Origin: an uncultured Planctomycetota bacterium
GTDB lineage: Bacteria > Planctomycetota > Phycisphaerae > Tepidisphaerales > Tepidisphaeraceae
DNA: 64,000 nucleotides
NCBI GenBank assembly: GCA_963841915.1
Contig: CAWJEN010000006.1
Coordinates: 1,440,001-1,504,000, forward strand
Direction: 5' to 3'
Position numbers and translations under genes: made by a program. Positions 1 through 64,000 of the stretch are shown here, piece by piece (position 1 is the first letter of the stretch; every line of letters starts with the position of its first letter). The notes beneath the pieces were generated by a model, which ran no database searches, was not told where the DNA came from, and saw only the letters and a program-made list of their open reading frames with translations.

Positions 1-605
1 CCTTCGTTGACGATGTCGAGGATCTCCTGTTCGATCTCCTGCTCGACGTGATGGGCATTTTCGCGGCTTCGCCCGGTCGCGCGGCGGACGAGCGTGTCGA
101 TCGGGCCGTGCAGCTTGACGACCGGCCAGAGTGCCGCCCGCTTGATCCGTAGCAGCTTGGCGAACGTACCGATGGCCGACTCGGCGGCGTGGCTGCTCGT
201 CGCCAGCGGTAGGACGACGCCGAAAACCGCCACCAGCATGAACGTCGTCAAAAACGTGACGGCGTAGATCAGGAACAAGCCGCTACCGCCCGGCAGCCAC
301 GTGGCTACAAGGTGCAGCGTCGACAGCGAAATGATGAGCGTCGTGCCGATCCGCGCAAGACCCGCCGCCAGGGCAAGCTCATCTTCATTGTCAGCCACAG
401 CGTCGGCCCGCGCCGCCGCCTCGTCGCCGACGGGCACGCGAGCGTTCAGGTCGGCTTTATCGCCCCGGCTCTTTCGTTGCTTCCGCTCGAACCACTCACC
501 GAGGCCCGCCTTGGAATAGTCACGCAGCGCGTACGACAACGTCGAAAACAGGAACGATCCGGCCAACGCAAGGATCAACAGCGAAAGTGCGATAACCGCG
601 CTCAT
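1..605 (-). CDS. HlyC/CorC (CNNM-domain) membrane protein, 5' part; runs off the window edge
   Basis: Manual translation from ATG 605: MSAVIALSLLILALAGSFLFSTLSYALRDYS, several TM segments, then ...VEQEIEQEILDIVNEG, typical of the CNNM-to-CBS linker; lies downstream of ybeY, a common synteny. Confidence 0.75.
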   Translation of the reverse strand, partial: MSAVIALSLLILALAGSFLFSTLSYALRDYSKAGLGEWFERKQRKSRGDKADLNARVPVGDEAAARADAVADNEDELALAAGLARIGTTLIISLSTLHLVATWLPGGSGLFLIYAVTFLTTFMLVAVFGVVLPLATSSHAAESAIGTFAKLLRIKRAALWPVVKLHGPIDTLVRRATGRSRENAHHVEQEIEQEILDIVNE

Positions 606-659
606 CGAAGAAGGGTCGGGTTGAAGTGAGGCATCAAGATCGGGACAGTAGAAGGGGCG

Positions 660-1136
660 TCAGCCGACCGCCGACCCTGAGGCGAAAGGCCGCCCGAAGC
701 CCGCCTGGTCGAGCAGATTGTCTTCCAGAGCGTGCATCTGCCGGTAAAGCGTGTCGGTCGTGTCGTCGTAGCCGCACAGGTGTAACAGCCCGTGCAGGGC
801 ATAGAGCAGTAACTCAGTGGCGACATCGTGCCCACGCTGGGCGGCCTGCCGGTGGGCGACGTCGAGGCAGATGATGACCTCGCCCTCGGTGACGCGGTCG
901 CCGTCACGATCAAGTTCGTACGTCAAGGCGTCGGTCGTCGTCGCCAGGCCGTGACTGCGACGATGCAGTTCGATCATCGCTGCGTCGTCGACCACCGCGA
1001 CCGACAGCTCCCGCGGCAGCACAAGTTGCTTGGACGCCACATCGGCCACGCGAGCCAGTTCATCCGCCAGCCGTTCGGCGACGGCGTCATCGGCCGCTTG
1101 CACATCGATATTCACGCCTTGGGCAGCTCGATCCAC
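660..1136 (-). CDS. ybeY: rRNA maturation endoribonuclease YbeY
   Basis: TTDALTY, GEVIIC and HGLLHLCGYDD motifs. Confidence 0.9.
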   Translation of the reverse strand: MDRAAQGVNIDVQAADDAVAERLADELARVADVASKQLVLPRELSVAVVDDAAMIELHRRSHGLATTTDALTYELDRDGDRVTEGEVIICLDVAHRQAAQRGHDVATELLLYALHGLLHLCGYDDTTDTLYRQMHALEDNLLDQAGFGRPFASGSAVG

Positions 1137-1540
1137 AAAAACCCGCCGTGATAGCTGGCGCTGATGGCAGCATGTTGCACGTCGTTGGGCAGCTCGATCT
1201 CGCGACGGAATGGACCGTGATCGAGCTCCATGCGGTGAACTTTGATGCGGCCGCCGTCCTGGTGACTAGTCACCGGAGAGCGTGGCACCGGCCGTTCACC
1301 CGTCAGCACGAGCCGCGGCGACTCACCGACGTCGGCCGGTGGCGTGACGCTGACGTTGATCGTCGCCTTGTCCACACCCGGCAGATCAACGCAAACGCGA
1401 TACGCCCGCTGCGCTTCGTAAAGGTTGACCGATGGAGCCCACGTCGCCTCACGGCCGGCAAAGCCGCAATACGTGCCCCCGCGAGTCTCCATATTGGTGA
1501 CAGGCCGGGCAAACTTCGAGAAGGGCGAATCGCTGGTCAC
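1112..1540 (-). CDS. Hsp20/alpha-crystallin family small heat shock protein
   Basis: WAPSVNLYE, VDLPGVDK, GPFRREIELP and ASYHGGFLWIELPK motifs. Confidence 0.9.
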   Translation of the reverse strand: MTSDSPFSKFARPVTNMETRGGTYCGFAGREATWAPSVNLYEAQRAYRVCVDLPGVDKATINVSVTPPADVGESPRLVLTGERPVPRSPVTSHQDGGRIKVHRMELDHGPFRREIELPNDVQHAAISASYHGGFLWIELPKA

Positions 1541-1890
1541 AGGTGTCGCAAGGGAAAGCGGTCAGATAGCAAGGCACAGAGGCCGAAGGGCCCGGGAGCC
1601 ACACTAACGGCAGCAGCGGCTACACGGCAAGGCCGCCCGTCGTGACGGCAACTGCAGCCGGTCGCCTGCGCTCTTGATACCGCCGCCGATGCACGCTGGT
1701 TCGGCCGAGCCTTAAAGAACTTGTGTGCGACGTCAGTCGCAGAAGGCTTGCTGCGAGGTATCGGACGGTGTCGAGGGCACCTGGTCATTGACACAAGCGA
1801 CTCGTGCCCGGACAATCCGCGGCCCCACCCCCACCAGCGGCCCGCGCCCGTGGCGCCGCATTGACCGCACAGCAAGCCAAGGAGCCGCGG

Positions 1891-3759
1891 ATGAGCCGCC
1901 CAGCAGCCCCCATCGATCGTCGTAACCGTCTCCGTGCGCTCCGCCTCGCCGTTGCCGCCTCCGTGGTCGTCGCAGGTCTTGGCGTCGTTGCCGGCTGTGA
2001 CGACGAACCCGAAGACGCCGTCGCTCTGCGATCGCTCCGCAGCGTCGTCGACCGCCAAAGTGCCGGCGAGCCGGACCGCGCGTATCTGACCGACCTCGAG
2101 ACGCTCCGTGGTAATCCGAATCTGAGCGACTCGACCGCTGCGTTGGTCGATCGCGTCTCCGGTGACGCACGATTGGCCGAGGCCAATGACATCTTAATCG
2201 GTTCTCCCGCCGTTGAGCAGGGCGAGCAAGGTGTGCCGGGGCTGCTCGATCTGCATCTGCGTTCGGTGCGACTGGCCGAGGGGCTCAACGCCCAGGCCCG
2301 CACCCTGGCGACCATGGCATCGACGCAAAAGCAGCTTGGCGTGTCCAGCGAAGCGGCCGGCCGGGGCGTGCAGGCAATGAGCGACAAGGCCGAGCAAATT
2401 CGCACGGGCGACCGGTGGTCGCCGGCCGCCGGTGAAACCGACGGCAACGGCCCGTACGCCGGTCTCGATGGCGAACTCTCCGACCTCGACCGCCAGGGCT
2501 TCCAAGCGTACCGAGACGCGCGGGCGTCAATCGCCGAACTGCAAATGCTTGCCGTCAAGGGCGTCGAGGCGGAGCTGGCGACCCTGCAGGGCAAAGCCGG
2601 AGAGATCCAACAGCAGATTGATGACCTTGAGAGCCAGCGGCGTGAGAAGCTTGCCACCGCCGGTGGTCGGGAGCGAACATCGATGACCGATCAGGGCGAC
2701 GACGCCGTCGCCTCTGCCCGGGAAGTAGCTGACCTCAACATTGAGGCTGGCCAGTTCCAGCAAGAGATCATCGTGCTGACGCGTCAGCTCAATGCCACGC
2801 AGCGTGACATCACGCTGCTGGAAGCACGCGTCACCTCACTGCAGGCGGCGGCGACGATGCTCGAGGAACAGGCCGAATCCATCCGCCAGTCCTTCGACGG
2901 CGCCGACGGTCTGGCGACGGTAAGTCGCCAGGTGACGAGCGAGGCGCAGGTCGTGCTTGCCGGTCGCGGCGAGGCCGAGGCAGGTATGTCGGCGATGGCC
3001 CAGGAGCTGGCCGAGGTGCGTCAGGAAGCCGACGACGTGCGTGGCCAGGTGCTCGATGCTCTTGCTGCCGCCGAGAGTGCGTATGCGTCGGCGGCCGACC
3101 GTGCCGGAAAGTCGCGCGGCCGTGCCACGACGCCCGCCGCTCAGCTCGCCGCCGACAGCCTCACCGCAGCCAGCGCATCGGCGAAGCTGGCGCTGGCCGA
3201 CATTCGGCGGCAGGTCGGTGAACTCAAGATCGCCCAGGCGACGGTCGAACTGAGCCTGCTGCGCCTGTCGACGATGCTCGAGGCCGCCCCATCAGGTCTT
3301 GACGTCAGCGACGTGCAGGCCGTCACAGAAGACGCCGCCGACACGCTCGAGCGGGTGCTGTCCGAAGCCGCCACCGCCTTGCAGGAAGCTGGCGACGCCG
3401 CGGCGAGCGTCAGCAGCAGCGACGCCGATCTTCGGCGTGCGGCGACGGTCCAGCAAGCACTGGCCCTAGGTCACATGCTCGACATCGCAAACCTCGTCGA
3501 GGCGGCCCGTTCGATGAACGCGGGCACCGGCATCACCGTGTCACTGCCGGACACGAGCGAGCTGCAGAGCCGGCTAGCCACCTTGGCCAGCGACGCCGAG
3601 TCGTCGGGCATGTCGCTGCCGATCATCCGTGGGCTCAACGAGATCGCCGGCGACGCCGAGACCGAAGCCGCCGGCACGGAGCCGGCTGACGAAGGTCCGG
3701 CCGGTGAAGACGTCGACGCCGTCGGCCCAGAAGGCATGGGCGACGACGCGCCCGAGTGA
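1891..3759 (+). CDS. Hypothetical coiled-coil lipoprotein
   Basis: Signal peptide with lipobox-like VVAG-C, long Ala/Glu/Gln-rich helical region, acidic tail; start uncertain (1804 or 1891). Confidence 0.65.
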   Translation: MSRPAAPIDRRNRLRALRLAVAASVVVAGLGVVAGCDDEPEDAVALRSLRSVVDRQSAGEPDRAYLTDLETLRGNPNLSDSTAALVDRVSGDARLAEANDILIGSPAVEQGEQGVPGLLDLHLRSVRLAEGLNAQARTLATMASTQKQLGVSSEAAGRGVQAMSDKAEQIRTGDRWSPAAGETDGNGPYAGLDGELSDLDRQGFQAYRDARASIAELQMLAVKGVEAELATLQGKAGEIQQQIDDLESQRREKLATAGGRERTSMTDQGDDAVASAREVADLNIEAGQFQQEIIVLTRQLNATQRDITLLEARVTSLQAAATMLEEQAESIRQSFDGADGLATVSRQVTSEAQVVLAGRGEAEAGMSAMAQELAEVRQEADDVRGQVLDALAAAESAYASAADRAGKSRGRATTPAAQLAADSLTAASASAKLALADIRRQVGELKIAQATVELSLLRLSTMLEAAPSGLDVSDVQAVTEDAADTLERVLSEAATALQEAGDAAASVSSSDADLRRAATVQQALALGHMLDIANLVEAARSMNAGTGITVSLPDTSELQSRLATLASDAESSGMSLPIIRGLNEIAGDAETEAAGTEPADEGPAGEDVDAVGPEGMGDDAPE

Positions 3760-3775
3760 CGTCGTACGGTCGCTT

Positions 3776-4810
3776 GTGTCACCCACGCTGCCAGCAACTC
3801 CGACCGATTCGGCCGCCACCCGCGGGCGATTCGTCGGCGTCGTGACGTCGAACGAGCCGATGTGCCTCGAGCACAACCGACTCACGATTCGCGTCGACGG
3901 CCTGCCGCCGAGCAACCCGGGGCAGTTTCTGCAAGTGAAGTGTCGCGACGTCGACGACGCCCCGATCGGCAGCGTCGAGGAGATCGTCCGCGAGTGGCCA
4001 CCGACGTCGCCGCTCCAGACGCTTCAGCAGGACATCGTCTGCCCGACGCCGATCCTTCGGCGGCCGTTCAGCATTGCTGGTCGCACCGACGACGAGGTGC
4101 AGCTCGTCAATCGCGACGTCGGCGCGGGAACCGCCTGGCTGGCGAAGCTGCGGGCCGGTGACGCGGTCGATGTCATCGGCCCGCTAGGCGTCGGCTTCGA
4201 ACTGCCACGGCCCGGTGGCATTGCGTTGCTCGTCGGTGGTGGTGTCGGGATTCCACCGATGATGTATCTCGCCCAGGAGTTGGCGGCATTGAACGAGTCG
4301 GCCTCCGACGAAGAGCGCCGCAAGGCTGTCGCCTTTGCCGGTGCGACGACACGCGATCTGCTCAGCCTGACCATCACCGATGACGCGCCCGAACCACCTG
4401 CCGGCCGCATGACGCAAAGCATGGCCGGGCTGTACAACATCGCCGAATTCGGTCATCGCGGGTTCGCCACGATCGTCAGCACCGACGACGGTTCCTACGG
4501 CTGGCACGGCCGCGTGACCGAGCCTTTGGCGTTGTACCTCGATGCCTGGTTTGATGATTCATGGGAAGTCGGCAGCGTTCGCCCGACGATCTACACGTGC
4601 GGGCCCGAGCCGATGATGAAGGCCGTCGCCGCGGTGGCCGCCGAGCGTGGGTTAGCTTGCCAGGTGGCCGTCGAGCGGGCGATGGCGTGCGGCATGGGGA
4701 CGTGCCAATCCTGCGTCATCCGCCAGAAGGATGAAAGCGACCGCGGCTGGAGCTACCGCCTGGCGTGCACGCACGGCCCGGTCTTCGATTCGGCGTCGCT
4801 GTTGTGGTAG
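3776..4810 (+). CDS. pyrK: Dihydroorotate dehydrogenase electron-transfer subunit (FNR-like, 2Fe-2S)
   Basis: PGQF, LRRPFSI, GPLGVGF, GGGVGIPP, CGPEPMM and ERAMACGMGTCQSC motifs; GTG start inferred. Confidence 0.85.
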   Translation: MSPTLPATPTDSAATRGRFVGVVTSNEPMCLEHNRLTIRVDGLPPSNPGQFLQVKCRDVDDAPIGSVEEIVREWPPTSPLQTLQQDIVCPTPILRRPFSIAGRTDDEVQLVNRDVGAGTAWLAKLRAGDAVDVIGPLGVGFELPRPGGIALLVGGGVGIPPMMYLAQELAALNESASDEERRKAVAFAGATTRDLLSLTITDDAPEPPAGRMTQSMAGLYNIAEFGHRGFATIVSTDDGSYGWHGRVTEPLALYLDAWFDDSWEVGSVRPTIYTCGPEPMMKAVAAVAAERGLACQVAVERAMACGMGTCQSCVIRQKDESDRGWSYRLACTHGPVFDSASLLW

Positions 4811-4835
4811 CAGGGCGTCGTCCGATAAAGACAGC

Positions 4836-5594
4836 GTGCGTCGCCTTGCGTTGTTGCTCAGCCTCTTGCTCGTGTCCCCGGCCTCGGCTGATGCGATTGA
4901 GGCATTGCGGTCAGGTAACGAGCGGCTGGTCGCCTCGACAACGCTCGCAGCGCCGGGTGACCTGCTTGCCGTCGTCGTGACAACGGGCGATCTGGACTTG
5001 GACTGGTTATTCGACGTCGGGCCGGGTCGGTTGATCCGCGTCGACGCAGACGCACCGGATCGGCTGGCCGTATTGGAAGCGGTGCTGGCAGAGGCCCATC
5101 CGCCAGCGCTGGTCGTGCTGGGTCGCGAGCAGGCAGACGCCGATGCGACGGCAACCGAGATCTCTCGTTCGCTCGGTGCGTTCAGCCGTCTCGACTCCGC
5201 TGTCGCAACCCTTGAGCCGGGGACGATTCGCGTGCGTTGGGGGACGACGCAACATGTTGTAGCTCGGGCCAAACCTGCGGAGGTCGTGCTTGAGACCGCT
5301 CTCACCGAGGCGCAGCCGCCGACGCTGGCAGTGGTGGCAACGCTTCCCGTGCCGACGGAACCTGCGTCGTGGCCCTGGACGCTGAGTGTGTTTGGATTCG
5401 TCGTACTGATCGGTGGCGGGGCGTTTCTGGCGACGCGGCGACCCGGCGACAGCACGGACACGCCGCTCATGCCGACGGCCGACGATCAGCGGCTGCAGGT
5501 TGCTGTCGAGGCGCTGTCGGTGAAGTTGCAGGCATGGCAGTCGAGTTTCGGCGGCTCAACCCCGCGGGCCACCGGGCCGATACGTCGCAAGTGA
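4836..5594 (+). CDS. Hypothetical exported/membrane-anchored protein
   Basis: Signal peptide (VRRLALLLSLLLVSPASA) and C-terminal TM helix; overlaps the cheR start. Confidence 0.55.
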   Translation: MRRLALLLSLLLVSPASADAIEALRSGNERLVASTTLAAPGDLLAVVVTTGDLDLDWLFDVGPGRLIRVDADAPDRLAVLEAVLAEAHPPALVVLGREQADADATATEISRSLGAFSRLDSAVATLEPGTIRVRWGTTQHVVARAKPAEVVLETALTEAQPPTLAVVATLPVPTEPASWPWTLSVFGFVVLIGGGAFLATRRPGDSTDTPLMPTADDQRLQVAVEALSVKLQAWQSSFGGSTPRATGPIRRK

Positions 5595-6466
5595 ATGCTG
5601 CCGTCTCTCCCGCTCGTGGTCCGGCCTTGTCCGACCGCGACTTCAACCGCGTCGCTGAACTCATCAAGCGTCACGCCGGCATCAACCTGTCCAGCGATAA
5701 GCGGGATCTCGTTCGCTCTCGTCTGACCAAGCGCTTGCGTGCGGTGGGTGCCGACGATTTCTCGATCTACCTCGACACCTACATCCTGCCCAAAAGCGGC
5801 ACCGCCCACGCGGCAGAGTTCACGGCGTTCGTCGACGCACTCAGCACCAATCTGACGAGCTTTTTCCGCGAGCCGGCGCATTACGAGTACCTGCGGGACA
5901 AGGTCCTACCGGGCCTGATCGCAAAGGGTCGTGGGCGAATCAGGGCCTGGTGTGCCGCGGCGAGTACGGGTGAAGAGCCGTACTGCTTGGCCATGACGTG
6001 CCTCGAATCGATGCGCAAAGCCGGCATCAGTCGGCCCGATGTCAAGATCCTCTCGACCGACATCTGCACGAAGGTGCTCGGCGAAGCCAAGGCAGGCGTC
6101 TACAGCAACAAGCGTTCTGCGCAACTGCCGACCGACTTGCGCGGTCGGTACTTCGAGCCGCGCCGGATGACCGACGGCTCCGAAGCCATCGCGGCAGGGC
6201 GGATGATCAAGGACGCTTGCGTCTTTCGGCAGCTGAACCTCATGGAGCCGCCACCGTTTTCGGGGCCGCTGGACTTCATCTTTTGCCGCAACGTCATGAT
6301 CTATTTCGATCGGCCGACGCGTGACGCTCTGGTCGGGCGTCTTCTGAAGACGTTGGCACCAGGCGGTCACTTGTTCACAGGCCACAGCGAATCGCTGGCC
6401 AATACCTGCCACGTCGGACCGGCGCTCCGGCAGGTGATGGCGGCGGTGTACCAGAAAACGACGTAA
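5591..6466 (+). CDS. cheR: Chemotaxis protein-glutamate methyltransferase
   Basis: TNLTSFFRE, WCAAASTGEEPY, DFIFCRNVMIYF and GHSESL motifs. Confidence 0.95.
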   Translation: MNAAVSPARGPALSDRDFNRVAELIKRHAGINLSSDKRDLVRSRLTKRLRAVGADDFSIYLDTYILPKSGTAHAAEFTAFVDALSTNLTSFFREPAHYEYLRDKVLPGLIAKGRGRIRAWCAAASTGEEPYCLAMTCLESMRKAGISRPDVKILSTDICTKVLGEAKAGVYSNKRSAQLPTDLRGRYFEPRRMTDGSEAIAAGRMIKDACVFRQLNLMEPPPFSGPLDFIFCRNVMIYFDRPTRDALVGRLLKTLAPGGHLFTGHSESLANTCHVGPALRQVMAAVYQKTT

Positions 6467-6609
6467 CCGATAGACGTCGCTGAGCAAACCCCGTCGCCGG
6501 CCAAAGTGCCCGTGCGACGGGCCCGATGTACTGATTGTTCCACGAGTTCGCAGGCACCATTCACTTGACGCAATTTGCCCACTCACATCATGCCTCGTCT
6601 TCGCCGGCT

Positions 6610-7119
6610 ATGGCGGCTGCGCCGAAACCGGTGGGCGCGGTCAGCGGTCAGCTGGTCGTCGGCATCTCCGACATGAAGGCGACGACGGACGTCAAGTCGA
6701 TGCTCGTCACGCACTCGCTGGGTTCCTGCGTCGCTATCGCAGCGTGGTGTCCCAAGACCAGAGCGTCGGGTCTGCTCCACTTCCAGCTGCCCGAAGCCCG
6801 CATGGATGCGGCTCGGGCGGCGGCACACCCGCTCATGTTCTGTGACACCGGCCTGACTCGCCTGCTGGCGGAAATGGCGATGCTCGGAGCTGACATCCGT
6901 GGACTGAAGGTCAAGCTTGCCGGCGGGGCCAAGATGCTTCAGCACGGCACGCTCGACATCGGCAACCGCAACCACCAAGCCGCCCGCAAGCAGCTGTGGA
7001 AGCACGGCCTGTTCGTCGCTGCAGAGGACTGCGGCGGCTCGACAGCCCGCACGCTTTACCTCCGCGGTGCCGACGGTGCCGTCCGCCTCCGCATTGCCGG
7101 CAAGGTCACCGAGCTCTAG
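6610..7119 (+). CDS. cheD: Chemoreceptor glutamine deamidase
   Basis: SLGSCV, GLLHFQLP, KLAGGA, DIGNRN and EDCGG motifs. Confidence 0.92.
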   Translation: MAAAPKPVGAVSGQLVVGISDMKATTDVKSMLVTHSLGSCVAIAAWCPKTRASGLLHFQLPEARMDAARAAAHPLMFCDTGLTRLLAEMAMLGADIRGLKVKLAGGAKMLQHGTLDIGNRNHQAARKQLWKHGLFVAAEDCGGSTARTLYLRGADGAVRLRIAGKVTEL

Positions 7120-7230
7120 CCCACGTCCGACAATCCGCCACGATCTTCCTGTAGCAGGCCGTCACCCGAAGCAATGCAACGGACGCGACTTGATGCACTG
7201 CCAGCGCCTGCCCCCGTTTACACGCTCCCG

Positions 7231-7683
7231 ATGATGCAAATCCCTTCAACAAGCAACGGCACGGATGGCGATGCGGCTCGATGCCGCGTGCTCATCGTCG
7301 ATGACTCTGCAGTCACCCGCGCCATGGTCCGCCGAAGCGTCATGCTCAGCGGTGTCGACGCCGACATTGAAGAGGCGGCCGACGGAATGGAAGCCTTGGC
7401 CGAGCTGCGTGCCGCACAAGAGGCCGGCCGCTCGTATGACGTTTGCTTTCTCGACCTCAACATGCCCCGTATGGGTGGCGTCGAGGTTGCCACCGAGGCC
7501 TGCGGGCAGGGCGGCGTGTCGACCCGCGTCGTCATCGTCTCCAGCGAATCGATGTCGGCCCGCATCAAGCAACTCCAGGAGGCCGGTGTCAGCGGCTACA
7601 TCAAGAAACCGTTCAAGCCCGAGGAAATTCGTGGTGTTCTGGCCCGCGTGCTCGAACCTAAGTCGGCGATCCGCGCCGCTTGA
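7231..7683 (+). CDS. Single-domain response regulator (CheY-like)
   Basis: LIVDDS, FLDLNMP (phospho-acceptor Asp) and KKPF motifs. Confidence 0.9.
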   Translation: MMQIPSTSNGTDGDAARCRVLIVDDSAVTRAMVRRSVMLSGVDADIEEAADGMEALAELRAAQEAGRSYDVCFLDLNMPRMGGVEVATEACGQGGVSTRVVIVSSESMSARIKQLQEAGVSGYIKKPFKPEEIRGVLARVLEPKSAIRAA

Positions 7684-7733
7684 ACCTTTGCCGCTTTCCC
7701 CGTCACTGCCGCTTCAACTGCAAGTCCAACGCC

Positions 7734-8300
7734 ATGTCCTTTGATCCCTTTGCCGAAGACGTCGAGGCCGTCGCCACTGACGATCCCTTTGCGGCCGACC
7801 CCTTCGCGGTCGAACCGACGGCCGCCGCACCCGACGACGTCGCCGAGCCGTTGACGCCGCTGCAGATCGCCGTCCATGCCGTTCGTGACGCGATGGAGAA
7901 GAGTTCGTTCGTCACGGCCAACGAATCGTCGGAGGCAACGATGCCGTTGCAACTCAAGCGTGTGACGCTCACCTTCGGTGGACCGGCTGCCGGAACGCTG
8001 GCCATTGTCGTCGATGCGACTCTGGGGAACCTGCTCGTTGCCAACGTGCTCGGCATCGATGAGGACGACGAGATGGCGACCAGTGCGTGCGACGACTCGC
8101 TCCGCGAGCTCGTCAACGTCGCTGCCGGGGCGATGATGCCGCGACTGGTCGGCGACGTCGAGACGGCCTGCCCGCTGGGTCTGCCTGAAGTGTCGCCGGC
8201 GACAGCGTCGGATTGGCAGATCGCCTTGAACGACGGCCGCCATCAGTCACTCGACGCAGAAGGTCGACCGCTGCTCGTCGGCCTGCTCAAGGCGGCTTGA
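7734..8300 (+). CDS. CheX/CheC-family phosphatase
   Basis: DSLRELVNVAAG (ExxN motif), LGLPEV; located in the che cluster. Confidence 0.7.
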   Translation: MSFDPFAEDVEAVATDDPFAADPFAVEPTAAAPDDVAEPLTPLQIAVHAVRDAMEKSSFVTANESSEATMPLQLKRVTLTFGGPAAGTLAIVVDATLGNLLVANVLGIDEDDEMATSACDDSLRELVNVAAGAMMPRLVGDVETACPLGLPEVSPATASDWQIALNDGRHQSLDAEGRPLLVGLLKAA

Positions 8301-8389
8301 AGCTGCGGTAGGGGCCACACCCGATCGCGTTGTGCCGAGAGGCCGAGCAGCGGCCGGTCCTGTTAAAGAACCACTTCAACCAGCTCAAG

Positions 8390-9463
8390 ATGTCCCCAGC
8401 AGCCAAGCATGCCGGCCCGATTCGCGTTCTCGTCGTCGACGATTCGGCCATCGTTCGTCGCGTTCTGACCCGCGAATTGTCAGCTGTTCCGGGAATTCAG
8501 GTCGTCGGCACGGCGCCCGACCCGTACGTCGCACGCGACCTGGTGTTGAAGCTCAAGCCCGACGTCATCACGCTCGATGTCGAAATGCCGCGGATGGACG
8601 GTCTGACGTTCTTGCGTCTGCTGATGCGGAGCAGGCCCACGCCGACGATCGTGGTCAGTTCACTGACGCCAAAGGGCAGTCGGTCGGCCATCGAAGCGCT
8701 GGAGTGTGGTGCGGTCGACGTGCTGTGCAAGCCAGACGGATCGATCAGCGTTGGGGATATGGCGACTGAACTCATCGACAAGGTGCGGATGGCCGCCCGG
8801 GCCCGGGTGTCGGCCAGAGCCATCGCGCCGCCCAAGGCCGCGTCCGCCGCGCCGCGAACGTCACTGGCCGAGACGACCGACCGCATCCTGGCCATCGGCG
8901 CCAGCACGGGCGGCGTGCAGGCATTGACCAACGTGCTGCCGCGACTGCCGGCCTCGGCGCCGGGCTGCGTGATCGTCCAGCACATGCCTGCCTCGTTTAC
9001 CGGCAGTTTTGCAAGAAGGCTCGACGACATGTGCCAGGTCACCGTTGTCGAAGCCAGGCACGGCGACACCGTTTTGCCGGGCCATGTTCTTCTGGCACCG
9101 GGTGACCAACACATGAAGCTCGCTCGCAGCGGTGCGCGGTACTACGTCGAGCTTGTCGGCGGTCCGCCCGTCCACCACCAGCGGCCGGCCGTCGATATCT
9201 TGTTCGACAGCGTCGCCAAGGTCGCAGGCCGCAACGCCGTCGGTGCCGTGCTGACCGGCATGGGCGCCGACGGTGCGGCCGGCTTGCTCGCGATGCGTCG
9301 CGCCGGCGCCCGAACGCTGGCCGAAGACGAATCGACGTGCGTCGTCTACGGCATGCCTCAGGAAGCCTTCAAGCAGGGCGGCGTTGAAGAAGTGGTCAAG
9401 CTCGATGACGTGGCAGACGCCATGCTTCGTTTGAGCAGCGCTCGTTCCCGTCTGGCCGCTTGA
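8390..9463 (+). CDS. cheB: Chemotaxis response regulator protein-glutamate methylesterase
   Basis: REC domain plus GASTGG, IVQHMP and LTGMGADGA motifs. Confidence 0.95.
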   Translation: MSPAAKHAGPIRVLVVDDSAIVRRVLTRELSAVPGIQVVGTAPDPYVARDLVLKLKPDVITLDVEMPRMDGLTFLRLLMRSRPTPTIVVSSLTPKGSRSAIEALECGAVDVLCKPDGSISVGDMATELIDKVRMAARARVSARAIAPPKAASAAPRTSLAETTDRILAIGASTGGVQALTNVLPRLPASAPGCVIVQHMPASFTGSFARRLDDMCQVTVVEARHGDTVLPGHVLLAPGDQHMKLARSGARYYVELVGGPPVHHQRPAVDILFDSVAKVAGRNAVGAVLTGMGADGAAGLLAMRRAGARTLAEDESTCVVYGMPQEAFKQGGVEEVVKLDDVADAMLRLSSARSRLAA

Positions 9464-9516
9464 CGCGCTGCGCGGCGGCGGCCGATCGGCGATTGGCGGC
9501 GAAGGATTTGCTCGAT

Positions 9517-9532
9517 TGTTCCACGTGGAACA
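9517..9532. promoter_or_regulatory. parS centromere-like site
   Basis: Perfect 16-bp palindrome TGTTCCACGTGGAACA matching the bacterial parS consensus; intergenic. Confidence 0.9.
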
Positions 9533-9589
9533 TCGGCCGACCCTCGCCAGAGGTCGCCACGCACGATTTTGCCGCCGTTGCGGAGCCAA

Positions 9590-9605
9590 TGTTCCACGTA
9601 GAACA
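9590..9605. promoter_or_regulatory. parS site (one mismatch)
   Basis: TGTTCCACGTAGAACA, 73 bp from the first site. Confidence 0.8.
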
Positions 9606-9756
9606 GGTAAGCCCGCTTAAAAGTACGTCGGCGGGTCGTTCCTGCAGCATCACGATCCGACCGCACCAAGCACGCTGCTGCGTCCGCCGTCGCGTCTTTT
9701 GCAACAGGGTCCGTCCGCCGTACGACGCCAAACCTGTTGCGCCGCCGCGGCCGCCT

Positions 9757-11322
9757 TTACGGCGACGGCACGCGATAGATCGTCACGTGCTCAGAGCCAC
9801 GCCACGCGATGCGTTCGTCTTCACGTTCGTCACTTCCGAGTCGGACGACGAAGCGCGCCCCGTGCCGCCGGGCGACGTCCATGAGCTCGTCGATGGACCG
9901 CTCTGCGTACGCCGCGTCCATCTGTTCCTGTGCCACGACATATCCGCGCAAGCCGCCGGCAAAGGTCGACAGATCATCCTCGCCGGTGACGTCGCGCAGC
10001 CGATCGGCCCAGCCTTCGAGCTCGCCGGACAACTGAGGCACGAGCTTGAAGCTCACGACGTGCCCACGCCGCGCGTTGATCGGGAACGCCGACCCGACGC
10101 CCGGCGGCACGAGGAACAGCGTGTCCGGGGGCGTGTGCTTTTTCGCCCAATCCGCCGCCTGGATGATCGCCGTACTTGGCTGCGGCTGGCCGGGAGGGGA
10201 GACGGTGCCGCGGAGCAACAATGAGCCGAAGCTCAGCGAAAGCAGCAAGGCGACGCCCGTCGGAAGCAACCACGCTGCTCGCCGTTCCTGTGGCTGCTTA
10301 AGCCAATGGGCGGCCAGCGCCGTCACCGCCAGCAGCTTGGCGTGTGGGCCGAATCGCCAGAGGCTCAACTGCACAAAGGTCTCTCCGAGGTACCAGAGGC
10401 CTGCCGTCAGCAGGGCGAAGAGCTGCAGGCTCATCAGGAACAGCCACGCGACGGCCGCCACGCTCCACGCCGGCTCGGCCCGGTGTCGCCGCCACGCCAG
10501 CACTACGAACGGCGTCGGCAACACAAACGCCAGCCACAACCACCACGGCCACACCGAAGCGTTGTAATGGTGCGGATGACGCAGCTCGACGTACAGCTCG
10601 ATGAACGGTGCGAGCGGCAGCCCACCCTCGGCCGCGAGCTTCGCCGGCAGGGCCAGTCCGACATTCAACAACGCGGGGCCGATCGCCAGGAGTGAAGGGA
10701 AAAGGTGCCGTTTCCAGCGGGTTGGCGACCTGACGCGTCGCGGCTGCAGTAACGTCATCGCGACCCACAACGGCGGGCACACGACGGCGTAGTTCAAGTG
10801 AAACGCTCCTGCCACGCCGAAGGCGGCGCCGGCGGCGAGGAGCTTGTTCTCCATTCGCATCGCGATGCCGACCACCAACGCCACCGCCGCGACGTTGCCG
10901 GCGTTGAACTGGCCGTCCTGCAACAGCGAGTAGAAGCCCAGCGATCGGTCGCCGACGAGAACGTGGTACAGCAGCACGGCGGCCAGAAACGAAACGGAAT
11001 CGCCGCCGAGCGCACGGGCGATACGCCACCACGCCCAGGCGAGCGCCAGCACGAGGCCGAGGAAAATCAGCACAAAGCCGGTCTTTGCACACCGGATCTC
11101 GAACAGCCACCCCGCAATCACGCTGAAAAGGCCGTGATATTGCAGTGTGCCCGTCACGAATGGATCGCCCTCGAACGTTGCCAGCCCGGCCCGGCGGAGC
11201 GGTTCGAGCAGGTACACCTCGTGGTTTCCGGCGAGGAACGAATAGCCGGTGACCGCGATCATGAACGCCGCCGCTGCGACGATGGCGGCAAGGTCGGCAG
11301 GTGGTGGCAGTCGCCGCGGCAC
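9757..11322 (-). CDS. Multi-pass membrane protein (DUF6798-like; possibly GT-C-type)
   Basis: Many TM helices, AFHLNY and LRHPHHY motifs, soluble C-terminal domain. Confidence 0.6.
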   Translation of the reverse strand: MPRRLPPPADLAAIVAAAAFMIAVTGYSFLAGNHEVYLLEPLRRAGLATFEGDPFVTGTLQYHGLFSVIAGWLFEIRCAKTGFVLIFLGLVLALAWAWWRIARALGGDSVSFLAAVLLYHVLVGDRSLGFYSLLQDGQFNAGNVAAVALVVGIAMRMENKLLAAGAAFGVAGAFHLNYAVVCPPLWVAMTLLQPRRVRSPTRWKRHLFPSLLAIGPALLNVGLALPAKLAAEGGLPLAPFIELYVELRHPHHYNASVWPWWLWLAFVLPTPFVVLAWRRHRAEPAWSVAAVAWLFLMSLQLFALLTAGLWYLGETFVQLSLWRFGPHAKLLAVTALAAHWLKQPQERRAAWLLPTGVALLLSLSFGSLLLRGTVSPPGQPQPSTAIIQAADWAKKHTPPDTLFLVPPGVGSAFPINARRGHVVSFKLVPQLSGELEGWADRLRDVTGEDDLSTFAGGLRGYVVAQEQMDAAYAERSIDELMDVARRHGARFVVRLGSDEREDERIAWRGSEHVTIYRVPSP

Positions 11323-11419
11323 GGTCGAGCACCCTAAGCCAGCTCATGTCACGACCGGTCCGGTGCGGATGAGGTGCGACAGCGACTGTGCGAACACCAA
11401 AGTCTGAGCCATCGCCTTC

Positions 11420-11512
11420 TCCACCGTCCCGGGCGCAGCCGAGGGACCTTGCGGTGTAACGCGTCCGCCGGCGAAGGTCCTTCGTCTCCATGTCATCGCT
11501 CAGGATGACGGA
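11420..11512. repeat. Palindromic REP-like element (GTCATCCYGAGCG...GAAGGACCT family)
   Basis: Inverted arms ...CGGGCGCAGCCGAGGGACCT and AGGTCCTTCG...CGCTCAGGATGACGGA; related copies at 12111-12227. Confidence 0.7.
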
Positions 11513-11524
11513 TCGAAGCCGGAG

Positions 11525-12022
11525 TTATTCGTCAGGCAGCGTCGCGTTCAGCACATCGCTTGTTTGTCGCTCGCGGAATGCGATCAGCCGATCGCGTACG
11601 CCGGCGTCGGCAAGGGCGACAATGGATGCCGCCAGCAGGGCAGCGTTGATCGCGCCGGCCTTGCCGATCGCCAGCGTCGCCGTCGGCACGCCGGCCGGCA
11701 TCTGGACGATGCTCAGCAACGAATCGACGCCGCTCAGCACGCGCGACTGCACCGGCACGCCGAGCACGGGCACATGCGTCTTGCTCGCACACATGCCCGG
11801 CAGGTGAGCCGCGCCACCCGCGCCGGCGATGATGACCTTCAAGCCTCGCTCGGCCGCTCCGCCCGCATAGGTCATCAGCTTGTCCGGCGTCCGGTGGGCG
11901 CTGACGACGTCCTTTTCAAAGGGAACGCCCAATTGCTCGAGCATGTCGCAGGTGTGCCGCATCGTCTCCCAATCGGACGTGCTGCCCATGATGACGCCGA
12001 CAATGGGTGCGGGTTGGCTCAC
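11525..12022 (-). CDS. purE: N5-carboxyaminoimidazole ribonucleotide mutase
   Basis: [27 protein letters not shown] and [10 protein letters not shown] motifs. Confidence 0.97.
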
Positions 12023-12110
12023 GCCGCACGGTAGGAGAAAGGTGTGCGTCCACGCCTCGAGGCTCCATCGGGGCATCTTGCTTGCCCGCTTGTCCGACGC
12101 GTCACCCCGG

Positions 12111-12227
12111 CGAGGTCCCTCGGCTGCGCTCGGGATGACGGAGCGTGGCGACGGCCGAGGGCACCAAGGGACGATCGGCCGCTCCCCTTCGTCATCCTGA
12201 GCGACCGAAGGGCGTCGAAGGACCTCG
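12111..12227. repeat. Two arms of the same REP-like family upstream of purE
   Basis: CGAGGTCCCTCGGCTGCGCTCGGGATGACGGA and CGTCATCCTGAGCGACCGAAGGGCGTCGAAGGACCTCG. Confidence 0.7.
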
Positions 12228-12244
12228 TTCGGAAATCGATCAGC

Positions 12245-13336
12245 TCAGTCCATCACCAGGCTGTCGCGGTGGACGAGCTCGGCCTGGAAGCCGCCGCCGA
12301 GTTGGCTCGAGCGTTTGCCGGCCAGGGAGCGGCAGGTGTCGGCGTCGTGGTCGACGACGCCGCGACCGATGACGTGGCCGGTGTCGTCGCACAGTTCGAC
12401 CACGTCTCCGCGGGCAAAGGTGCCGTCGACTTTGGAGACGCCGGCTGGCAACAGCGACGCGGCCGAACCTTGGAGCGCCCGCACCGCACCGGCGTCGAGC
12501 GTCAGTCGACCGCAGGCGGCGGCGTGGGCGACCCAGCGCAGTCGGCCGCGAAGCCGATCGCCCGTCGCCGGCTCGAACCGCGTGCCGCCCGGCTTGCCGT
12601 GGACGGCGTTGAGCAGGGCGTCCTTCGATCGGCCGTCGGCAAGCACCATGGTCTCGCCCGCGGCGGTGACGAGTCGGGCCGCGGCGAGCTTGCTGGCCAT
12701 GCCGCCCGTGCCGCCGACGCTTGTGCCGTTGCGAACCAGCTTCGCCACATCGGCCACATCGGCCACGCATTCGACCACCCGGCCGTCGGCGTCGAGCAGG
12801 CCCGGCACCGTGCTCAGCAAGACCAGCATCTCGGCCGACAACGCGCTGGCGACGGCGGCGGCGAGGCGGTCGTTGTCGCCGAACGTCTCGGCACCGGCCG
12901 TCGGGCTCGCCAGCTCGGCGGTGCTGACGGTGTCGTTCTCGTTGATGACCGGCACCGCATCGGCCCGCCAGAGGGCGTCGACGGTATTTCGGACGTTCAG
13001 GAACCGCCCGCGATCGTCGATGTCTTCGCGGGTGACGAGGACCTGGCCGCACCGCAGTCCGACCGTTTGGAAGGCCGCCGACCACCGCGCCGCGAGGATC
13101 GGTTGCCCGACGGCGGCGGCGGCTTGAAGTCGCGGCAGGTCACGCGGCCTCGACTGCATGCCCAATAAGGCCGCTCCGGCACCAACAGCGCCGCTGCTGA
13201 CGACGGCAATTCGTCGTCCCTCGGACCACAATAAAGCAACTTGTCGCGCAATTGACGTCAGCACCTGCTCGTCGGCGCGACCCGAAGGTTCGGTAACAAG
13301 GGCCGTCCCAAGCTTGACGACGATGACGCGGGGCAT
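12245..13336 (-). CDS. proB: Glutamate 5-kinase with PUA domain
   Basis: VVKLGT, VSSGAV, AAVGQ, INENDTV, GDNDRL, GTGGMASK motifs; C-terminal VHRDSLV. Confidence 0.96.
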   Translation of the reverse strand: MPRVIVVKLGTALVTEPSGRADEQVLTSIARQVALLWSEGRRIAVVSSGAVGAGAALLGMQSRPRDLPRLQAAAAVGQPILAARWSAAFQTVGLRCGQVLVTREDIDDRGRFLNVRNTVDALWRADAVPVINENDTVSTAELASPTAGAETFGDNDRLAAAVASALSAEMLVLLSTVPGLLDADGRVVECVADVADVAKLVRNGTSVGGTGGMASKLAAARLVTAAGETMVLADGRSKDALLNAVHGKPGGTRFEPATGDRLRGRLRWVAHAAACGRLTLDAGAVRALQGSAASLLPAGVSKVDGTFARGDVVELCDDTGHVIGRGVVDHDADTCRSLAGKRSSQLGGGFQAELVHRDSLVMD

Positions 13337-13564
13337 GAACCCCGCTTTATAGCCCCTTGGCGGCGGGCAGGTCCGAGAACCGTTCAGGCAGCTGGTGCGC
13401 CTACCGGACCCCGTCCGCGGCCAAAAGGTCGTGTTGGTGCGGCGGCGTGTCCGGCGATGAAAACAGTGTCGCCGACTCGCCCAGCGTCGCAGCAAGGGCC
13501 CGGCCGACACGGACACAGATTCATCCCGCAACGGAAGCACTCACCCTCAACGGACGGACCCACC

Positions 13565-14473
13565 ATGGACACCATCAACATCACCGACGCCCTGGACCTG
13601 ACGCACCTCGAAGAAGCCCGCCGCAACGCCCCCAAGATGCGCCTCGTCGGTGGCAGCCAGGACGACACCGACGCCTGCGAAGAACTCAGCAGCTCGGCCC
13701 CTTCGTCACGCCTCTGTGACACGCCCTTGTTCCAGCACTACATCGAAAGCCTGCTGAGCGGTGACCGCCCGGCGTGCCGTCGGCTCATCGACCAGGCCAG
13801 CGAGTGCGGCGTCGGAAGCGAGCGGATGCTGCTCGAGCTGTGCTGGCCCGCAATGGAGGCGATTCGTCAGCTTTACAAGGACACACGCATCAGCCTTGCC
13901 GCCGAGCACATGGCCACGCGGCTGAACCGTGCGACCGTCGACCGCATCACCGGCGAGCTGCCGGCCCAGCACATCAACGGCCGCAAGGCTCTGGTCCTGT
14001 GCGGCGACGCCCAGGGCGAAGAGCTCGGCGGGCAGATCGTCGCCGACCTGTTCGAGGCGAGCGGCTACGAGGTCAAGTTCCTCGGCGGTGGCATCCCGAA
14101 CGACGAGGTCAACCACCTTGTAGGGTTGTGGCAGCCGGAGCTGCTGGTGATGTTCGCCACGCTGCCGACTGAGATGCCGCTGGCCCGCCAGCTGATCGAT
14201 CACCTTCGCTCGCACAATTCGGCCCCGCAGATGCAGGTCATGTGCTGTGGCGGGATCTACAAGCGTGCCCCGGGTCTTGGCGAAGAGGTTGGTGCGGATC
14301 TGGTCGCCGGTGACGCCGCCGATGCGGTGTACGTGGCCGAGACGAACAAGACGAAGCGTGCGACGGCTCGTCAGCAGACGGTGGGCCGGAACCGTCGCGA
14401 GCGTGTGACGCAGGAGAAGAAGGCCGCCCGCGCCGAAGCCGCCGCCGCCCGTCAGGCCCGCAAGGCCGCCTGA
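13565..14473 (+). CDS. Cobalamin B12-binding-domain-like protein
   Basis: Cap region (LLSGDR...AAEHMAT) followed by a Rossmann-like B12 domain (GYEVKFLGG...VMCCGG). Confidence 0.7.
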   Translation: MDTINITDALDLTHLEEARRNAPKMRLVGGSQDDTDACEELSSSAPSSRLCDTPLFQHYIESLLSGDRPACRRLIDQASECGVGSERMLLELCWPAMEAIRQLYKDTRISLAAEHMATRLNRATVDRITGELPAQHINGRKALVLCGDAQGEELGGQIVADLFEASGYEVKFLGGGIPNDEVNHLVGLWQPELLVMFATLPTEMPLARQLIDHLRSHNSAPQMQVMCCGGIYKRAPGLGEEVGADLVAGDAADAVYVAETNKTKRATARQQTVGRNRRERVTQEKKAARAEAAAARQARKAA

Positions 14474-14495
14474 GTTCCTTCAAGTCGAGTGGAGG

Positions 14496-14556
14496 AGCCA
14501 GAGGTGTGCGACGAGCCGGACTTGGGCCTTGTCGCACACCTCTGGCTGTTCGTTTT
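14496..14556 (+). terminator. Long hairpin, probable intrinsic terminator
   Basis: 17-bp stem AGCCAGAGGTGTGCGAC/GTCGCACACCTCTGGCT followed by GTTCGTTTT. Confidence 0.6.
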
Positions 14557-14618
14557 GCCCTTGAGGTTCTTTGGCCGTTGCCTGAAGCGGTTAACGTCGA
14601 CTAGCGTTAACTGGAACA

Positions 14619-15809
14619 ATGTCAGTCACCACAATTTCGCCAAAGAATGCCCTGCGGTCGCTAGATGACGCGGCTTTGCAGTCTCTGCTCAACGCACCGG
14701 CCGACGATGGGCCTTGCATCTCGATTTACCTGCCGACGCACCGTCGCGGCAGCGAGACGCGGGAGAACTCGATCCGTTACAAGGCGTTGCTCAAGCAAGT
14801 TCGCGAAGAGCTGTCGGGTGGTAATGGCAGTTCTGCCGAGGCCATGAGCCGCGTCGAGGCGCTCGAGCAGCTTGCCGAGGACAACGATTTCTGGCAGCAC
14901 CAGCTCGACGGCCTTGCGATCTTCAGCAGCAAGTCGACGAGCCGCATGTATCGCGTCGGCACGCCGTTCCGCGAGCGAGCGGCCGTGGCCGACAGCTTCC
15001 ACGTCAAGCCGATAATCCGCGTCCTGCAGACGGCCGGTCGGTACCACTTGCTGGCCCTGACGGCCAAGAGCGTCCGCCTCTACGAAGGCGGCATGAACGG
15101 CCTGGACGAAGTGCCGCTGAAGGACGAGGTGCCGCGCAGCGTCATCGAAGCCCTCGGCGGGCAGCTCGACGGCGAGCTCAACGTCAACTCCTACGGCGGC
15201 CTGTCCAACAGCGGCATGTTCCACGGCCACCACGACTCCAAGGACGAACGCTCCAAGGATCGCGAGCGCTATCTGCGGGCCGTCGACCGCGCAATCTACG
15301 ATTACCACCGTCGCGACAACCCGCTGCCGCTTTACCTCGCGGCAGACGTCGACTACCACGACACGTTCTTCGGCCTCACCCACGACCCGCGGGCGACCAA
15401 GAAGGGCATCCGTATCAACCCCGACGCCGTCGAAGTCGATCAGAAGCGGCTGCACGAAGAGATGAAGCAGGTCATGCTGCCTGACCTGGACAAAGAAGTC
15501 CACGAGCTTGTCGAGCAATTCGGCAACGCCAAGGCCAAGCAGCAGGGCAGCGACGACCTCAACGACGTTGCGTTGGCTGCACAGCAGGGGCGTGTGTTGA
15601 CGCTGCTCGTCAGTGACGATATGTCGGTCGGTGGCCGCATCGATCCGGCGACGGGCAAGGTCACCTTGATGGACGAGTCGGACCCCGACGCAGATGATCT
15701 ACTCGACGACTTGTGCGAAATGGCCATGAAGACCGGCGGCAACGTGCGGGTCATTCCCGGTGACAAACACCCTAGCGACAGCGGCGTCGCGGCCGTCTAC
15801 CGCTACTGA
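14619..15809 (+). CDS. Bacterial archaeo-eukaryotic release factor (baeRF3/7-like) protein
   Basis: PCISIYLPTHR, FWQHQLDGLAIF, FHVKP, GRVLTLLV and terminal VAAVYRY motifs. Confidence 0.8.
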   Translation: MSVTTISPKNALRSLDDAALQSLLNAPADDGPCISIYLPTHRRGSETRENSIRYKALLKQVREELSGGNGSSAEAMSRVEALEQLAEDNDFWQHQLDGLAIFSSKSTSRMYRVGTPFRERAAVADSFHVKPIIRVLQTAGRYHLLALTAKSVRLYEGGMNGLDEVPLKDEVPRSVIEALGGQLDGELNVNSYGGLSNSGMFHGHHDSKDERSKDRERYLRAVDRAIYDYHRRDNPLPLYLAADVDYHDTFFGLTHDPRATKKGIRINPDAVEVDQKRLHEEMKQVMLPDLDKEVHELVEQFGNAKAKQQGSDDLNDVALAAQQGRVLTLLVSDDMSVGGRIDPATGKVTLMDESDPDADDLLDDLCEMAMKTGGNVRVIPGDKHPSDSGVAAVYRY

Positions 15810-15814
15810 GCATC

Positions 15815-16171
15815 ATGTCCACCACGCCACGCACGCTCGACGTCAACGTCCCGCACAACCTCGGCAAAGCCGAGGCGCGGCGACGGCTGATGGCCGGTCT
15901 TAACAAGGCAACCGGCCTCGCCGCCGGTGCGGCCCAGGCTGTGCAGGTCGATGTCCGTGAGACGACAGGCGATCGGCTCGACATCTCGGCCAGCGCGATG
16001 GGTCAGTCCCTGACTGGCCACGTTGATGTCTTCGACGACAAGGTGTCGATCCACGTGACGTTGCCCTGGTTGCTGGCGAAGTTGGCTGAGAAGCTCAAGC
16101 CGATGATCCAGCAGCGCGCGTCTGACGCCCTCAAGCTGCCGGGCCCGAGCGGCCCGCCGGCGAAGAACTAG
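15815..16171 (+). CDS. Polyhydroxyalkanoic acid system (PHA_gran_rgn) family protein
   Basis: VPHNLGKAEARRRL and VTLPWLLAKLAEK motifs. Confidence 0.75.
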   Translation: MSTTPRTLDVNVPHNLGKAEARRRLMAGLNKATGLAAGAAQAVQVDVRETTGDRLDISASAMGQSLTGHVDVFDDKVSIHVTLPWLLAKLAEKLKPMIQQRASDALKLPGPSGPPAKN

Positions 16172-16370
16172 CGTCGCGCGGTCGCGTCTGCCACAGCACA
16201 CCCGCCACGCCGCCCACGGAGACAAGGGCGGCGGTGACCATGAGCCAGATGGCACCGTTGAACGCCTGAGACTTGTCAACGGCATCGAGGGCGACCGTCT
16301 CCACGCACTGCGGACACGCCGCCGCTATGGCGGGGCACAGCAGGATCGTCGATAGCGTCAGTCGCTTCAC
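16131..16370 (-). CDS. Small membrane protein with signal peptide and CxxC motif
   Basis: GTG start overlaps the DUF420 stop (GTGA); VKRLTLSTILLCPAIAAA-CPQC, then one TM helix. Confidence 0.65.
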   Translation of the reverse strand: MKRLTLSTILLCPAIAAACPQCVETVALDAVDKSQAFNGAIWLMVTAALVSVGGVAGVLWQTRPRDASSSPAGRSGPAA

Positions 16371-16828
16371 GCAGCCGCCTCCGGCACGGCCATCATCGGC
16401 AGGACGTGGTAGAGCAGGAAGTAGACCATCACGCCCGTCACACTCACGTACAACCACATCCAAAAGGCCGGGCGGCTGTACCGCTTGTGCTTGGCCCATT
16501 GTCGCTGCGACGCGTGCCAGACGGCCATGCCGATGAACGGCAGGACGAGGATTGCCACGCCCACGTGGACGGCCAGGAACGTGAGGTAACCAAACTTCAC
16601 CCACGCCGGCATCACGCCGATCGACGCCGTCGTGCGGCTGCCGAACGTGAAGTTGCTGTAGAGGTAGCACGCGAGAAACACCGCCGACACGCACACCGCC
16701 GAGACCATCAGGATGCCGTGCCTGCGGTAGTGGCCGCGTCGCACATTGACGTACGCCGCCACCAGCAACACGCCGCTGACGGCGTTGAGGCAGGAGTTGA
16801 CGAGGGCAAACGTTTCTTTGGCGTCCAT
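16367..16828 (-). CDS. DUF420 family membrane protein
   Basis: NSCLNAVS, FLACYL and WLYVSVTGVMVY motifs. Confidence 0.9.
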   Translation of the reverse strand: MDAKETFALVNSCLNAVSGVLLVAAYVNVRRGHYRRHGILMVSAVCVSAVFLACYLYSNFTFGSRTTASIGVMPAWVKFGYLTFLAVHVGVAILVLPFIGMAVWHASQRQWAKHKRYSRPAFWMWLYVSVTGVMVYFLLYHVLPMMAVPEAAA

Positions 16829-16843
16829 GAGGTGGTGCCGGCT

Positions 16844-17458
16844 CTATTCGGCCATCAACTTCTTCGCGTCGGCGGCGAGCTTGGTCATGCCGTCCGGGTC
16901 GTCGTTGCCGTACAGCCCGCGAACCGTGCCGCTTTCGTCGACGAGCAGAAACCGTGTGGTGTGCCCGAAATCGTCTGCGACGGCAAGCCCCATCTTGGCG
17001 GCCAGTGTCGTCATGCCCTCTCGGTCCAGACCGGTCAGCAGGTGCCAGCGGTCGCTGGGGGCGTCACCGGTGATCGTCTCGACGTAGTTCTTCATCGCCT
17101 CCGGCGTGTCGCGATCGGGGTCGACCGTGAAGCTGACGAACTCAACGCCTTCGGGCAGAGCGTCTTGAAGATCGCCCATCTTGCCGACCATCATCGGGCA
17201 CGCACCGGTCGGGCAGTGCGTCAGGAAGATGAAGCCGACCCACGGCTTGCCTTGGAGGTCCGCACTCGTGAACGGCTCGCTGTTCTGGTCAATGAGCTCG
17301 AACTCGGGCGTCGGAAAATACGCTTCGAGCGGCCCGTCCTCAGCCACATTCATCGACGCGTTGGCGGACGGCGTGCGAGACTGCTGCCACAAAAGCGCTG
17401 CAGCCGACGCGATGGCCAAAGCCCACAAAATTGTCCTCGCCACCTTGAGATAACGCAT
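16844..17458 (-). CDS. SCO1/SenC copper chaperone family protein
   Basis: FELIDQ, FLTHCPTGACP, SFTVDPDRDTP and HTTRFLLVD motifs. Confidence 0.92.
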   Translation of the reverse strand: MRYLKVARTILWALAIASAAALLWQQSRTPSANASMNVAEDGPLEAYFPTPEFELIDQNSEPFTSADLQGKPWVGFIFLTHCPTGACPMMVGKMGDLQDALPEGVEFVSFTVDPDRDTPEAMKNYVETITGDAPSDRWHLLTGLDREGMTTLAAKMGLAVADDFGHTTRFLLVDESGTVRGLYGNDDPDGMTKLAADAKKLMAE

Positions 17459-17459
17459 C

Positions 17460-18314
17460 TCAAGACTCTACGTCGGCGCGGCTCGGCTTGTTGGCCACAT
17501 AGCACGCTGCGGCGAACAGTCCCACCCCTGCCGCCGCCGTCACCACCCCGCACAACCACAACGGCGGCAGGCTCGACGCGTCACTGCCCAGCCCGCTTCG
17601 CAGCCCCGCCAACCCGTACGTCAGCGGGTTCGCGTAAGTCAGCCACCGCACCGGTGCGAATTCTGCCGCCCCGATCGGGAAGACCGCGCCGCTGAGGAAC
17701 CACAAGGGCATCAGCAGCAGGTTCATCGCCACGTGATACCCCTGCGTACTTGTCATCGGCCACGCCAGCAGCACGCCTAGGGACACGAGCGCGAAGCTCA
17801 GCCCGATCACGAAGAGGGCCGCGATCAGGAAGCCGACGATGCCGAACGAAACGCCCGCCAGTGGAGACAGGACGAGCAGCAGCAGCGCCTGCGCCGCCGC
17901 CAGCGAACCGCCGCCGAGCACCTTGCCCAGCACCACACTCCAACGCGGCACCGGGGCCGTCAGCACGCCCTGCATGAACCCCTCGCGGCGGTCCTCGATC
18001 AGGGTAATGGTCGCAAAAATGGCCGTAAACAGGACGACCATCAGCAACATGCCCGGGAAGAAGTAGGTCAGGTATGCCTCGTCGCTGCCGGGGGCCTTGA
18101 AGCTGTCACCCATGCCGCCGCCCAGGAGCAGCCAGAAGACGACGGGCGTCAGGATCGCCCCGATGACGCGGTTGCGTTGCCTTAAGAATCGGACCCACTC
18201 GCGCGACGCCAGCGCCATCGCCGCCGACAGAGGGGCGGCTGTGACCGCCGTCGGACGGCGAAGGGTCGACGCGGGTTCGACGACGGAAAGCGGAGCGGTC
18301 GCGGCTTGTGTCAA
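17460..18314 (-). CDS. ABC-2 type transporter permease
   Basis: FFPG, DRREGFM, LSGAVFP and NPLTY motifs; about six TM helices. Confidence 0.9.
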   Translation of the reverse strand: MTQAATAPLSVVEPASTLRRPTAVTAAPLSAAMALASREWVRFLRQRNRVIGAILTPVVFWLLLGGGMGDSFKAPGSDEAYLTYFFPGMLLMVVLFTAIFATITLIEDRREGFMQGVLTAPVPRWSVVLGKVLGGGSLAAAQALLLLVLSPLAGVSFGIVGFLIAALFVIGLSFALVSLGVLLAWPMTSTQGYHVAMNLLLMPLWFLSGAVFPIGAAEFAPVRWLTYANPLTYGLAGLRSGLGSDASSLPPLWLCGVVTAAAGVGLFAAACYVANKPSRADVES

Positions 18315-18365
18315 GGCAGCTCATCCTATTGCGACCGTCTTCGCCGCGTCAGCGACGCAACGCAG

Positions 18366-19355
18366 TCAGTCCAGCTTCACATCGACGTAGACCGGCAGGT
18401 GGTCGCTCGCCACCCGCGCCCAGGGCGTGTCGTACACGCCGATGACCTGCACCTGTGGTGCGAGGTCGGGCGTGGCGACGATGTGATCGATAAAGCTGCG
18501 ATACCGATCCCGCCAGTAACCGCTGAAGGTTTGGACGCCTGCGTCGGCAAGGCTTTGCGTGACGAGGACGAGATCGTTCGTCGCGTCGTCGTCATTGGTG
18601 CCGACAAGGTCGCCGATGACATCGCCGCCGGCTTCGAGCTCGAATTCCTGCACGCCGACCTCGTCGTTCATGTCGCCCAGCAGGAGGACGCCGGCCTCGC
18701 CCTTGGCGGCGAGATCACGGATGATGTCGTGCGTCGCCTTGGCTTCTGCGGCACGCCACCTGGTGACCTCAACGCTGTTGCCGCCTTTGGACTTCTGGTG
18801 CGTGACGCCGACCCAGACCCGCTTGCCGTCAGGCGTCTCGACCAACACGAACGCCGGCCCGCGGGCAAAGAGAAAGTCGCTCCTGGGATTCAGATCGCCT
18901 TCGTCGGGCATCTTGTAGAACTGGTCTTCGGTCTCGACGATGGTGAACCCGTCTCGCAAAAGGATGCCCAGCGTCTGCACGCGATCCGAGTTGCCGGCAA
19001 AGACGACCCGCGTCGGGTAGGTGCCTTCAAGCCACTGGTCGGCGAATGCATCGAGCGAGGCCTGGTCGCACCCTTCTTCGAACACGAGCACGTCGGGGGC
19101 AAATGCCGGATCAAGCAGGACCTGGGCGATTTCCCAGTTGTCTTCGTCGTTCTGATATCGCTCCTGGGTCCGCTGCTCGCGGCCTTCTTCGGTGGCAGGC
19201 TCGGGCAGACCCTTGTCGCGAAGGGACTGAAAGTGGTCGTTCCAGTTCTCGATGTTCCACGTCGCCACCCGCACGTTCCCGGGCATCGGCGGCGCGGCGA
19301 GCGCGGGCGACGCGACACACAGAAGGGCGGCAACGGCAAGGGCGGAACGGATCAC
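18366..19355 (-). CDS. Secreted endonuclease/exonuclease/phosphatase family protein
   Basis: Signal peptide; ATWNIEN, HQKSK, GDMND, IDHI and SDHLPV motifs. Confidence 0.9.
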   Translation of the reverse strand: MIRSALAVAALLCVASPALAAPPMPGNVRVATWNIENWNDHFQSLRDKGLPEPATEEGREQRTQERYQNDEDNWEIAQVLLDPAFAPDVLVFEEGCDQASLDAFADQWLEGTYPTRVVFAGNSDRVQTLGILLRDGFTIVETEDQFYKMPDEGDLNPRSDFLFARGPAFVLVETPDGKRVWVGVTHQKSKGGNSVEVTRWRAAEAKATHDIIRDLAAKGEAGVLLLGDMNDEVGVQEFELEAGGDVIGDLVGTNDDDATNDLVLVTQSLADAGVQTFSGYWRDRYRSFIDHIVATPDLAPQVQVIGVYDTPWARVASDHLPVYVDVKLD

Positions 19356-19979
19356 GCCAAACCCTATCCAGCAACGCCAGCCGCCGCTTAAGCCTTGCGC
19401 ATTGGCGGTGGGGCGATCTGGCAAGCCTCGCCCAGGTGCGACGGAGCCACGTGCAACATCGGCGGCGTCTCCACCCCCGAGCCGTCCGCCGTCCGCACCC
19501 GGACCCGAAGAAACGACAGCCACCGCCGCAAGAAGCGCCTCCGCCGACGGTTCCTCACGTCCCCCCTGTGCGAGTCAGCCCCGGCCGCCGCCGAATCGCA
19601 CGACGCGGGTGGGTATGGATCTTGCCATGGCCAGCTCGCCCTTGTCGCCACCCCGGCCGATGCGGTACAACATGTGCGTGCGACGGCTGCGAACATCACG
19701 CTGTACTCAAGGGGTCGAAAAGGCTCGCGACCCCTTTATCTGCCTCACCGCGTGCAACGATTGCCGATCCCCCCAGGCAACAACGCGAGGAAAAGGCTCG
19801 CGACTCCTTTATCTGCCTCACCGCGTGCAACGATTGCCGATCCCCCCAGGCAACAACGCGAGGAAAAGGCTCGCGACCCCTTTATCTGCCTCCCGCGACC
19901 CCTTTATCTGCCTCAGTGGGTGTACGGACGAAGGCGTTACATACTTTCATTGAAAATACTCTACTGGAGATAGACGCAG

Positions 19980-20699
19980 ATGAAGTCATTACCACTCCTC
20001 ACACTGGCAGCCGCGATATCATGCGGCTTCATTATGTACCACGTGGTGAATGGCGGCTCGCAAGTTTTCACGATGATCAAGACGAGTTCTCTAGCAGACT
20101 TCGATAGTGTCTTTCACAAAATAGGAGCTCAATCGCTTCTTGCAGACAGTTTAGGCGAAGATATCTATACCGAGGCATATGATTTCGGATCAGAAAGGAT
20201 CTATTTCGTGAAAGTTAAGTTCCCTGATGACGAAGATCTCCAAAATTGGTTAGCCAGTACGCCAGCTATCACGTCCGGCGAAGTCAATGAATATCATCAA
20301 GTAGCTATCGCGAGACGATTTAGGAGCAATCTGAATGTGTTTCCGGGATGGTTTCCACCAGAAGCAATCGAGAGCGGGAGAACTTTCTTTGGCGAGAGCA
20401 TTAGTGGCAATTACATCGGGTGGATGGCGGCAAGCAGAGGTCGCTCGCAAACTGATGGGGCACACCTCTTTTTCCTCATGGTTCGAGAGCACAGGGAAGA
20501 TAAAGGGGGACGGCAGACAAAGGGGGCAGACAAAGGGGTCGCGAGCCTTTTCTGCCTCCGGATGTTTCATGGCCCGGTCTACCCTTGTCGCCACCCCGGC
20601 CGAAGCGGTATAACATGCGGGTGCGAACATCATGCTGTGCTCACGGTGTCGAAAAAGCTCGCGACCCCTTTACCTGCCTCCCGGAATCAATTAAGGTGA
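19980..20699 (+). CDS. Low-GC cassette gene 1, hypothetical membrane-anchored/secreted protein; C-terminus reads through the repeats
   Basis: GGAGA RBS, hydrophobic N-terminus; AT-rich sequence ends at ~20500, where repeat-derived sequence begins. Confidence 0.7.
   Translation: MKSLPLLTLAAAISCGFIMYHVVNGGSQVFTMIKTSSLADFDSVFHKIGAQSLLADSLGEDIYTEAYDFGSERIYFVKVKFPDDEDLQNWLASTPAITSGEVNEYHQVAIARRFRSNLNVFPGWFPPEAIESGRTFFGESISGNYIGWMAASRGRSQTDGAHLFFLMVREHREDKGGRQTKGADKGVASLFCLRMFHGPVYPCRHPGRSGITCGCEHHAVLTVSKKLATPLPASRNQLR
20585..20614 (+). promoter_or_regulatory. Sigma70-like promoter in the repeated inter-REP module (also at 19642-19671 and 21462-21491)
   Basis: TTGTCG-N18-TATAAC; TACAAC in the other two copies. 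Confidence 0.5.
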
Positions 20700-20908
20700 A
20701 CCGCGTGCGGCAGCCCTCCACCATGCCTGATGTCCGCCCGCTAATGCCGGGTGAGCCACAACAAAGGCTCGCGACCCCTTTATCCGCCCTAAGGTGAACC
20801 GCGTGCGGCAGCCCTCCACCATGCCTGATGTCCGCCCGCTAATGCCGGGTGAGCCACAACAAAGGCTCGCGACCCCTTTATCCGCCCTAGCAGAGTGTTT
20901 CGGTCAAT

Positions 20909-21394
20909 GTGGCGGGTTCGCCTCATGTGGAGGAGGTGGTTCCTTTGCTTAGTAGATTTAAGATTGTTACATGGATCATGCAATGGCGAGTCTTGCTAGT
21001 CGCGGTGCCTGCATTGTTTGTGTTCCTATGCCTTGATGTTGAGCATGTGAGGATTAGGGAGACACCGGATCGAGATGCCTCCACAATACATAGAATCGAT
21101 GTCGACTCGGGAAGGTTCAAATATACTCAGACCATCATGGGGACAGAGGATTTTGTCAGGTTTGAGCAGTCAGAGCTAAGATCAGCTGAGACGGGTGTAA
21201 ACGTAAAGCTCCCATCGCTTAATCGCGTGCTGGTGCTCCAGCCGGAGCTGGTACACTTTGCCCGAATCTCAGGTGACAAAATGGTTGTATCGACCGTCAG
21301 TATCATCGTACCTGCCGCACTGACTGTAGGTGCAGGCTTGCTATTTGTTTTGATTAGCAAGACCCTGTTTCTGCGGAAGTGGAGGGGGAGATAG
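20909..21394 (+). CDS. Low-GC cassette gene 2, hypothetical two-TM membrane protein
   Basis: N- and C-terminal hydrophobic helices; GGAGGAGG at 20929 suggests a start at TTG 20945. Confidence 0.65.
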   Translation: MAGSPHVEEVVPLLSRFKIVTWIMQWRVLLVAVPALFVFLCLDVEHVRIRETPDRDASTIHRIDVDSGRFKYTQTIMGTEDFVRFEQSELRSAETGVNVKLPSLNRVLVLQPELVHFARISGDKMVVSTVSIIVPAALTVGAGLLFVLISKTLFLRKWRGR

Positions 21395-21640
21395 AAAGGG
21401 GCGGAGATAAAGGGGTCGCGAGCCTTTTCTGCCTCCGGATGGTTCATGGCCCGGTCTACCCTTGTCGCCACCCCGGCCGAAGCGGTACAACATGCGGGTG
21501 CGACGGCTGCGAACATCAAGCTGTACTCAAGGTGTCGAAAAGGCTCGCGACCCTTTTACCTGCCCCCCTTTTATCTGCCCTCAAGGTGTCGAAAAGGCTC
21601 GCGACCCCTTTATCTGCCCCGAAAGAAAAGAATCACGAGA

Positions 21641-22303
21641 ATGTACCACCTCGAGCTGGGGTGCCGTATCCGACGACTGGTGAAATGCCGTGGAACATGT
21701 TTGGCTGAAACCGCTTCCCGACCCACTTCAACAGCCATGCTCCTTTTCCTCGCAACAACCATCTTCGGAGCTCTCTCAACTGCATTGCCAGGATCTTCAT
21801 GTTCTGAAGGATCGACTACAGCCGTGTTCGTCGTGAGACAGTCTGCTCACCTTTCGTTCTACGATCTAGATGGAACGGCATCGCCATCACATGTAAAGAT
21901 AGTGCGACATGCAGTCGTCATCCAGGATGTGTGGGTTGACATCGCAATCTCTAAAACCGCTTTATCCGGTGGTCTATGCCCGTGTAGTCAGGAAGTTTGC
22001 ATTTGGGCTGTCGACGATTCAGAGCCGAAGCAAGAGTGGCGGCAGGTGCACGCGGTCGGCCTAGAACTTCTTAAACCTCAAGAAGCTGTTAGATGGTCGG
22101 AGAACGGCGGGAACAGGGTTCTGCTTGCTTCTGCTGATGCGGAAGTTCGTCGTGTCAAAGGACATGTGATTAACGAGTACATGTCTAGGTTATCAGATGT
22201 TGTGTCTGGAGCTGATAATGATGACACTGATCGAGAGTTACTCACCACCACAGTTGAGACGGTTGCTGTGCTTCCGAGGGAGCAATCGCGATTGGAGGAA
22301 TGA
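21641..22303 (+). CDS. Low-GC cassette gene 3, hypothetical secreted protein
   Basis: AT-richer ORF between repeats; alternative start ATG 21737 gives a signal-like MLLFLATTIFGALSTA. Confidence 0.55.
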   Translation: MYHLELGCRIRRLVKCRGTCLAETASRPTSTAMLLFLATTIFGALSTALPGSSCSEGSTTAVFVVRQSAHLSFYDLDGTASPSHVKIVRHAVVIQDVWVDIAISKTALSGGLCPCSQEVCIWAVDDSEPKQEWRQVHAVGLELLKPQEAVRWSENGGNRVLLASADAEVRRVKGHVINEYMSRLSDVVSGADNDDTDRELLTTTVETVAVLPREQSRLEE

Positions 22304-22342
22304 CGGTACCTCGGTGGAGATCAGCAGATAAAGGGTCGCGAG

Positions 22343-22553
22343 GGCTCTGTCTCGACCCTCTTCTTCGCCTGAGGACCATCGTGTTGTGGACGACGCTCTT
22401 GAGCAGCATCTCCATCTCCCGGCCGCGACGCGTGCGGCCCCGCAGCGTGTCGCCCAGGTTCCGCTTCATCATCGAGTTCACGCACTCGACGCCCGAGCGC
22501 CGCCGGTAGGCCACGCCCCCGCCGTCGCGGCGGAACTTCTTGTGCATCCGCCG
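22343..22553 (-). mobile_element. IS remnant: C-terminal DDE transposase fragment (IS5/IS4-like) with probable IS end
   Basis: YRRRSGVECVNSMMKRNLG...KSVVHNTM resembles the YxxRxxxE...K (YREK) signature; GGCTCTGT at 22343 resembles a terminal inverted repeat. Confidence 0.7.
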
Positions 22554-22749
22554 AGAGAATAAAGGGGTCGCGGAGAGAATAAAGGGGTCGCGAGCCTTTT
22601 CTCCGTGCCTAGCCTGCTGCCATGCCTCGCACCTCGCGAGGCGGCAGACAAAGGGGTCGCGAGCCTTTTCTGCCTCCGGATGTTTCATGGCCCGGTCTAC
22701 CCTTGTCGCCACCCCGGCCGGGGGCAGATAAAGGGGTCGCGAGCCTTTT

Positions 22750-22857
22750 TTGCCGCGCCTAGCGTGCTCCCATGCCTCGTACCCCGCGTGACGCCCCCGG
22801 CGGACTCGTCTACCACGTCCTCAACCGGGCCGTCGCCCCCCTGGCCATCTTCGAGAG
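22750..22857 (+). pseudogene. Truncated near-identical copy of the RAYT gene 5' end
   Basis: Encodes MPRTPRDAPGGLVYHVLNRAVAPLAIFE versus ...NRAVARLAIFE in the full gene; bounded by REP copies. Confidence 0.9.
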
Positions 22858-22937
22858 GGAGATAAAGGGGTCGCGAGCCTTTTCCAAGCGGAGACAAAGG
22901 GGTCGCGAGCCTTTTTTGCCGCGCCTAGCGTGCTCCC

Positions 22938-23678
22938 ATGCCTCGTACCCCGCGTGACGCCCCCGGCGGACTCGTCTACCACGTCCTCAACCGGGCCGTT
23001 GCACGTCTGGCCATCTTCGAGACGGACGGCGACTATGCGGCGTTCGTCAAGGTGTTCCGCCAGGCGGTCGAGCGGCAGGATCGGCTGGCGAAGGAGGGCC
23101 GTGCCAAGCGGGTTGACGTGCTGGCGTGGTGTCTGATGCCGAATCACTGGCACCTCGTCCTGCGGCCGCGAGGCGACGGCGAGCTGTCGACCTTCATGCG
23201 GTGGCTGACGATGACCCACACGCAGCGGTGGCACGCCAACCGGCGGTCGGCGGGGACCGGGCCGTTGTACCAGGGGCGGTTCAAGAGCTTTCCCATTGAT
23301 CCGCATCACGATGGGCACCATCTGACGGGTGTGCTGGCCTACGTGGAGCAGAACGCCCGGCGGGCGGGACTGGCCCAGACGGCGGCGGCGTGGCCTTGGG
23401 GCAGCCTCGGGCGGCGGCCAGGCGGCGAGTATGAGCGGCACGAAGAGCCGGGGCCACGCCTGCTGCCGATCGAGCGGCTGCCGGGCGGGCACGCGTGGAC
23501 GGCGGACGCGTGGCAGAAACACGTCGAGCAGGAATTTGACGCCGAAGTCGAGCGGGAGCTGGAGGCGAGCTTCAAGCGTGGCCGCCCGTACGGCAGCGAG
23601 CGGTGGACGAAGCGGATTGCAGGGCGGCTGAACCTCGACAGCACCCTGCGGCCGCGAGGTCGGCCACGGCTCACGTGA
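22938..23678 (+). mobile_element. REP-associated tyrosine transposase (RAYT; HUH Y1_Tnp superfamily)
   Basis: YHVLNR, CLMPNHWHLV (HUH), YQGRFKS, YVEQNARRAGL (catalytic Tyr), WPWGS, RPRGRP tail. Confidence 0.92.
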
Positions 23679-23790
23679 AACAACGACAAGCAGCCGGCAA
23701 GAACAGGATGACACCTTGATCGCACCTGAGCGATTGTGTCTTCTTCGCCGCTGAGGGCATCACTGCGTCCGATCCGCTTTTGACTGCTGA

Positions 23791-23872
23791 TAGCGACCGT
23801 GGGACTCGAACCCACACTCCGTGAGGAACTCGATTTTGAATCGAGCGCGTCTGCCAATTCCGCCAGGCCGCC
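23791..23872 (-). tRNA. tRNA-Leu(CAA)
   Basis: GGCGGCC-TGGCGGAATTGGCAGACGCG-CTCGA TTCAAAA TCGAG, long variable arm, GTGGGTTCGAGTCCCAC-GGTCGCT-A; CCA not encoded. Confidence 0.97.
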
Positions 23873-23905
23873 GGCTTGAAGGTGGGCATCGTAGCCTAGC
23901 TGTCC

Positions 23906-25012
23906 ATGGCTTGTCGCGTTGCGATTCTCGGCTCCACCGGTTCGATCGGGTCGCAAACGCTCGACGCCATTGATGCGCTCAACGCCGACGGCTTTGACTT
24001 TGAGATCGTGGCGATGGTGGCCGGCAAGAACCGCAAGACGCTCGACCGGCAGGCCAGGCGGTGGCCCAATGCGACGGCGAAGCTGGCCATCGACGAAGGG
24101 CCGGGCGCGTTGGTCGAGGCGGCCGAGCGGGGCGATGTGGATGTCGTGGTGCACGCGGTGGTTGGGGCTGCCGGGCTGCCGGCTGCATTTGCTGCGTGCG
24201 AGGCCGGTCATCGCAGGCTGTGCCTGGCCAACAAAGAGTCGCTCGTCGTCGGGGGGTCGCTGCTCATGGCGACGGCTAAGGCGAATGGCGTCGACCTCGT
24301 GCCAATCGACTCGGAGCACACGGCCATTTTCCAGGCGATGGCGTGCGGGAGACGCGAGGAAGTCCGTCGCGTGCTCCTGACGGCCAGCGGCGGGCCATTT
24401 CGTGACGCTGCCGAGTGGCCGACACACAAGCTCGAGCGGGCGACGATCAAGCAGGCCCTTGACCACCCGACGTGGACCATGGGCGGCAAGATCACGGTCG
24501 ATTCGGCTACGTTGTTTAACAAGGGTTTCGAGCTTATCGAGGCGGTTCACCTTTACGGACTCAAGGCCGACGACGTGCAGGTCGTGGTTCATCCGCAGAG
24601 CATCGTTCATTCGATGGTCGAGTACGTTGACGGCAGCACGATCGCCCATCTGTCGCCGGTCGATATGAAGCTGCCGATCGCGTACGCGTTGACGCATCCG
24701 CGGCGTGGGGCGTCGGGCAGCGGGACGCTTGACTGGTCGCAGGCGATGACGCTCGACTTCGAGCCACCCGACGAGGAGCGATTTGCAGCGTTGCGGCTGT
24801 GTCGTGAAGCGGTCACGCGGGGCGGCGTTGTGCCGACGTACCTGAATGCGGCCAACGAGGTGGCGGTGAACGCATTTCTTGCCGGCGACTTGCGTTTCGG
24901 CGACATCAGCCGCGTGGTCGAGCGGGTGACGCGTCAGGCGCCGCAGCAAGAGCCGACGTCGCTGGCGGAGTTGCTTGAAGCCGACACCGCAGCACGAGTG
25001 CTGGCGGCGTGA
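23906..25012 (+). CDS. dxr: 1-deoxy-D-xylulose-5-phosphate reductoisomerase
   Basis: LGSTGSIG, LANKESL, PIDSEH, TASGGPF, HPTWTMGGKITVDSAT and NAANE motifs. Confidence 0.98.
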   Translation: MACRVAILGSTGSIGSQTLDAIDALNADGFDFEIVAMVAGKNRKTLDRQARRWPNATAKLAIDEGPGALVEAAERGDVDVVVHAVVGAAGLPAAFAACEAGHRRLCLANKESLVVGGSLLMATAKANGVDLVPIDSEHTAIFQAMACGRREEVRRVLLTASGGPFRDAAEWPTHKLERATIKQALDHPTWTMGGKITVDSATLFNKGFELIEAVHLYGLKADDVQVVVHPQSIVHSMVEYVDGSTIAHLSPVDMKLPIAYALTHPRRGASGSGTLDWSQAMTLDFEPPDEERFAALRLCREAVTRGGVVPTYLNAANEVAVNAFLAGDLRFGDISRVVERVTRQAPQQEPTSLAELLEADTAARVLAA

Positions 25013-25098
25013 CGCGTTGGGCCCACCGATGAAACCCGGTGGGTCGCTGCGCGTTCCTAGAGTCGCCGCCACCTGTCGCTGACCGACGCCGACTCATC

Positions 25099-27153
25099 AT
25101 GGACCTGATCTCGCTTTTCAACCTGCTCCTGCTCGGTATCGGGTTCGGTTTCGTGATCTTCTGGCACGAACTGGGCCACTTTCTTGCCGCCAAGTGGGCG
25201 GGCGTGCGCGTCGAGCAATTCGCCGTCGGCTTCGGCAACGCGATCTTTAGCTTCCGCAAGGGCCTGGGTATTCGGCGTGGGACCAGCGCGCCTGAGTATC
25301 AGCGACGGCTCGAGGCCGACCCGAACGTCGCGATGTCGCCGACGGAGTACCGGCTCAATTGGCTGCCGCTGGGCGGCTACGTGAAGATGCTCGGTCAGGA
25401 AGATCTGGCCGTCGTCGACAAGCAGCACGAGCCCGACAGCTATCAGGCCAAGAGCGTCGGCAAGCGGATGATCATCATCTCGGCAGGCGTCGTCATGAAC
25501 GTCATTCTGGCGGCGGTGCTCTTTACGGTCGTCTACTTCTGGGGCTTCTCGGCCGAGGCGGCCAAGGTCGGGCAAGTGCTGCCAGGCACGCCGGCGGCGC
25601 AGATCAACCTGCAGCCCGGTGACACGATCATCAGCGTCAACGGGCGGGCGGCGCACGACTTTGCGAAGCTGCGGCTTGGCATCGCGCTGGCCGATCCGGA
25701 CGAGGAGACGTCGCTCGTCGTGCAGCCGAACGGGTCAACTGAGTTGGAAACGCGGACGCTCAAGCCCGAGGTCGGCGAGGAAGGCGCGGGCATGCTGACG
25801 ATCGGCGTGCTACCGATGCCGACGCTCGACCTGCGGAACGCGCCGGGCGAGACAAGCGAGCTTGAGAACCTCCGCAAGACGACCGCGGCGGACGTGCTGG
25901 CGGTGCTGCCGGGCGAGCGGGTGCTGAGTGTCGATAACATGGAAGTCGATGCCGACGACTTCCCGGTTTACGCGGCGGCGTTCGATCGGGCGGGCGACGA
26001 AGGCCGGGCGGTGATTCTGCAGAAGGAAGAGGCCGGCGGCACGAAGCGGGTCGAGAAGGTGATGCCGACCGTGCTCATGCTGAGCGATGCGTATCAACCA
26101 TTCGCCGGCGTGCAGCCGTTGCTCAAGGCTCAGTCAGTGCCTGCGGACTCGAAGATGCAGCCGGGCGACATCTTTCTGGCGTTGAAGGTGCCTGATACGG
26201 GCGACACGCTGAGGCGGCCGACGATGAAAACGCTGGGCGAGTGGCTTGCCAAGGCCGGTGAACGCGGTCAGGCGGTGTCGCTGACGGTCGATCGCGGTGG
26301 CGAGGTCATCGAGCTCGAAGACGTGCCGTTGCGGGTCGTATCGGGTGGACTTGTAAGCCGTCTGATGGGCTCGGCACGGTATGGCCTGGGCGTCTTGATG
26401 ACGCAGGACCTGCAGTCGTCACGCGTGGCTGCCGAGGCCGTCAAAGATTCGGCGGCAGCTTCGATGGACGGCCTCGTTGCCGAGGCGGCAGACGTCCAGA
26501 TCACCGCCGTCAACGGCCAAGCCGTGGCCAACTACTACGACTTCAGCCGCCTACTGCGGACGGCGATAGAGGGAGCAGACGAAGAGGCGACGGTGCCTGT
26601 GACGCTCTTTGTCGACGGCGAGGTGAAGGAGTCGGCCCTGGTGCTGAACGACAAGGCCATGGCGGCAATCAACGGTGTCGACTGGATGGGTCCGGTTGCG
26701 ACGCTGAGCCCGTTCGGAGGCGTTCCCGTAGAGGCCGTCCGCCGCACACGCAACCCGCTGACGGCCATGGGCTGGGGCGTCCTCGAGACACGCGACCAGA
26801 TCGCCAACCTTTACCTGACGCTGAGGCGCGTGACGGTCGACCAGACAGTCTCGGCCAGCAACCTCAGCGGCCCGGTCGGCATCATCCACTTCGGCACGAT
26901 CGTCGCTGCCAAGGGCTACGACTGGCTCTTGTGGTTCCTGGCGATGCTGTCGGCCAACTTGGCGGTCGTGAACTTCCTGCCGATCCCGATCCTCGACGGC
27001 GGACACATGGTGTTCCTGCTATGGGAAAAGATCCGCGGCAAAGCCCCGCCGCGTGCGGTACAGGAAGGCGCGTTGTGGGTCGGTCTGGCGGCGCTGGGTT
27101 GCTTCGTGATCTTCGTCACGATCAACGACATCGGGCGGCTGATTCCGTTCTAG
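25099..27153 (+). CDS. rseP: RIP metalloprotease RseP (site-2 protease, PDZ domains)
   Basis: HELGH, PLGGYVKM and NFLPIPILDGGH motifs; follows dxr. Confidence 0.95.
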   Translation: MDLISLFNLLLLGIGFGFVIFWHELGHFLAAKWAGVRVEQFAVGFGNAIFSFRKGLGIRRGTSAPEYQRRLEADPNVAMSPTEYRLNWLPLGGYVKMLGQEDLAVVDKQHEPDSYQAKSVGKRMIIISAGVVMNVILAAVLFTVVYFWGFSAEAAKVGQVLPGTPAAQINLQPGDTIISVNGRAAHDFAKLRLGIALADPDEETSLVVQPNGSTELETRTLKPEVGEEGAGMLTIGVLPMPTLDLRNAPGETSELENLRKTTAADVLAVLPGERVLSVDNMEVDADDFPVYAAAFDRAGDEGRAVILQKEEAGGTKRVEKVMPTVLMLSDAYQPFAGVQPLLKAQSVPADSKMQPGDIFLALKVPDTGDTLRRPTMKTLGEWLAKAGERGQAVSLTVDRGGEVIELEDVPLRVVSGGLVSRLMGSARYGLGVLMTQDLQSSRVAAEAVKDSAAASMDGLVAEAADVQITAVNGQAVANYYDFSRLLRTAIEGADEEATVPVTLFVDGEVKESALVLNDKAMAAINGVDWMGPVATLSPFGGVPVEAVRRTRNPLTAMGWGVLETRDQIANLYLTLRRVTVDQTVSASNLSGPVGIIHFGTIVAAKGYDWLLWFLAMLSANLAVVNFLPIPILDGGHMVFLLWEKIRGKAPPRAVQEGALWVGLAALGCFVIFVTINDIGRLIPF

Positions 27154-27177
27154 GTTGGGACGTTTAACCGTCAACAG

Positions 27178-27210
27178 AAAGACGCCGCGACTCCCGTCGC
27201 GGCGTCTTCG
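27178..27210. terminator. Bidirectional hairpin terminator between convergent genes
   Basis: AAGACGCCGCGAC-TCCC-GTCGCGGCGTCTT. Confidence 0.75.
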
Positions 27211-27230
27211 TCTGGCAATTGCAGTTCTGC

Positions 27231-27980
27231 CTACTTGCGGCGACGCAGCAGCAGCCCGCCAGCCATGAGGGCAACGGCAGCCGTGGTCGGCTCGGGAACA
27301 ACCGTGATTGTCGGGTTGTCGATCGCCACGTTGTAGTCGTTGAACGAGAAGAAGAAGCCCGGCGTAATCGTCGTCAGGACCACCTCGTCGACCTCGGCAA
27401 GCACATTGGCGAATGTGCGGCCGTCCGGCAGGATGGGCTCGAAGGTCACGGGATCTTCAGCACCATAGCCGCCCCAGCCGGCAGGCAAGGCTTCTTGCGT
27501 CGGGTCTTCGACGGCAACGGACAGGTTCACAAACCCGCTCGATGCCGTGCCGCCGGTCGGTGTGACGGTGCCGGTAGCAATGTCGGCCAGGTCGTAGAAG
27601 ACGCTCGTGTAAGGCAAGCCATTCTGCGGGTTATCGAGGTCGCGAAACTCGACGACCATGTCGCGAATCACCGGGAAGAAGCCGCCGACAAGCTCGCTCT
27701 GAACATCGACGCTGAAGGTGAAGGGGGCCGTCGTGTAATCGCCTGCCCAATCGGCCGAGTCGTTGCGGAACGAAATGCCGAAGTTGTTGAAGACGGTGCG
27801 GAACGAGGGGGCGGGCGTGCCGGTGGTGCCGTCAATACCCGTCGAACCGCCCAGGCCTTGCGGGCCGATCCAGCCCTCGACGCCGTTGTCGAAGGTCGTC
27901 GTGACGTTGTCGATCGCCAGCGTCGGCGCGGCGGCAAGGGCAAGGGCGGCGAGGGTTGTGCTGAGGTGAGTCGTGTTCAT
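27231..27980 (-). CDS. PEP-CTERM sorting-domain surface protein
   Basis: Signal peptide; C-terminal VPEPTTAAVALMAGGLLLRRRK. Confidence 0.92.
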   Translation of the reverse strand: MNTTHLSTTLAALALAAAPTLAIDNVTTTFDNGVEGWIGPQGLGGSTGIDGTTGTPAPSFRTVFNNFGISFRNDSADWAGDYTTAPFTFSVDVQSELVGGFFPVIRDMVVEFRDLDNPQNGLPYTSVFYDLADIATGTVTPTGGTASSGFVNLSVAVEDPTQEALPAGWGGYGAEDPVTFEPILPDGRTFANVLAEVDEVVLTTITPGFFFSFNDYNVAIDNPTITVVPEPTTAAVALMAGGLLLRRRK

Positions 27981-28126
27981 GGTTCTCCCGGAGTTTGAAG
28001 TGCGCCGTCGAAACGCCGACGCGATGGCGGAGGTTGTACCGGAGGCGTCGCCGAGCGTCAAGAGTTTCCCGGAAACTTTCTACGGCCCCTCGACGCCGTA
28101 CCGCCGATCGACTACAACCGGCCGTC

Positions 28127-29365
28127 GTGTCCGATGACGCCGGTCAACCTGCCTTTGAAACGCGCGTGCGGCAGGTCGGTGATCGACTGGCCAAGCGTGT
28201 TCGCGGTCTTGTCAAAGACATTCCGGGCCAGCCCAAGGGGCCGGTGGAACTAGCTCGCAGCGTCGGCGTCAACAAGGTACTGACCAGCCGCCTGCTCCGC
28301 GCCGCCGCCGCCAAAGAGCCAGCAGCCGTCCTGCGTCAGATGCCTGGGCCCGAGCCTTTGCGACAGTTCGCCAAGAAGGCCGGCGACGCGGGCGCGTCCA
28401 GCCGCACCGTCGGCGAAGTTCAGCGGGCGGTCGAGGCATTTGCCGCGCTGATCCGCGCCGAGGCAGGTGATCGCAGCGGCTTTGACGCGATGCTGTCTGC
28501 GTGGCTGCCCGATGACCGGGCCGAGTTCGAGCTGCGGCGTAAGCAGGCGGTTTTCAAGAGCCTGAGCCAGTTGCACGGCCGCCAGTGCGACACCTATTCG
28601 ACGGCCGTGCTGGTCAACGTCTCGCCTCAGCGGCCCGACCGGCTCGACGTGGTGTGGGTTGTGAGCCTGCTGGGCCTGCAGCGGCTGCGGCCGGACGTGA
28701 CGCTTCGCTTCGCCACCCGCCGCATCGCGGGCGGCAAGCAGCCGCGGCGGATTGAGGCATTAGGCGGCGAACGGGCGAGTGCGTTTGACCAGCTGATCGT
28801 GCCGTCGTTCTGTAGCAAGCCATCGCCGACGCTGGAGGCCAGGCGAGTCGGCGAGGTGTCGCATTACCTTGTCGCCGGCGAGGCCTTTGGAGCACGGTCG
28901 ACGGTTGACCTCACCTTTGCCGAGGCGAACCGCGACGAGATGGATCGCACGGTCTCGCCCGAGCAGGCCGGCCGCCGGCGGCACTTCTTCGCCGAGATCA
29001 ACGTGCCCGCCAAGCAATTGGTCTTCGACGTCCACGTCGCCAAGTCCGCCGCCGGCGGGGCGGCCCTGCCGGAGCTGTTCATCTACGACACCTCATTCGA
29101 GGGCGTGGCCAACGTCAACGACCCGACGCGGGACCTCGACCGGTTGCAGACGAGCGAGACGGTGACGCGGCTGTGCGATCCTGCCGAGCCGGTGCCCGAG
29201 GCCCCACGGCACGCGCCGATGCTGCAGCACGTGTTCGCCGCCCTCGGCTGGGAGGCGAGCGAATTCGCCGGCTACCGCACGCGGATCGACTACCCGGTCT
29301 ACGGCACGCAGGTCACGATGGCCTTCCCGGCCCCGGTGGCCGATGGTCCGACGGGCGCGAGGTAG
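28127..29365 (+). CDS. Hypothetical protein, possible N-terminal HTH regulator
   Basis: Long ORF with host-like composition; PVELARSVGVNKVLTSRLL resembles a helix-turn-helix. Confidence 0.65.
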   Translation: MSDDAGQPAFETRVRQVGDRLAKRVRGLVKDIPGQPKGPVELARSVGVNKVLTSRLLRAAAAKEPAAVLRQMPGPEPLRQFAKKAGDAGASSRTVGEVQRAVEAFAALIRAEAGDRSGFDAMLSAWLPDDRAEFELRRKQAVFKSLSQLHGRQCDTYSTAVLVNVSPQRPDRLDVVWVVSLLGLQRLRPDVTLRFATRRIAGGKQPRRIEALGGERASAFDQLIVPSFCSKPSPTLEARRVGEVSHYLVAGEAFGARSTVDLTFAEANRDEMDRTVSPEQAGRRRHFFAEINVPAKQLVFDVHVAKSAAGGAALPELFIYDTSFEGVANVNDPTRDLDRLQTSETVTRLCDPAEPVPEAPRHAPMLQHVFAALGWEASEFAGYRTRIDYPVYGTQVTMAFPAPVADGPTGAR

Positions 29366-29374
29366 CCTAGTTCG

Positions 29375-29911
29375 TCACGCCTCGGCCTTCGCCTCATCCT
29401 CCCGAAGCCGCCCGCATTCGGGGCAGACGCCGCTGGTGTTGCCGGTGAGGTCGTAGCCGCAGGCGGAGCAGACACGCGGCAGTCGCTCCGCAACGGCTCT
29501 TGGAAGGTTGAACCACGCACCAGCAACCTGCCCGAAAGCTGCTGCTAAAGCTGGTAAACTGATCAACGGCAACAGGAAACACAGGTTACTCAAGAGGCGG
29601 GTCATTGTTGAGGAACGAGATGACGCCATCAGGACGATCAACAAAGCCACTTGAATTGCTAGCCCAATCGCACCGCCCGTTACAGTCCAAGACTTCGCGA
29701 GTTCGACGGCGCGTCGCACGGCACGAGTGACCTCGTCATCCCCGATATCCGACGGTAGTGCCCAACGACGTCTGACCCGGCCAGTCAAAGCACGCTGAAG
29801 TGGATCGGTTGGCAGCGGTGTGGCGACGACGCGTCGGATGAAGCTACGAAGCGTCACTATAATGTTGTATGGCCGGCCTCCTCGCGACGCTGTTCGGCCG
29901 GAACGGTTCAA
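29375..29911 (-). CDS. Membrane protein with C-terminal zinc ribbon
   Basis: Two TM helices then CSACGYDLTGNTSGVCPECG; start uncertain. Confidence 0.7.
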   Translation of the reverse strand: MNRSGRTASRGGRPYNIIVTLRSFIRRVVATPLPTDPLQRALTGRVRRRWALPSDIGDDEVTRAVRRAVELAKSWTVTGGAIGLAIQVALLIVLMASSRSSTMTRLLSNLCFLLPLISLPALAAAFGQVAGAWFNLPRAVAERLPRVCSACGYDLTGNTSGVCPECGRLREDEAKAEA

Positions 29912-32900
29912 CCACCTCCAACGGTTCCTCCGCTACCGACCTCACCCGATTTGACGACGCGTTCGAACGCCGCGTCTTCGACATCGGCCGAGACTTCCTC
30001 GCCGACGCTCGGGCGAATCAGGATGGCCTGCTGTCGCGGCGATTCTGGAATGACAAGCTGATGGACTGGTCGATGAAGGACGACGCCTTCAAAGTCCAGC
30101 TCTTTCGCTTCGTCGACGCGTTCCCGAACTTTAAGACGCCGAACGAGATCTACGAGCACCTGATCGACTTTATGAGCCAGCCGGGCGTCAAGCCGCCGCC
30201 GGGGATGCAGCTCGGACTCAAGGCCGGCGGGGCGATGAAGGGCACGGTCGCCAAGACGATGGCCGGGCAGATCACCGGGATGGCTGAGAAGTTCATCGCA
30301 GGCACGGACGCCGCCGACGCCAAGGACAAGCTGCGCCAGATGTGGGAAAAGGGGTTGTGCTTCAGCGTCGACCTCTTGGGCGAGGCGTGCATCAGCGACG
30401 TCGAGGCCGACGCGTATCAGCAGAAGTACCTGGATCTCGTCGAAAACCTGCCGCAGTGGGTGAACGACTGGCCGGCGAACGAGCGATTGGAGCGCGACCA
30501 CCTCGGCCCGATCCCGCGGACGAACGTCAGCATCAAGTGCAGCAGCCTTGTCGCGCGGTTCGACCCGATTGCGTTCGACGCGTGCATCGACGCGGCGATG
30601 AAGCGGATCGTGCCGATCCTCGAAGCGGCGAAGGCGAAGAACGTCTTCATCAACTTCGACATGGAGTCGTTCGCGACGAAGGACCTGACGATCGAGCTGT
30701 TCAAGCGGTGCTGCGAGACCGTCGACTTCGAGGCCGGCATTGCCATGCAGGCTTACCTGCGGTCGGGTGATGATGATGCGAAGCACGTCATCGAGTGGTC
30801 GCAACGGACCGGCCGCGTCGTGACGGTTCGGCTGGTGAAGGGGGCGTACTGGGACTACGAGACGATCCACGCCGAGCAGATGGGCTGGCCGCAGCCGGTG
30901 TGGCCGGCGAAGGCGCAGACGGACGCGTGCTTCGAGCGGATGACGCGCGCGTTCATCGAGAGCACGCCTGCGTTAGCGACAAACCCCCTGCGAGCCCCGA
31001 CCGTGAGGGAGGGGTTCCAGGGAGTCGTGCAGAACCAGAACCTGAACCCCTCCCTGACGGTTGGGGCTCGCAACGGGGAAGCGACGACGCACACTCGAGC
31101 TGGCGGGGCAAGCTCGCGCTCGGGTCGCACAACGTCCGCTCCATCGCCGTCGCCCTGGCGGCGTTGGAGGAACGAGGCCTGCCGCCGTCGGCGATCGAGC
31201 TGCAGATGCTCTACGGCATGGCCGACCCGCTGAAAGTCGCTGCCGGCAAACGAAACCTTAGGGTCCGCGAGTACGTGCCTGTCGGCGAGATGGTGCCGGG
31301 CATGGCTTACCTCGTGCGGCGGCTGCTGGAGAACACGAGCAACGAGTCGTGGCTCAAAGCCGGCTTTGCCAGCGATGCGCCGGCGGAGGAACTGTTGGCG
31401 AAGCCGACGGGTTTCGAGAGTGAGAATTGGCGTCAAATGTCGCCGGCGTGGGACCTGAGGACGCGAATATATCACGATCTGGCGAGCAGCAGCTGGCCTG
31501 AACAGCGAGCGCCGCTTCCGTTCTTCACGGAGTCGCTACGTGATTTCGCGGATGCAGAGCAACGCCAAGCCTTTGCCAAGAGCGTGTCCTCCGCGACGAG
31601 CCCTGAGCGTGAGCGAGGGGATTCGGGAAGTCGCGCAGAACCCCTCGCTCACGCTCGGGGCTCGTCCGACGAGGAAGTCGATAGCGTTGTCGTTCAAGCT
31701 CAAAATGCTGTACACACTTGGCGCGATACGCCGACCGTCGACCGCGCCCGCTGTCTGATCCGCGCCGCCGACCTGATGCGTGAGCGACGCGACGAGCTTG
31801 CCGGCGTCATCATCAAAGAGTCGGGCAAGTCCTGGCGAGAGGCCGACGCCGACGTGTGCAAGGCGATCGACTTCTGCGAGTTCTACGCCCGCGAGGCCGT
31901 CGCACTGTTCGAGCCCGAACGTTTGGGCCGCTTTGTCGGCGAGCACAACGAGCTGCGTCACGAGCCGCGTGGCGTGTGCGTCGTCATCAGCCCGTGGAAC
32001 TTCCCGCTCGCCATCGCCTGCGGCATGACGACGGCCGCACTTGTCACGGGAAATCCCGTCATCCTCAAGCCGGCCGAGCAGACGCCGGGCATCGCGAAGC
32101 TGTTGTGCGACTTGCTTTGGGAAAGCGGCGTACCGAAGAACGTCTTGCAGTTCCTGCCCGGCGAGGGCGAGACAATTGGCGCTGCCCTTGCCCGGCACGA
32201 AGGCGTCGCCCAGGTCGCCTTCACCGGCAGCGCCGCCGTCGGTCGCGAGATCCTTAAGGCGGCCGTCGAGCACCCGCCGCGTGGGATGCTCGCCCGCCAC
32301 GTCGTCTGTGAGACCGGCGGTAAAAACGCCATCATCGTCGACGCGTCGGCCGATCTGGACGAAGCCGTTGTGGGTGTTCGCGACAGTGCCTTCGGCTTCG
32401 CCGGGCAAAAGTGCAGCGCATGCAGCCGAGCCATTGCGCTCGACTCGATCTACGAAACGTTCGTCGAGCGACTCGTCGAGAGCACGAAGAGCCTCGTCGT
32501 CGGCGATCCGCTCGACCCCGCAACGGACGTCGGCCCCGTCATCGACGACGACGCGGTCGCGAAGATCACAAGCTATATCGACCGCGGGAAGTCGGAAGCA
32601 ACGCTTGTTTGCCCGGTTGCGAGCCCCGATCGTGAGGAAGGGGTTCAGGGAGATCGTGCAGAACCAGAACCCCTCCCTCACGATCGGGGCTCGCAGGACC
32701 ACTTTGCAAGCACGCAGTTGATCCCGCCCCACATCTTCCGCGACGTGCCGCCGGACGCGTCGATCGCGACGGATGAGATCTTCGGACCCGTGCTCGCCGT
32801 GATCCGTGCGAGCGACTTCGACCACGCCCTGCAGCTCGCTCTCGACAACGACTACCGCCTGACCGGCGGCGTTTACACACGAAAGCCCAGCCACCTAGAC

Positions 32901-33158
32901 CGCGCCCGCCGAGAGTTCCGCGTCGGCAACCTCTACCTCAACCGCGGCTGCACCGGCGCCCTCGTCGCCCGCCAACCCTTCGGCGGCTTCGGCATGAGCG
33001 GCCTCGGCACTAAAGCCGGTGGCCGGGACTACCTCAAGCAGTTCGTCGTCCCGCGCGTCGTCACCGAGAACACCATGCGCCGCGGCTTCGCCCCCGGCCT
33101 CGAAGAGCAAGGCCAAGTCGCCGGCGGCGACACGGCAGCTTTGCGAGCGGGCATTTAG
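29869..33158 (+). CDS. putA: Bifunctional proline dehydrogenase/P5C dehydrogenase, split by a -1 frameshift near 30970-30990
   Basis: First frame: FRFVD, DLLGEA, FDMES, RLVKGAYWDYE. Second frame: GSHNVRS, QMLYGM, YLVRRLLENTSN, ISPWNFP, ETGGKNA, AGQKCSACS, EIFGP. Confidence 0.92.
30989..31072. repeat. Palindromic element inserted in putA (copy 1)
   Basis: TGCGAGCCCCGACCGTGAGGGAGGGGTTC ... GAACCCCTCCCTGACGGTTGGGGCTCGCA. Confidence 0.9.
31595..31666. repeat. Palindromic element inserted in putA (copy 2, diverged)
   Basis: GACGAGCCCTGAGCGTGAGCGAGGGG ... CCCCTCGCTCACGCTCGGGGCTCGTC. Confidence 0.88.
32618..32695. repeat. Palindromic element inserted in putA (copy 3)
   Basis: TGCGAGCCCCGATCGTGAGGAAGGGGTTC ... 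GAACCCCTCCCTCACGATCGGGGCTCGCA. Confidence 0.9.
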
Positions 33159-34213
33159 CCGCGGATGCCGCGTTGTTTGATGCGGTCGAGGCTGACAGCT
33201 AGGAGCAGCACACCACCGCTGACGACGTATTGCCAGAAGCTGTCGATGTTCTTGAGGTTCATGGCGTTGTTGAGCGTTCCCATGATGAAGACGCCCACGA
33301 CGACGCCGCTGATGGTGCCGACGCCGCCGGTGAGGCTGACACCACCAAGAACACAGGCACTGATGACGAGCAGTTCGAGGCCTTCTGCCGCCTGCGGCTG
33401 ACCGCTGGCGAACCGACTGGCGAGCACCACGCCCGCGAAGGCGGCCATAAGGCCTTGCAGCGTAAAGATGATGATCTTGTTGCGATTGACGCGGATGCCC
33501 GCCAAACGCGAGGCCTCTGCATTGCCGCCAATGGCAAGCGCGTTGCGCCCGAATGTGGTGTAATTCAGCAGAAGGCCGAAGATCACGAAGCAGGCGGTCA
33601 TGATCCAGACCGGCATCGGCAGGCCGAGGAAGCTGGTGATGCCGAGCTGCATGAAGCTCGGATCGCTGACGCCGACTGACTTGCCACCGGAGAAGATGAG
33701 TGCCAAACCCCGGACGATTTGCATCGACGCGAGCGTGGTGATGAGCGCGTTGATGCCGAGAACGGCGATGAACAGGCCGTTGAACAGGCCGACAAGCCCA
33801 CCGGCCGCGACAGCTACGACGATGCCCAGCAGCAGGCTGTCGGATTGATTGATGACGAGTGCCGCAACGACGCCGGCCATGGCAACGATCGAGCCGACGG
33901 AGAGATCGAAGTCACCCGACGCCAGGCAAAGCAGCATCGTGCAGGAAATCATGCCGATCGTGGCGACCGACAGGGCAAGGCCCTTGAGGTTGACAACGGT
34001 GAAAAAATTGTCGACGAAAAGCGAGCAGGCCAGGAGCAGCAGGGCGAGCACAACGGCCATGCCGGCGGCATCCCAGAGCTGGCCAGACATGCCAAGGGCG
34101 CGGGAGGCGAAGGTGGGCTGACGGCCATCGTTCAGGATCGCATGTTGCTGTTGACGTGCGGCCTGGCTCCCGGCGACTTCGTCAGGGGCGGCGTTGGTGG
34201 TGACTTGGCTCAT
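33155..34213 (-). CDS. araH: L-arabinose ABC transporter permease
   Basis: CTMLLCLASGDFDLSVGS and ISACVLGGVSLTGG motifs, typical of AraH. Confidence 0.88.
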   Translation of the reverse strand: MSQVTTNAAPDEVAGSQAARQQQHAILNDGRQPTFASRALGMSGQLWDAAGMAVVLALLLLACSLFVDNFFTVVNLKGLALSVATIGMISCTMLLCLASGDFDLSVGSIVAMAGVVAALVINQSDSLLLGIVVAVAAGGLVGLFNGLFIAVLGINALITTLASMQIVRGLALIFSGGKSVGVSDPSFMQLGITSFLGLPMPVWIMTACFVIFGLLLNYTTFGRNALAIGGNAEASRLAGIRVNRNKIIIFTLQGLMAAFAGVVLASRFASGQPQAAEGLELLVISACVLGGVSLTGGVGTISGVVVGVFIMGTLNNAMNLKNIDSFWQYVVSGGVLLLAVSLDRIKQRGIRG

Positions 34214-35781
34214 GCTGCTGCGTTGGCCGCGGGGGCGTCGGTGGAAGGAGTCGGAGAGTTGGGCGAAGCGGGGCGTGCGTGCACCTGTTCGCCGGGCAAA
34301 GCAAGACCCAGCAGGCGTTCCTGTGTGAAGTCGCTGCGCTCGACACGGCCGCTGACTTGTCCCTCGCGCATCACAATGATGCGGTCGCAGACACCCATGA
34401 CTTCGGGCAGTTCGCTGCTGACAAAGACAACACCCACGCCGCTTTCGGCGAGGTCGTAGATGATCGAGTAGATCTCGCTCTTGGCACCGACGTCAATGCC
34501 GCGGGTGGGCTCATCGAGCAGGATGACTTTTGGATTTTCGCAAAGGTTGCGGGCGAGCACGACCTTTTGCTGGTTGCCGCCTGAGAGGTTAACGAGTCGC
34601 GTCGCAAGCGAAGCCGTCCTGACGTTGAGTCGCTGGCGGTACTCGGAAGCGTTGGCCCGCTCTTTCGACGGGTTGATGATGAAACCGCCAAGCGAGAAGT
34701 GGCGGCGGACCGAGAGGTTGAGATTTTCCTGCACGCTGCGAACCGGGACGATGCCCTCGGCCTTGCGATCTTCGGGGGCAAGGACAAGTGACGCACCGAT
34801 AGACGAGGCCGGATTGGTGCGGGTGAGCGACTTGCCGTCAATCACAATGTCGCCGCCTGTGCGTGGCACCCCGCCGTAGAGCAGCTTGAGAAACTCGGTG
34901 CGTCCCGCGCCGACCAGGCCGAACATGCCGACGATTTCGCCTCGGCGGACGCTGAGGCTGACCGGTGCCTTCAGCCCGGGGCCGGTGATGCCCGTTGCCT
35001 GCAGAACTTCCTTACCGGCCTTACGCGGGCGGTAGCGGAACAGGTCCTTGATCTCGCGACCGACCATGCGTTGGACGAGCGTGTCGGGCTGTACCCCGTT
35101 GAGCGAGGCGAAGGTTTCAACGTGCCTGCCGTCGCGGAGCACGGTGGCGGCGTCGCAGATCTCGTAGATCTCGTCCATCCGGTGACTGACGTAGAGCACG
35201 ACCTTGCCCTGATCCCGGAGCGAGCGGATAACGTCGAAAAGCTTGTCGCTTTCCTTGCTCGAAAGGCTGCTTGTCGGCTCGTCGAAAGCGATGATCTCAG
35301 CCTTGTGGGCGAGGGCCTTGGCGATCTCGACCATCTGCCGTTGACCGATCGGCAGCGAGCCAAGCGTCGCCCGCGGGTCGATATCCTCGCCGAGCATTTC
35401 GAGCATGCGGCGAGACTGGCTGAGCAGCTCGCCCTTCTTCAGAAACCCTCTGCTGTTGGGCAAGTGACCGAGAAACAGGTTCTCGGCGACGGACAGCTGC
35501 GCAACAAGCTGTAGCTCCTGATAGATCACAGCCAGGCCGGCGTTGAGCGCCTCGCTCGTGTTGGCAAAGACGTGTTCTTTCCCGTTGATGCGGAGACAAC
35601 CGCCGCTGTCAGGTGTGTGAGCGCCGGCAAGCACCTTGAGCAGCGTGCTTTTGCCCGCGCCGTTTTCACCCATCAGGGCGTGCACGGAACCCGAGTTCAC
35701 GCCGAATGAGACGTCCTCAAGTGCCTTTACACCAGGAAAGGTCTTGCTGACGCTATCGAATTGGAGACGCGGCTGAGTCAT
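34210..35781 (-). CDS. araG: L-arabinose ABC transporter ATP-binding protein
   Basis: GENGAGKS, IAFDEPTSSLS and LSGGNQQK motifs; two NBDs. Confidence 0.88.
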   Translation of the reverse strand: MTQPRLQFDSVSKTFPGVKALEDVSFGVNSGSVHALMGENGAGKSTLLKVLAGAHTPDSGGCLRINGKEHVFANTSEALNAGLAVIYQELQLVAQLSVAENLFLGHLPNSRGFLKKGELLSQSRRMLEMLGEDIDPRATLGSLPIGQRQMVEIAKALAHKAEIIAFDEPTSSLSSKESDKLFDVIRSLRDQGKVVLYVSHRMDEIYEICDAATVLRDGRHVETFASLNGVQPDTLVQRMVGREIKDLFRYRPRKAGKEVLQATGITGPGLKAPVSLSVRRGEIVGMFGLVGAGRTEFLKLLYGGVPRTGGDIVIDGKSLTRTNPASSIGASLVLAPEDRKAEGIVPVRSVQENLNLSVRRHFSLGGFIINPSKERANASEYRQRLNVRTASLATRLVNLSGGNQQKVVLARNLCENPKVILLDEPTRGIDVGAKSEIYSIIYDLAESGVGVVFVSSELPEVMGVCDRIIVMREGQVSGRVERSDFTQERLLGLALPGEQVHARPASPNSPTPSTDAPAANAAA

Positions 35782-35830
35782 TGCGGTCCGAATTGGGCGA
35801 CGGCGAGGCGGGTCGATACGGCAGGGTGCA

Positions 35831-36880
35831 TCACTCGGCCGCTTCGAGCAGCCCGTGATCCCGCATGACGGCCTCGTAAGTCTCACGCGTGATGAGCTCG
35901 CCATCGGTGAAGGTGAGCATGTCCGGCTCGTTACCGGTGACGACCCACTCGTACATCATCATCGTCGTGTCGTAGCCGTGCCGCTTAGCGCTGAGCAGGA
36001 TCGAGCCGTAGAGGCCGGTTTCCTCTGCTTTTTCGAACTCGATGACAGCATCGGTCCCGTTGATGCCGACGCCGATGATGTTGTCGCTGGAGATGCCGCG
36101 ACCCTCCATCGCGCGCACCGCCCCGATGACCGTGGTGTCGTTCATGCCCGCCACGAGCCAATTCTCGACAGCGCCTTGCTGAGTCAAGAGCACGTCGGCG
36201 GCGTCGTAGGCGAAGGAAAGCTCCGGCTTCCGCATTGGAGCCTCAAAGATGCGATCTCGCGGAAATCCAGCTTCGACGAGCGCCTCGACGGCACCGTCTG
36301 TCCGCTCCTTGGCAGTCGTCAGTTCGTTGAAGGTCATCAGGCACAGGCCGGTGTTGCTGATGTCCCAGCCCTCTGCCTGCATCTGATCCCAAAGTGACTT
36401 ACCGACGAGCTTGCCGATGTTCTTGGCGCTGATGCCCAGGTGCGGCACGCTTTCAATGGCCTTGCCGTCACCATCGACAAGTCGGTCGTCGACCGTCATC
36501 ATCTTGAGGCCGTGCATCTCGGCGCGGGCCACGATGGCCGGGCCGAGCTTGACGTCGGGCGTGCAGATGATGAAGCCCTTGACGCCTTGGGCGGCAATGT
36601 TGTCAATGGCCGTCAGCGTCTCCTCGCCGTCGGGTACGGCGAGCTTCACGAGCGTGAAGTCTTTCTCGTCGGCCACCTGCTGGGCGAATTGCCATTCCGT
36701 CTGGAACCATGGCTCCTCGGGCTGCTTGACGAGGAACGCGATTTTTGTCTCGGCGTCGCCGGAATCGTTATCGCAACCGGCGACAGATCCCGCGAGGCTG
36801 AGCCCAGCGGCCAAGGCGAGCGCGGAGGCAAGTAGCCGAGCCGGGAGCCGATCAAGCTTCTTCAGGTTCATGGTCATCAT
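35831..36880 (-). CDS. araF: L-arabinose-binding lipoprotein
   Basis: FLVKQPEEPWFQTEW, ICTPDVKLGPAI, TVDDR and GMND motifs; lipobox VAG-C. Confidence 0.9.
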   Translation of the reverse strand: MMTMNLKKLDRLPARLLASALALAAGLSLAGSVAGCDNDSGDAETKIAFLVKQPEEPWFQTEWQFAQQVADEKDFTLVKLAVPDGEETLTAIDNIAAQGVKGFIICTPDVKLGPAIVARAEMHGLKMMTVDDRLVDGDGKAIESVPHLGISAKNIGKLVGKSLWDQMQAEGWDISNTGLCLMTFNELTTAKERTDGAVEALVEAGFPRDRIFEAPMRKPELSFAYDAADVLLTQQGAVENWLVAGMNDTTVIGAVRAMEGRGISSDNIIGVGINGTDAVIEFEKAEETGLYGSILLSAKRHGYDTTMMMYEWVVTGNEPDMLTFTDGELITRETYEAVMRDHGLLEAAE

Positions 36881-37220
36881 GGTGCTTTGCCCGGGTGCCA
36901 AGGGCAACATTTCGTCTGCCACGCCCCAAGGCTGGCGGCAGACAGGAATGAGGACGACGTAAATCGGTAATTGCGAAGCCTCCTCAGTCACTTCACACGT
37001 TGGTTATAACGCGCCCGTCGCGACATGCAAGGGGCAAAGCAGGCGGAGCGTCAAGATGTGCTGTCGTTAAGCGACTGCAGCGGGAGAGGCCCAGTTTTTC
37101 AGTAAGTTTTCATTCGCATTGGTCGTCTGCTTCCTTGCCGTGTGTAGGGGCGCTATGCCAAATCGTCCGATGGTCGCCCGAGGGCTTGGCAACGGCGGCA
37201 GGCCATGGCACCATGGACGA

Positions 37221-38741
37221 ATGCTGACAATCGGCCGATTGGCCCTATCGATTTTCATCACAACGGCGTTGGCTACTCATGCTGCTTCGGCGGCGTCTGA
37301 GCGGCCCAATGTGCTGCTGATCATGGCCGATGACCTGGGTTACGGCGACTTGGGCTGCTTCGGCTCAAAGCAGATCGACACGCCCAACCTCGACGCTCTT
37401 GCCGCCGATGGCGTGCGGGCGACCGACGGCTACGTCTGCGCCTCCATCTGCTCACCATCCCGCGCCGGCCTTCTCACCGGTCGCTACCCGCAGAACTTCG
37501 GTTTCGAACACAACATCGGGGGCGTCAACAACAACGCTACCCCCAATGCCCGCAACGGCATTCCTGCAGGTGAGCGGACATTGGGTGATTTCATGAAGTC
37601 GGCAGGCTATCGCACCGGCATCATCGGCAAGTGGCATGTCGGCCATGCCATTCCCGAGATGCTCCCTAACGCACGCGGCTTTGACACCTTCTTCGGCATC
37701 CTCGATGGCCACTGCGACTACTTCCCGAAGTCGACCGACCGCTTCCTTCTTCGCAATGGGCAGCCGGTCGAAGCGGTCCGCGAGGGCTACACGACCGACT
37801 GGTTCACGAACGAAGCGATCGAATTCATCAACGGCAATGGTCCCGGGGCAGAAACTCACGACGGTTCTGACATCGATGCAAGCGACCCTTGGTTCTTGTT
37901 TCTGAGCTACACCGCCCCGCACACGCCGCTACAGGCCAAGCCTGAAGACCTAGAGCGTTTCAGCCACATCCCAGACGCAGGCCGTCGAACCTACGCCGCG
38001 ATGATCTGGAACATGGACCAGAACATCGGCCGGGTCGTCGACACATTGCGTGAGCAGGGTGAACTCGATAACACGCTGATCGTCTTCCTGAGTGATAACG
38101 GCGGCGCAGTGGATGCGAACAACGCGTGCAACGCGCCGCTTCGCGGGAGCAAGGGCACGTTCCTCGAAGGTGGCGTGCGGGTGCCATTCATCTTCCACTG
38201 GCCGGCAGGCGGGTTGAAGGGCGGCACGACGTTCGAGCGGCCCTTCATCTCGCTCGACTTGACGCCGACGTTCATCAAGGCAGCGGGCGGCGAGCTGCCG
38301 GAACGGCCGCAAGCAACCAGGGGCCGTTTCGCCGACAAGCCGCTGCTCGACGGTGTCGACCTCCTGCCTTTTCTGAGAGGTGAGGCACAAGGCGATCCGC
38401 ACGAAGCGATTTATCTCCGAATGGCACTGCGGCAGCAGGTGGTGCGACGCGGCGACTGGAAGCTGCAGACCGGCGTCCACGCGCTGCCGGAGCTGTTCAA
38501 CGTGCGGGACGATCCAAGCGAACTCGACGACAAGATCCTGGAGCACCGCGAGATGGCTGAGTCGATGCAAACGTTGCTCAATGATTGGCAGCACGCGCTC
38601 GAGGATGCACCGCACTGGCTCGAGCCGCCTTACTGGCAGATGGTGAGCTTCCAGCGTTACCAGAGGCCCTACCAGCTTGTACAGCCGGAGCGAGACGAGG
38701 CCTACTCCGGCCGCGTTGCGGACGTGCGTTCGGACGATTGA
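37221..38741 (+). CDS. Sulfatase (formylglycine-dependent, S1)
   Basis: ADDLGYGD, CSPSRAGLLTGR, GKWH and SDNG motifs. Confidence 0.95.
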   Translation: MLTIGRLALSIFITTALATHAASAASERPNVLLIMADDLGYGDLGCFGSKQIDTPNLDALAADGVRATDGYVCASICSPSRAGLLTGRYPQNFGFEHNIGGVNNNATPNARNGIPAGERTLGDFMKSAGYRTGIIGKWHVGHAIPEMLPNARGFDTFFGILDGHCDYFPKSTDRFLLRNGQPVEAVREGYTTDWFTNEAIEFINGNGPGAETHDGSDIDASDPWFLFLSYTAPHTPLQAKPEDLERFSHIPDAGRRTYAAMIWNMDQNIGRVVDTLREQGELDNTLIVFLSDNGGAVDANNACNAPLRGSKGTFLEGGVRVPFIFHWPAGGLKGGTTFERPFISLDLTPTFIKAAGGELPERPQATRGRFADKPLLDGVDLLPFLRGEAQGDPHEAIYLRMALRQQVVRRGDWKLQTGVHALPELFNVRDDPSELDDKILEHREMAESMQTLLNDWQHALEDAPHWLEPPYWQMVSFQRYQRPYQLVQPERDEAYSGRVADVRSDD

Positions 38742-38806
38742 CGCGAGTGGCGAGAAACGGCAACGCTTTGACGGTGGCGGGCATTCACACTTCCAGAAGG
38801 GCATGT

Positions 38807-41800
38807 ATGCTGCAAATCATGATAAGTCTTGTCTTCCATCGCCTCCAAGGCGGGCGACGCCAAGGGCTCGTCCCGCTCGCCAGTCTCCGTCATGCCGCCG
38901 CCGGCTTCTTTGCCGTCGCTTTGGGAGTCGTCGGTGTAGCGGGCACGACGGCGAAGGCGGGCAACAACGTGGCTCAGACGGACGCACCCATGATCGATCT
39001 CAGTGGCGAATGGCAGTTCCAGGTCGACCGTCGTGGCGTCGGCATCGACGAGGGCTGGTACGACAACGACCTGCCCGACACGATCAAGCTGCCGGGAACG
39101 ATGCGCGACCAGGGCTTCGGCGACGAGGTCGATGCCGATACCGATTGGTGGGGCGGTACGCTCGACTACAGCGACCCGATGTACGCTCCGTTTGCGAAAG
39201 GCGAAGATTTCAAGTCGCGGTCGTGGTTGACGCCCAACCTCAGGTACACGGGCCCGGCCTGGTACTCGAAGCTCGTCGACGTGCCCGCCAATTGGCAAGG
39301 CAGCCGGGTGACGCTTCGCCTGGAGCGGCCGCACATCCACTCGAAGGTCTGGGTGAATGGCAAAGAGGTCGGGGCAGACAACACGCTGCTCGCGCCGCAC
39401 GTCTTTGACGTTAGCGACGCCCTCGTCGAAGGTGAGAACCGCGTGACGCTGCTCATCGACAGCAGCATGGATGTGAATGTCGGCGAAAGCTCGCACAGCG
39501 TCACCGACCACACGCAAACGCCTTGGAATGGCGTCGTCGGTGACATCGTGCTCGTCCAGCAGGATCCGATCTGGATCGACGACGTGCAGATCCATGCACC
39601 GGGCAACGCAAAGACGGTCACCGTCAAGGCGACGTTCGGCAACAAGACCGGCGAGGCCGTCGAAGGTCGTGTCGAGCTGACCATCTTCGACCAGAACGAC
39701 AACGTCGTCATCGCCCGCGATATAGAAGCGTCTGCCGATGTCGGGATGACGCAGAAGACCTTCGAGATCGAGCTCGAGCGCCCGCTGGCGACGTGGGACG
39801 AATTCGATCCGACGTTGCACACGTTGCAGGTCTCGCTCGGTGCCGGCAAGGAGACGTGGCGCGGCCGCTTCGGTGCTCGCACGCTTGAAGCAAGCGGAAC
39901 AGAGTTCAAGCTCAACGGCCGCACGATCATGTTCCGCGGTTCGCTGGATTGCGCAATCTTCCCCAAGACCGCGTATCCGCCGACGGACGTCGAGTCGTGG
40001 AAGAAGATCATCACGGCGCAGCAGGAGCATGGCCTGAACCACACGCGGTTCCACTCGTGGTGCCCGCCGAGGGCGGCGTTCATTGCGGCCGACGAACTGG
40101 GTCACTACTTCCAAGTCGAGTGCAGCACCTGGTGCAACGGCGGCACGGCGAGTGTCGGCGAGGGGCACCCGATCGACGAATGGCTCTACGACGAGGGCCG
40201 CCGACTCATCAAGGAGTACGGCAACCACCCGTCGTTCGTCCTGCTCGCCGCCGGTAATGAGCCGGGTGGGCCGGAGCGAGGAGCGGTTTATCTGAGCCCG
40301 TGGGTCGACTACTTCAAGAACTACGACGATCGCTTCATGGTCACCAGCGGTGCCGGCTGGCCCCTGGTGGATGAGAGCGAGTTCCACAACGCTTACGGCC
40401 CGCGTTTGCAGGGCTGGGGTGCCGGGCTCAACGGCACGCTCAACGCTGATAAGCCGGACCTGATGAAGGATTTCCGCGACTATGTCCAGCGGTACCCGAA
40501 CACGCCGGTGATTTCACACGAAACGGGCCAGTGGTGTGCGTGGCCGAACTTTGCCGAGATGGACAAGTATACGGGCTCGCTGAAGCCCAAAAACTTCGAG
40601 ATCTTCAAGGATCTCCTTGAAAAGCGGCACCAGAGCGACCTGTACGATGACTTCCTGATGGCCAGCGGTGCGCTGCAGGTGATGGCTTACAAGGAAGAGA
40701 TTGAGCGGAGCCTGCGAACGCCCGAGTATGGAGGGTTCCAGTTGCTGGGCCTGCAGGATTTTCCAGGGCAGGGCACTGCCATCGTGGGCGTGCTCGATGC
40801 GTTCTGGGAGCCCAAGCCGTACGTCAGTGCAGAGGCTTATCGGCAGTTCTGTAACGAGACGGTCATCCTGGCTCGCATGGCGTCTCGCACGTTCACTGCA
40901 GGCGATGTGGTGCCCGTGACCCTCGAGATCTCGCACTACGGCCGTGATGATTTGAAGGATGCGACGCTCCGTTGGTCGCTCGAGGCCGAAGACGGCAGCA
41001 TCGTGGCCAAGGATTCGGCGAAGTTGTCGCTCGTACCGGCCGGGCAGTTGACGCGGTTGATCGACACGTCGCTGCCGACGCCGTCGGGTAAGGCACAGAA
41101 GCTAACGCTAAAGACGTCGCTCGAAGGCACCGACATCACCAACCAGTGGGAGATGTGGGTTTACCCGAGTGGTGTCGAGACGACCGCTCCCGACAACGTG
41201 AAGGTCGTCCGCACGCTCGAAGAGGCCGAGCCGTTGCTTGCTGCGGGTGAGCGGGTGCTGTTAATGGTCGATCCGGGCATGGTGGCGACGAACGTGCAGA
41301 TCGGCTTCAGCCCGATTTTCTGGAACACGTCGTACACGAACAATCAGGCGCCGCACACGATGGGCACGCTGGTTGATCCGGAGCATCCGGCCCTGGCGAG
41401 CTTCCCGACCGACTTCCACGGCGACTGGCAGTGGTGGGACATCATGATGAACTCGGCGACGATGGAGCTTGACCATCTTCCCCCGACGATGCGGCCCGTC
41501 GTGCAGGTCGTGCCCGACTGGGTCGACCCGAAGCGGTTGGCGCTTGTGGCAGAGGTGAAGGTGGGCGACGGACGGCTGCTGCTTTGTTCGATCGATCTCC
41601 AGACGAACATCAGCGAGCGGTTGGCAGCCAAGCAGATGCTCAGTTCGCTGCTGAATTACGCGTCGGGAGACGACTTTGATCCGGAGCATGCGGTTTCGAT
41701 CAGCGACCTGAAGCCGATCTTTCGCGATCCGGGGTCAGCCGCTGCGATGAACGCGACGGCATCGGCGAGTGATTCCCATCCGAATTATCCGGCAGCAAAC

Positions 41801-42163
41801 GTGCTGGATCAGAACCCTGACACGATCTGGCACACCAACTGGCAGCCGACGGCACCGTTTCCGCACGATCTGACGATCGATCTGCAGAAGGTGTCGAAAC
41901 TCCGCGGCGTCAGTGCCTTGCCGCGCCAGGACGGCCCAAATGGTCGCATCGGTGAGTATGAGATCTACGTCAGCCAAGACGGTCGGCAGTGGGGCGAGCC
42001 AGTGGCCAAGGGAGCTTGGGCGGGCGACGCAAAGATTAAGGACGTGCTGTTCAGCACGCCCGTCGAGGGCCAATTCGTCAGGCTTCGCGTACTGCGTGCG
42101 GTCAACAGCTACGGCATCAGCAGCCTTGCAGAGTTCGATATCTTGCTGGAGGAATCCGAATGA
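38807..42163 (+). CDS. Glycoside hydrolase family 2 with C-terminal F5/8 type C (CBM32-like) domain
   Basis: IDLSGEWQF, GLNHTRFHSWCPP, GNHPSF..GNE and SHETGQ motifs; discoidin tail; start uncertain. Confidence 0.88.
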   Translation: MLQIMISLVFHRLQGGRRQGLVPLASLRHAAAGFFAVALGVVGVAGTTAKAGNNVAQTDAPMIDLSGEWQFQVDRRGVGIDEGWYDNDLPDTIKLPGTMRDQGFGDEVDADTDWWGGTLDYSDPMYAPFAKGEDFKSRSWLTPNLRYTGPAWYSKLVDVPANWQGSRVTLRLERPHIHSKVWVNGKEVGADNTLLAPHVFDVSDALVEGENRVTLLIDSSMDVNVGESSHSVTDHTQTPWNGVVGDIVLVQQDPIWIDDVQIHAPGNAKTVTVKATFGNKTGEAVEGRVELTIFDQNDNVVIARDIEASADVGMTQKTFEIELERPLATWDEFDPTLHTLQVSLGAGKETWRGRFGARTLEASGTEFKLNGRTIMFRGSLDCAIFPKTAYPPTDVESWKKIITAQQEHGLNHTRFHSWCPPRAAFIAADELGHYFQVECSTWCNGGTASVGEGHPIDEWLYDEGRRLIKEYGNHPSFVLLAAGNEPGGPERGAVYLSPWVDYFKNYDDRFMVTSGAGWPLVDESEFHNAYGPRLQGWGAGLNGTLNADKPDLMKDFRDYVQRYPNTPVISHETGQWCAWPNFAEMDKYTGSLKPKNFEIFKDLLEKRHQSDLYDDFLMASGALQVMAYKEEIERSLRTPEYGGFQLLGLQDFPGQGTAIVGVLDAFWEPKPYVSAEAYRQFCNETVILARMASRTFTAGDVVPVTLEISHYGRDDLKDATLRWSLEAEDGSIVAKDSAKLSLVPAGQLTRLIDTSLPTPSGKAQKLTLKTSLEGTDITNQWEMWVYPSGVETTAPDNVKVVRTLEEAEPLLAAGERVLLMVDPGMVATNVQIGFSPIFWNTSYTNNQAPHTMGTLVDPEHPALASFPTDFHGDWQWWDIMMNSATMELDHLPPTMRPVVQVVPDWVDPKRLALVAEVKVGDGRLLLCSIDLQTNISERLAAKQMLSSLLNYASGDDFDPEHAVSISDLKPIFRDPGSAAAMNATASASDSHPNYPAANVLDQNPDTIWHTNWQPTAPFPHDLTIDLQKVSKLRGVSALPRQDGPNGRIGEYEIYVSQDGRQWGEPVAKGAWAGDAKIKDVLFSTPVEGQFVRLRVLRAVNSYGISSLAEFDILLEESE

Positions 42164-45100
42164 ACCGTCTCGACCTTACCCTCGCGAGCCTCTTTCTAAT
42201 GACCAGCTTCGGCCTTGCCACAACTGCTGCGCGGGCCGAACCAGTCGATCTCAGCGGCTCCTGGCAGTTCCAGATCGATCCAGATGACGAGGGCGTCGCG
42301 GCCGGTTGGTTTGGCCAGCCGCTCGACGGGTCGATCCGGCTGCCAGGTACCACGAGTATGGCCAAGGCGGGGCAACCGCTCGAGCTTGCTCCCGAGATGA
42401 CGAAGCAGGTCCTTCGCGGCCTGCATCAGCGTCACGAGTACATCGGCCCGGCGTGGTACAGTCGCGACGTCGAGGTCCCGGCCGATTGGTCGGATCGGCC
42501 GGTGCAGCTGCTCCTGGAGCGCGTCATCTGGACGACCGATGTCTGGCTCGACGGTAAGAAGGTCGGCCGCGCCACGTCGTTGTCGACGCCGCAGGTCATC
42601 AACCTCGGCATGTTGTCGGCCGGCTCGCACAAGCTCTCGCTGCGGGTCGACAACCGCGAGTTCGTGAAGGTCGGTGAATCGCACGCCTACACGGACGAAA
42701 CGCAGTCGATCTGGAACGGCATCGTCGGCCGCATCGAGCTGCAGGCGATCGATCCTGTCCGCGTCACAAAAGCTCGGGTCGATCACGTCGACGGCAACGA
42801 CGCTGCCCTGCAGGTTCGGCTGGTCGGCGTCAACGACACAGGCAGTATCGCGTCGAAGCGGGTCAGCATCACCATCACCCCCGCCGGCCAACGCGCCAAG
42901 GCGACGACGAAGGAGATGGACTGGGACATGGCAGTCGGGCAGACAGAAACGAAGGTGGTCGTCGAGCTCGATGAATCGCTCGCATCTTGGGACGAGTTCA
43001 ACCCGACGCTTCACACAGTAAGCGTCAGTCTCGGCGACGATGAGTCGTTCCAGCAGACGTTCGGACTGCGGGTTGTCGGCAAGGAGCCGATGACGATGCT
43101 GCTCGACGGCAAGCCGATCTTCCTGCGTGGCACGCTCGACAACGCCGCATACCCGCTCACCGGTCACCCACCGATGAATGAGGCCGAGTGGATCAACATT
43201 TTCACAATCGCCAAACGGTGGGGCCTCAACCACGTCCGCTACCACTCGTGGTGCCCACCCGAGGCTGCCTTCAATGCGGCCGACAAGGTTGGCATTTACC
43301 TTCAGCCAGAGTTGCCCTACTGGGGCTTTGCCCAGCTCGAGCGGGACGGCGAACTACACAACTATCTGCGTGAAGAAGGCCGCCGAATCTTCGACGCCTA
43401 CGGGCATCACCCGTCGTTCATGATGTTTTCGCTCGGCAACGAGCTGTACGGCCCGTTCGACGTGCTCCACGAGCTTGTCGAGGAGTTTCGGGCGTACGAG
43501 GACAACATCCTTATGACGACGACGACCTTCTCCTTTGCCAAAGGTCACGGCCGTTGGCCCGAGCCGGTCGATGACTTCTTCCTGACGCAGCGCGCCCGCG
43601 ACGGCTGGGTGCGCGGCCAGGGGTTCTTCAACGAACAGGTGCCCGGCACCGATAAGGATTACCGCGAGTCGATCGTCGACTTCCCGGTGCCGCTCATCAG
43701 TCACGAGATCGGCCAGTACCCGGTCTACCCGCAGCTGAGCGAGATCGAGAAGTACAGCGGCGTCCTGGATCCGACCAACTTCGAAGCCATTCGCGACGAC
43801 CTCAACCGCAAGGGTCGTCTGCACATGGCAGAGGCGTACACGCGAGCCTCCGGCAAGTTTGCGGCGCTGCTCTACAAGGAAGAGATCGAGCGGGCCCTGC
43901 GCACGCCCAACCTCAGCGGATTCCAGCTGCTCGATCTGCACGATTTCCCGGGCCAAAGCACTGCCCTCGTCGGCTTACTCGATGTCTTCTGGGACAGCAA
44001 AGGGCTCATCGAGGCTGAGGACTTCCGCGAGTTTTGCGGCCCCATCGTGCCGCTGCTCCGCATGCCTAAGCGGATCTACACCGCCGGTGAAACGCTCACG
44101 TTTGGCGTCGAGGTGTCCCACTACGGCCCCGACACCCTGCCTGCGAACGACGCCCGGTGGCGGGTTGTCACGGATGACGGCGTCACACTCGACAGTGGCA
44201 CCATTGCCTACGAAGACCTTGCAGCCGGTGGCCTGCGAAAGCTCGGCACGATTACAACGGACAGCACCAACTGGCCCGCGCCTAAGGCGATGAAGGTCCA
44301 GGTCTCCCTCGATGCAACTGACCTTCGAAACGAATGGCGGCTGTGGGTCTATTCGAAGCAGGAGACGGCCGCAGTACCGAAGTCGCCGGAGGTGATCGTC
44401 GCCGACCGGCTCGACGAGGCGACGCTGAAGCATCTCGATGCAGGCGGCCGCGTGTTGCTCAACCCGTCACCGCGGCTGTTGGCGGAGCCTCAGACGTCAA
44501 ATTTCACGCCCGTCTTCTGGAGTCCGCTGCACTTCGAGAATCAGCCGACGACAATGGGCCTGCTCGTGCAGCCGTCGCATCCGGCCCTTTTCGACTTCCC
44601 GACCGATGCCCACAGTGACTGGCAGTGGTGGGATCTTACCGCCGGCAGCACCGGCATGGCCCTCGACAAGCTCGGCGACCAGACCAACACCATCCGCCCG
44701 ATCGTCCAGTACGTCGACGACTTCGGCGGAAACCTGCTGATCGGTGCCATCTGGGAGGCCAAAGTCGGAAACGGTGAAGTGCTTGTGTGCACCTTCGACA
44801 TCTCGAACAATCTCGAGGAGCGGCCTGCTGCCAATCAGCTTCGGCACAGTCTGGTCAAGTACATCGCAACGTCTTCGTTCCGCCCGCAGGCGTCGCTCAC
44901 GCTCGACGAGCTTCAAAGCCTGTTCCGCGAGCCGACGAGCATGCACGATGCCAGCGTCGTCAGTGTTTCGAGCTTCCAAAGCGGATACGAGTCGAAGAAC
45001 GTTCTCGATGGTGATCCGACCACGCTCTGGCACACAAGTTGGAATGATGCCGGAGCCGCCTACCCGCACGAGATCGTCATCGACCTCGGCAAGGCGCGAG

Positions 45101-45402
45101 TTGTTGACGAGATCATCTTCACCCACCGCGGTGACGGCAACATCAACGGCCGCGTTGGCCGGTTCAACGTCTACCTGAGCGACCAAGCTGATACATGGGG
45201 CCAGCCCATCTTGGAAGCGACTTTCGACGCCAGCGCGACTCGGCAGGCCTTCCGTACGGACGGTGTGAATCCGAACGATCCTGAAGCCATTTATGAGTCT
45301 GCCGACGCCAAGCCGGTGAGGTACGTTCGGGTCGAGGCCTTGACCTCGCAGGGCGAGAGCCCTCACGCGTCATTCGCTGAGATCGAAGTCGTCAGTCCCT
45401 AA
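42160..45402 (+). CDS. Glycoside hydrolase family 2 paralog with C-terminal F5/8 domain
   Basis: DLSGSWQF, GLNHVRYHSWCPP, GHHPSF..GNE and SHEIGQ motifs; discoidin tail. Confidence 0.88.
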   Translation: MNRLDLTLASLFLMTSFGLATTAARAEPVDLSGSWQFQIDPDDEGVAAGWFGQPLDGSIRLPGTTSMAKAGQPLELAPEMTKQVLRGLHQRHEYIGPAWYSRDVEVPADWSDRPVQLLLERVIWTTDVWLDGKKVGRATSLSTPQVINLGMLSAGSHKLSLRVDNREFVKVGESHAYTDETQSIWNGIVGRIELQAIDPVRVTKARVDHVDGNDAALQVRLVGVNDTGSIASKRVSITITPAGQRAKATTKEMDWDMAVGQTETKVVVELDESLASWDEFNPTLHTVSVSLGDDESFQQTFGLRVVGKEPMTMLLDGKPIFLRGTLDNAAYPLTGHPPMNEAEWINIFTIAKRWGLNHVRYHSWCPPEAAFNAADKVGIYLQPELPYWGFAQLERDGELHNYLREEGRRIFDAYGHHPSFMMFSLGNELYGPFDVLHELVEEFRAYEDNILMTTTTFSFAKGHGRWPEPVDDFFLTQRARDGWVRGQGFFNEQVPGTDKDYRESIVDFPVPLISHEIGQYPVYPQLSEIEKYSGVLDPTNFEAIRDDLNRKGRLHMAEAYTRASGKFAALLYKEEIERALRTPNLSGFQLLDLHDFPGQSTALVGLLDVFWDSKGLIEAEDFREFCGPIVPLLRMPKRIYTAGETLTFGVEVSHYGPDTLPANDARWRVVTDDGVTLDSGTIAYEDLAAGGLRKLGTITTDSTNWPAPKAMKVQVSLDATDLRNEWRLWVYSKQETAAVPKSPEVIVADRLDEATLKHLDAGGRVLLNPSPRLLAEPQTSNFTPVFWSPLHFENQPTTMGLLVQPSHPALFDFPTDAHSDWQWWDLTAGSTGMALDKLGDQTNTIRPIVQYVDDFGGNLLIGAIWEAKVGNGEVLVCTFDISNNLEERPAANQLRHSLVKYIATSSFRPQASLTLDELQSLFREPTSMHDASVVSVSSFQSGYESKNVLDGDPTTLWHTSWNDAGAAYPHEIVIDLGKARVVDEIIFTHRGDGNINGRVGRFNVYLSDQADTWGQPILEATFDASATRQAFRTDGVNPNDPEAIYESADAKPVRYVRVEALTSQGESPHASFAEIEVVSP

Positions 45403-45484
45403 TCCATGGCGAAGGTGGCCGACGGTCACGTAAAGCCCAGTCCGCACGTTCAGACTTTCCCGCTTCTCCATCAGTACCGGATTT

Positions 45485-48400
45485 ATGTCAGGCCACTCCA
45501 CCGCAACTTCTTCGTCTACCTCGCCTGCCGCGGCGAAGGCTTGGCACGAGAAGGTCACGATTCCCACCTACCCGCACGGAGAGCCGGACAAGAACCCGAT
45601 GTTCCTCGAGCGGCGTGTGTATCAAGGCAGCAGCGGCGCCGTTTATCCGTTCCCGGTAATCGACTCGATCTCTGATGAGAAGGTCGATCGTGAGTATGAC
45701 GCGGTCTACTTGGAGAATAGGTACCTGAAGATCATGCTCCTGCCGAGCCTCGGCGGGCGCGTGCAGACGGCTTATGACAAGACCAACGGCTATCCGTTCG
45801 TCTACCACAATCACGTCATCAAGCCGGCGCTCGTCGGACTTATCGGCCCGTGGATCTCGGGGGGCATCGAGTTTAACTGGCCGCAGCATCACCGGCCCAG
45901 CACGTTCATGCCGGTCAGTCACTGGATCGAGAACAACGAGGACGGCAGCGCGACCGTCTACATCAGCGAGATTGATCGCATGTTCGGCACGCGGTGCATG
46001 GCCAGCTTCACGCTCCACCCGGACAAGGCGTACCTGCAGATCGACGTCAAGCTCTACAACCGAACCGGCGTGCCGCAGACGTTCCTGTGGTGGGCAAACC
46101 CTGCCGTCGCGGCCAACGACGGGCACCAGACCGTGATGCCACCCGACGTTCACGCGGTGATGGACCACGGCAAGCGGGATGTCAGCAGCTTCCCGATCGC
46201 GACCGGTGAGTATTACAAGGTCGACTACGGCGACAATGACGCAGGCGGCACCGACATCTCCAGGTACCGCAACCTGCCGGTGCCTACGAGCTACATGGCG
46301 TACCACAGCGACTACGACTTCGTTGCGAGCTACGACCACAACGAACGTGCCGGCCTGCTCCACGTTGCGAACCATCACGTATCACCTGGTAAGAAGCAGT
46401 GGACCTGGGGCAACGGCGACTTCGGCCAAGCGTGGGATCGTCAACTCACCGATGAAGACGGCCCATATATCGAGTTGATGTGTGGCGTCTTCACTGATAA
46501 TCAGCCCGACTTCTCCTGGCTGGAGCCGTACGAAGAAAAGCGGTTCACGCAGTATTTCATGCCTTACAAGGGTGTCGGCGTGATCAAGAACGCGTCGACA
46601 AACGGCGCAATTAACCTTGAATTGCGCGACGGCAGCGCGTACCTCGCTGCCTACGTCACGTCGCCTCGTGAGAACTTGAAGCTCGTGTTGACGGGTGACA
46701 CCGGAGCGATGCTTCACGAAGCGTCAATCGACGCCTTGTCGCCCGAAGGTGTATTCGAAGCTGAGGTCGATGTCGGTGTGTCGACGGATGCGGGCATGAC
46801 ACTTTGCCTGATCGATGCCGACGGGCGTGAGCTCATCAGCTACACGCCGGTAACCGAGACGCCGCCGATTCCTTTGCCGGCCAAGCCAGTGTTGCCGATT
46901 GCGGAGGTGCCGACGTGCGAGCAGTTGTACCTCAGCGGTCAGCACCTCGAGCAGTACCGGCACGCAACGCTGAGCCCCGAGCCGTATTACCGCGAGGCCC
47001 TGAAGCGAGACGCGAGTGACTCTCGAAACAACAATGCGCTGGGCATGTTGCTCTACCGGCGCGGGCTGTTCAACGAAGCAGAAGCACACTTTCGCGCAGC
47101 CGTCGAGACGCTCACGCAGCGCAACCCCAACCCGCACGACGGCGAGCCGCTGTTCAACCTCGGGCTTTCACTTCAGCGACAGGGCAAGCTCGACAAGGCA
47201 TTCGACGCGTTCCACAAAAGCATCTGGAACAACGCGATGAAGAGTCAGGGCAACTTCGAGCTGGCAAAGATCGAAGCGGTTCGTGGCAACTGGTTGTCTG
47301 CAGTTAACTATTGCGACGAGTCACTCATCAACAACTGGCACCACCACAAGGCCCGCCACCTGAAGACGGCCGCACTTCGGCAGCTCGATAAGGATGATGC
47401 CGCGAGACTTGAGGCAAAGCTGACGCTGACGATCGATCCAATGGACGCCGGCGCGTTCCGCGAACTGGCGTTGCTCGGCGATGCTGACGCGAAATCGCGA
47501 CTGGACGATGTGCTCCGGAACGACGAGCACAACTACATCGAGCTGGCGCTCGACTACGCCACCAGCGGTCTTTACGACGATGCCGTTGCAATTCTGCGTG
47601 ACGGGCCGGACTACACGATGTCGCTGTACCTCAGCGGCTGGTTCAAGTCCCTTTCGGGTGATGACGACGGCGCTGCCTTATTGTTCGCCGAGGCCGCCGA
47701 GGCGTCGCCCGTCATGGTGTTGCCACACCGGCTCGAGGAGCGACTTGCCCTTGAAATGGCAGTTGCTCGTAACCCGCAGGATGGCGTCGCTTGGGCGCTG
47801 CTTGGAACGTTGCAGTATGCCAAGCGCGACTACACGCGGGCCATCGACTCGATGCAAAAGGCCGAGCCGCTATTGCCCGGCTACGCGACGGTGCGGCGGA
47901 ACCTAGCGCTGGCCTATGCCAATGTGCTCAAGGACTTGCCACGCGCACTTGCCGTACTCGAAGAAGCGTTCGCATGTGACGCAAGCGACGCCCGCGTGTT
48001 GTTCGAGCTCGATCAGCTTCGCAAGCGGACCGGCACAATCCCGGCTAAGCGGCTTGCGCTCCTCGACCAGCATGCATCACTGGTCGAGCGACGTGATGAT
48101 CTTTTCGTCGAGCACCTCGACCTGTTGAACCTGCTCGGCAAGTTCGACGTCGTCCAGCAACGCATCGCCGGACGCCTTTTTCACCCGTGGGAGGGCGGCG
48201 AGGGCAAAGTCAGCGGGGCGTACGTCACGAGTCTGCTCGGCCGGGCACGACAGAAGCTCGCCGACGGCCACTTCGCAGCAGCGCTGGAAGATATCGAGCA
48301 GTCGCGGACATTCCCGCACAACCTCAGCGAAGGCAAGCTGCACGGTGCGCTCGAGAACGACGCCGACTACCTCGCCGGCCTGGCATACCGCGGTATCGGT

Positions 48401-48919
48401 GAGACCGCCGCCGCGGCCGAGTTCTTCGATCACGCTCGCGTCGGTCTCGATGAGCCGGCCAGTGCAATGTACTACAACGATCAGCCACCGTCGATGCTCC
48501 TATACCAAGGATTGTCGGCCGCTGCCTTGGGTCTCGACGACGAAGCGGACCAGCGCTTCGCTCAGCTTATCGACTACGGCTCGGCCCACGTCGATGACGA
48601 TGCGAAAATCGACTTCTTTGCCGTTAGCCTGCCGGAGTTCCAGGTCTTCGAGGACGATCTGACCCTGTCGAACGTCATCCACTGTCACTACATGATGGGG
48701 CTCGGCCACCTGGGCCGCTGTGTCAAGGACGGTGCCGGTGACGCAGAGGCCAAGCAGCATCTGCAGAAAGTGCTCGAACTCGACCCAAGTCACGGCGGAG
48801 CGACGACGCACTTGCGTCAATTGGAAATGGTTGACCGTCAATTGACGGACGCGGTCGATTCTGCCGAGCCGTTACTCGTTGCCTCATCGTCCGAACCTGC
48901 GGCTGCGCCACCGACCTGA
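45485..48919 (+). CDS. DUF5107 domain + TPR repeat protein
   Basis: VYQGSSGAVYP, LENRYL and GGIEFNWPQHHRP motifs followed by TPR repeats. Confidence 0.88.
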   Translation: MSGHSTATSSSTSPAAAKAWHEKVTIPTYPHGEPDKNPMFLERRVYQGSSGAVYPFPVIDSISDEKVDREYDAVYLENRYLKIMLLPSLGGRVQTAYDKTNGYPFVYHNHVIKPALVGLIGPWISGGIEFNWPQHHRPSTFMPVSHWIENNEDGSATVYISEIDRMFGTRCMASFTLHPDKAYLQIDVKLYNRTGVPQTFLWWANPAVAANDGHQTVMPPDVHAVMDHGKRDVSSFPIATGEYYKVDYGDNDAGGTDISRYRNLPVPTSYMAYHSDYDFVASYDHNERAGLLHVANHHVSPGKKQWTWGNGDFGQAWDRQLTDEDGPYIELMCGVFTDNQPDFSWLEPYEEKRFTQYFMPYKGVGVIKNASTNGAINLELRDGSAYLAAYVTSPRENLKLVLTGDTGAMLHEASIDALSPEGVFEAEVDVGVSTDAGMTLCLIDADGRELISYTPVTETPPIPLPAKPVLPIAEVPTCEQLYLSGQHLEQYRHATLSPEPYYREALKRDASDSRNNNALGMLLYRRGLFNEAEAHFRAAVETLTQRNPNPHDGEPLFNLGLSLQRQGKLDKAFDAFHKSIWNNAMKSQGNFELAKIEAVRGNWLSAVNYCDESLINNWHHHKARHLKTAALRQLDKDDAARLEAKLTLTIDPMDAGAFRELALLGDADAKSRLDDVLRNDEHNYIELALDYATSGLYDDAVAILRDGPDYTMSLYLSGWFKSLSGDDDGAALLFAEAAEASPVMVLPHRLEERLALEMAVARNPQDGVAWALLGTLQYAKRDYTRAIDSMQKAEPLLPGYATVRRNLALAYANVLKDLPRALAVLEEAFACDASDARVLFELDQLRKRTGTIPAKRLALLDQHASLVERRDDLFVEHLDLLNLLGKFDVVQQRIAGRLFHPWEGGEGKVSGAYVTSLLGRARQKLADGHFAAALEDIEQSRTFPHNLSEGKLHGALENDADYLAGLAYRGIGETAAAAEFFDHARVGLDEPASAMYYNDQPPSMLLYQGLSAAALGLDDEADQRFAQLIDYGSAHVDDDAKIDFFAVSLPEFQVFEDDLTLSNVIHCHYMMGLGHLGRCVKDGAGDAEAKQHLQKVLELDPSHGGATTHLRQLEMVDRQLTDAVDSAEPLLVASSSEPAAAPPT

Positions 48920-48925
48920 ACGCCC

Positions 48926-50221
48926 ATGGAAGCTCGCGAGCGAAAGACAGTCCTGCTTCTCGTTGAAAGCAGCCGTGCGTACGGCCGTGGATGTCTGCGC
49001 GGCATCGCCCGTTACACGCTTGCGCATGACGGCTGGAATTGCATCCACATCGAACGTGGCCTTGAAGAACCGCTGCCCGAGTGGGTCAGCGAGTTCAAGC
49101 CCGACGGCGTGATCGCCCGCGTCGAGACGCGTGAGATGGTCGAGTCGATTCAGGCGCTGGGCGTTCCGGCCGTCGACCTCCGTGGACGATTTCCAAACGA
49201 GGGCTTTGCTTCCATCGACTCTGATCCGGCCGGGGTGAGTCAGTCTGTGGCCGAGCACTTCCTTGAGCGCGGCTTCCGCCGTTTCGGGTTCTGCGGCTTC
49301 CCGGGCATCGACTTTTCTGATCAACGCTGCAGAGCCTTTGTTAAATGCCTCGGCGACAAGGGGTTTAGCGTCAATGTCTACAACGGCAGCTCGTTCAGCG
49401 ACGGCGACGTTTCAGCTAAAACGCTTCGAGCGGAGACGGTTGGCGTCTTCGACGAAGAGGCCATCGGCGACTGGATCAGCGGACTTGAGATGCCGACGGC
49501 CATCATGGCCTGCAATGACGTTCGCGGCCGCCAGGTGCTCCACGGCTGCTCACAACGTGGCGTCCGCGTTCCGACGAGCGTGGCCGTCGTCGGGGTGGAT
49601 AACGACGAAATTGTCTGTGACTTTGCCCGGCCCGTGCTGAGCAGCGTCCAGCCGGACGTCGAGGCCATCGGTTACCTTGGTGCCGAGATGCTTGATCGTC
49701 TGCTCGCCGGCGAGACGCTGCCGAATCCGACAAGCGTTCGCCTCATTCCGCCGCGTTCGCTTGTGACGCGACTGTCGAGCGATGTGCTGGCGATCGAGAA
49801 TCCAATGCTTGCCGAGGCGGTGAGCGTTATTCACGAGTATGCCTGCGACGGACTGAACGTCGATGAGCTGACGCAGAAGCTCGCCGTTTCGCGGACAACG
49901 CTTGAGCGACGCTTCCAGAAGTTCTTCGGCTGCTCGCCAAAGGAGGAGATTGTACGGATTCGGCTGCAGAAAGTGTGTCAGCTCCTGACCGATACCGATC
50001 ACGGCGTTGCCACCATCGCGACGATGTGCGGCTTCAAGACGTCGCCGCACCTCAGCGTCGTCTTCAGTCGTCAGCTCGGCACGACACCCGGCAGATACCG
50101 GGCGCAGATGCGGCAGGGCGATGAGCACGAAGCGTCTCGAAACGGTGACCGCGGCACGCCGTTCCTGTCGAACCAGCATCGCGTGCGAACAAAGGCAAGC
50201 GGGATGAACGGCAAGTCGTAG
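48926..50221 (+). CDS. XylR-family regulator (periplasmic-binding-like domain + AraC HTH)
   Basis: YGRGCLRGIARY, ACNDVRG, VGVDND, SRTTLERRF and GTTPGRYR motifs. Confidence 0.92.
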   Translation: MEARERKTVLLLVESSRAYGRGCLRGIARYTLAHDGWNCIHIERGLEEPLPEWVSEFKPDGVIARVETREMVESIQALGVPAVDLRGRFPNEGFASIDSDPAGVSQSVAEHFLERGFRRFGFCGFPGIDFSDQRCRAFVKCLGDKGFSVNVYNGSSFSDGDVSAKTLRAETVGVFDEEAIGDWISGLEMPTAIMACNDVRGRQVLHGCSQRGVRVPTSVAVVGVDNDEIVCDFARPVLSSVQPDVEAIGYLGAEMLDRLLAGETLPNPTSVRLIPPRSLVTRLSSDVLAIENPMLAEAVSVIHEYACDGLNVDELTQKLAVSRTTLERRFQKFFGCSPKEEIVRIRLQKVCQLLTDTDHGVATIATMCGFKTSPHLSVVFSRQLGTTPGRYRAQMRQGDEHEASRNGDRGTPFLSNQHRVRTKASGMNGKS

Positions 50222-50230
50222 AGCTGTGCC

Positions 50231-51298
50231 TTACTCCGCGTCGAGCAGTTCACCAATTTGCCTGGCAAGCGACGCCGCCAGTCGGGCATGGCCTCTGACG
50301 TTCAGGTGATTGGCATTGTGAAACGCACCGGCGCCCCGCTTGGACTGCAAGAAGTCAACACCCGCGCTCACAGAGTATGTGCGATCTTCCATCGCCGCGG
50401 AATCTTGAAGTGTCTGAGCGTGCTGCAGGTTGGCCGGTGCGGCAAGAATGATGAGTGCGTCGGGTGCTGCCTCTCGCCATGCGGCCACGAGCTCTCGCAC
50501 TTGCTCGACGGTCAGGCTCGCATCATTCTGACCGTGCAGGTTGATGACGAGGTCGGGCGCATGATGGAAGCGCCCGTCGATCAGTCGCGGCTGGCCTTGC
50601 CAATGCCACGCCCACGCATCCGCCAGCGACGGCACGCCCCCGCCTCCGCCACGCGTGTTGCCTTGACCGGCGAAGGCGACGACGCCCACCTCGGCGTCCA
50701 GGGCATGTCCGAGCAGCATCGGCGTCGCCTGGCCGGCGTCCTGATTGGCCACGCTCACGCCCAGCTTCAGTGCCTCATATCCCTCCGAGTTGCTGTCGCC
50801 GAATACAAGAACCTTGCGACTACGTGGCGTTGCTTGAGAAAGCATGCCGTTCTGCACGGCCAGCCCGGAGATGGTCAGCGACGCTGCCGGTCGCTCGCCG
50901 CCGATCCATCGCTGAGCTTGCCACCAGACACCTGCAAAGATGATCTCGATCTCATGCAGTCCTTCGTCAAGTTCGTCAGCCAGTGTGATGTGCGTCTCGC
51001 CTGCCGAGAGTTGATGGCGTTGCCACGGCCGGTCATCGAGGCGGAACTCGACGGCGGGGTACTGATTTGCCTTCATTGGCTGGTTCGCTGTCGTGTCGAT
51101 GGCCAGCACGATGCCTGTCCCATTGAACACGCCGCGGACGTACGCGCCGGGCGTGTTGGACGTGATGCCGCCGTCGCCGTTGACGACCCAGTTGTAAGGC
51201 GAACGGACCAGCCGCTCGTCCGTTGCTAGCACGTCGGCCGGCGGGGCGGCGGAGACGACGCCATAAAGACTCACGATAAGAAGGAGAACTCGCATCAT
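50231..51298 (-). CDS. SGNH/GDSL hydrolase, putative carbohydrate esterase
   Basis: Signal peptide; FGDSNSEG, INLHGQND and NHLNVRGH motifs. Confidence 0.75.
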   Translation of the reverse strand: MMRVLLLIVSLYGVVSAAPPADVLATDERLVRSPYNWVVNGDGGITSNTPGAYVRGVFNGTGIVLAIDTTANQPMKANQYPAVEFRLDDRPWQRHQLSAGETHITLADELDEGLHEIEIIFAGVWWQAQRWIGGERPAASLTISGLAVQNGMLSQATPRSRKVLVFGDSNSEGYEALKLGVSVANQDAGQATPMLLGHALDAEVGVVAFAGQGNTRGGGGGVPSLADAWAWHWQGQPRLIDGRFHHAPDLVINLHGQNDASLTVEQVRELVAAWREAAPDALIILAAPANLQHAQTLQDSAAMEDRTYSVSAGVDFLQSKRGAGAFHNANHLNVRGHARLAASLARQIGELLDAE

Positions 51299-51317
51299 GG
51301 TGAAATCTCAGTAAAAA

Positions 51318-52739
51318 TTACTGGTCGAGCAGCACGGTCGTCACGCTCATCGCCGGCAACATCAGCGTATCGCCGCCGACCTCAACTACGGCCAGATCGT
51401 GCTCAGCGTCAGTTACGAAGACCTTCATTCGGCTCGGCTGTTTCTTCGAAGCTTCGAGGTCGACGTCGACCGTTGCGTCACCGGAGTTGATCATGATGAT
51501 TTTCAGCTGTCGAGCATCTGCCGACGAGAATGCGGTCACGCGAATGTCGCCACTCCCGCTTTCGGCTGCCACGCGGACGTCGCCCGGCCGCACAAAACGG
51601 CTCCATTGTCCAAGCACCCAAAGTCGCTTCGTCTCTTCGATTTTGTCCTTGCCGGGCCGAGCGTAAAGGAGACCGTCCTTGTACCCGCCCGCCCCGACGC
51701 CGAGCCACCACTGCCACGACACGACATCAGCGACGGCAAGATCTTCGTGAATAACTTCCGCCAACTCGATGCCGCTCTCGATGCTCAGGTCGTGGCCGTG
51801 CTGCATCTGGCAGTACTCAGTTTGGGCCAAGAGCTTGTCAGGAAACGCAGCCCGCAGCTCTGCAACTGCCTTGGCCCGTTGCTGTGGATTTGTCCAGTAC
51901 GAGTGAACGGCAAGGTGATCGACGTGGCGGCCGATCACCGGATCGGCGAATAGCGCGTCGGCATAGGCGAGCGTGCCAAGCCAGGCCCCCGACTCAGGCG
52001 CCTCGATCTTGAAGCCGGCGTCGCGGCCGATGTTCTGCCTGACGAGCGCACCCACCATCGTCGCCGCCTGTTGCGGTGTGTAGAAGCAGCCCTCTTGGCT
52101 CCGCCAGTCGTCGTCTTTACCCCAACGCCATTGCGGCTCGTTGATGGGCGAGATAGTGACATCCTTCAGGCCGTACGTGTCGCGGATGAGCGTCGACAGG
52201 TTGATCAGGTAGGCGGCAAACTCTCCTTCGGAGCCAGGCTTCAGATTCGGTCCGCCCTCAGGACCGCCGCTGGTAAAGCCGTTGATGGTCATGCGTGCGG
52301 GCGGGCTGCAAGCGAAGAAGACGAAATGTTCCACGCCACGATCACGTGCGCCTTCGACATAGCGAAGCGCGTCAGCGTCACCGGCCAAGTCGAAGTTGCC
52401 CGGTGAGGTTTCGACCGAGTTGGTTCGGCGATCGTCCAGCACAATCTCTTCACCGCCGCCGATCGGCAGGTTATAGCGAAAGATGGACAGGCCGATGCCG
52501 TCGGTGCGGCTGTGCAGCAGATCGAGCATCTCCTCCTGCAGCGTGGGCGGATAGTCCTTCGTCCACGTGTGCCACCATGCGCCAGACGCGCCAAAGCCTT
52601 CCATTGTCTGGTGCTTCTGCGTCGGGTCGACCGTTACCCGCACCGGCTCGGCTGAGACCGCCGGAGCGAGTGTCCCAAGCGCCAATGCGGTGATCAGGCC
52701 GACGTTGAGCAGTTCCGGCACGCCAAAAGGGAGTCGCAT
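51318..52739 (-). CDS. Glycoside hydrolase family 30
   Basis: QTMEGFGAS, IGLSIFRYN, SPINEP, HSYW and QTEYC motifs. Confidence 0.85.
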   Translation of the reverse strand: MRLPFGVPELLNVGLITALALGTLAPAVSAEPVRVTVDPTQKHQTMEGFGASGAWWHTWTKDYPPTLQEEMLDLLHSRTDGIGLSIFRYNLPIGGGEEIVLDDRRTNSVETSPGNFDLAGDADALRYVEGARDRGVEHFVFFACSPPARMTINGFTSGGPEGGPNLKPGSEGEFAAYLINLSTLIRDTYGLKDVTISPINEPQWRWGKDDDWRSQEGCFYTPQQAATMVGALVRQNIGRDAGFKIEAPESGAWLGTLAYADALFADPVIGRHVDHLAVHSYWTNPQQRAKAVAELRAAFPDKLLAQTEYCQMQHGHDLSIESGIELAEVIHEDLAVADVVSWQWWLGVGAGGYKDGLLYARPGKDKIEETKRLWVLGQWSRFVRPGDVRVAAESGSGDIRVTAFSSADARQLKIIMINSGDATVDVDLEASKKQPSRMKVFVTDAEHDLAVVEVGGDTLMLPAMSVTTVLLDQ

Positions 52740-52836
52740 GGCTCCATTCTACAGATTAGCGTTTTCGCCGCCGCCCGTTTCGCCGCACCTGCTTACCGCT
52801 ATCCGTCAAACTGGTGACACATTAGACGCGAAGTAG

Positions 52837-54651
52837 CTAAGCGCCGATGTCTGGTCGATCTCGCAGCTCGACGCGTGCGCTCTCGACCGTCTTGTGTTCG
52901 GCACTTTCGAAGACAACGACTTCATTCTTGCCGCTCCTGAACAGGTGCCGCGGGGCGTACAGCGTGCGCTGCGGCCCAATGTGCCAGAGGCGGCCGAGGT
53001 TGAAGCCGTTGAGGAAGACGATGCAACGCTCTGCCCCTGGAACGGCGAGGTACGCATCACCGATCTGCCCGTCCTCTAGGTCAAAGTGGCCGGCAAAGAA
53101 GCCCGGGCCGGTCGGTAGCTCGTCGCCGAACGTCAAGCCCTCAACCGACTCCATCGGCATCGCCCGGCTGTGCCAGTCGAAGATCGCCCGCTCGTCGTGC
53201 CGTCGATCACCGAAGAGCACACCGCCGCGACTCGAGCCGTCGATGCCTTTGGACTCGGTCATGCGGTGACCGAAGTTGGCTCGGCCGAGATTCTCGACGA
53301 GCACCTCGAGATGGGCCGGAGCTTCCAGCGTCGGCAGCCGGATCTCCGTGGCGGTGCCGGCGTCGAGGTCATTTCGATACTGCATCCCCAGCACCTTGCC
53401 GTTCAGCATGATGGTCGCAATGTCTCGCATCTCCCGCAGCACGATCTTCGAGCCACTGAGGATCGTCGGCACGGTCGCCTCGTAATGCGCAAAGCCGATG
53501 CCGTGACCGAGCTTCTCCATGCGAACCGGCGCGGTGGACCGCACGCCCTTGTCGACGAAAGCGGCTTGGAACTTGCAGCCGCGGTCGAGCAACACGTCAC
53601 GCGGCTGCATCGTCGCCGCCGGCTCAAACCTTTCATCGCTCGTCATAAACCCGTGAGACTTCACGACTTTTCGACAGGCGTCGTACTTCGCAGTCGTGTC
53701 GCCGCACTCGCTGAGGAGCGCGTCGTAGTCGTAGCTGGTGACGTACGGCTCGAAGGCGTCGGAGCAATTTCCGCCGCTGGTCAGGCCGAAGTTCGTGCCG
53801 CCGTGAAAGACGTAGAAGTTGACGAGCGTGTCGCGTTTGAGCATGTCGTCGAGCACCTTGGCCACGTCTGCGGCAGGACGGGAGCTGTGACCGGGTTTAC
53901 CCCAGGCGTCGAACCAACCGACCCAGTACTCCATGCACGACAGCGGGCCGTCAGGTTGATGGCGGGCGAGCGTGTCAAGCCTTGCCATCGCGTCGTCACC
54001 AAAGTTGCCCGTGCGAAGGACACCCTCGATGCCGCCGAGCGTTTGCTGCTCGTCGGTCGGCAGGTCACTGGTGAAGAGCGGGACGTCGACCCCGCCCGCA
54101 ACGAGTAGCTGCTTCAGATGTTGCAGGTACTTGGGATCGTGGCCGAAGTAGCCGTACTCGTTCTCGACCTGCACCGCGAGGATGGGGCCGCCCTTGGTAG
54201 AGAGGCGTGGCACGACGCGTGGCAGCAGCTCATCCCACCACGCCTTCACGGCCCCGAGGTACGATGTGTCACTGCATCGCACGCGTGCGTTGTCTCGTTC
54301 CAGTAGCCACCACGGCAGGCCGCCAAAGTCCCACTCAGCGCAGATGTAGGGCCCTGGTCGCAGCAGAACGTGCAGATCCAGCTGCGCGGCCAGATCGACA
54401 AACTGCTCCAGATCGCGATGCCCGTCGAAGCGAAATTCGCCGCGATACGGCTCGTGAAGATTCCACGGCACGTACGTCTCGACCGTGTTACAGCCGAGAG
54501 CCTTGAGCTTCAGCAGTCGATCCTCCCAATCGGGGGCCAGCGTGCGAAAGTAGTGGATCGCGCCGCTGAGCAGTCGGACCGGCTTCTCGTCGACGAAGGT
54601 CTGTCGGCCTTGCCAGGTGAGATTGCTTGATCGGCGATTTGCGTCACTCAT
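52837..54651 (-). CDS. Beta-galactosidase, GH35
   Basis: SGAIHYFR, ETYVPWNLHE, RPGPYICAEW, QVENEYG, GGTNFG and TSYDYDA motifs. Confidence 0.95.
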   Translation of the reverse strand: MSDANRRSSNLTWQGRQTFVDEKPVRLLSGAIHYFRTLAPDWEDRLLKLKALGCNTVETYVPWNLHEPYRGEFRFDGHRDLEQFVDLAAQLDLHVLLRPGPYICAEWDFGGLPWWLLERDNARVRCSDTSYLGAVKAWWDELLPRVVPRLSTKGGPILAVQVENEYGYFGHDPKYLQHLKQLLVAGGVDVPLFTSDLPTDEQQTLGGIEGVLRTGNFGDDAMARLDTLARHQPDGPLSCMEYWVGWFDAWGKPGHSSRPAADVAKVLDDMLKRDTLVNFYVFHGGTNFGLTSGGNCSDAFEPYVTSYDYDALLSECGDTTAKYDACRKVVKSHGFMTSDERFEPAATMQPRDVLLDRGCKFQAAFVDKGVRSTAPVRMEKLGHGIGFAHYEATVPTILSGSKIVLREMRDIATIMLNGKVLGMQYRNDLDAGTATEIRLPTLEAPAHLEVLVENLGRANFGHRMTESKGIDGSSRGGVLFGDRRHDERAIFDWHSRAMPMESVEGLTFGDELPTGPGFFAGHFDLEDGQIGDAYLAVPGAERCIVFLNGFNLGRLWHIGPQRTLYAPRHLFRSGKNEVVVFESAEHKTVESARVELRDRPDIGA

Positions 54652-54853
54652 AAAGCCAGTAAAGGCAAGGAAGCATGACGCTTGCGAGGTCAGGCAATAG
54701 ATTCGCGGAGAACGATAACGGGCTGCCACGCCCACGATGTTGCTGCAGCAGAGTCGGTGATTTAGCCTGACCAACGCAGGCCTCCGTAAATGCCCCGGAA
54801 GTTCAGTCATCTGTCGTTTGCACGGCATCTTCGGCAGAACCCAATCGCTCCTG

Positions 54854-56167
54854 ATGATCGTAAAGCTGACCGCCACGTCGTCGCTCATTGCACTTGCCGC
54901 GTTGCTGACGTGGCTGCCGAACTTTGGGCGTGTCACGGCAGCGGCCGACGGGCGTCGGGTCGTCACAGTGTGGAGCTGGGACATTGCAGCAGAAGCACTC
55001 GACGCCGTCACCGACGACTTCGAGGCGGCCGCTCCCGATGTTGACGTGCGTGTCGAGCGAAACGGCACCATGCTGCAAAGCCGCCTCTTGCTTTCACTCG
55101 TCGCCGAGAAGGGTGGGCCGTCCGTTGCGCAGTTGCAGGAGCGGGAGACGATGCGCTTCAGCGGGACCGGGCGACTCGTGGAGCTGACCGATTGGGCGGC
55201 CAAGCATCGGGATGACTTTCCGCCGTCGTTCTGGGCGAGTGTGGAGCAGGAAGGCAAGGTGTACGCGGTGCCGTGGGACATCGGGCCATGCGCTGTTTAC
55301 TACAAGCGGTGGCTGTTCGAGCGGTACGACATCGACCCGGAGGAGATCGAGACGTGGGACGACTTCATCGCCGCCGGTGAGTTGATGTACGAGCGTTCGG
55401 GCGGTGAGACGATGATGATGCCACTGTCCCCAGGGTCATCTACTGACATGCTGACCATGTTGATGCAGCAGAACGGCGGCGGCATCTTTAACTCGGACGG
55501 CAGGATCATGCTTCAAGCTCCGGAAAACCAGGAGGCATTGATTGTGCTCGGGCGGCTGCTGGCGTCGGATGCCACAGGTCTCGGCGCAATGGGTGGGCCT
55601 GAGTTTCTGTCCGGCTTGTCCCGCGACACGTTCGCTTGCTACCCAGGTGCGGCCTGGTTAAGCAAGATGATCAAAGACAACTCGAACGAGACGCGCTACG
55701 GCGAGTGGGGCATCTTCAGGTTGCCCGCAATCCGACCGGGCGGCCTGCGGAACAGCAATTCCGGAGGCAGTGTGCTCGTCGTGCCCGAGGGTGCCACCGA
55801 GCCCGAGGCTGCGGGGCGGTTCATCGAGTACGCGTTGTGCACCGTGCCGGGCCAGATCGAGCAGTTCGAGAAGTACGGCCTGTTCCCGGCTTACCTGCCT
55901 GCGCACGATCACCCGTACTTCAGTCAGCCCGACCCTTTCTACGGCGGCCAGGCGGTGAACGAGCTGTTCGCCCGCGACTTCGAGAAGGTGCCGCCTTTGA
56001 CGCGAACGAACGACTGGACCGACGGCGAACGGCTTCTCGGTCAGAGCCTGAATCGATTTGCGGTTCAGCGACCGGACGAGGCGACGTTTCTTCGAGAGCT
56101 TGCAGAAACGCTGGCCGAGCAAACAGGTCGTGAACTCGCCGACGCTACATCGAGGAGCTCGTCGTGA
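54854..56167 (+). CDS. Sugar ABC transporter substrate-binding protein
   Basis: VTVWSW, YAVPWDIGP and NSGGS motifs; upstream of two permeases. Confidence 0.88.
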   Translation: MIVKLTATSSLIALAALLTWLPNFGRVTAAADGRRVVTVWSWDIAAEALDAVTDDFEAAAPDVDVRVERNGTMLQSRLLLSLVAEKGGPSVAQLQERETMRFSGTGRLVELTDWAAKHRDDFPPSFWASVEQEGKVYAVPWDIGPCAVYYKRWLFERYDIDPEEIETWDDFIAAGELMYERSGGETMMMPLSPGSSTDMLTMLMQQNGGGIFNSDGRIMLQAPENQEALIVLGRLLASDATGLGAMGGPEFLSGLSRDTFACYPGAAWLSKMIKDNSNETRYGEWGIFRLPAIRPGGLRNSNSGGSVLVVPEGATEPEAAGRFIEYALCTVPGQIEQFEKYGLFPAYLPAHDHPYFSQPDPFYGGQAVNELFARDFEKVPPLTRTNDWTDGERLLGQSLNRFAVQRPDEATFLRELAETLAEQTGRELADATSRSSS

Positions 56168-56177
56168 AATCGGGCGC

Positions 56178-57134
56178 ATGGAACTAGAGGCACCCGTCCG
56201 GTCGGCCGTGGCGCGGCAGGACGTCTCGCAGCTCAAAGCGGATGGCACGCCCGGCGAATCCTTGAAGAGCCGTCTCTGGCAGTACAAGCATTTCTACGCG
56301 TTCATCTCGCCGTTCTTCATCCTGTTTGCGGTGCTGGGACTGTACCCGCTGGTCTTTTCGCTCTACCTCAGCTTCGCGACGTGGGACGGCCTGGGCCCGC
56401 AGCAGTGGGTGGGACTCGACAACTTTCGGCAGCTGCTAGGCGACCGAATGTTCTGGTCGAGCCTGGGCGTGACGCTGATCCTGGGCATGATGTACATCCC
56501 GCCGATGTTTGTGATGGCGCTCGGGCTTGCGCTGCTGCTCAACGCAAATGCACTGAAGCTCAAGGGTTTCTTCCGCGCGGCGGTCTTCGTGCCTTGCATC
56601 ACGCCGATGGTCGTGATCGCGGTCGTCTTTTCTCTGCTCTTCGGTACGCAGGCGGGGTTGCTGAACTGGCTGTGGATCAGCGTCGGCGGCGAACGCGTTG
56701 CCTGGCTGGAGACAACGTGGGGCGCTCGCGTTGCGGTGTGTGTCGTGCTGGTGTGGCGGTGGACGGGTTACAACATGGTGCTGATCCTCGCCGGGTTGCA
56801 AGGCATCAGCGAAGACCTGTACGAGGCGGCGACGTTGGACGGCGCGTCGCGTTGGCAGAAGCTGATCCACGTGACCTTGCCGTTGTTGCGGCCGACGCTG
56901 ATGTTCTGTGCGATCATGTCGCTTGTCGGAACCGCGTTCATGTTTGACGAGGTGTTCGTGTTGACCGGCGGCGGACCGGGGACGGACACGGTTAACTTCG
57001 GGCTCTACCTGTTCCAGCTGTCGTTCGAGAGCTTCCGCCTCGGCTATGCGTCGGCGGCGGCGTACGTGGTGGCGGGAACTGTCTTCGTCGCCACACTCAT
57101 CGTCCTGCGACTCGGAAAGGCGGCAGACGCGTGA
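56178..57134 (+). CDS. Carbohydrate ABC transporter permease
   Basis: WVGLDNF and LYEAATLDGAS (EAA loop). Confidence 0.92.
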   Translation: MELEAPVRSAVARQDVSQLKADGTPGESLKSRLWQYKHFYAFISPFFILFAVLGLYPLVFSLYLSFATWDGLGPQQWVGLDNFRQLLGDRMFWSSLGVTLILGMMYIPPMFVMALGLALLLNANALKLKGFFRAAVFVPCITPMVVIAVVFSLLFGTQAGLLNWLWISVGGERVAWLETTWGARVAVCVVLVWRWTGYNMVLILAGLQGISEDLYEAATLDGASRWQKLIHVTLPLLRPTLMFCAIMSLVGTAFMFDEVFVLTGGGPGTDTVNFGLYLFQLSFESFRLGYASAAAYVVAGTVFVATLIVLRLGKAADA

Positions 57135-57979
57135 GCAACTCCCAGACCATCAGTCGCAATTCACTTGGTGCTGTTGCGCGGTACGGCCTTCTGCTCCTGA
57201 CAGCCATCGTCTTCTTGTTGCCGTTGTATTGGCTGCTTGCCAGCGCATTCAAAGATCAGAGCCGGATCTACGCCCTGCCGCCGGAGCTGTTTCCAATTCC
57301 GCCGGTGCTCGGCAACTTCGGCGATGTGTTCGACCAGACACGCCTGGCCAGGGCGTTTTTCAACTCGGCCGTCATCGCCGTCGTGCACGTGGCGCTCACG
57401 CTGTTCCTTTGTTCGCTCGCCGGCTTCGCCTTTTCCGCCTATCGATCGGCACCCGGGGCCAACGGACTCTTCGTCGCGGTGTTGGGGACGATGATGATTC
57501 CCGGAGCGGTGACGCTCGTGCCGGTGTTCGTGCTCATGAGTGAGGTGCGGGCGATCGATACGTACTGGGGCATGATCATCCCCGGGATTGCCAACGCGTT
57601 TGGCATCTTCTGGATGAGGCAGTACTTCTCTGCCAACGTGCCGGCCGATCTCTATAGCGCGGCACGGATCGACGGCTGCAGCGAGTTCGGCATCTACTGG
57701 CGCGTCGCCGTCCCCCTGGCCACGCCGGCACTGGCGGCCTTGGGGGTGCTGACGCTGATCTCGAATTGGAATAACCTCATGTGGGCCTTCGTCGTGCTAC
57801 GAAGCGAACACATGCAGACCATGCCGTTGCTGATCTACCTGCTGCAGGGTGAGAACCTGACGCCGTGGGGCATGCTCATGGCAGCGGGCGTGCTGGCGAC
57901 GGCACCACTCGTCATCGCCTTTCTCCTATTCCAGAAGGCGTTCATCGGCGGCATGACAGCCGGTGCGGTCAAGAGCTAG
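57131..57979 (+). CDS. Carbohydrate ABC transporter permease
   Basis: AARIDGCSE and terminal GMTAGAVKS. Confidence 0.92.
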   Translation: MSNSQTISRNSLGAVARYGLLLLTAIVFLLPLYWLLASAFKDQSRIYALPPELFPIPPVLGNFGDVFDQTRLARAFFNSAVIAVVHVALTLFLCSLAGFAFSAYRSAPGANGLFVAVLGTMMIPGAVTLVPVFVLMSEVRAIDTYWGMIIPGIANAFGIFWMRQYFSANVPADLYSAARIDGCSEFGIYWRVAVPLATPALAALGVLTLISNWNNLMWAFVVLRSEHMQTMPLLIYLLQGENLTPWGMLMAAGVLATAPLVIAFLLFQKAFIGGMTAGAVKS

Positions 57980-59538
57980 TCGCCCTGTCCGGCGAGACGC
58001 TCAGGCTGCTGCTTTACTGCATCGAGCATCGCCGTCAGCTCTTCGACAACCTCCGGATGCGATGCCGCGACATTGACCTGCTCACCCGGATCGTCGGCGA
58101 GGTTGAACAGCATCGGCCGCCGTGAAGGTCCCGGCGTCGACAGCGGATTCGGGTAGGTGTTGTGCTTGGCGACGGTCCACGCTTGGAGTCCGTACCCGGG
58201 AATCAACTTCCAGTCGCCTCGCCGGAAGGCGACAACGCCAGGAGCCGTCTGAATGACATGACCGCGGCCGGTGTCTGCCTCGCCCAGCAGGTGGTCGAGC
58301 GCGTTCAGGCTGTCCGCTGCGGCTCCGCTAGGAAGCTCGGCACCGGTCAATGCTGCAAGCGAATGCATCAAATCCACTTGGCTGAACAGATGCTCTGACA
58401 CGCCCGGCTCGACACGATCAGGCCAATGCACGAGGAAGGGCACCCGGCACCCGCCTTCGAACGGCAAGTACTTTCCGCCACGCGAGTCACCCGACGCCTG
58501 GTGGTTGTTAGCCTTCTCGATCGAGCCGTCGTTGTACGAGTCGTAGAAGATCGCACCGTTGTCGCTGGTGAAAATCAGCAGCGTGTTGTCGAGCATGTCT
58601 CGCTCTTGCAACAGGCTGACGACTTCACCGACCGCCCAATCGAGCTCGATCATCGAGTCGCCGCGTAGGCCGGTTTGGCTGGTGTCGACGAATTGCTCTG
58701 CCGGCGTTCGCGGCGTGTGGACCTGGTGAAGCGAAAGGAAGACGAACTGCGGCTCGTCACCCTTGCCGTCGAGGAACTGCTTGAAGCGGTCGACGAATTG
58801 GCCGGTCAGCGCCTGGTCGTCCCACCAGGCGCTCTTCCCGCCGGACTGCCAACCGATGCGGGAGATGCCGTTGACGATGGTGCCGTTGTGCTGGCCGTCA
58901 GCCGGGTACTTCAGCAGCTGCGGATGCGAAGCAGCCGTCGGTTCGTCACCGACTTGTTGGCTAAAGCTGACCGTGAGCGGGTCGTCTGCAGACAGACCCA
59001 CGACTCGGTTGCCCTCCATCAAGACGGTGGGAACGCGGTCGTTCGTGGCGGGCAAGATGAAAGACTCGTCGAACCCTAGATCGAGCGGCGTCGCGTCGAC
59101 GTCGCCGTTCCAGTTGATCGGGCCGGACCCGTCGCCGAGCCCGAGGTGCCACTTGCCGATCATTGCCGTCTCGTACCCGACGTCATTGAGCACGCTTGCC
59201 AAGGTCGAAGTTCCTGATTCGATGAGCATGGCCGCGTCGCCGTTGAGGATGTAGGTCCCCCGCTGACGGAACGGGTAGTTGCCGGTCAGAACGCTGTAGC
59301 GACTGGGCGTGCAGGTGGACGAGGTGGCAAACGCCTGATTGAACCGCAGACCCGCTGCAGCAAGGCGGTCGAGGTGCGGCGTGTCCGTCGTCGGCTCTCC
59401 GTACGCGCCCACGTCACCCACACCGACGTCGTCGCTGTAGATGATGACGATGTTCGGCCGTTCTGACTCCTCGGCCGACGCAGGAACCGTAATCCCGCCG
59501 AGGGCGGCGAAAGAGAGGACGAGGTGAGTGAGGCGCAT
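57976..59538 (-). CDS. Sulfatase (S1)
   Basis: SDDVGVGD, CTPSRYSVLTG, GKWHLG and TSDNG motifs. Confidence 0.93.
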   Translation of the reverse strand: MRLTHLVLSFAALGGITVPASAEESERPNIVIIYSDDVGVGDVGAYGEPTTDTPHLDRLAAAGLRFNQAFATSSTCTPSRYSVLTGNYPFRQRGTYILNGDAAMLIESGTSTLASVLNDVGYETAMIGKWHLGLGDGSGPINWNGDVDATPLDLGFDESFILPATNDRVPTVLMEGNRVVGLSADDPLTVSFSQQVGDEPTAASHPQLLKYPADGQHNGTIVNGISRIGWQSGGKSAWWDDQALTGQFVDRFKQFLDGKGDEPQFVFLSLHQVHTPRTPAEQFVDTSQTGLRGDSMIELDWAVGEVVSLLQERDMLDNTLLIFTSDNGAIFYDSYNDGSIEKANNHQASGDSRGGKYLPFEGGCRVPFLVHWPDRVEPGVSEHLFSQVDLMHSLAALTGAELPSGAAADSLNALDHLLGEADTGRGHVIQTAPGVVAFRRGDWKLIPGYGLQAWTVAKHNTYPNPLSTPGPSRRPMLFNLADDPGEQVNVAASHPEVVEELTAMLDAVKQQPERLAGQGD

Positions 59539-59555
59539 AGGGCAGGGGCGGGTAG

Positions 59556-59595
59556 AAAAAGATCGGGCACCCGCGGCATGGCCGTGGGTGCCCGA
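59556..59595 (-). terminator. Intrinsic terminator after the PEP-CTERM gene
   Basis: TCGGGCACCCGCGGC-ATG-GCCGTGGGTGCCCGA hairpin with an A-run (U-tract on the minus strand). Confidence 0.7.
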
Positions 59596-59617
59596 CGAGT
59601 TCATGCAAGCAGACGTC

Positions 59618-60283
59618 TCAGGCGCGACGACGACGCATCAGCAGCGGGGCTGCGGCGAGGACGAGGCCCATCGAAGCCGGCTCGGGAACAATGTTGTTCT
59701 CGAAGCTGAAGCCGCGAATAGCGAGCTGAGCACCAGCCTGGTTGGTGTCGTTGATGCTGACAAGCAGCGTCTGCCCTTGGCTGGCGGCCGGATCGAGCGA
59801 GACGGTGCGGAGCGTCCCGTTGAAGCCGGCACCGCCCTGGAAGAACGACAGCGTGCCGGCGTCGTACATCAAGCCTGAGATGTTACCGGTCACGTCAATC
59901 GACGCCATCGGGTCAGAGGTGAAGCCGCTGATCGAGACAAGGCCGCGGGAGAAATCATAACCGAGCGAGGCGAGGCCGGAGGTGGCGCCGAAGTCGATCT
60001 GGAGCTGCTCGTCGTTCTCGTTACCGACGATGATGTCGGGATCGTTGAATGCCGCGGCGTTGGTGCCGAAGCCGTCGATGCCGAGGCGGGGTGCCACGGC
60101 GTTGAACGTGACGACGGTGCCGCCACGAAGTGGGGTGAACGTGGCCGACGCATCGCCCATGCCGATGGTGGTGGTAACGGTGTTGGTGTCGCCGAGGTTG
60201 ACGTCAGCTGGCGTGACGGGAACAAGGGCGGCATTGGCGGCGGTTGCGAAGCCGGCGACGGCAAGAAAAGCTTTGACCTTCAT
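59618..60283 (-). CDS. PEP-CTERM sorting-domain protein
   Basis: Signal peptide; C-terminal VPEPASMGLVLAAAPLLMRRRRA. Confidence 0.92.
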   Translation of the reverse strand: MKVKAFLAVAGFATAANAALVPVTPADVNLGDTNTVTTTIGMGDASATFTPLRGGTVVTFNAVAPRLGIDGFGTNAAAFNDPDIIVGNENDEQLQIDFGATSGLASLGYDFSRGLVSISGFTSDPMASIDVTGNISGLMYDAGTLSFFQGGAGFNGTLRTVSLDPAASQGQTLLVSINDTNQAGAQLAIRGFSFENNIVPEPASMGLVLAAAPLLMRRRRA

Positions 60284-60825
60284 GATTTTCTCCTCAGGTT
60301 GAAAAGTGATTCGAACGATTCCTCCCGTGCAGCCAGCAGAAAGCTGGTGAAGCAGCGGTCAGATGAGCCATAAACCTACACGAAAGGCGGCGAGTGTGCT
60401 TGCCGAGTCTGCCGCAAAATATTACCGTTTTGCACACCAATGTCATGAAAATCGACATCGGCCGACGACATCAGGTGAAAAATGTCGCTTACCGAGCCGT
60501 CCAGCGGCTGCCACGCGATGAATTTGAGAAGTCGCCCGTGGCAGGTTGGAAGCTGGCCATGATGAATCCGGTTCGTCCGATAGGCGAATGCCTGTGTCGT
60601 CCGGACGCGGCCGACGGACTTGCGACGCTCCGATGACGGTTTATCGGCAGCTTCGCATCATGCTCACCACGCTGATATGGCTGAGCCTAGAAGCCTAGCC
60701 CGGTGACGAAAAAGCATAATTAAGGAATCATTTGCCGCAAAGCGGATGTAGGCGTAGACGATGTAGGTCGTATGGTACTAGCTGGCCCAACCGCCGCTTT
60801 CGAACCCGTCCTGAGGAGGTCCATC

Positions 60826-61740
60826 ATGAAAACACCCAACACCCGAAACGCACGCCACGGCTTCACCCTGGTGGAGCTGCTCGTTGTCATCGGCATCATC
60901 GCGCTGCTGATCGGCATTCTGCTCCCGACGCTTAGCCGTGCGCAGGGTTCGGCCAAGAAGGTCGTTTGCCTGTCGAACCAGCGACAAGTCGGCACGCTTC
61001 TCGTCATGTACACGAACGAGAACCAGTACCGCATGCCCGTCACGCACTATTACGGTGGCCGTGAAGGTTCCGGTCCCGCTGTTCAGTGGGACTTCGGCCT
61101 GCCAGACTCGTACAACGACTGGCAGTTCACGACCAACAACGGTCCGACCGGTGCTAGGGAAGGCTATGGGATGAACTTCTTTGGTGGCCTGCTTGCCATG
61201 GGCGGCGAAGGGGCCGACGCCATCGGCGATGCCTTGGTGTGCCCGGAGGCTGACATCAGTCGAATTCCGGACGATCTAGAGCCCGGTCAGCCAATTACAA
61301 ACTACCTCGTCAACGCGAACTTCCCAAACCGGAAGATCACCGAGATCAAGGGCAGTTCTGAGTATGCGGTGCTGCAGGATAACATCCGGGCGTTTGAAAA
61401 TTCTTACACCCGCCCATTGCGAAGCGTGCAAGGCTCGCCAGTCTCGCCACCGTACCACGCCGCGCTGCTGAACGATTTTAAGCCACAAGACTGGTACCGC
61501 GATTGGGCCAACGTTCCAGGTAGCGCCGGTGCTATTGCAACTTACGGCAACGTGCACGATGGTGGCGGCGTCTTCCTGATGGCCGACGGCAGTGGCATCT
61601 GGATTGATCGTGAGGCCACGACTGCTCGTCTCTTCGGCTTTTTCGGCGATGGTGCCGGCCTCTACGGCACTGCAGAGGATCGGTACGAAGAGAGTCTCGG
61701 AAAAAGATATCGCTCAATCTTCGACTACCCCGAGCAGTGA
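60826..61740 (+). CDS. Prepilin-type N-terminal cleavage/methylation protein with H-X9-DG motif (DUF1559-like)
   Basis: GAGGAGG RBS; GFTLVELLVVIGIIALLIGILLP, CLSNQRQ and H-DGGGVFLMA-DG motifs. Confidence 0.9.
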   Translation: MKTPNTRNARHGFTLVELLVVIGIIALLIGILLPTLSRAQGSAKKVVCLSNQRQVGTLLVMYTNENQYRMPVTHYYGGREGSGPAVQWDFGLPDSYNDWQFTTNNGPTGAREGYGMNFFGGLLAMGGEGADAIGDALVCPEADISRIPDDLEPGQPITNYLVNANFPNRKITEIKGSSEYAVLQDNIRAFENSYTRPLRSVQGSPVSPPYHAALLNDFKPQDWYRDWANVPGSAGAIATYGNVHDGGGVFLMADGSGIWIDREATTARLFGFFGDGAGLYGTAEDRYEESLGKRYRSIFDYPEQ

Positions 61741-61938
61741 TCTGCTGACGTAGGTCAGGGCGGGCAGGACGGGCCAACGGTCGTCTCTGCAGCAGATTTG
61801 TCTCTGGTGAAGACTCCTCCTCTCGGCCGTCACGTTGGCTCGTGGCGGCCGACTTCTAATCCCGTCGGAATCGCAATCGATGCCGTCGGTGAATCCAACC
61901 GTGATTCAATTCAGCACTTTTTCAACCGGTAGCTCATC

Positions 61939-63468
61939 ATGTTTGCATCCATCACTTCCTGGACCCGCGCCACGCATCGGGCGGCTCGACTGGCCGCATT
62001 ACTCACAACCGCCTGCGCCGGCGTCGCCATCGGCATACCCGCCGTGGCCGACGCTGCGCCGCCTACGCCCGTTTCTACTGAGAAGAAGGCGATGAATGTC
62101 GTCGTGTTCCTCGTGGACGACATGGGCTGGGCCGACTGGACCGGTGGTGGCAGCGTCTACTACGAGACGCCCAACCTCGACCGGCTGGCCGCCAGCGGCA
62201 TGATGTTCACCGACGCCTATGCAGCCTGCCCGGTCTGCAGTCCTTCGCGTGCTGCCCTGCTGACCGGTCGCTACCCACAGCGGTACGGCATCACCGATTA
62301 CATCAACGGCACGGGCAACAACGGCCCGAATCAGCCACAGAACTGGAACCGCGACACGCCGCTCCTGCCGGCTCCGTACGAAGACAAGCTCCCGCACGAA
62401 GAAGTGACGCTTGCCGAGTATCTGAAGGAAGCGGACTACGACACGTTCTTTGCGGGCAAGTGGCACCTCGGCCCCGAAGGTTGGTGGCCGCAGAACCACG
62501 GCTTTGACATCAACATCGGCGGCTGGGACCAAGGTGGGCCGTACCGCGGCAAGCAGTATTTCTCGCCTTACGACAACCCGCAAATGGAGAACGGCCCGGA
62601 CGGCGAACACATGCCGGCCCGCTTGGCCCGCGAGACCAGCGACTTCATCAAGGCTAACGCCGATGGGTCATTCCTTGCTTACTTGTCCTTCTACTCCGTC
62701 CACACGCCGATCATGGCGCCGGACGAGCTGGTGAAGAAGTACCGCCAGAAGCGGGCGGCCATGGGACTCACCGAAGCGGGAGAATTCGGCGAGAAGCTCG
62801 AGAACGGCCGCCAAGTTCGTGTCGTGCAGCGGCATGCCGTTTACGCCGGCATGGTCGAAGCAATGGACAGTGCCGTCGGCACGGTGCTCGACACGCTCGA
62901 CGAAGAAGGCCTGACCGACAACACGATCGTCGTCTTTACGAGCGACAACGGCGGCCTTTCGACGAGCGAAGGCTCACCGACGAGCAACGAACCGCTCCGC
63001 ACCGGCAAAGGCTGGATGTACGAAGGCGGAATCCGCGTGCCTCTGGTGATCCGCGTGCCCGGCGTAACCGCCCCTGGCAGCACATCTTCGATGCCCGTCA
63101 GTGGCGTGGACATCTTGCCGACCGTGCTCGCCGGCACAGGACTCGCCAACGAACTTGAGGGTAAGACGATCGACGGCATCGATATAACGCCCGCTCTCAA
63201 AGGCAACGCCTTCGAGCGGTCACCGATCTTCTGGGCTTACCCGCACTACGGCAACCAGGGCGGAGGACCGGCTGCGGCCATGCGAGATGGTGACTGGAAA
63301 CTGGTTCACTGGTACGACGACGGCCGGACCGAGCTGTACCGCCTCGATGACGACATCAGCGAAGAAGTCGATCTGGCCGAAGAGCACCCCGAGGTGTTTC
63401 AACGGCTCAACAAGGCGCTCCACGACTGGCTCGACGACGTCGACGCCAAGGAGCCAAGTAAGCGATAA
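61939..63468 (+). CDS. Sulfatase (S1)
   Basis: VDDMGWAD, CSPSRAALLTGR, GKWHLG, TSDNGG and YPHY motifs. Confidence 0.95.
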   Translation: MFASITSWTRATHRAARLAALLTTACAGVAIGIPAVADAAPPTPVSTEKKAMNVVVFLVDDMGWADWTGGGSVYYETPNLDRLAASGMMFTDAYAACPVCSPSRAALLTGRYPQRYGITDYINGTGNNGPNQPQNWNRDTPLLPAPYEDKLPHEEVTLAEYLKEADYDTFFAGKWHLGPEGWWPQNHGFDINIGGWDQGGPYRGKQYFSPYDNPQMENGPDGEHMPARLARETSDFIKANADGSFLAYLSFYSVHTPIMAPDELVKKYRQKRAAMGLTEAGEFGEKLENGRQVRVVQRHAVYAGMVEAMDSAVGTVLDTLDEEGLTDNTIVVFTSDNGGLSTSEGSPTSNEPLRTGKGWMYEGGIRVPLVIRVPGVTAPGSTSSMPVSGVDILPTVLAGTGLANELEGKTIDGIDITPALKGNAFERSPIFWAYPHYGNQGGGPAAAMRDGDWKLVHWYDDGRTELYRLDDDISEEVDLAEEHPEVFQRLNKALHDWLDDVDAKEPSKR

Positions 63469-63546
63469 GTAGACCGTTCACCGCGCAAACCTCACGCTTT
63501 CCCCGTGCGGCGGACCCAGATCCGCCGCCTTTTTCACAGATATTAC

Positions 63547-64000
63547 ATGCAATTCCCCAAGCTTGTCGTGTTCGCCGCAGCAACGAGCTGCCTGATTGCC
63601 ACCGGTTCTGCTCATGCACAGGAGCAGCATGACGCTTTTCATCCGGGCGCACCCACGTGGACCGACACGGACGGCAACCACATCATTGCACACGGCGGTG
63701 GCATTCTGGAGCACGAGGGCGTCTTCTACTGGTATGGCGAGCAGCGGTGGGGAGAGAACGCCAGGCCGGCCGTCCGCTGCTATTCGTCGACCGACTTGTA
63801 CAACTGGAATGACGAAGGCCTTGTACTGACCGACGAGGACGTGTTCGAGAACTCGATTTTCGAGCGGCCGAAGGTGATTTACAACGAGACGACGAAGAAG
63901 TTCGTCTTGTGGTGGCACCAAGAGCTGCCGGGCATCGGGTACGACGCTGCACGGACGGCTGTTGCGACCAGTGACACGCCGACGGGAAAGTTCACGTTTC
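63547..64000 (+). CDS. Glycoside hydrolase family 43 (exo-beta-1,3-galactanase-like), partial
   Basis: Manual translation: MQFPKL signal, WTDTDGNHIIAHGGGILEHEGVFYWYGE, CYSSTDLYNW, ERPKVIYNETTKKFVLWWH. Confidence 0.88.
   Translation, partial: MQFPKLVVFAAATSCLIATGSAHAQEQHDAFHPGAPTWTDTDGNHIIAHGGGILEHEGVFYWYGEQRWGENARPAVRCYSSTDLYNWNDEGLVLTDEDVFENSIFERPKVIYNETTKKFVLWWHQELPGIGYDAARTAVATSDTPTGKFTF

Follow-up and report, generated by a model that had tools for sequence, protein, structure and literature searches.

How did three unrelated genes come to lie singly between copies of one short repeat, next to a transposase gene, and did the transposase have a part in it? The genes belong to a 64-kb stretch of DNA (the window) from a 3.63-Mb assembly (G000), which was compared with relatives (G001–G004) and with a second genus (G021).

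Repeat-bracketed genes beside a RAYT-like transposase

The initial annotation had described repeat-bracketed genes beside a transposase, and this observation is confirmed: the order of one or more REPs, an ORF, a REP, a conserved spacer of ~109 nt and an inverted REP occurs three times (Table 1).

Table 1. Features of the repeat array and its flanks (window coordinates)
Feature	Position	Strand	Evidence or size
Exo_endo_phos family gene, left flank, core gene kept in genus	18366..19523	-	Pfam PF03372
5'-truncated REPIN (spacer + F-REP 19718-19744), array left edge	19590..19750	+	nhmmer, profile 18-178, E 2e-45
73-nt tandem repeat x2.5, one F-REP per unit (19718, 19791, 19864)	19717..19914	+	Tandem Repeats Finder, pattern matches
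22-nt half-REP duplication, 3' of 73-nt repeats	19872-19914	+	Tandem Repeats Finder
Cassette ORF1	19980..20510	+	177 aa up to REP
'Extension + arm' iterations (20496, 20513), then full REPIN (R 20532, 100-nt spacer, F 20652)	20496..20684	+	E 2e-53
98-nt tandem repeat x2, units 100% identical, variant F-REP in each (20762, 20860)	20692..20889	+	Tandem Repeats Finder
Cassette ORF2	20909..21394	+	161 aa from GTG 20909
Full REPIN (R 21409, spacer, F 21538)	21396..21620	+	nhmmer, E 4e-59
15-nt extension duplication + extra F-REP 21592	within 21396..21620	+	Tandem Repeats Finder
Cassette ORF3	21737..22303	+	188 aa
Truncated R-REP (22324-22348) abutting IS remnant end (terminal motif 22342-22358)	22324..22560	-	DDE transposase C-terminal fragment
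20-nt half-REP duplication, R-REP 22581	22549..22722	+	Tandem Repeats Finder
First RAYT 5'-end fragment (UTR + 8 codons)	within 22549..22722	+	repeat family D9
R-REP 22650 with first ~52 nt of REPIN spacer	within 22549..22722	+	REPIN profile positions 6-89
166-nt tandem repeat x1.8: R-REP 22730, RAYT 5' UTR + first ~29 codons	22726..23026	+	96% identity (D7)
Intact RAYT/TIRYT-type Y1 HUH transposase	22938..23678	+	246 aa; Pfam Y1_Tnp
tRNA-Leu(CAA), right edge of locus	23791..23872	-	ARAGORN, Rfam
dxr, next after tRNA-Leu(CAA)	23906-25012		Pfam

The three ORFs are, as had been noted, co-oriented, mutually unrelated and AT-richer than the genome (GC 0.45–0.52 vs 0.64), and no low-GC segment of the assembly is longer than the repeat array. 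ORF1 (GC about 0.45) has an N-terminal signal-like segment and a reading frame that stays open through the doublet to 20699. It matches no Pfam, NCBIfam or PADLOC family, finds only itself among 5.8e9 proteins, and with HMMER against 1.84e9 representatives returns itself and four weak partial matches; the mean pLDDT of its predicted fold is 44.5. ORF2 (GC about 0.49), with an alternative ATG start at 20978 and hydrophobic segments at its N and C ends, gives no hit in the same three family collections and none at E ≤ 0.001 among 5.8e9 proteins. ORF3 (GC about 0.51) has a signal/lipoprotein-like N-terminus; the large protein library returned its self match alone, and its best ESM Atlas score, 0.81, is at an uninformative level. 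The initial annotation had named the ORFs lying side by side and free of repeats in relatives as a counter-case; none of the three was found in the relatives' fetched loci, or beyond itself in the large protein libraries. Judged by sequence, they are ORFans and putative genes.

The transposase was rightly called an intact Y1 HUH enzyme (Pfam Y1_Tnp, 32.5 bits against a cut-off of 23; relatives align over the full length). It aligns with E. coli TnpA-REP (4ER8) over the HUH (NHWH) and tyrosine (AYVEQN) motifs with E 0.011, and full-length relatives occur in 29 of the 41 genomes searched. The initial annotation also treated the repeats as its cognate REPs, which is borne out by a conserved R-REP before the start codon, 22 nt upstream of the ATG in G000 and about 23 nt upstream in the G001 orthologue (78% identical), and by a related hairpin upstream of the start codon in 18/20 of the relatives' RAYT loci. 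The gene is bracketed by its own hairpin, in R-form upstream and F-form downstream, at 15 of the 18 analysed loci from other genera. Within the 166-nt repeat, a RAYT 5' fragment (22772-22864; 87% identity to RAYT residues 1-31) precedes R-REPs 22864 and 22896 and the intact RAYT start. The stop codon faces the 3' end of tRNA-Leu(CAA) at a distance of 112 nt.

That the whole arrangement is a repeat-induced mis-join in a metagenome-assembled genome is highly improbable. The assembly, in six contigs, is rich in short repeats and contains perfect tandem duplicates, and the window flanks are blocks that are adjacent in no relative; orthologues of the Exo_endo_phos gene are present in 4/4 genus genomes, beside tRNA-Leu/dxr in 0/4. 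However, gene order is scrambled genus-wide, the RAYT locus included, and the window is not special in this respect. The repeats measure just 28–170 nt, are separated by unique genes of 0.5–0.7 kb and are placed well inside a 1.75-Mb contig, and the same grammar recurs at 10 further places in G000 as well as in four other genomes, which were assembled independently.

The REP family, its polarity and low-GC DNA

Counting AAAGGGGTCGCGAGCCTTTT and its complement with up to two mismatches across the window gave 15 full copies, all within 19718-22915, against none in 100 dinucleotide shuffles (chance expectation 0). Eight lie on one strand (F: 19718, 19791, 19864, 20652, 20762, 20860, 21538, 21592) and seven on the other (R: 20532, 21409, 22581, 22650, 22730, 22864, 22896). 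Six copies are partial: a truncated R (22324-22348), half copies at 19894 and 22561, and 'extension + arm' copies at 20496, 20513 and 21566. The array that had been put at ~18 copies is thus real, with a corrected count of 21 elements.

The REP unit spans 27–28 nt and consists of a 7-nt 5' extension, GGCAGAT, and the 20-nt weak palindrome AAAGGGGTCGCGAGCCTTTT. The 20-mer had been described as an imperfect hairpin, but alone it is a weak one, with a 5-bp stem of about -2 kcal/mol, no better than shuffles. The strong fold belongs to the REPIN, a ~170-nt doublet of R-REP, ~109-nt conserved spacer and inverted F-REP; the doublet at 21396..21620 folds with -43.4 kcal/mol (z -4.5). An nhmmer REPIN profile finds seven full-length copies in the genome. 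Local tandem duplication made at least seven of the repeat copies, with periods of 73, 98, 166, 22, 20, 15 and 13 nt (Tandem Repeats Finder).

Genome-wide, G000 carries about 50 REPs in 11 clusters, one third of them adjoining the RAYT gene, and a variant F-REP subfamily of the window (20762, 20860) is also arrayed at C5:405492-406010. The proposed search in the genome and in related planctomycetes finds this REP in the genus of G000 only. Eleven gaps of 300–3000 bp separate consecutive REPs. Nine run F-to-R, extension sides inward, around one ORF of 549–1347 bp; one is F-F, one is R-R (with an ordinary-GC Uma2 gene), and none faces outward. The inward arrangement is also present in G001 (three units), G002 and G003. 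Each REP turns its 5'-extension side to a single gene, so that each gene is flanked by two inward REPs. At 40 of 50 REPs the extension side is the one lower in GC; the means are 0.58 for this side and 0.64 for the other. Segments below 0.52 GC make up 0.73% of the genome and are touched by 5/11 REP clusters (1.2% expected per random point); at a threshold of 0.55, 8/11 clusters touch low-GC DNA (4.1% expected). Forty of the 47 segments below 0.52 carry no REP, and some inward-facing pairs enclose ordinary-GC genes, for example a DUF1559 gene.

The best explanation, held tentatively, is that the locus is a REPtron/TIRtron in which single-gene cassettes are joined at REP borders, probably by strand transfer that the RAYT catalyses. 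Nearly as likely, the low-GC genes came otherwise, by integration near tRNA genes or by hot-spot exchange through homologous recombination of conserved flanks, and REPINs and REP singlets spread by RAYT gathered later at their borders, where insertions would be tolerated, AT-richer DNA would more often be single-stranded and the transposase would favour targets close to its own gene. RAYT would then have no role in gene acquisition. REPINs are described as RAYT-mobilised non-autonomous elements that cluster around RAYT genes (PMC3337134; PMC3390384), many copies of the present array are local tandem duplicates, and G004:C9:283-366 is a clean REPIN-only insertion relative to uninterrupted G000 DNA. 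Moreover, when a gene has REPINs at either end, their symmetry makes the inward orientation automatic, so that the nine of 11 are informative for singlet REPs only. The 3' ends of tRNA genes are classical island sites; several REP clusters lie 0.1–1.7 kb from such ends, and tRNA genes adjoin four clusters.

Such later colonisation fits less well with singlet REPs that lack spacer homology and, with like polarity, frame single-gene islets at the points where GC content changes on either side (C3, C6:104957-105600); a singlet also marks the left transition of C6:1189801, and comparable cases exist in G001, G002 and G003. With only ~50 REPs per 3.6 Mb, repeated paired insertions at the borders of 0.6-kb islets would require strong targeting. 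PMC3390384 describes for Pseudomonas a pattern opposite to the present one: there, REPs are a mark of the core genome, and regions of acquired DNA form REP deserts.

Cargo at an orthologous site and in a second genus

The initial annotation had suggested asking whether RAYT loci carry different cargo in the same syntenic position. Different cargo is found at one site, downstream of nrdJ and away from the RAYT locus, around which synteny is too scrambled for such a comparison. There, G000, G001, G002 and G003 each have their own low-GC gene bordered by REP, coding respectively for a STAND-like ATPase, an AriA/OLD-like ABC ATPase, an ORFan and a TIR-TM protein (PADLOC, E 8e-99); for two of the four, the match is to a known anti-phage family. 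In a by-eye reading of the sequences, made with no alignment tool, similarity among G001, G003 and G004 stops at the REP arm. The site could instead be an ordinary defence hot spot, as later colonisation would have it. A metagenome scan for close strains returned two small, unrelated loci.

The second genus has a different REP, AAAGGGGTCATAAGCC. Its RAYT locus comprises two inward-facing units of 623 bp (GC 0.50) and 1147 bp (GC 0.56), and 6/7 other fetched REP loci adjoin low-GC DNA. Some of its low-GC islands (L088, L091) also have REPINs inside them, placed between two genes of low GC, a point in favour of colonisation. Among 18 analysed RAYT loci from other genera, 15 have no repeat-bounded unit within about 6 kb; the remaining three have one, low in GC in two.

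Another possibility is that cassettes move or arrive at REPs and that RAYT does not capture naked foreign DNA. RAYT might move two REPINs or REPs with the gene between them, like a composite transposon of miniature inverted-repeat elements, or other mobile elements that carry the cargo (REP-specific IS) might land at REPs. That IS elements target REPs is established. Support for such targeting is given in PMC8450116. Remnants of one DDE-transposase IS (Pfam DDE_Tnp_1, E 1.4e-4, 22.1 bits, slightly below the 23-bit cut-off, in the window) abut a REP at the same repeat position at window 22342 and C5:572803 (C5:572785-572820), in G004 the end of a related IS lies directly against a REP-like hairpin downstream of nrdJ, an IS lies inside a REP-bounded segment of G021, and most cassettes adjoin a full REPIN at one or both ends. 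Even so, composite units or targeted delivery are unlikely. An end-motif search found no intact copy of that IS in G000, none of the three window cassettes is flanked by IS, and no duplicated cassette was found. An inserted IS leaves the REP split, whereas whole REPs border the cassettes, and a composite of resident genes leaves the low GC unexplained.

REP borders as candidate joints

If REP borders are joints, the extension side would be the genuine DNA joint. We infer, by analogy to those TnpA-REP enzymes that have been characterised, that RAYT would cut single-stranded DNA beside the REP and remain attached to the 5' phosphate, where another 3'-OH end would join. In a TnpA-REP cleavage and strand-transfer assay, the 3'-OH of an added oligonucleotide was joined to the cleaved REP substrate (PMC8266576). 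REPs would serve as attachment or exchange points at which single accessory genes are inserted or swapped, and the array may have been built by repeated events near the RAYT gene together with hairpin-driven slippage and tandem duplication. On the cargo side, G000 (window, C3) and G001 carry scars made of iterated 'extension + arm' and half-REP copies, in which the junction follows TCGCG, and G002 has iterated extension + arm copies on the cargo side. We infer the causal direction along with the catalytic steps. The stronger proposal of the initial annotation, that RAYT captures and stacks foreign cassettes, found no support, and nor did excision: each cargo gene was seen in a single place and a single genome, and the REPs around the genes are inverted, unlike the product of simple site-specific circle insertion.

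Among known systems, the locus resembles the REPtrons (RAYT/TnpA-REP with REP/BIME and REPIN) of E. coli, Pseudomonas and Stenotrophomonas in that one intact Y1 HUH gene adjoins its own genus-specific palindromic repeats, which have a conserved 5' extension and form inverted doublets folding as a long hairpin. It differs in the extension (GGCAGAT vs GTAG), in its about 50 copies in 11 clusters, in a protein below the 80-bit cut-off of NCBIfam REP_Tyr_transpos (52.2 bits), and in repeats that border low-GC accessory genes, whereas Pseudomonas REPs keep to the core genome and avoid acquired regions according to PMC3390384. TIRtrons/TIRYTs, as described by Di Nocera et al. 2013 (PMC3733652) and as subclass 2.1 by Quentin et al. 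2018 (PMC6006769), share a longer RAYT-like protein, terminal inverted repeats that stand at set distances to either side of the gene and have a GGGGWSAS-like core (GGGGTCGC here; GGGGTCAT, GGGGTCAG or GGGGACGC in relatives), and repeats in small families of singles, dimers and clusters; TIRYT genes are reported there to be numerous in a planctomycete. The passages of these two papers drawn on here cover repeats and genes and contain no repeat-bounded cargo. The G000 RAYT locus further differs in having no downstream repeat and no C-terminal HTH domain by Pfam.

Like integrons (IntI, attI, attC), the locus places next to a recombinase gene an array of single-ORF cassettes that are co-oriented, mostly ORFan and atypical in composition; its separators are imperfect inverted repeats that fold as single strands, and some REP-bounded cargo matches known anti-phage families. 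Unlike them, it has no tyrosine recombinase in the window (the genome's four all lie outside), its separators form one conserved sequence family rather than diverse attC sites, and REPs are inverted around genes where attC-type recombination leaves direct sites; the genes are followed downstream by the transposase, which shares their orientation, and any cassette mobility is putative. IS200/IS605 elements and their non-autonomous derivatives share the Y1 HUH enzyme, recognition of subterminal hairpins, single-strand chemistry and a guide 5' of the hairpin, as set out in PMC8266576. In IS200/IS605 the hairpins at the ends share an orientation on a single strand, and complete elements occur in several copies, whereas here the ends are inverted and the repeats alone are dispersed from a single intact gene. 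The nearest published proposal of a TnpA-REP-family enzyme shaping neighbouring cargo genes concerns marine picocyanobacteria, where tnpA-REP is associated with prochlorosin (procA) genes (bioRxiv 10.1101/2020.03.09.984088); as presented in that preprint, it is indirect, purely genomic and later weakened by its authors. It involves one gene family facing the transposase gene rather than unrelated REP-bounded cassettes, and diversification rather than acquisition.

What is new is the content between the repeats, namely single, low-GC, lineage-specific genes that face the extension sides of REPs, which hints at repeat-based gene acquisition in this bacterium and its relatives.

The cassette block and its transposase

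The block occupies 4.1 kb between an Exo_endo_phos gene and tRNA-Leu(CAA)/dxr, within a 1.75-Mb contig of a 3.63-Mb assembly (G000; 6 contigs, 64% GC), and an intact Y1 HUH transposase (RAYT) forms its right end. To the left of the transposase the 20-mer repeat is present in 15 copies at ≤2 mismatches, against 0 expected, together with one truncated and five partial elements. A position table of 44 genomic copies defines the conserved REP unit as 27–28 nt, consisting of a 7-nt 5' extension (GGCAGAT) and AAAGGGGTCGCGAGCCTTTT; R form denotes here the strand with the extension at its 5' end, and F form the opposite strand. A single REP is a weak hairpin with a 5-bp stem (about −2 kcal/mol, shuffles being equally good). 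The doublet of R-REP, conserved ~109-nt spacer and F-REP (~170 nt) folds into a long hairpin of −43.4 kcal/mol (z −4.5) and has seven full-length copies in the genome (mean column identity 81% over the seven aligned sequences), and is therefore a REPIN in the published sense. Rfam returned only the tRNA in window positions 19000–24000 and only tRNAs in eight other loci, with no known RNA at the spacer.

Doublets and additional REPs separate the three ORFs of the window, and a large part of the repeat copies stems from local tandem duplication, the periods being 73, 98 (100% identical), 166, 22, 20, 15 and 13 nt. Three successive copies of an R-REP joined to the RAYT 5' end follow ORF3, and only the last runs into the gene; the promoter region and first codons of the transposase are thus found three times (8 codons, ~29 codons and the full gene), each preceded by an R-REP. 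A truncated REP 3' of ORF3 touches the end of an IS remnant, whose minus strand encodes the C-terminus of a DDE transposase, with a Pfam score just below the cut-off. The repeats, ORFs and transposase described in the initial annotation were thereby borne out and refined, with the tandem duplicates, the weak lone hairpin and the strong fold of the doublet.

The three co-oriented ORFs encode 177, 161 and 188 residues at 0.45–0.52 GC, and direct reading of the sequences finds a hydrophobic, signal-like N-terminal segment in all of them. None matches a Pfam, NCBIfam or PADLOC family, none has a paralogue in the genome or a homologue in the fetched loci of relatives, and a library of 5.8 billion proteins gave self matches at most. 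A full HMMER scan with ORF1 yielded weak partial matches only; neither the best ESM Atlas score (0.81) nor the single-sequence fold of ORF1 (pLDDT 44.5) was useful. The ORF1 frame has no stop before the repeat and crosses the whole doublet, so that the gene has either been cut short by the doublet or now takes its C-terminus from it.

The transposase scores 32.5 bits against Pfam Y1_Tnp (cut-off 23 bits), with the HUH and catalytic Tyr core present. In an alignment with E. coli TnpA-REP (4ER8, E 0.011), NHWH is paired with EHMH, AYVEQN with DYIYIN and WPW with WPF. Its score of 52.2 bits against the NCBIfam model for REP-associated tyrosine transposases (NF047646) is below the 80-bit cut-off, and a C-terminal extension of ~90 residues, in which an HTH was sought, matched no Pfam family. 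The ATG has an R-REP 22 nt ahead of it, and the 78%-identical orthologue in G001, another genome of the genus, shares this layout. Among 20 fetched loci with full-length relatives from other genera, 18 carry an AAAGGGG(T/A)C-type hairpin ahead of the start; L080 and L082 were left out of the repeat analysis because they have no recurring upstream word. The core of these hairpins is GGGG[AT]C, with GGG or another variant in five. An R-REP and an F-REP bracket the gene ~700–780 bp apart in 15 of the 18 loci; the downstream REP of these 15 is missing in G000.

RAYT-like genes between GGGGWSAS terminal inverted repeats have been described as TIRYTs in species including a planctomycete, subclass 2.1 having a C-terminal HTH-type domain (PMC3733652, PMC6006769). 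The motif here, GGGGTCGC, matches seven of eight positions of the GGGGWSAS-type core. The layout is that of a REPtron/TIRtron, and both the longer protein and the GGGG[AT]C core agree with membership of the TIRYT class. The locus has in common with RAYT/TnpA-REP systems the HUH core, a flanking repeat that is also dispersed extragenically, and inverted doublets, whereas the GTAG typically found 5' of the palindrome is replaced by the GGCAGAT extension. IS200/IS605 elements differ in being multicopy as whole elements with end hairpins on the same strand; here there is one intact gene with inverted ends. The transposase family of G000 comprises this intact copy, one paralogue (32% identity, NCBIfam E 2e-6) and three fragments, of which some lie in two other REP clusters. 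The relatives G015, G013, G007 and G009 include genomes with 10–26 transposase matches, a large share being fragments at the ends of contigs, and the family is therefore more multicopy-like there than in G000. Systems that combine such a transposase with its REPs and REPINs are already known.

Coordinates of the features discussed (C3, C5 and C6, contigs of G000; G001 and G004, other genomes of the genus; L numbers, fetched loci)
Feature	Sequence	Coordinates	Strand	Remark
Exo_endo_phos gene	window	18366-19523	-	left flank
ORF1	window	19980-20510	+	
ORF1 open frame	window	19980-20699	+	239 aa in protein library
ORF2	window	20909/20978-21394	+	
ORF3	window	21737-22303	+	
IS remnant touching REP	window	22324-22358		
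Three RAYT 5' copies	window	22597-23026		
Intact Y1 HUH transposase	window	22938-23678		246 aa
tRNA-Leu(CAA)	window	23791-23872	-	right flank, then dxr
IS remnant touching REP	C5	572785-572820		
Second RAYT-like gene	C5	936036-936749	-	within low-GC segment 936080-937080
RAYT fragment	C5	405858-405941		
RAYT fragment	C5	416879-417088		two TAG stops
PF00589 matches	C5	214852; 1103483		
PF00589 matches	C6	288627; 1106900		
Singlet REPs, extension towards ORFan/lower-GC side	C3	201255-201924		
Same	C5	554281-555628		
Same	C5	623662/623765		
Same	C6	104957-105600		
Same	C6	1082071/1082123		
Same	C6	1189801		left side
RAYT and two cassettes	L031 (G001:C1:1606000-1624000)	7545-11154		
Matching region in G000	C5	1143368-1151045		
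Empty position in G000	C5	1144471-1144534		
~75-nt element	L085 (G001:C1:1872500-1892499)	3687-3761; 4899-4973; 7897-7971		by groEL
Two small ORFs between E1 genes	L040 (G000 C6:1077000-1088000)	2400-3260		
Short REP doublet	L043 (G004:C9)	283-366		R and F starts 64 nt apart
Uninterrupted G000 DNA	L035 (C3)	~9320		
IS end touching REP-like hairpin	L059 (G004:C18)	~370-420		by nrdJ

Distribution and polarity of the repeats

G000 has 50 REP sites at ≤3 mismatches, arranged in 11 clusters. At ≤1 mismatch there are 41 copies in G000, 9, 1, 0 and 2 in its congeners G001, G002, G003 and G004, respectively, and none in 36 further relatives; a scan of genome contigs returned the genus members and one single-copy match elsewhere, and nothing else. 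In its exact form the REP is thus specific to the genus. G002–G004 have a few copies of a GGGA-loop variant, and a 19-mer scan of metagenome contigs for closer strains gave two small unrelated loci only.

GC content is lower on the extension side at 40 of the 50 REPs (0.58 versus 0.64). Five of the 11 clusters touch a segment of <0.52 GC, against 1.2% expected per random point, and at a threshold of 0.55 GC eight do so, against 4.1%; no low-GC segment of the assembly is longer than the array of the window. The genome contains 47 segments of <0.52 GC, amounting to 0.73% of bases, and seven have a REP within 200 bp. No relaxed REP motif was found in 17 of the 20 largest REP-free low-GC segments. 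Most low-GC segments lack a REP, and REPs are therefore neither needed for, nor present in all, foreign DNA.

Among the 11 inter-REP gaps of 300–3000 bp in G000, nine run from F to R, so that the extension sides of both REPs point inward at one ORF (549–1347 bp), one is F-F, one R-R and none outward. At a one-in-four chance, nine of 11 has a probability of ~1e-4 by hand calculation, in which the three gaps of the window are not independent. The inward orientation is automatic at some gaps, because symmetric REPINs lie on both sides. Singlet REPs without spacer homology are more telling on polarity than doublet-flanked gaps, and those listed in the table have their extension towards the ORFan or lower-GC side. 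Read by eye, the orientation of the REPIN spacer with respect to the cargo ORFs is mixed: the window and two loci agree, and C3 and a DUF1559 gene disagree.

The main rival to an active role of the repeats is that the islets came by other routes and REPINs later settled at their borders. Symmetric doublets would explain much of the inward orientation; a tRNA gene 3' end lies 0.1–1.7 kb from four REP clusters, and homologous recombination is able to drive turnover at hot spots. In one insertion polymorphism the REPIN is the sole difference, which shows that doublets move by themselves. We consider later settlement possible, if on the doubtful side.

A similar arrangement is found outside the genus. 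The relative G021 has a different REP, AAAGGGGTCATAAGCC, with 26 matches at ≤2 mismatches versus 2 for the control. Its RAYT locus reads, in order, REPIN, 305-aa gene, three half-REPs, RAYT fragment, REPIN, 193-aa gene (0.50 GC), REPs, RAYT and REP. Six of seven further fetched REP loci of G021 abut or sit within low-GC DNA, and one singlet REP lies exactly on a step from 0.65 to 0.45 GC, with its extension towards the low-GC DNA. A second relative outside the genus, G022, has one REP-bounded unit beside the RAYT. The remaining 15 of the 18 loci contain the bare R-RAYT-F unit only, within ~6 kb. Within the family, arrays of cassettes thus recur without being universal. Misassembly of the array is highly improbable, since the same grammar recurs in independent assemblies.

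Different single genes at one syntenic site, and comparisons at other loci

Gene order is strongly scrambled across the genus. The two flanks of the window locus are each conserved in relatives, never adjacent and with different neighbours in each species, so that no empty site can be defined there. No REP (≤4 mismatches) or low-GC tract was found at these flanks in G001, G003 and G004, nor at the Exo_endo_phos flank in G002. The cassettes at C3, C6:104957 and C6:1189801 lie in equally scrambled surroundings and afford no empty-site comparison, and at C5:554281 the right flank alone was matched in relatives.

Other intervals were compared between G000 and G001. Between pdhB and Uma2, where G000 carries a low-GC ORFan with two REPs, the DNA of G001 is REP-free and of ordinary GC over 1.5 kb. 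The interval from asnS to groEL measures 15 kb without a clear REP in G001 versus 2.1 kb in G000. A RAYT with two cassettes in G001 is an insertion relative to G000, where the position is empty. A neighbouring 1.1-kb core gene of G001 is inverted between two REP-bearing segments, as if by recombination between inverted REPs.

Other features were observed as well. An element of ~75 nt by groEL occurs three times in the asnS-groEL variable region of G001 and possibly represents a further family of small repeats. About 0.9 kb with two small ORFs separates the genes for pyruvate dehydrogenase E1 alpha and beta, which share 93–97% DNA identity between G000 and G001, far above the ~70–75% of most matched blocks. 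The REPIN-only polymorphism mentioned above is a short REP doublet of G004, inserted cleanly and by itself at a point where the DNA of G000 is uninterrupted.

All five genomes of the genus can be compared at the 3' flank of nrdJ. In G000 the nrdJ stop is followed by a low-GC gene for a 342-aa STAND-like ATPase and two REPs with their extension towards that gene. The corresponding order in G001 is a degenerate REP-like hairpin, a low-GC gene for a 535-aa AriA/OLD-like ABC ATPase, and 1.5 REPs plus two more. G002 has two small ORFs of ordinary GC, an F-REP accompanied by four iterated copies of the extension, an ORFan at low GC and a degenerate R-REP at the contig end, and in G003 a variant F-REP and a variant R-REP enclose a low-GC gene for a TIR-TM protein (PADLOC E 8e-99). 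In G004 the same REP-like hairpin touches an IS end at the contig end. Inspection of the printed sequences by eye suggests that similarity among the G001, G003 and G004 flanks ends at the end of the REP arm. Different single genes thus fill the same REP-bordered slot, and two of the four swapped genes, those for the TIR-TM protein and the AriA/OLD-like ATPase, match anti-phage families. Variation of cargo at one syntenic position therefore holds for the nrdJ flank, but the RAYT locus itself is not comparable owing to the scrambled gene order.

The IS end in G004 bears on another explanation, in which REPIN-gene-REPIN composites are mobilised or cargo is delivered by a REP-targeting IS. Remnants of one IS touch a REP at the same repeat position at two sites in G000, and a related IS end touches the REP-like hairpin by nrdJ in G004. 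The IS encodes a DDE transposase and has the terminal motif GGGCTCTGTCTCGACCC. These repeated junctions suggest an IS that targets REPs; a search with the end motif found no intact copy in G000. We regard composite mobilisation or delivery of this kind as improbable.

A candidate joining mechanism and its relation to known systems

Cargo sits on the extension side of the REP, and partial copies of extension plus arm, or half-REPs, accumulate on the cargo side in three species, with the junction after TCGCG in G000 and G001. TnpA-REP binds single-stranded REPs, selects its cleavage sites on the 5' and 3' sides of the hairpin with the help of the 5' tetranucleotide, forms a 5'-phosphotyrosine link, and allows the 3'-OH of an added oligonucleotide to be joined to the cleaved substrate (PMC8266576). 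Because of the position of cargo and partial copies and this published chemistry, we favour a reading in which the extension side would be a joint made by the enzyme and REPs would be points where single genes insert or are exchanged; it is quite possible that this is so.

The initial annotation had proposed an integron-analogous capture system linked to the RAYT; the architecture stands, while the capture mechanism stays conjectural. The array is not an integron, because there is no tyrosine recombinase nearby, the separators form one family and the flanking sites are inverted. In an integron, IntI lies beside the array; the window contains no tyrosine recombinase, and the four PF00589 matches of the genome lie elsewhere. 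Integron attC sites are diverse, with flanking sites in direct orientation, whereas the G000 separators are members of one conserved family and the REPs on the two sides of a cassette stand in inverted orientation.

REP-bounded arrays of unrelated single-gene cassettes were not found in the available text of the RAYT/REPIN/REPtron, genomic-island and gene-cassette literature, the supplements of which may list further repeat contexts. The nearest idea in the portions available is an indirect association of tnpA-REP with prochlorosins, later qualified by its authors (bioRxiv 10.1101/2020.03.09.984088). In Pseudomonas it is the core genome that REPs mark, acquired regions being REP deserts (PMC3390384). 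The REPs of G000 behave in the opposite manner and lie at low-GC, acquired-looking DNA.

RAYTs and REPs are widespread, and debate continues over their cellular role and movement. In the best-studied genomes it is old, stable DNA that they mark; the present REP system marks, with fixed polarity, the borders of the newest DNA of the genome. In its fullest form, the RAYT/TIRYT and REPs of these planctomycetes would be a single-stranded DNA gene-acquisition platform, integron-like without an integrase, in which the HUH enzyme joins incoming single strands at the extension side and so builds and reshuffles stores of single-gene cassettes, anti-phage genes included, beside the transposase gene as well as at hot spots of the chromosome; we rate this extended proposal as rather unlikely. 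Should the transposase make the joint, integron-like cassette stores would have a second route of origin, unrelated in mechanism to the first, and a 'domesticated' single-strand transposase would gain a concrete, testable function. If it does not, the example still shows that in uncultured bacteria with GC-rich genomes REP-type repeats can dependably mark acquisitions of single genes.
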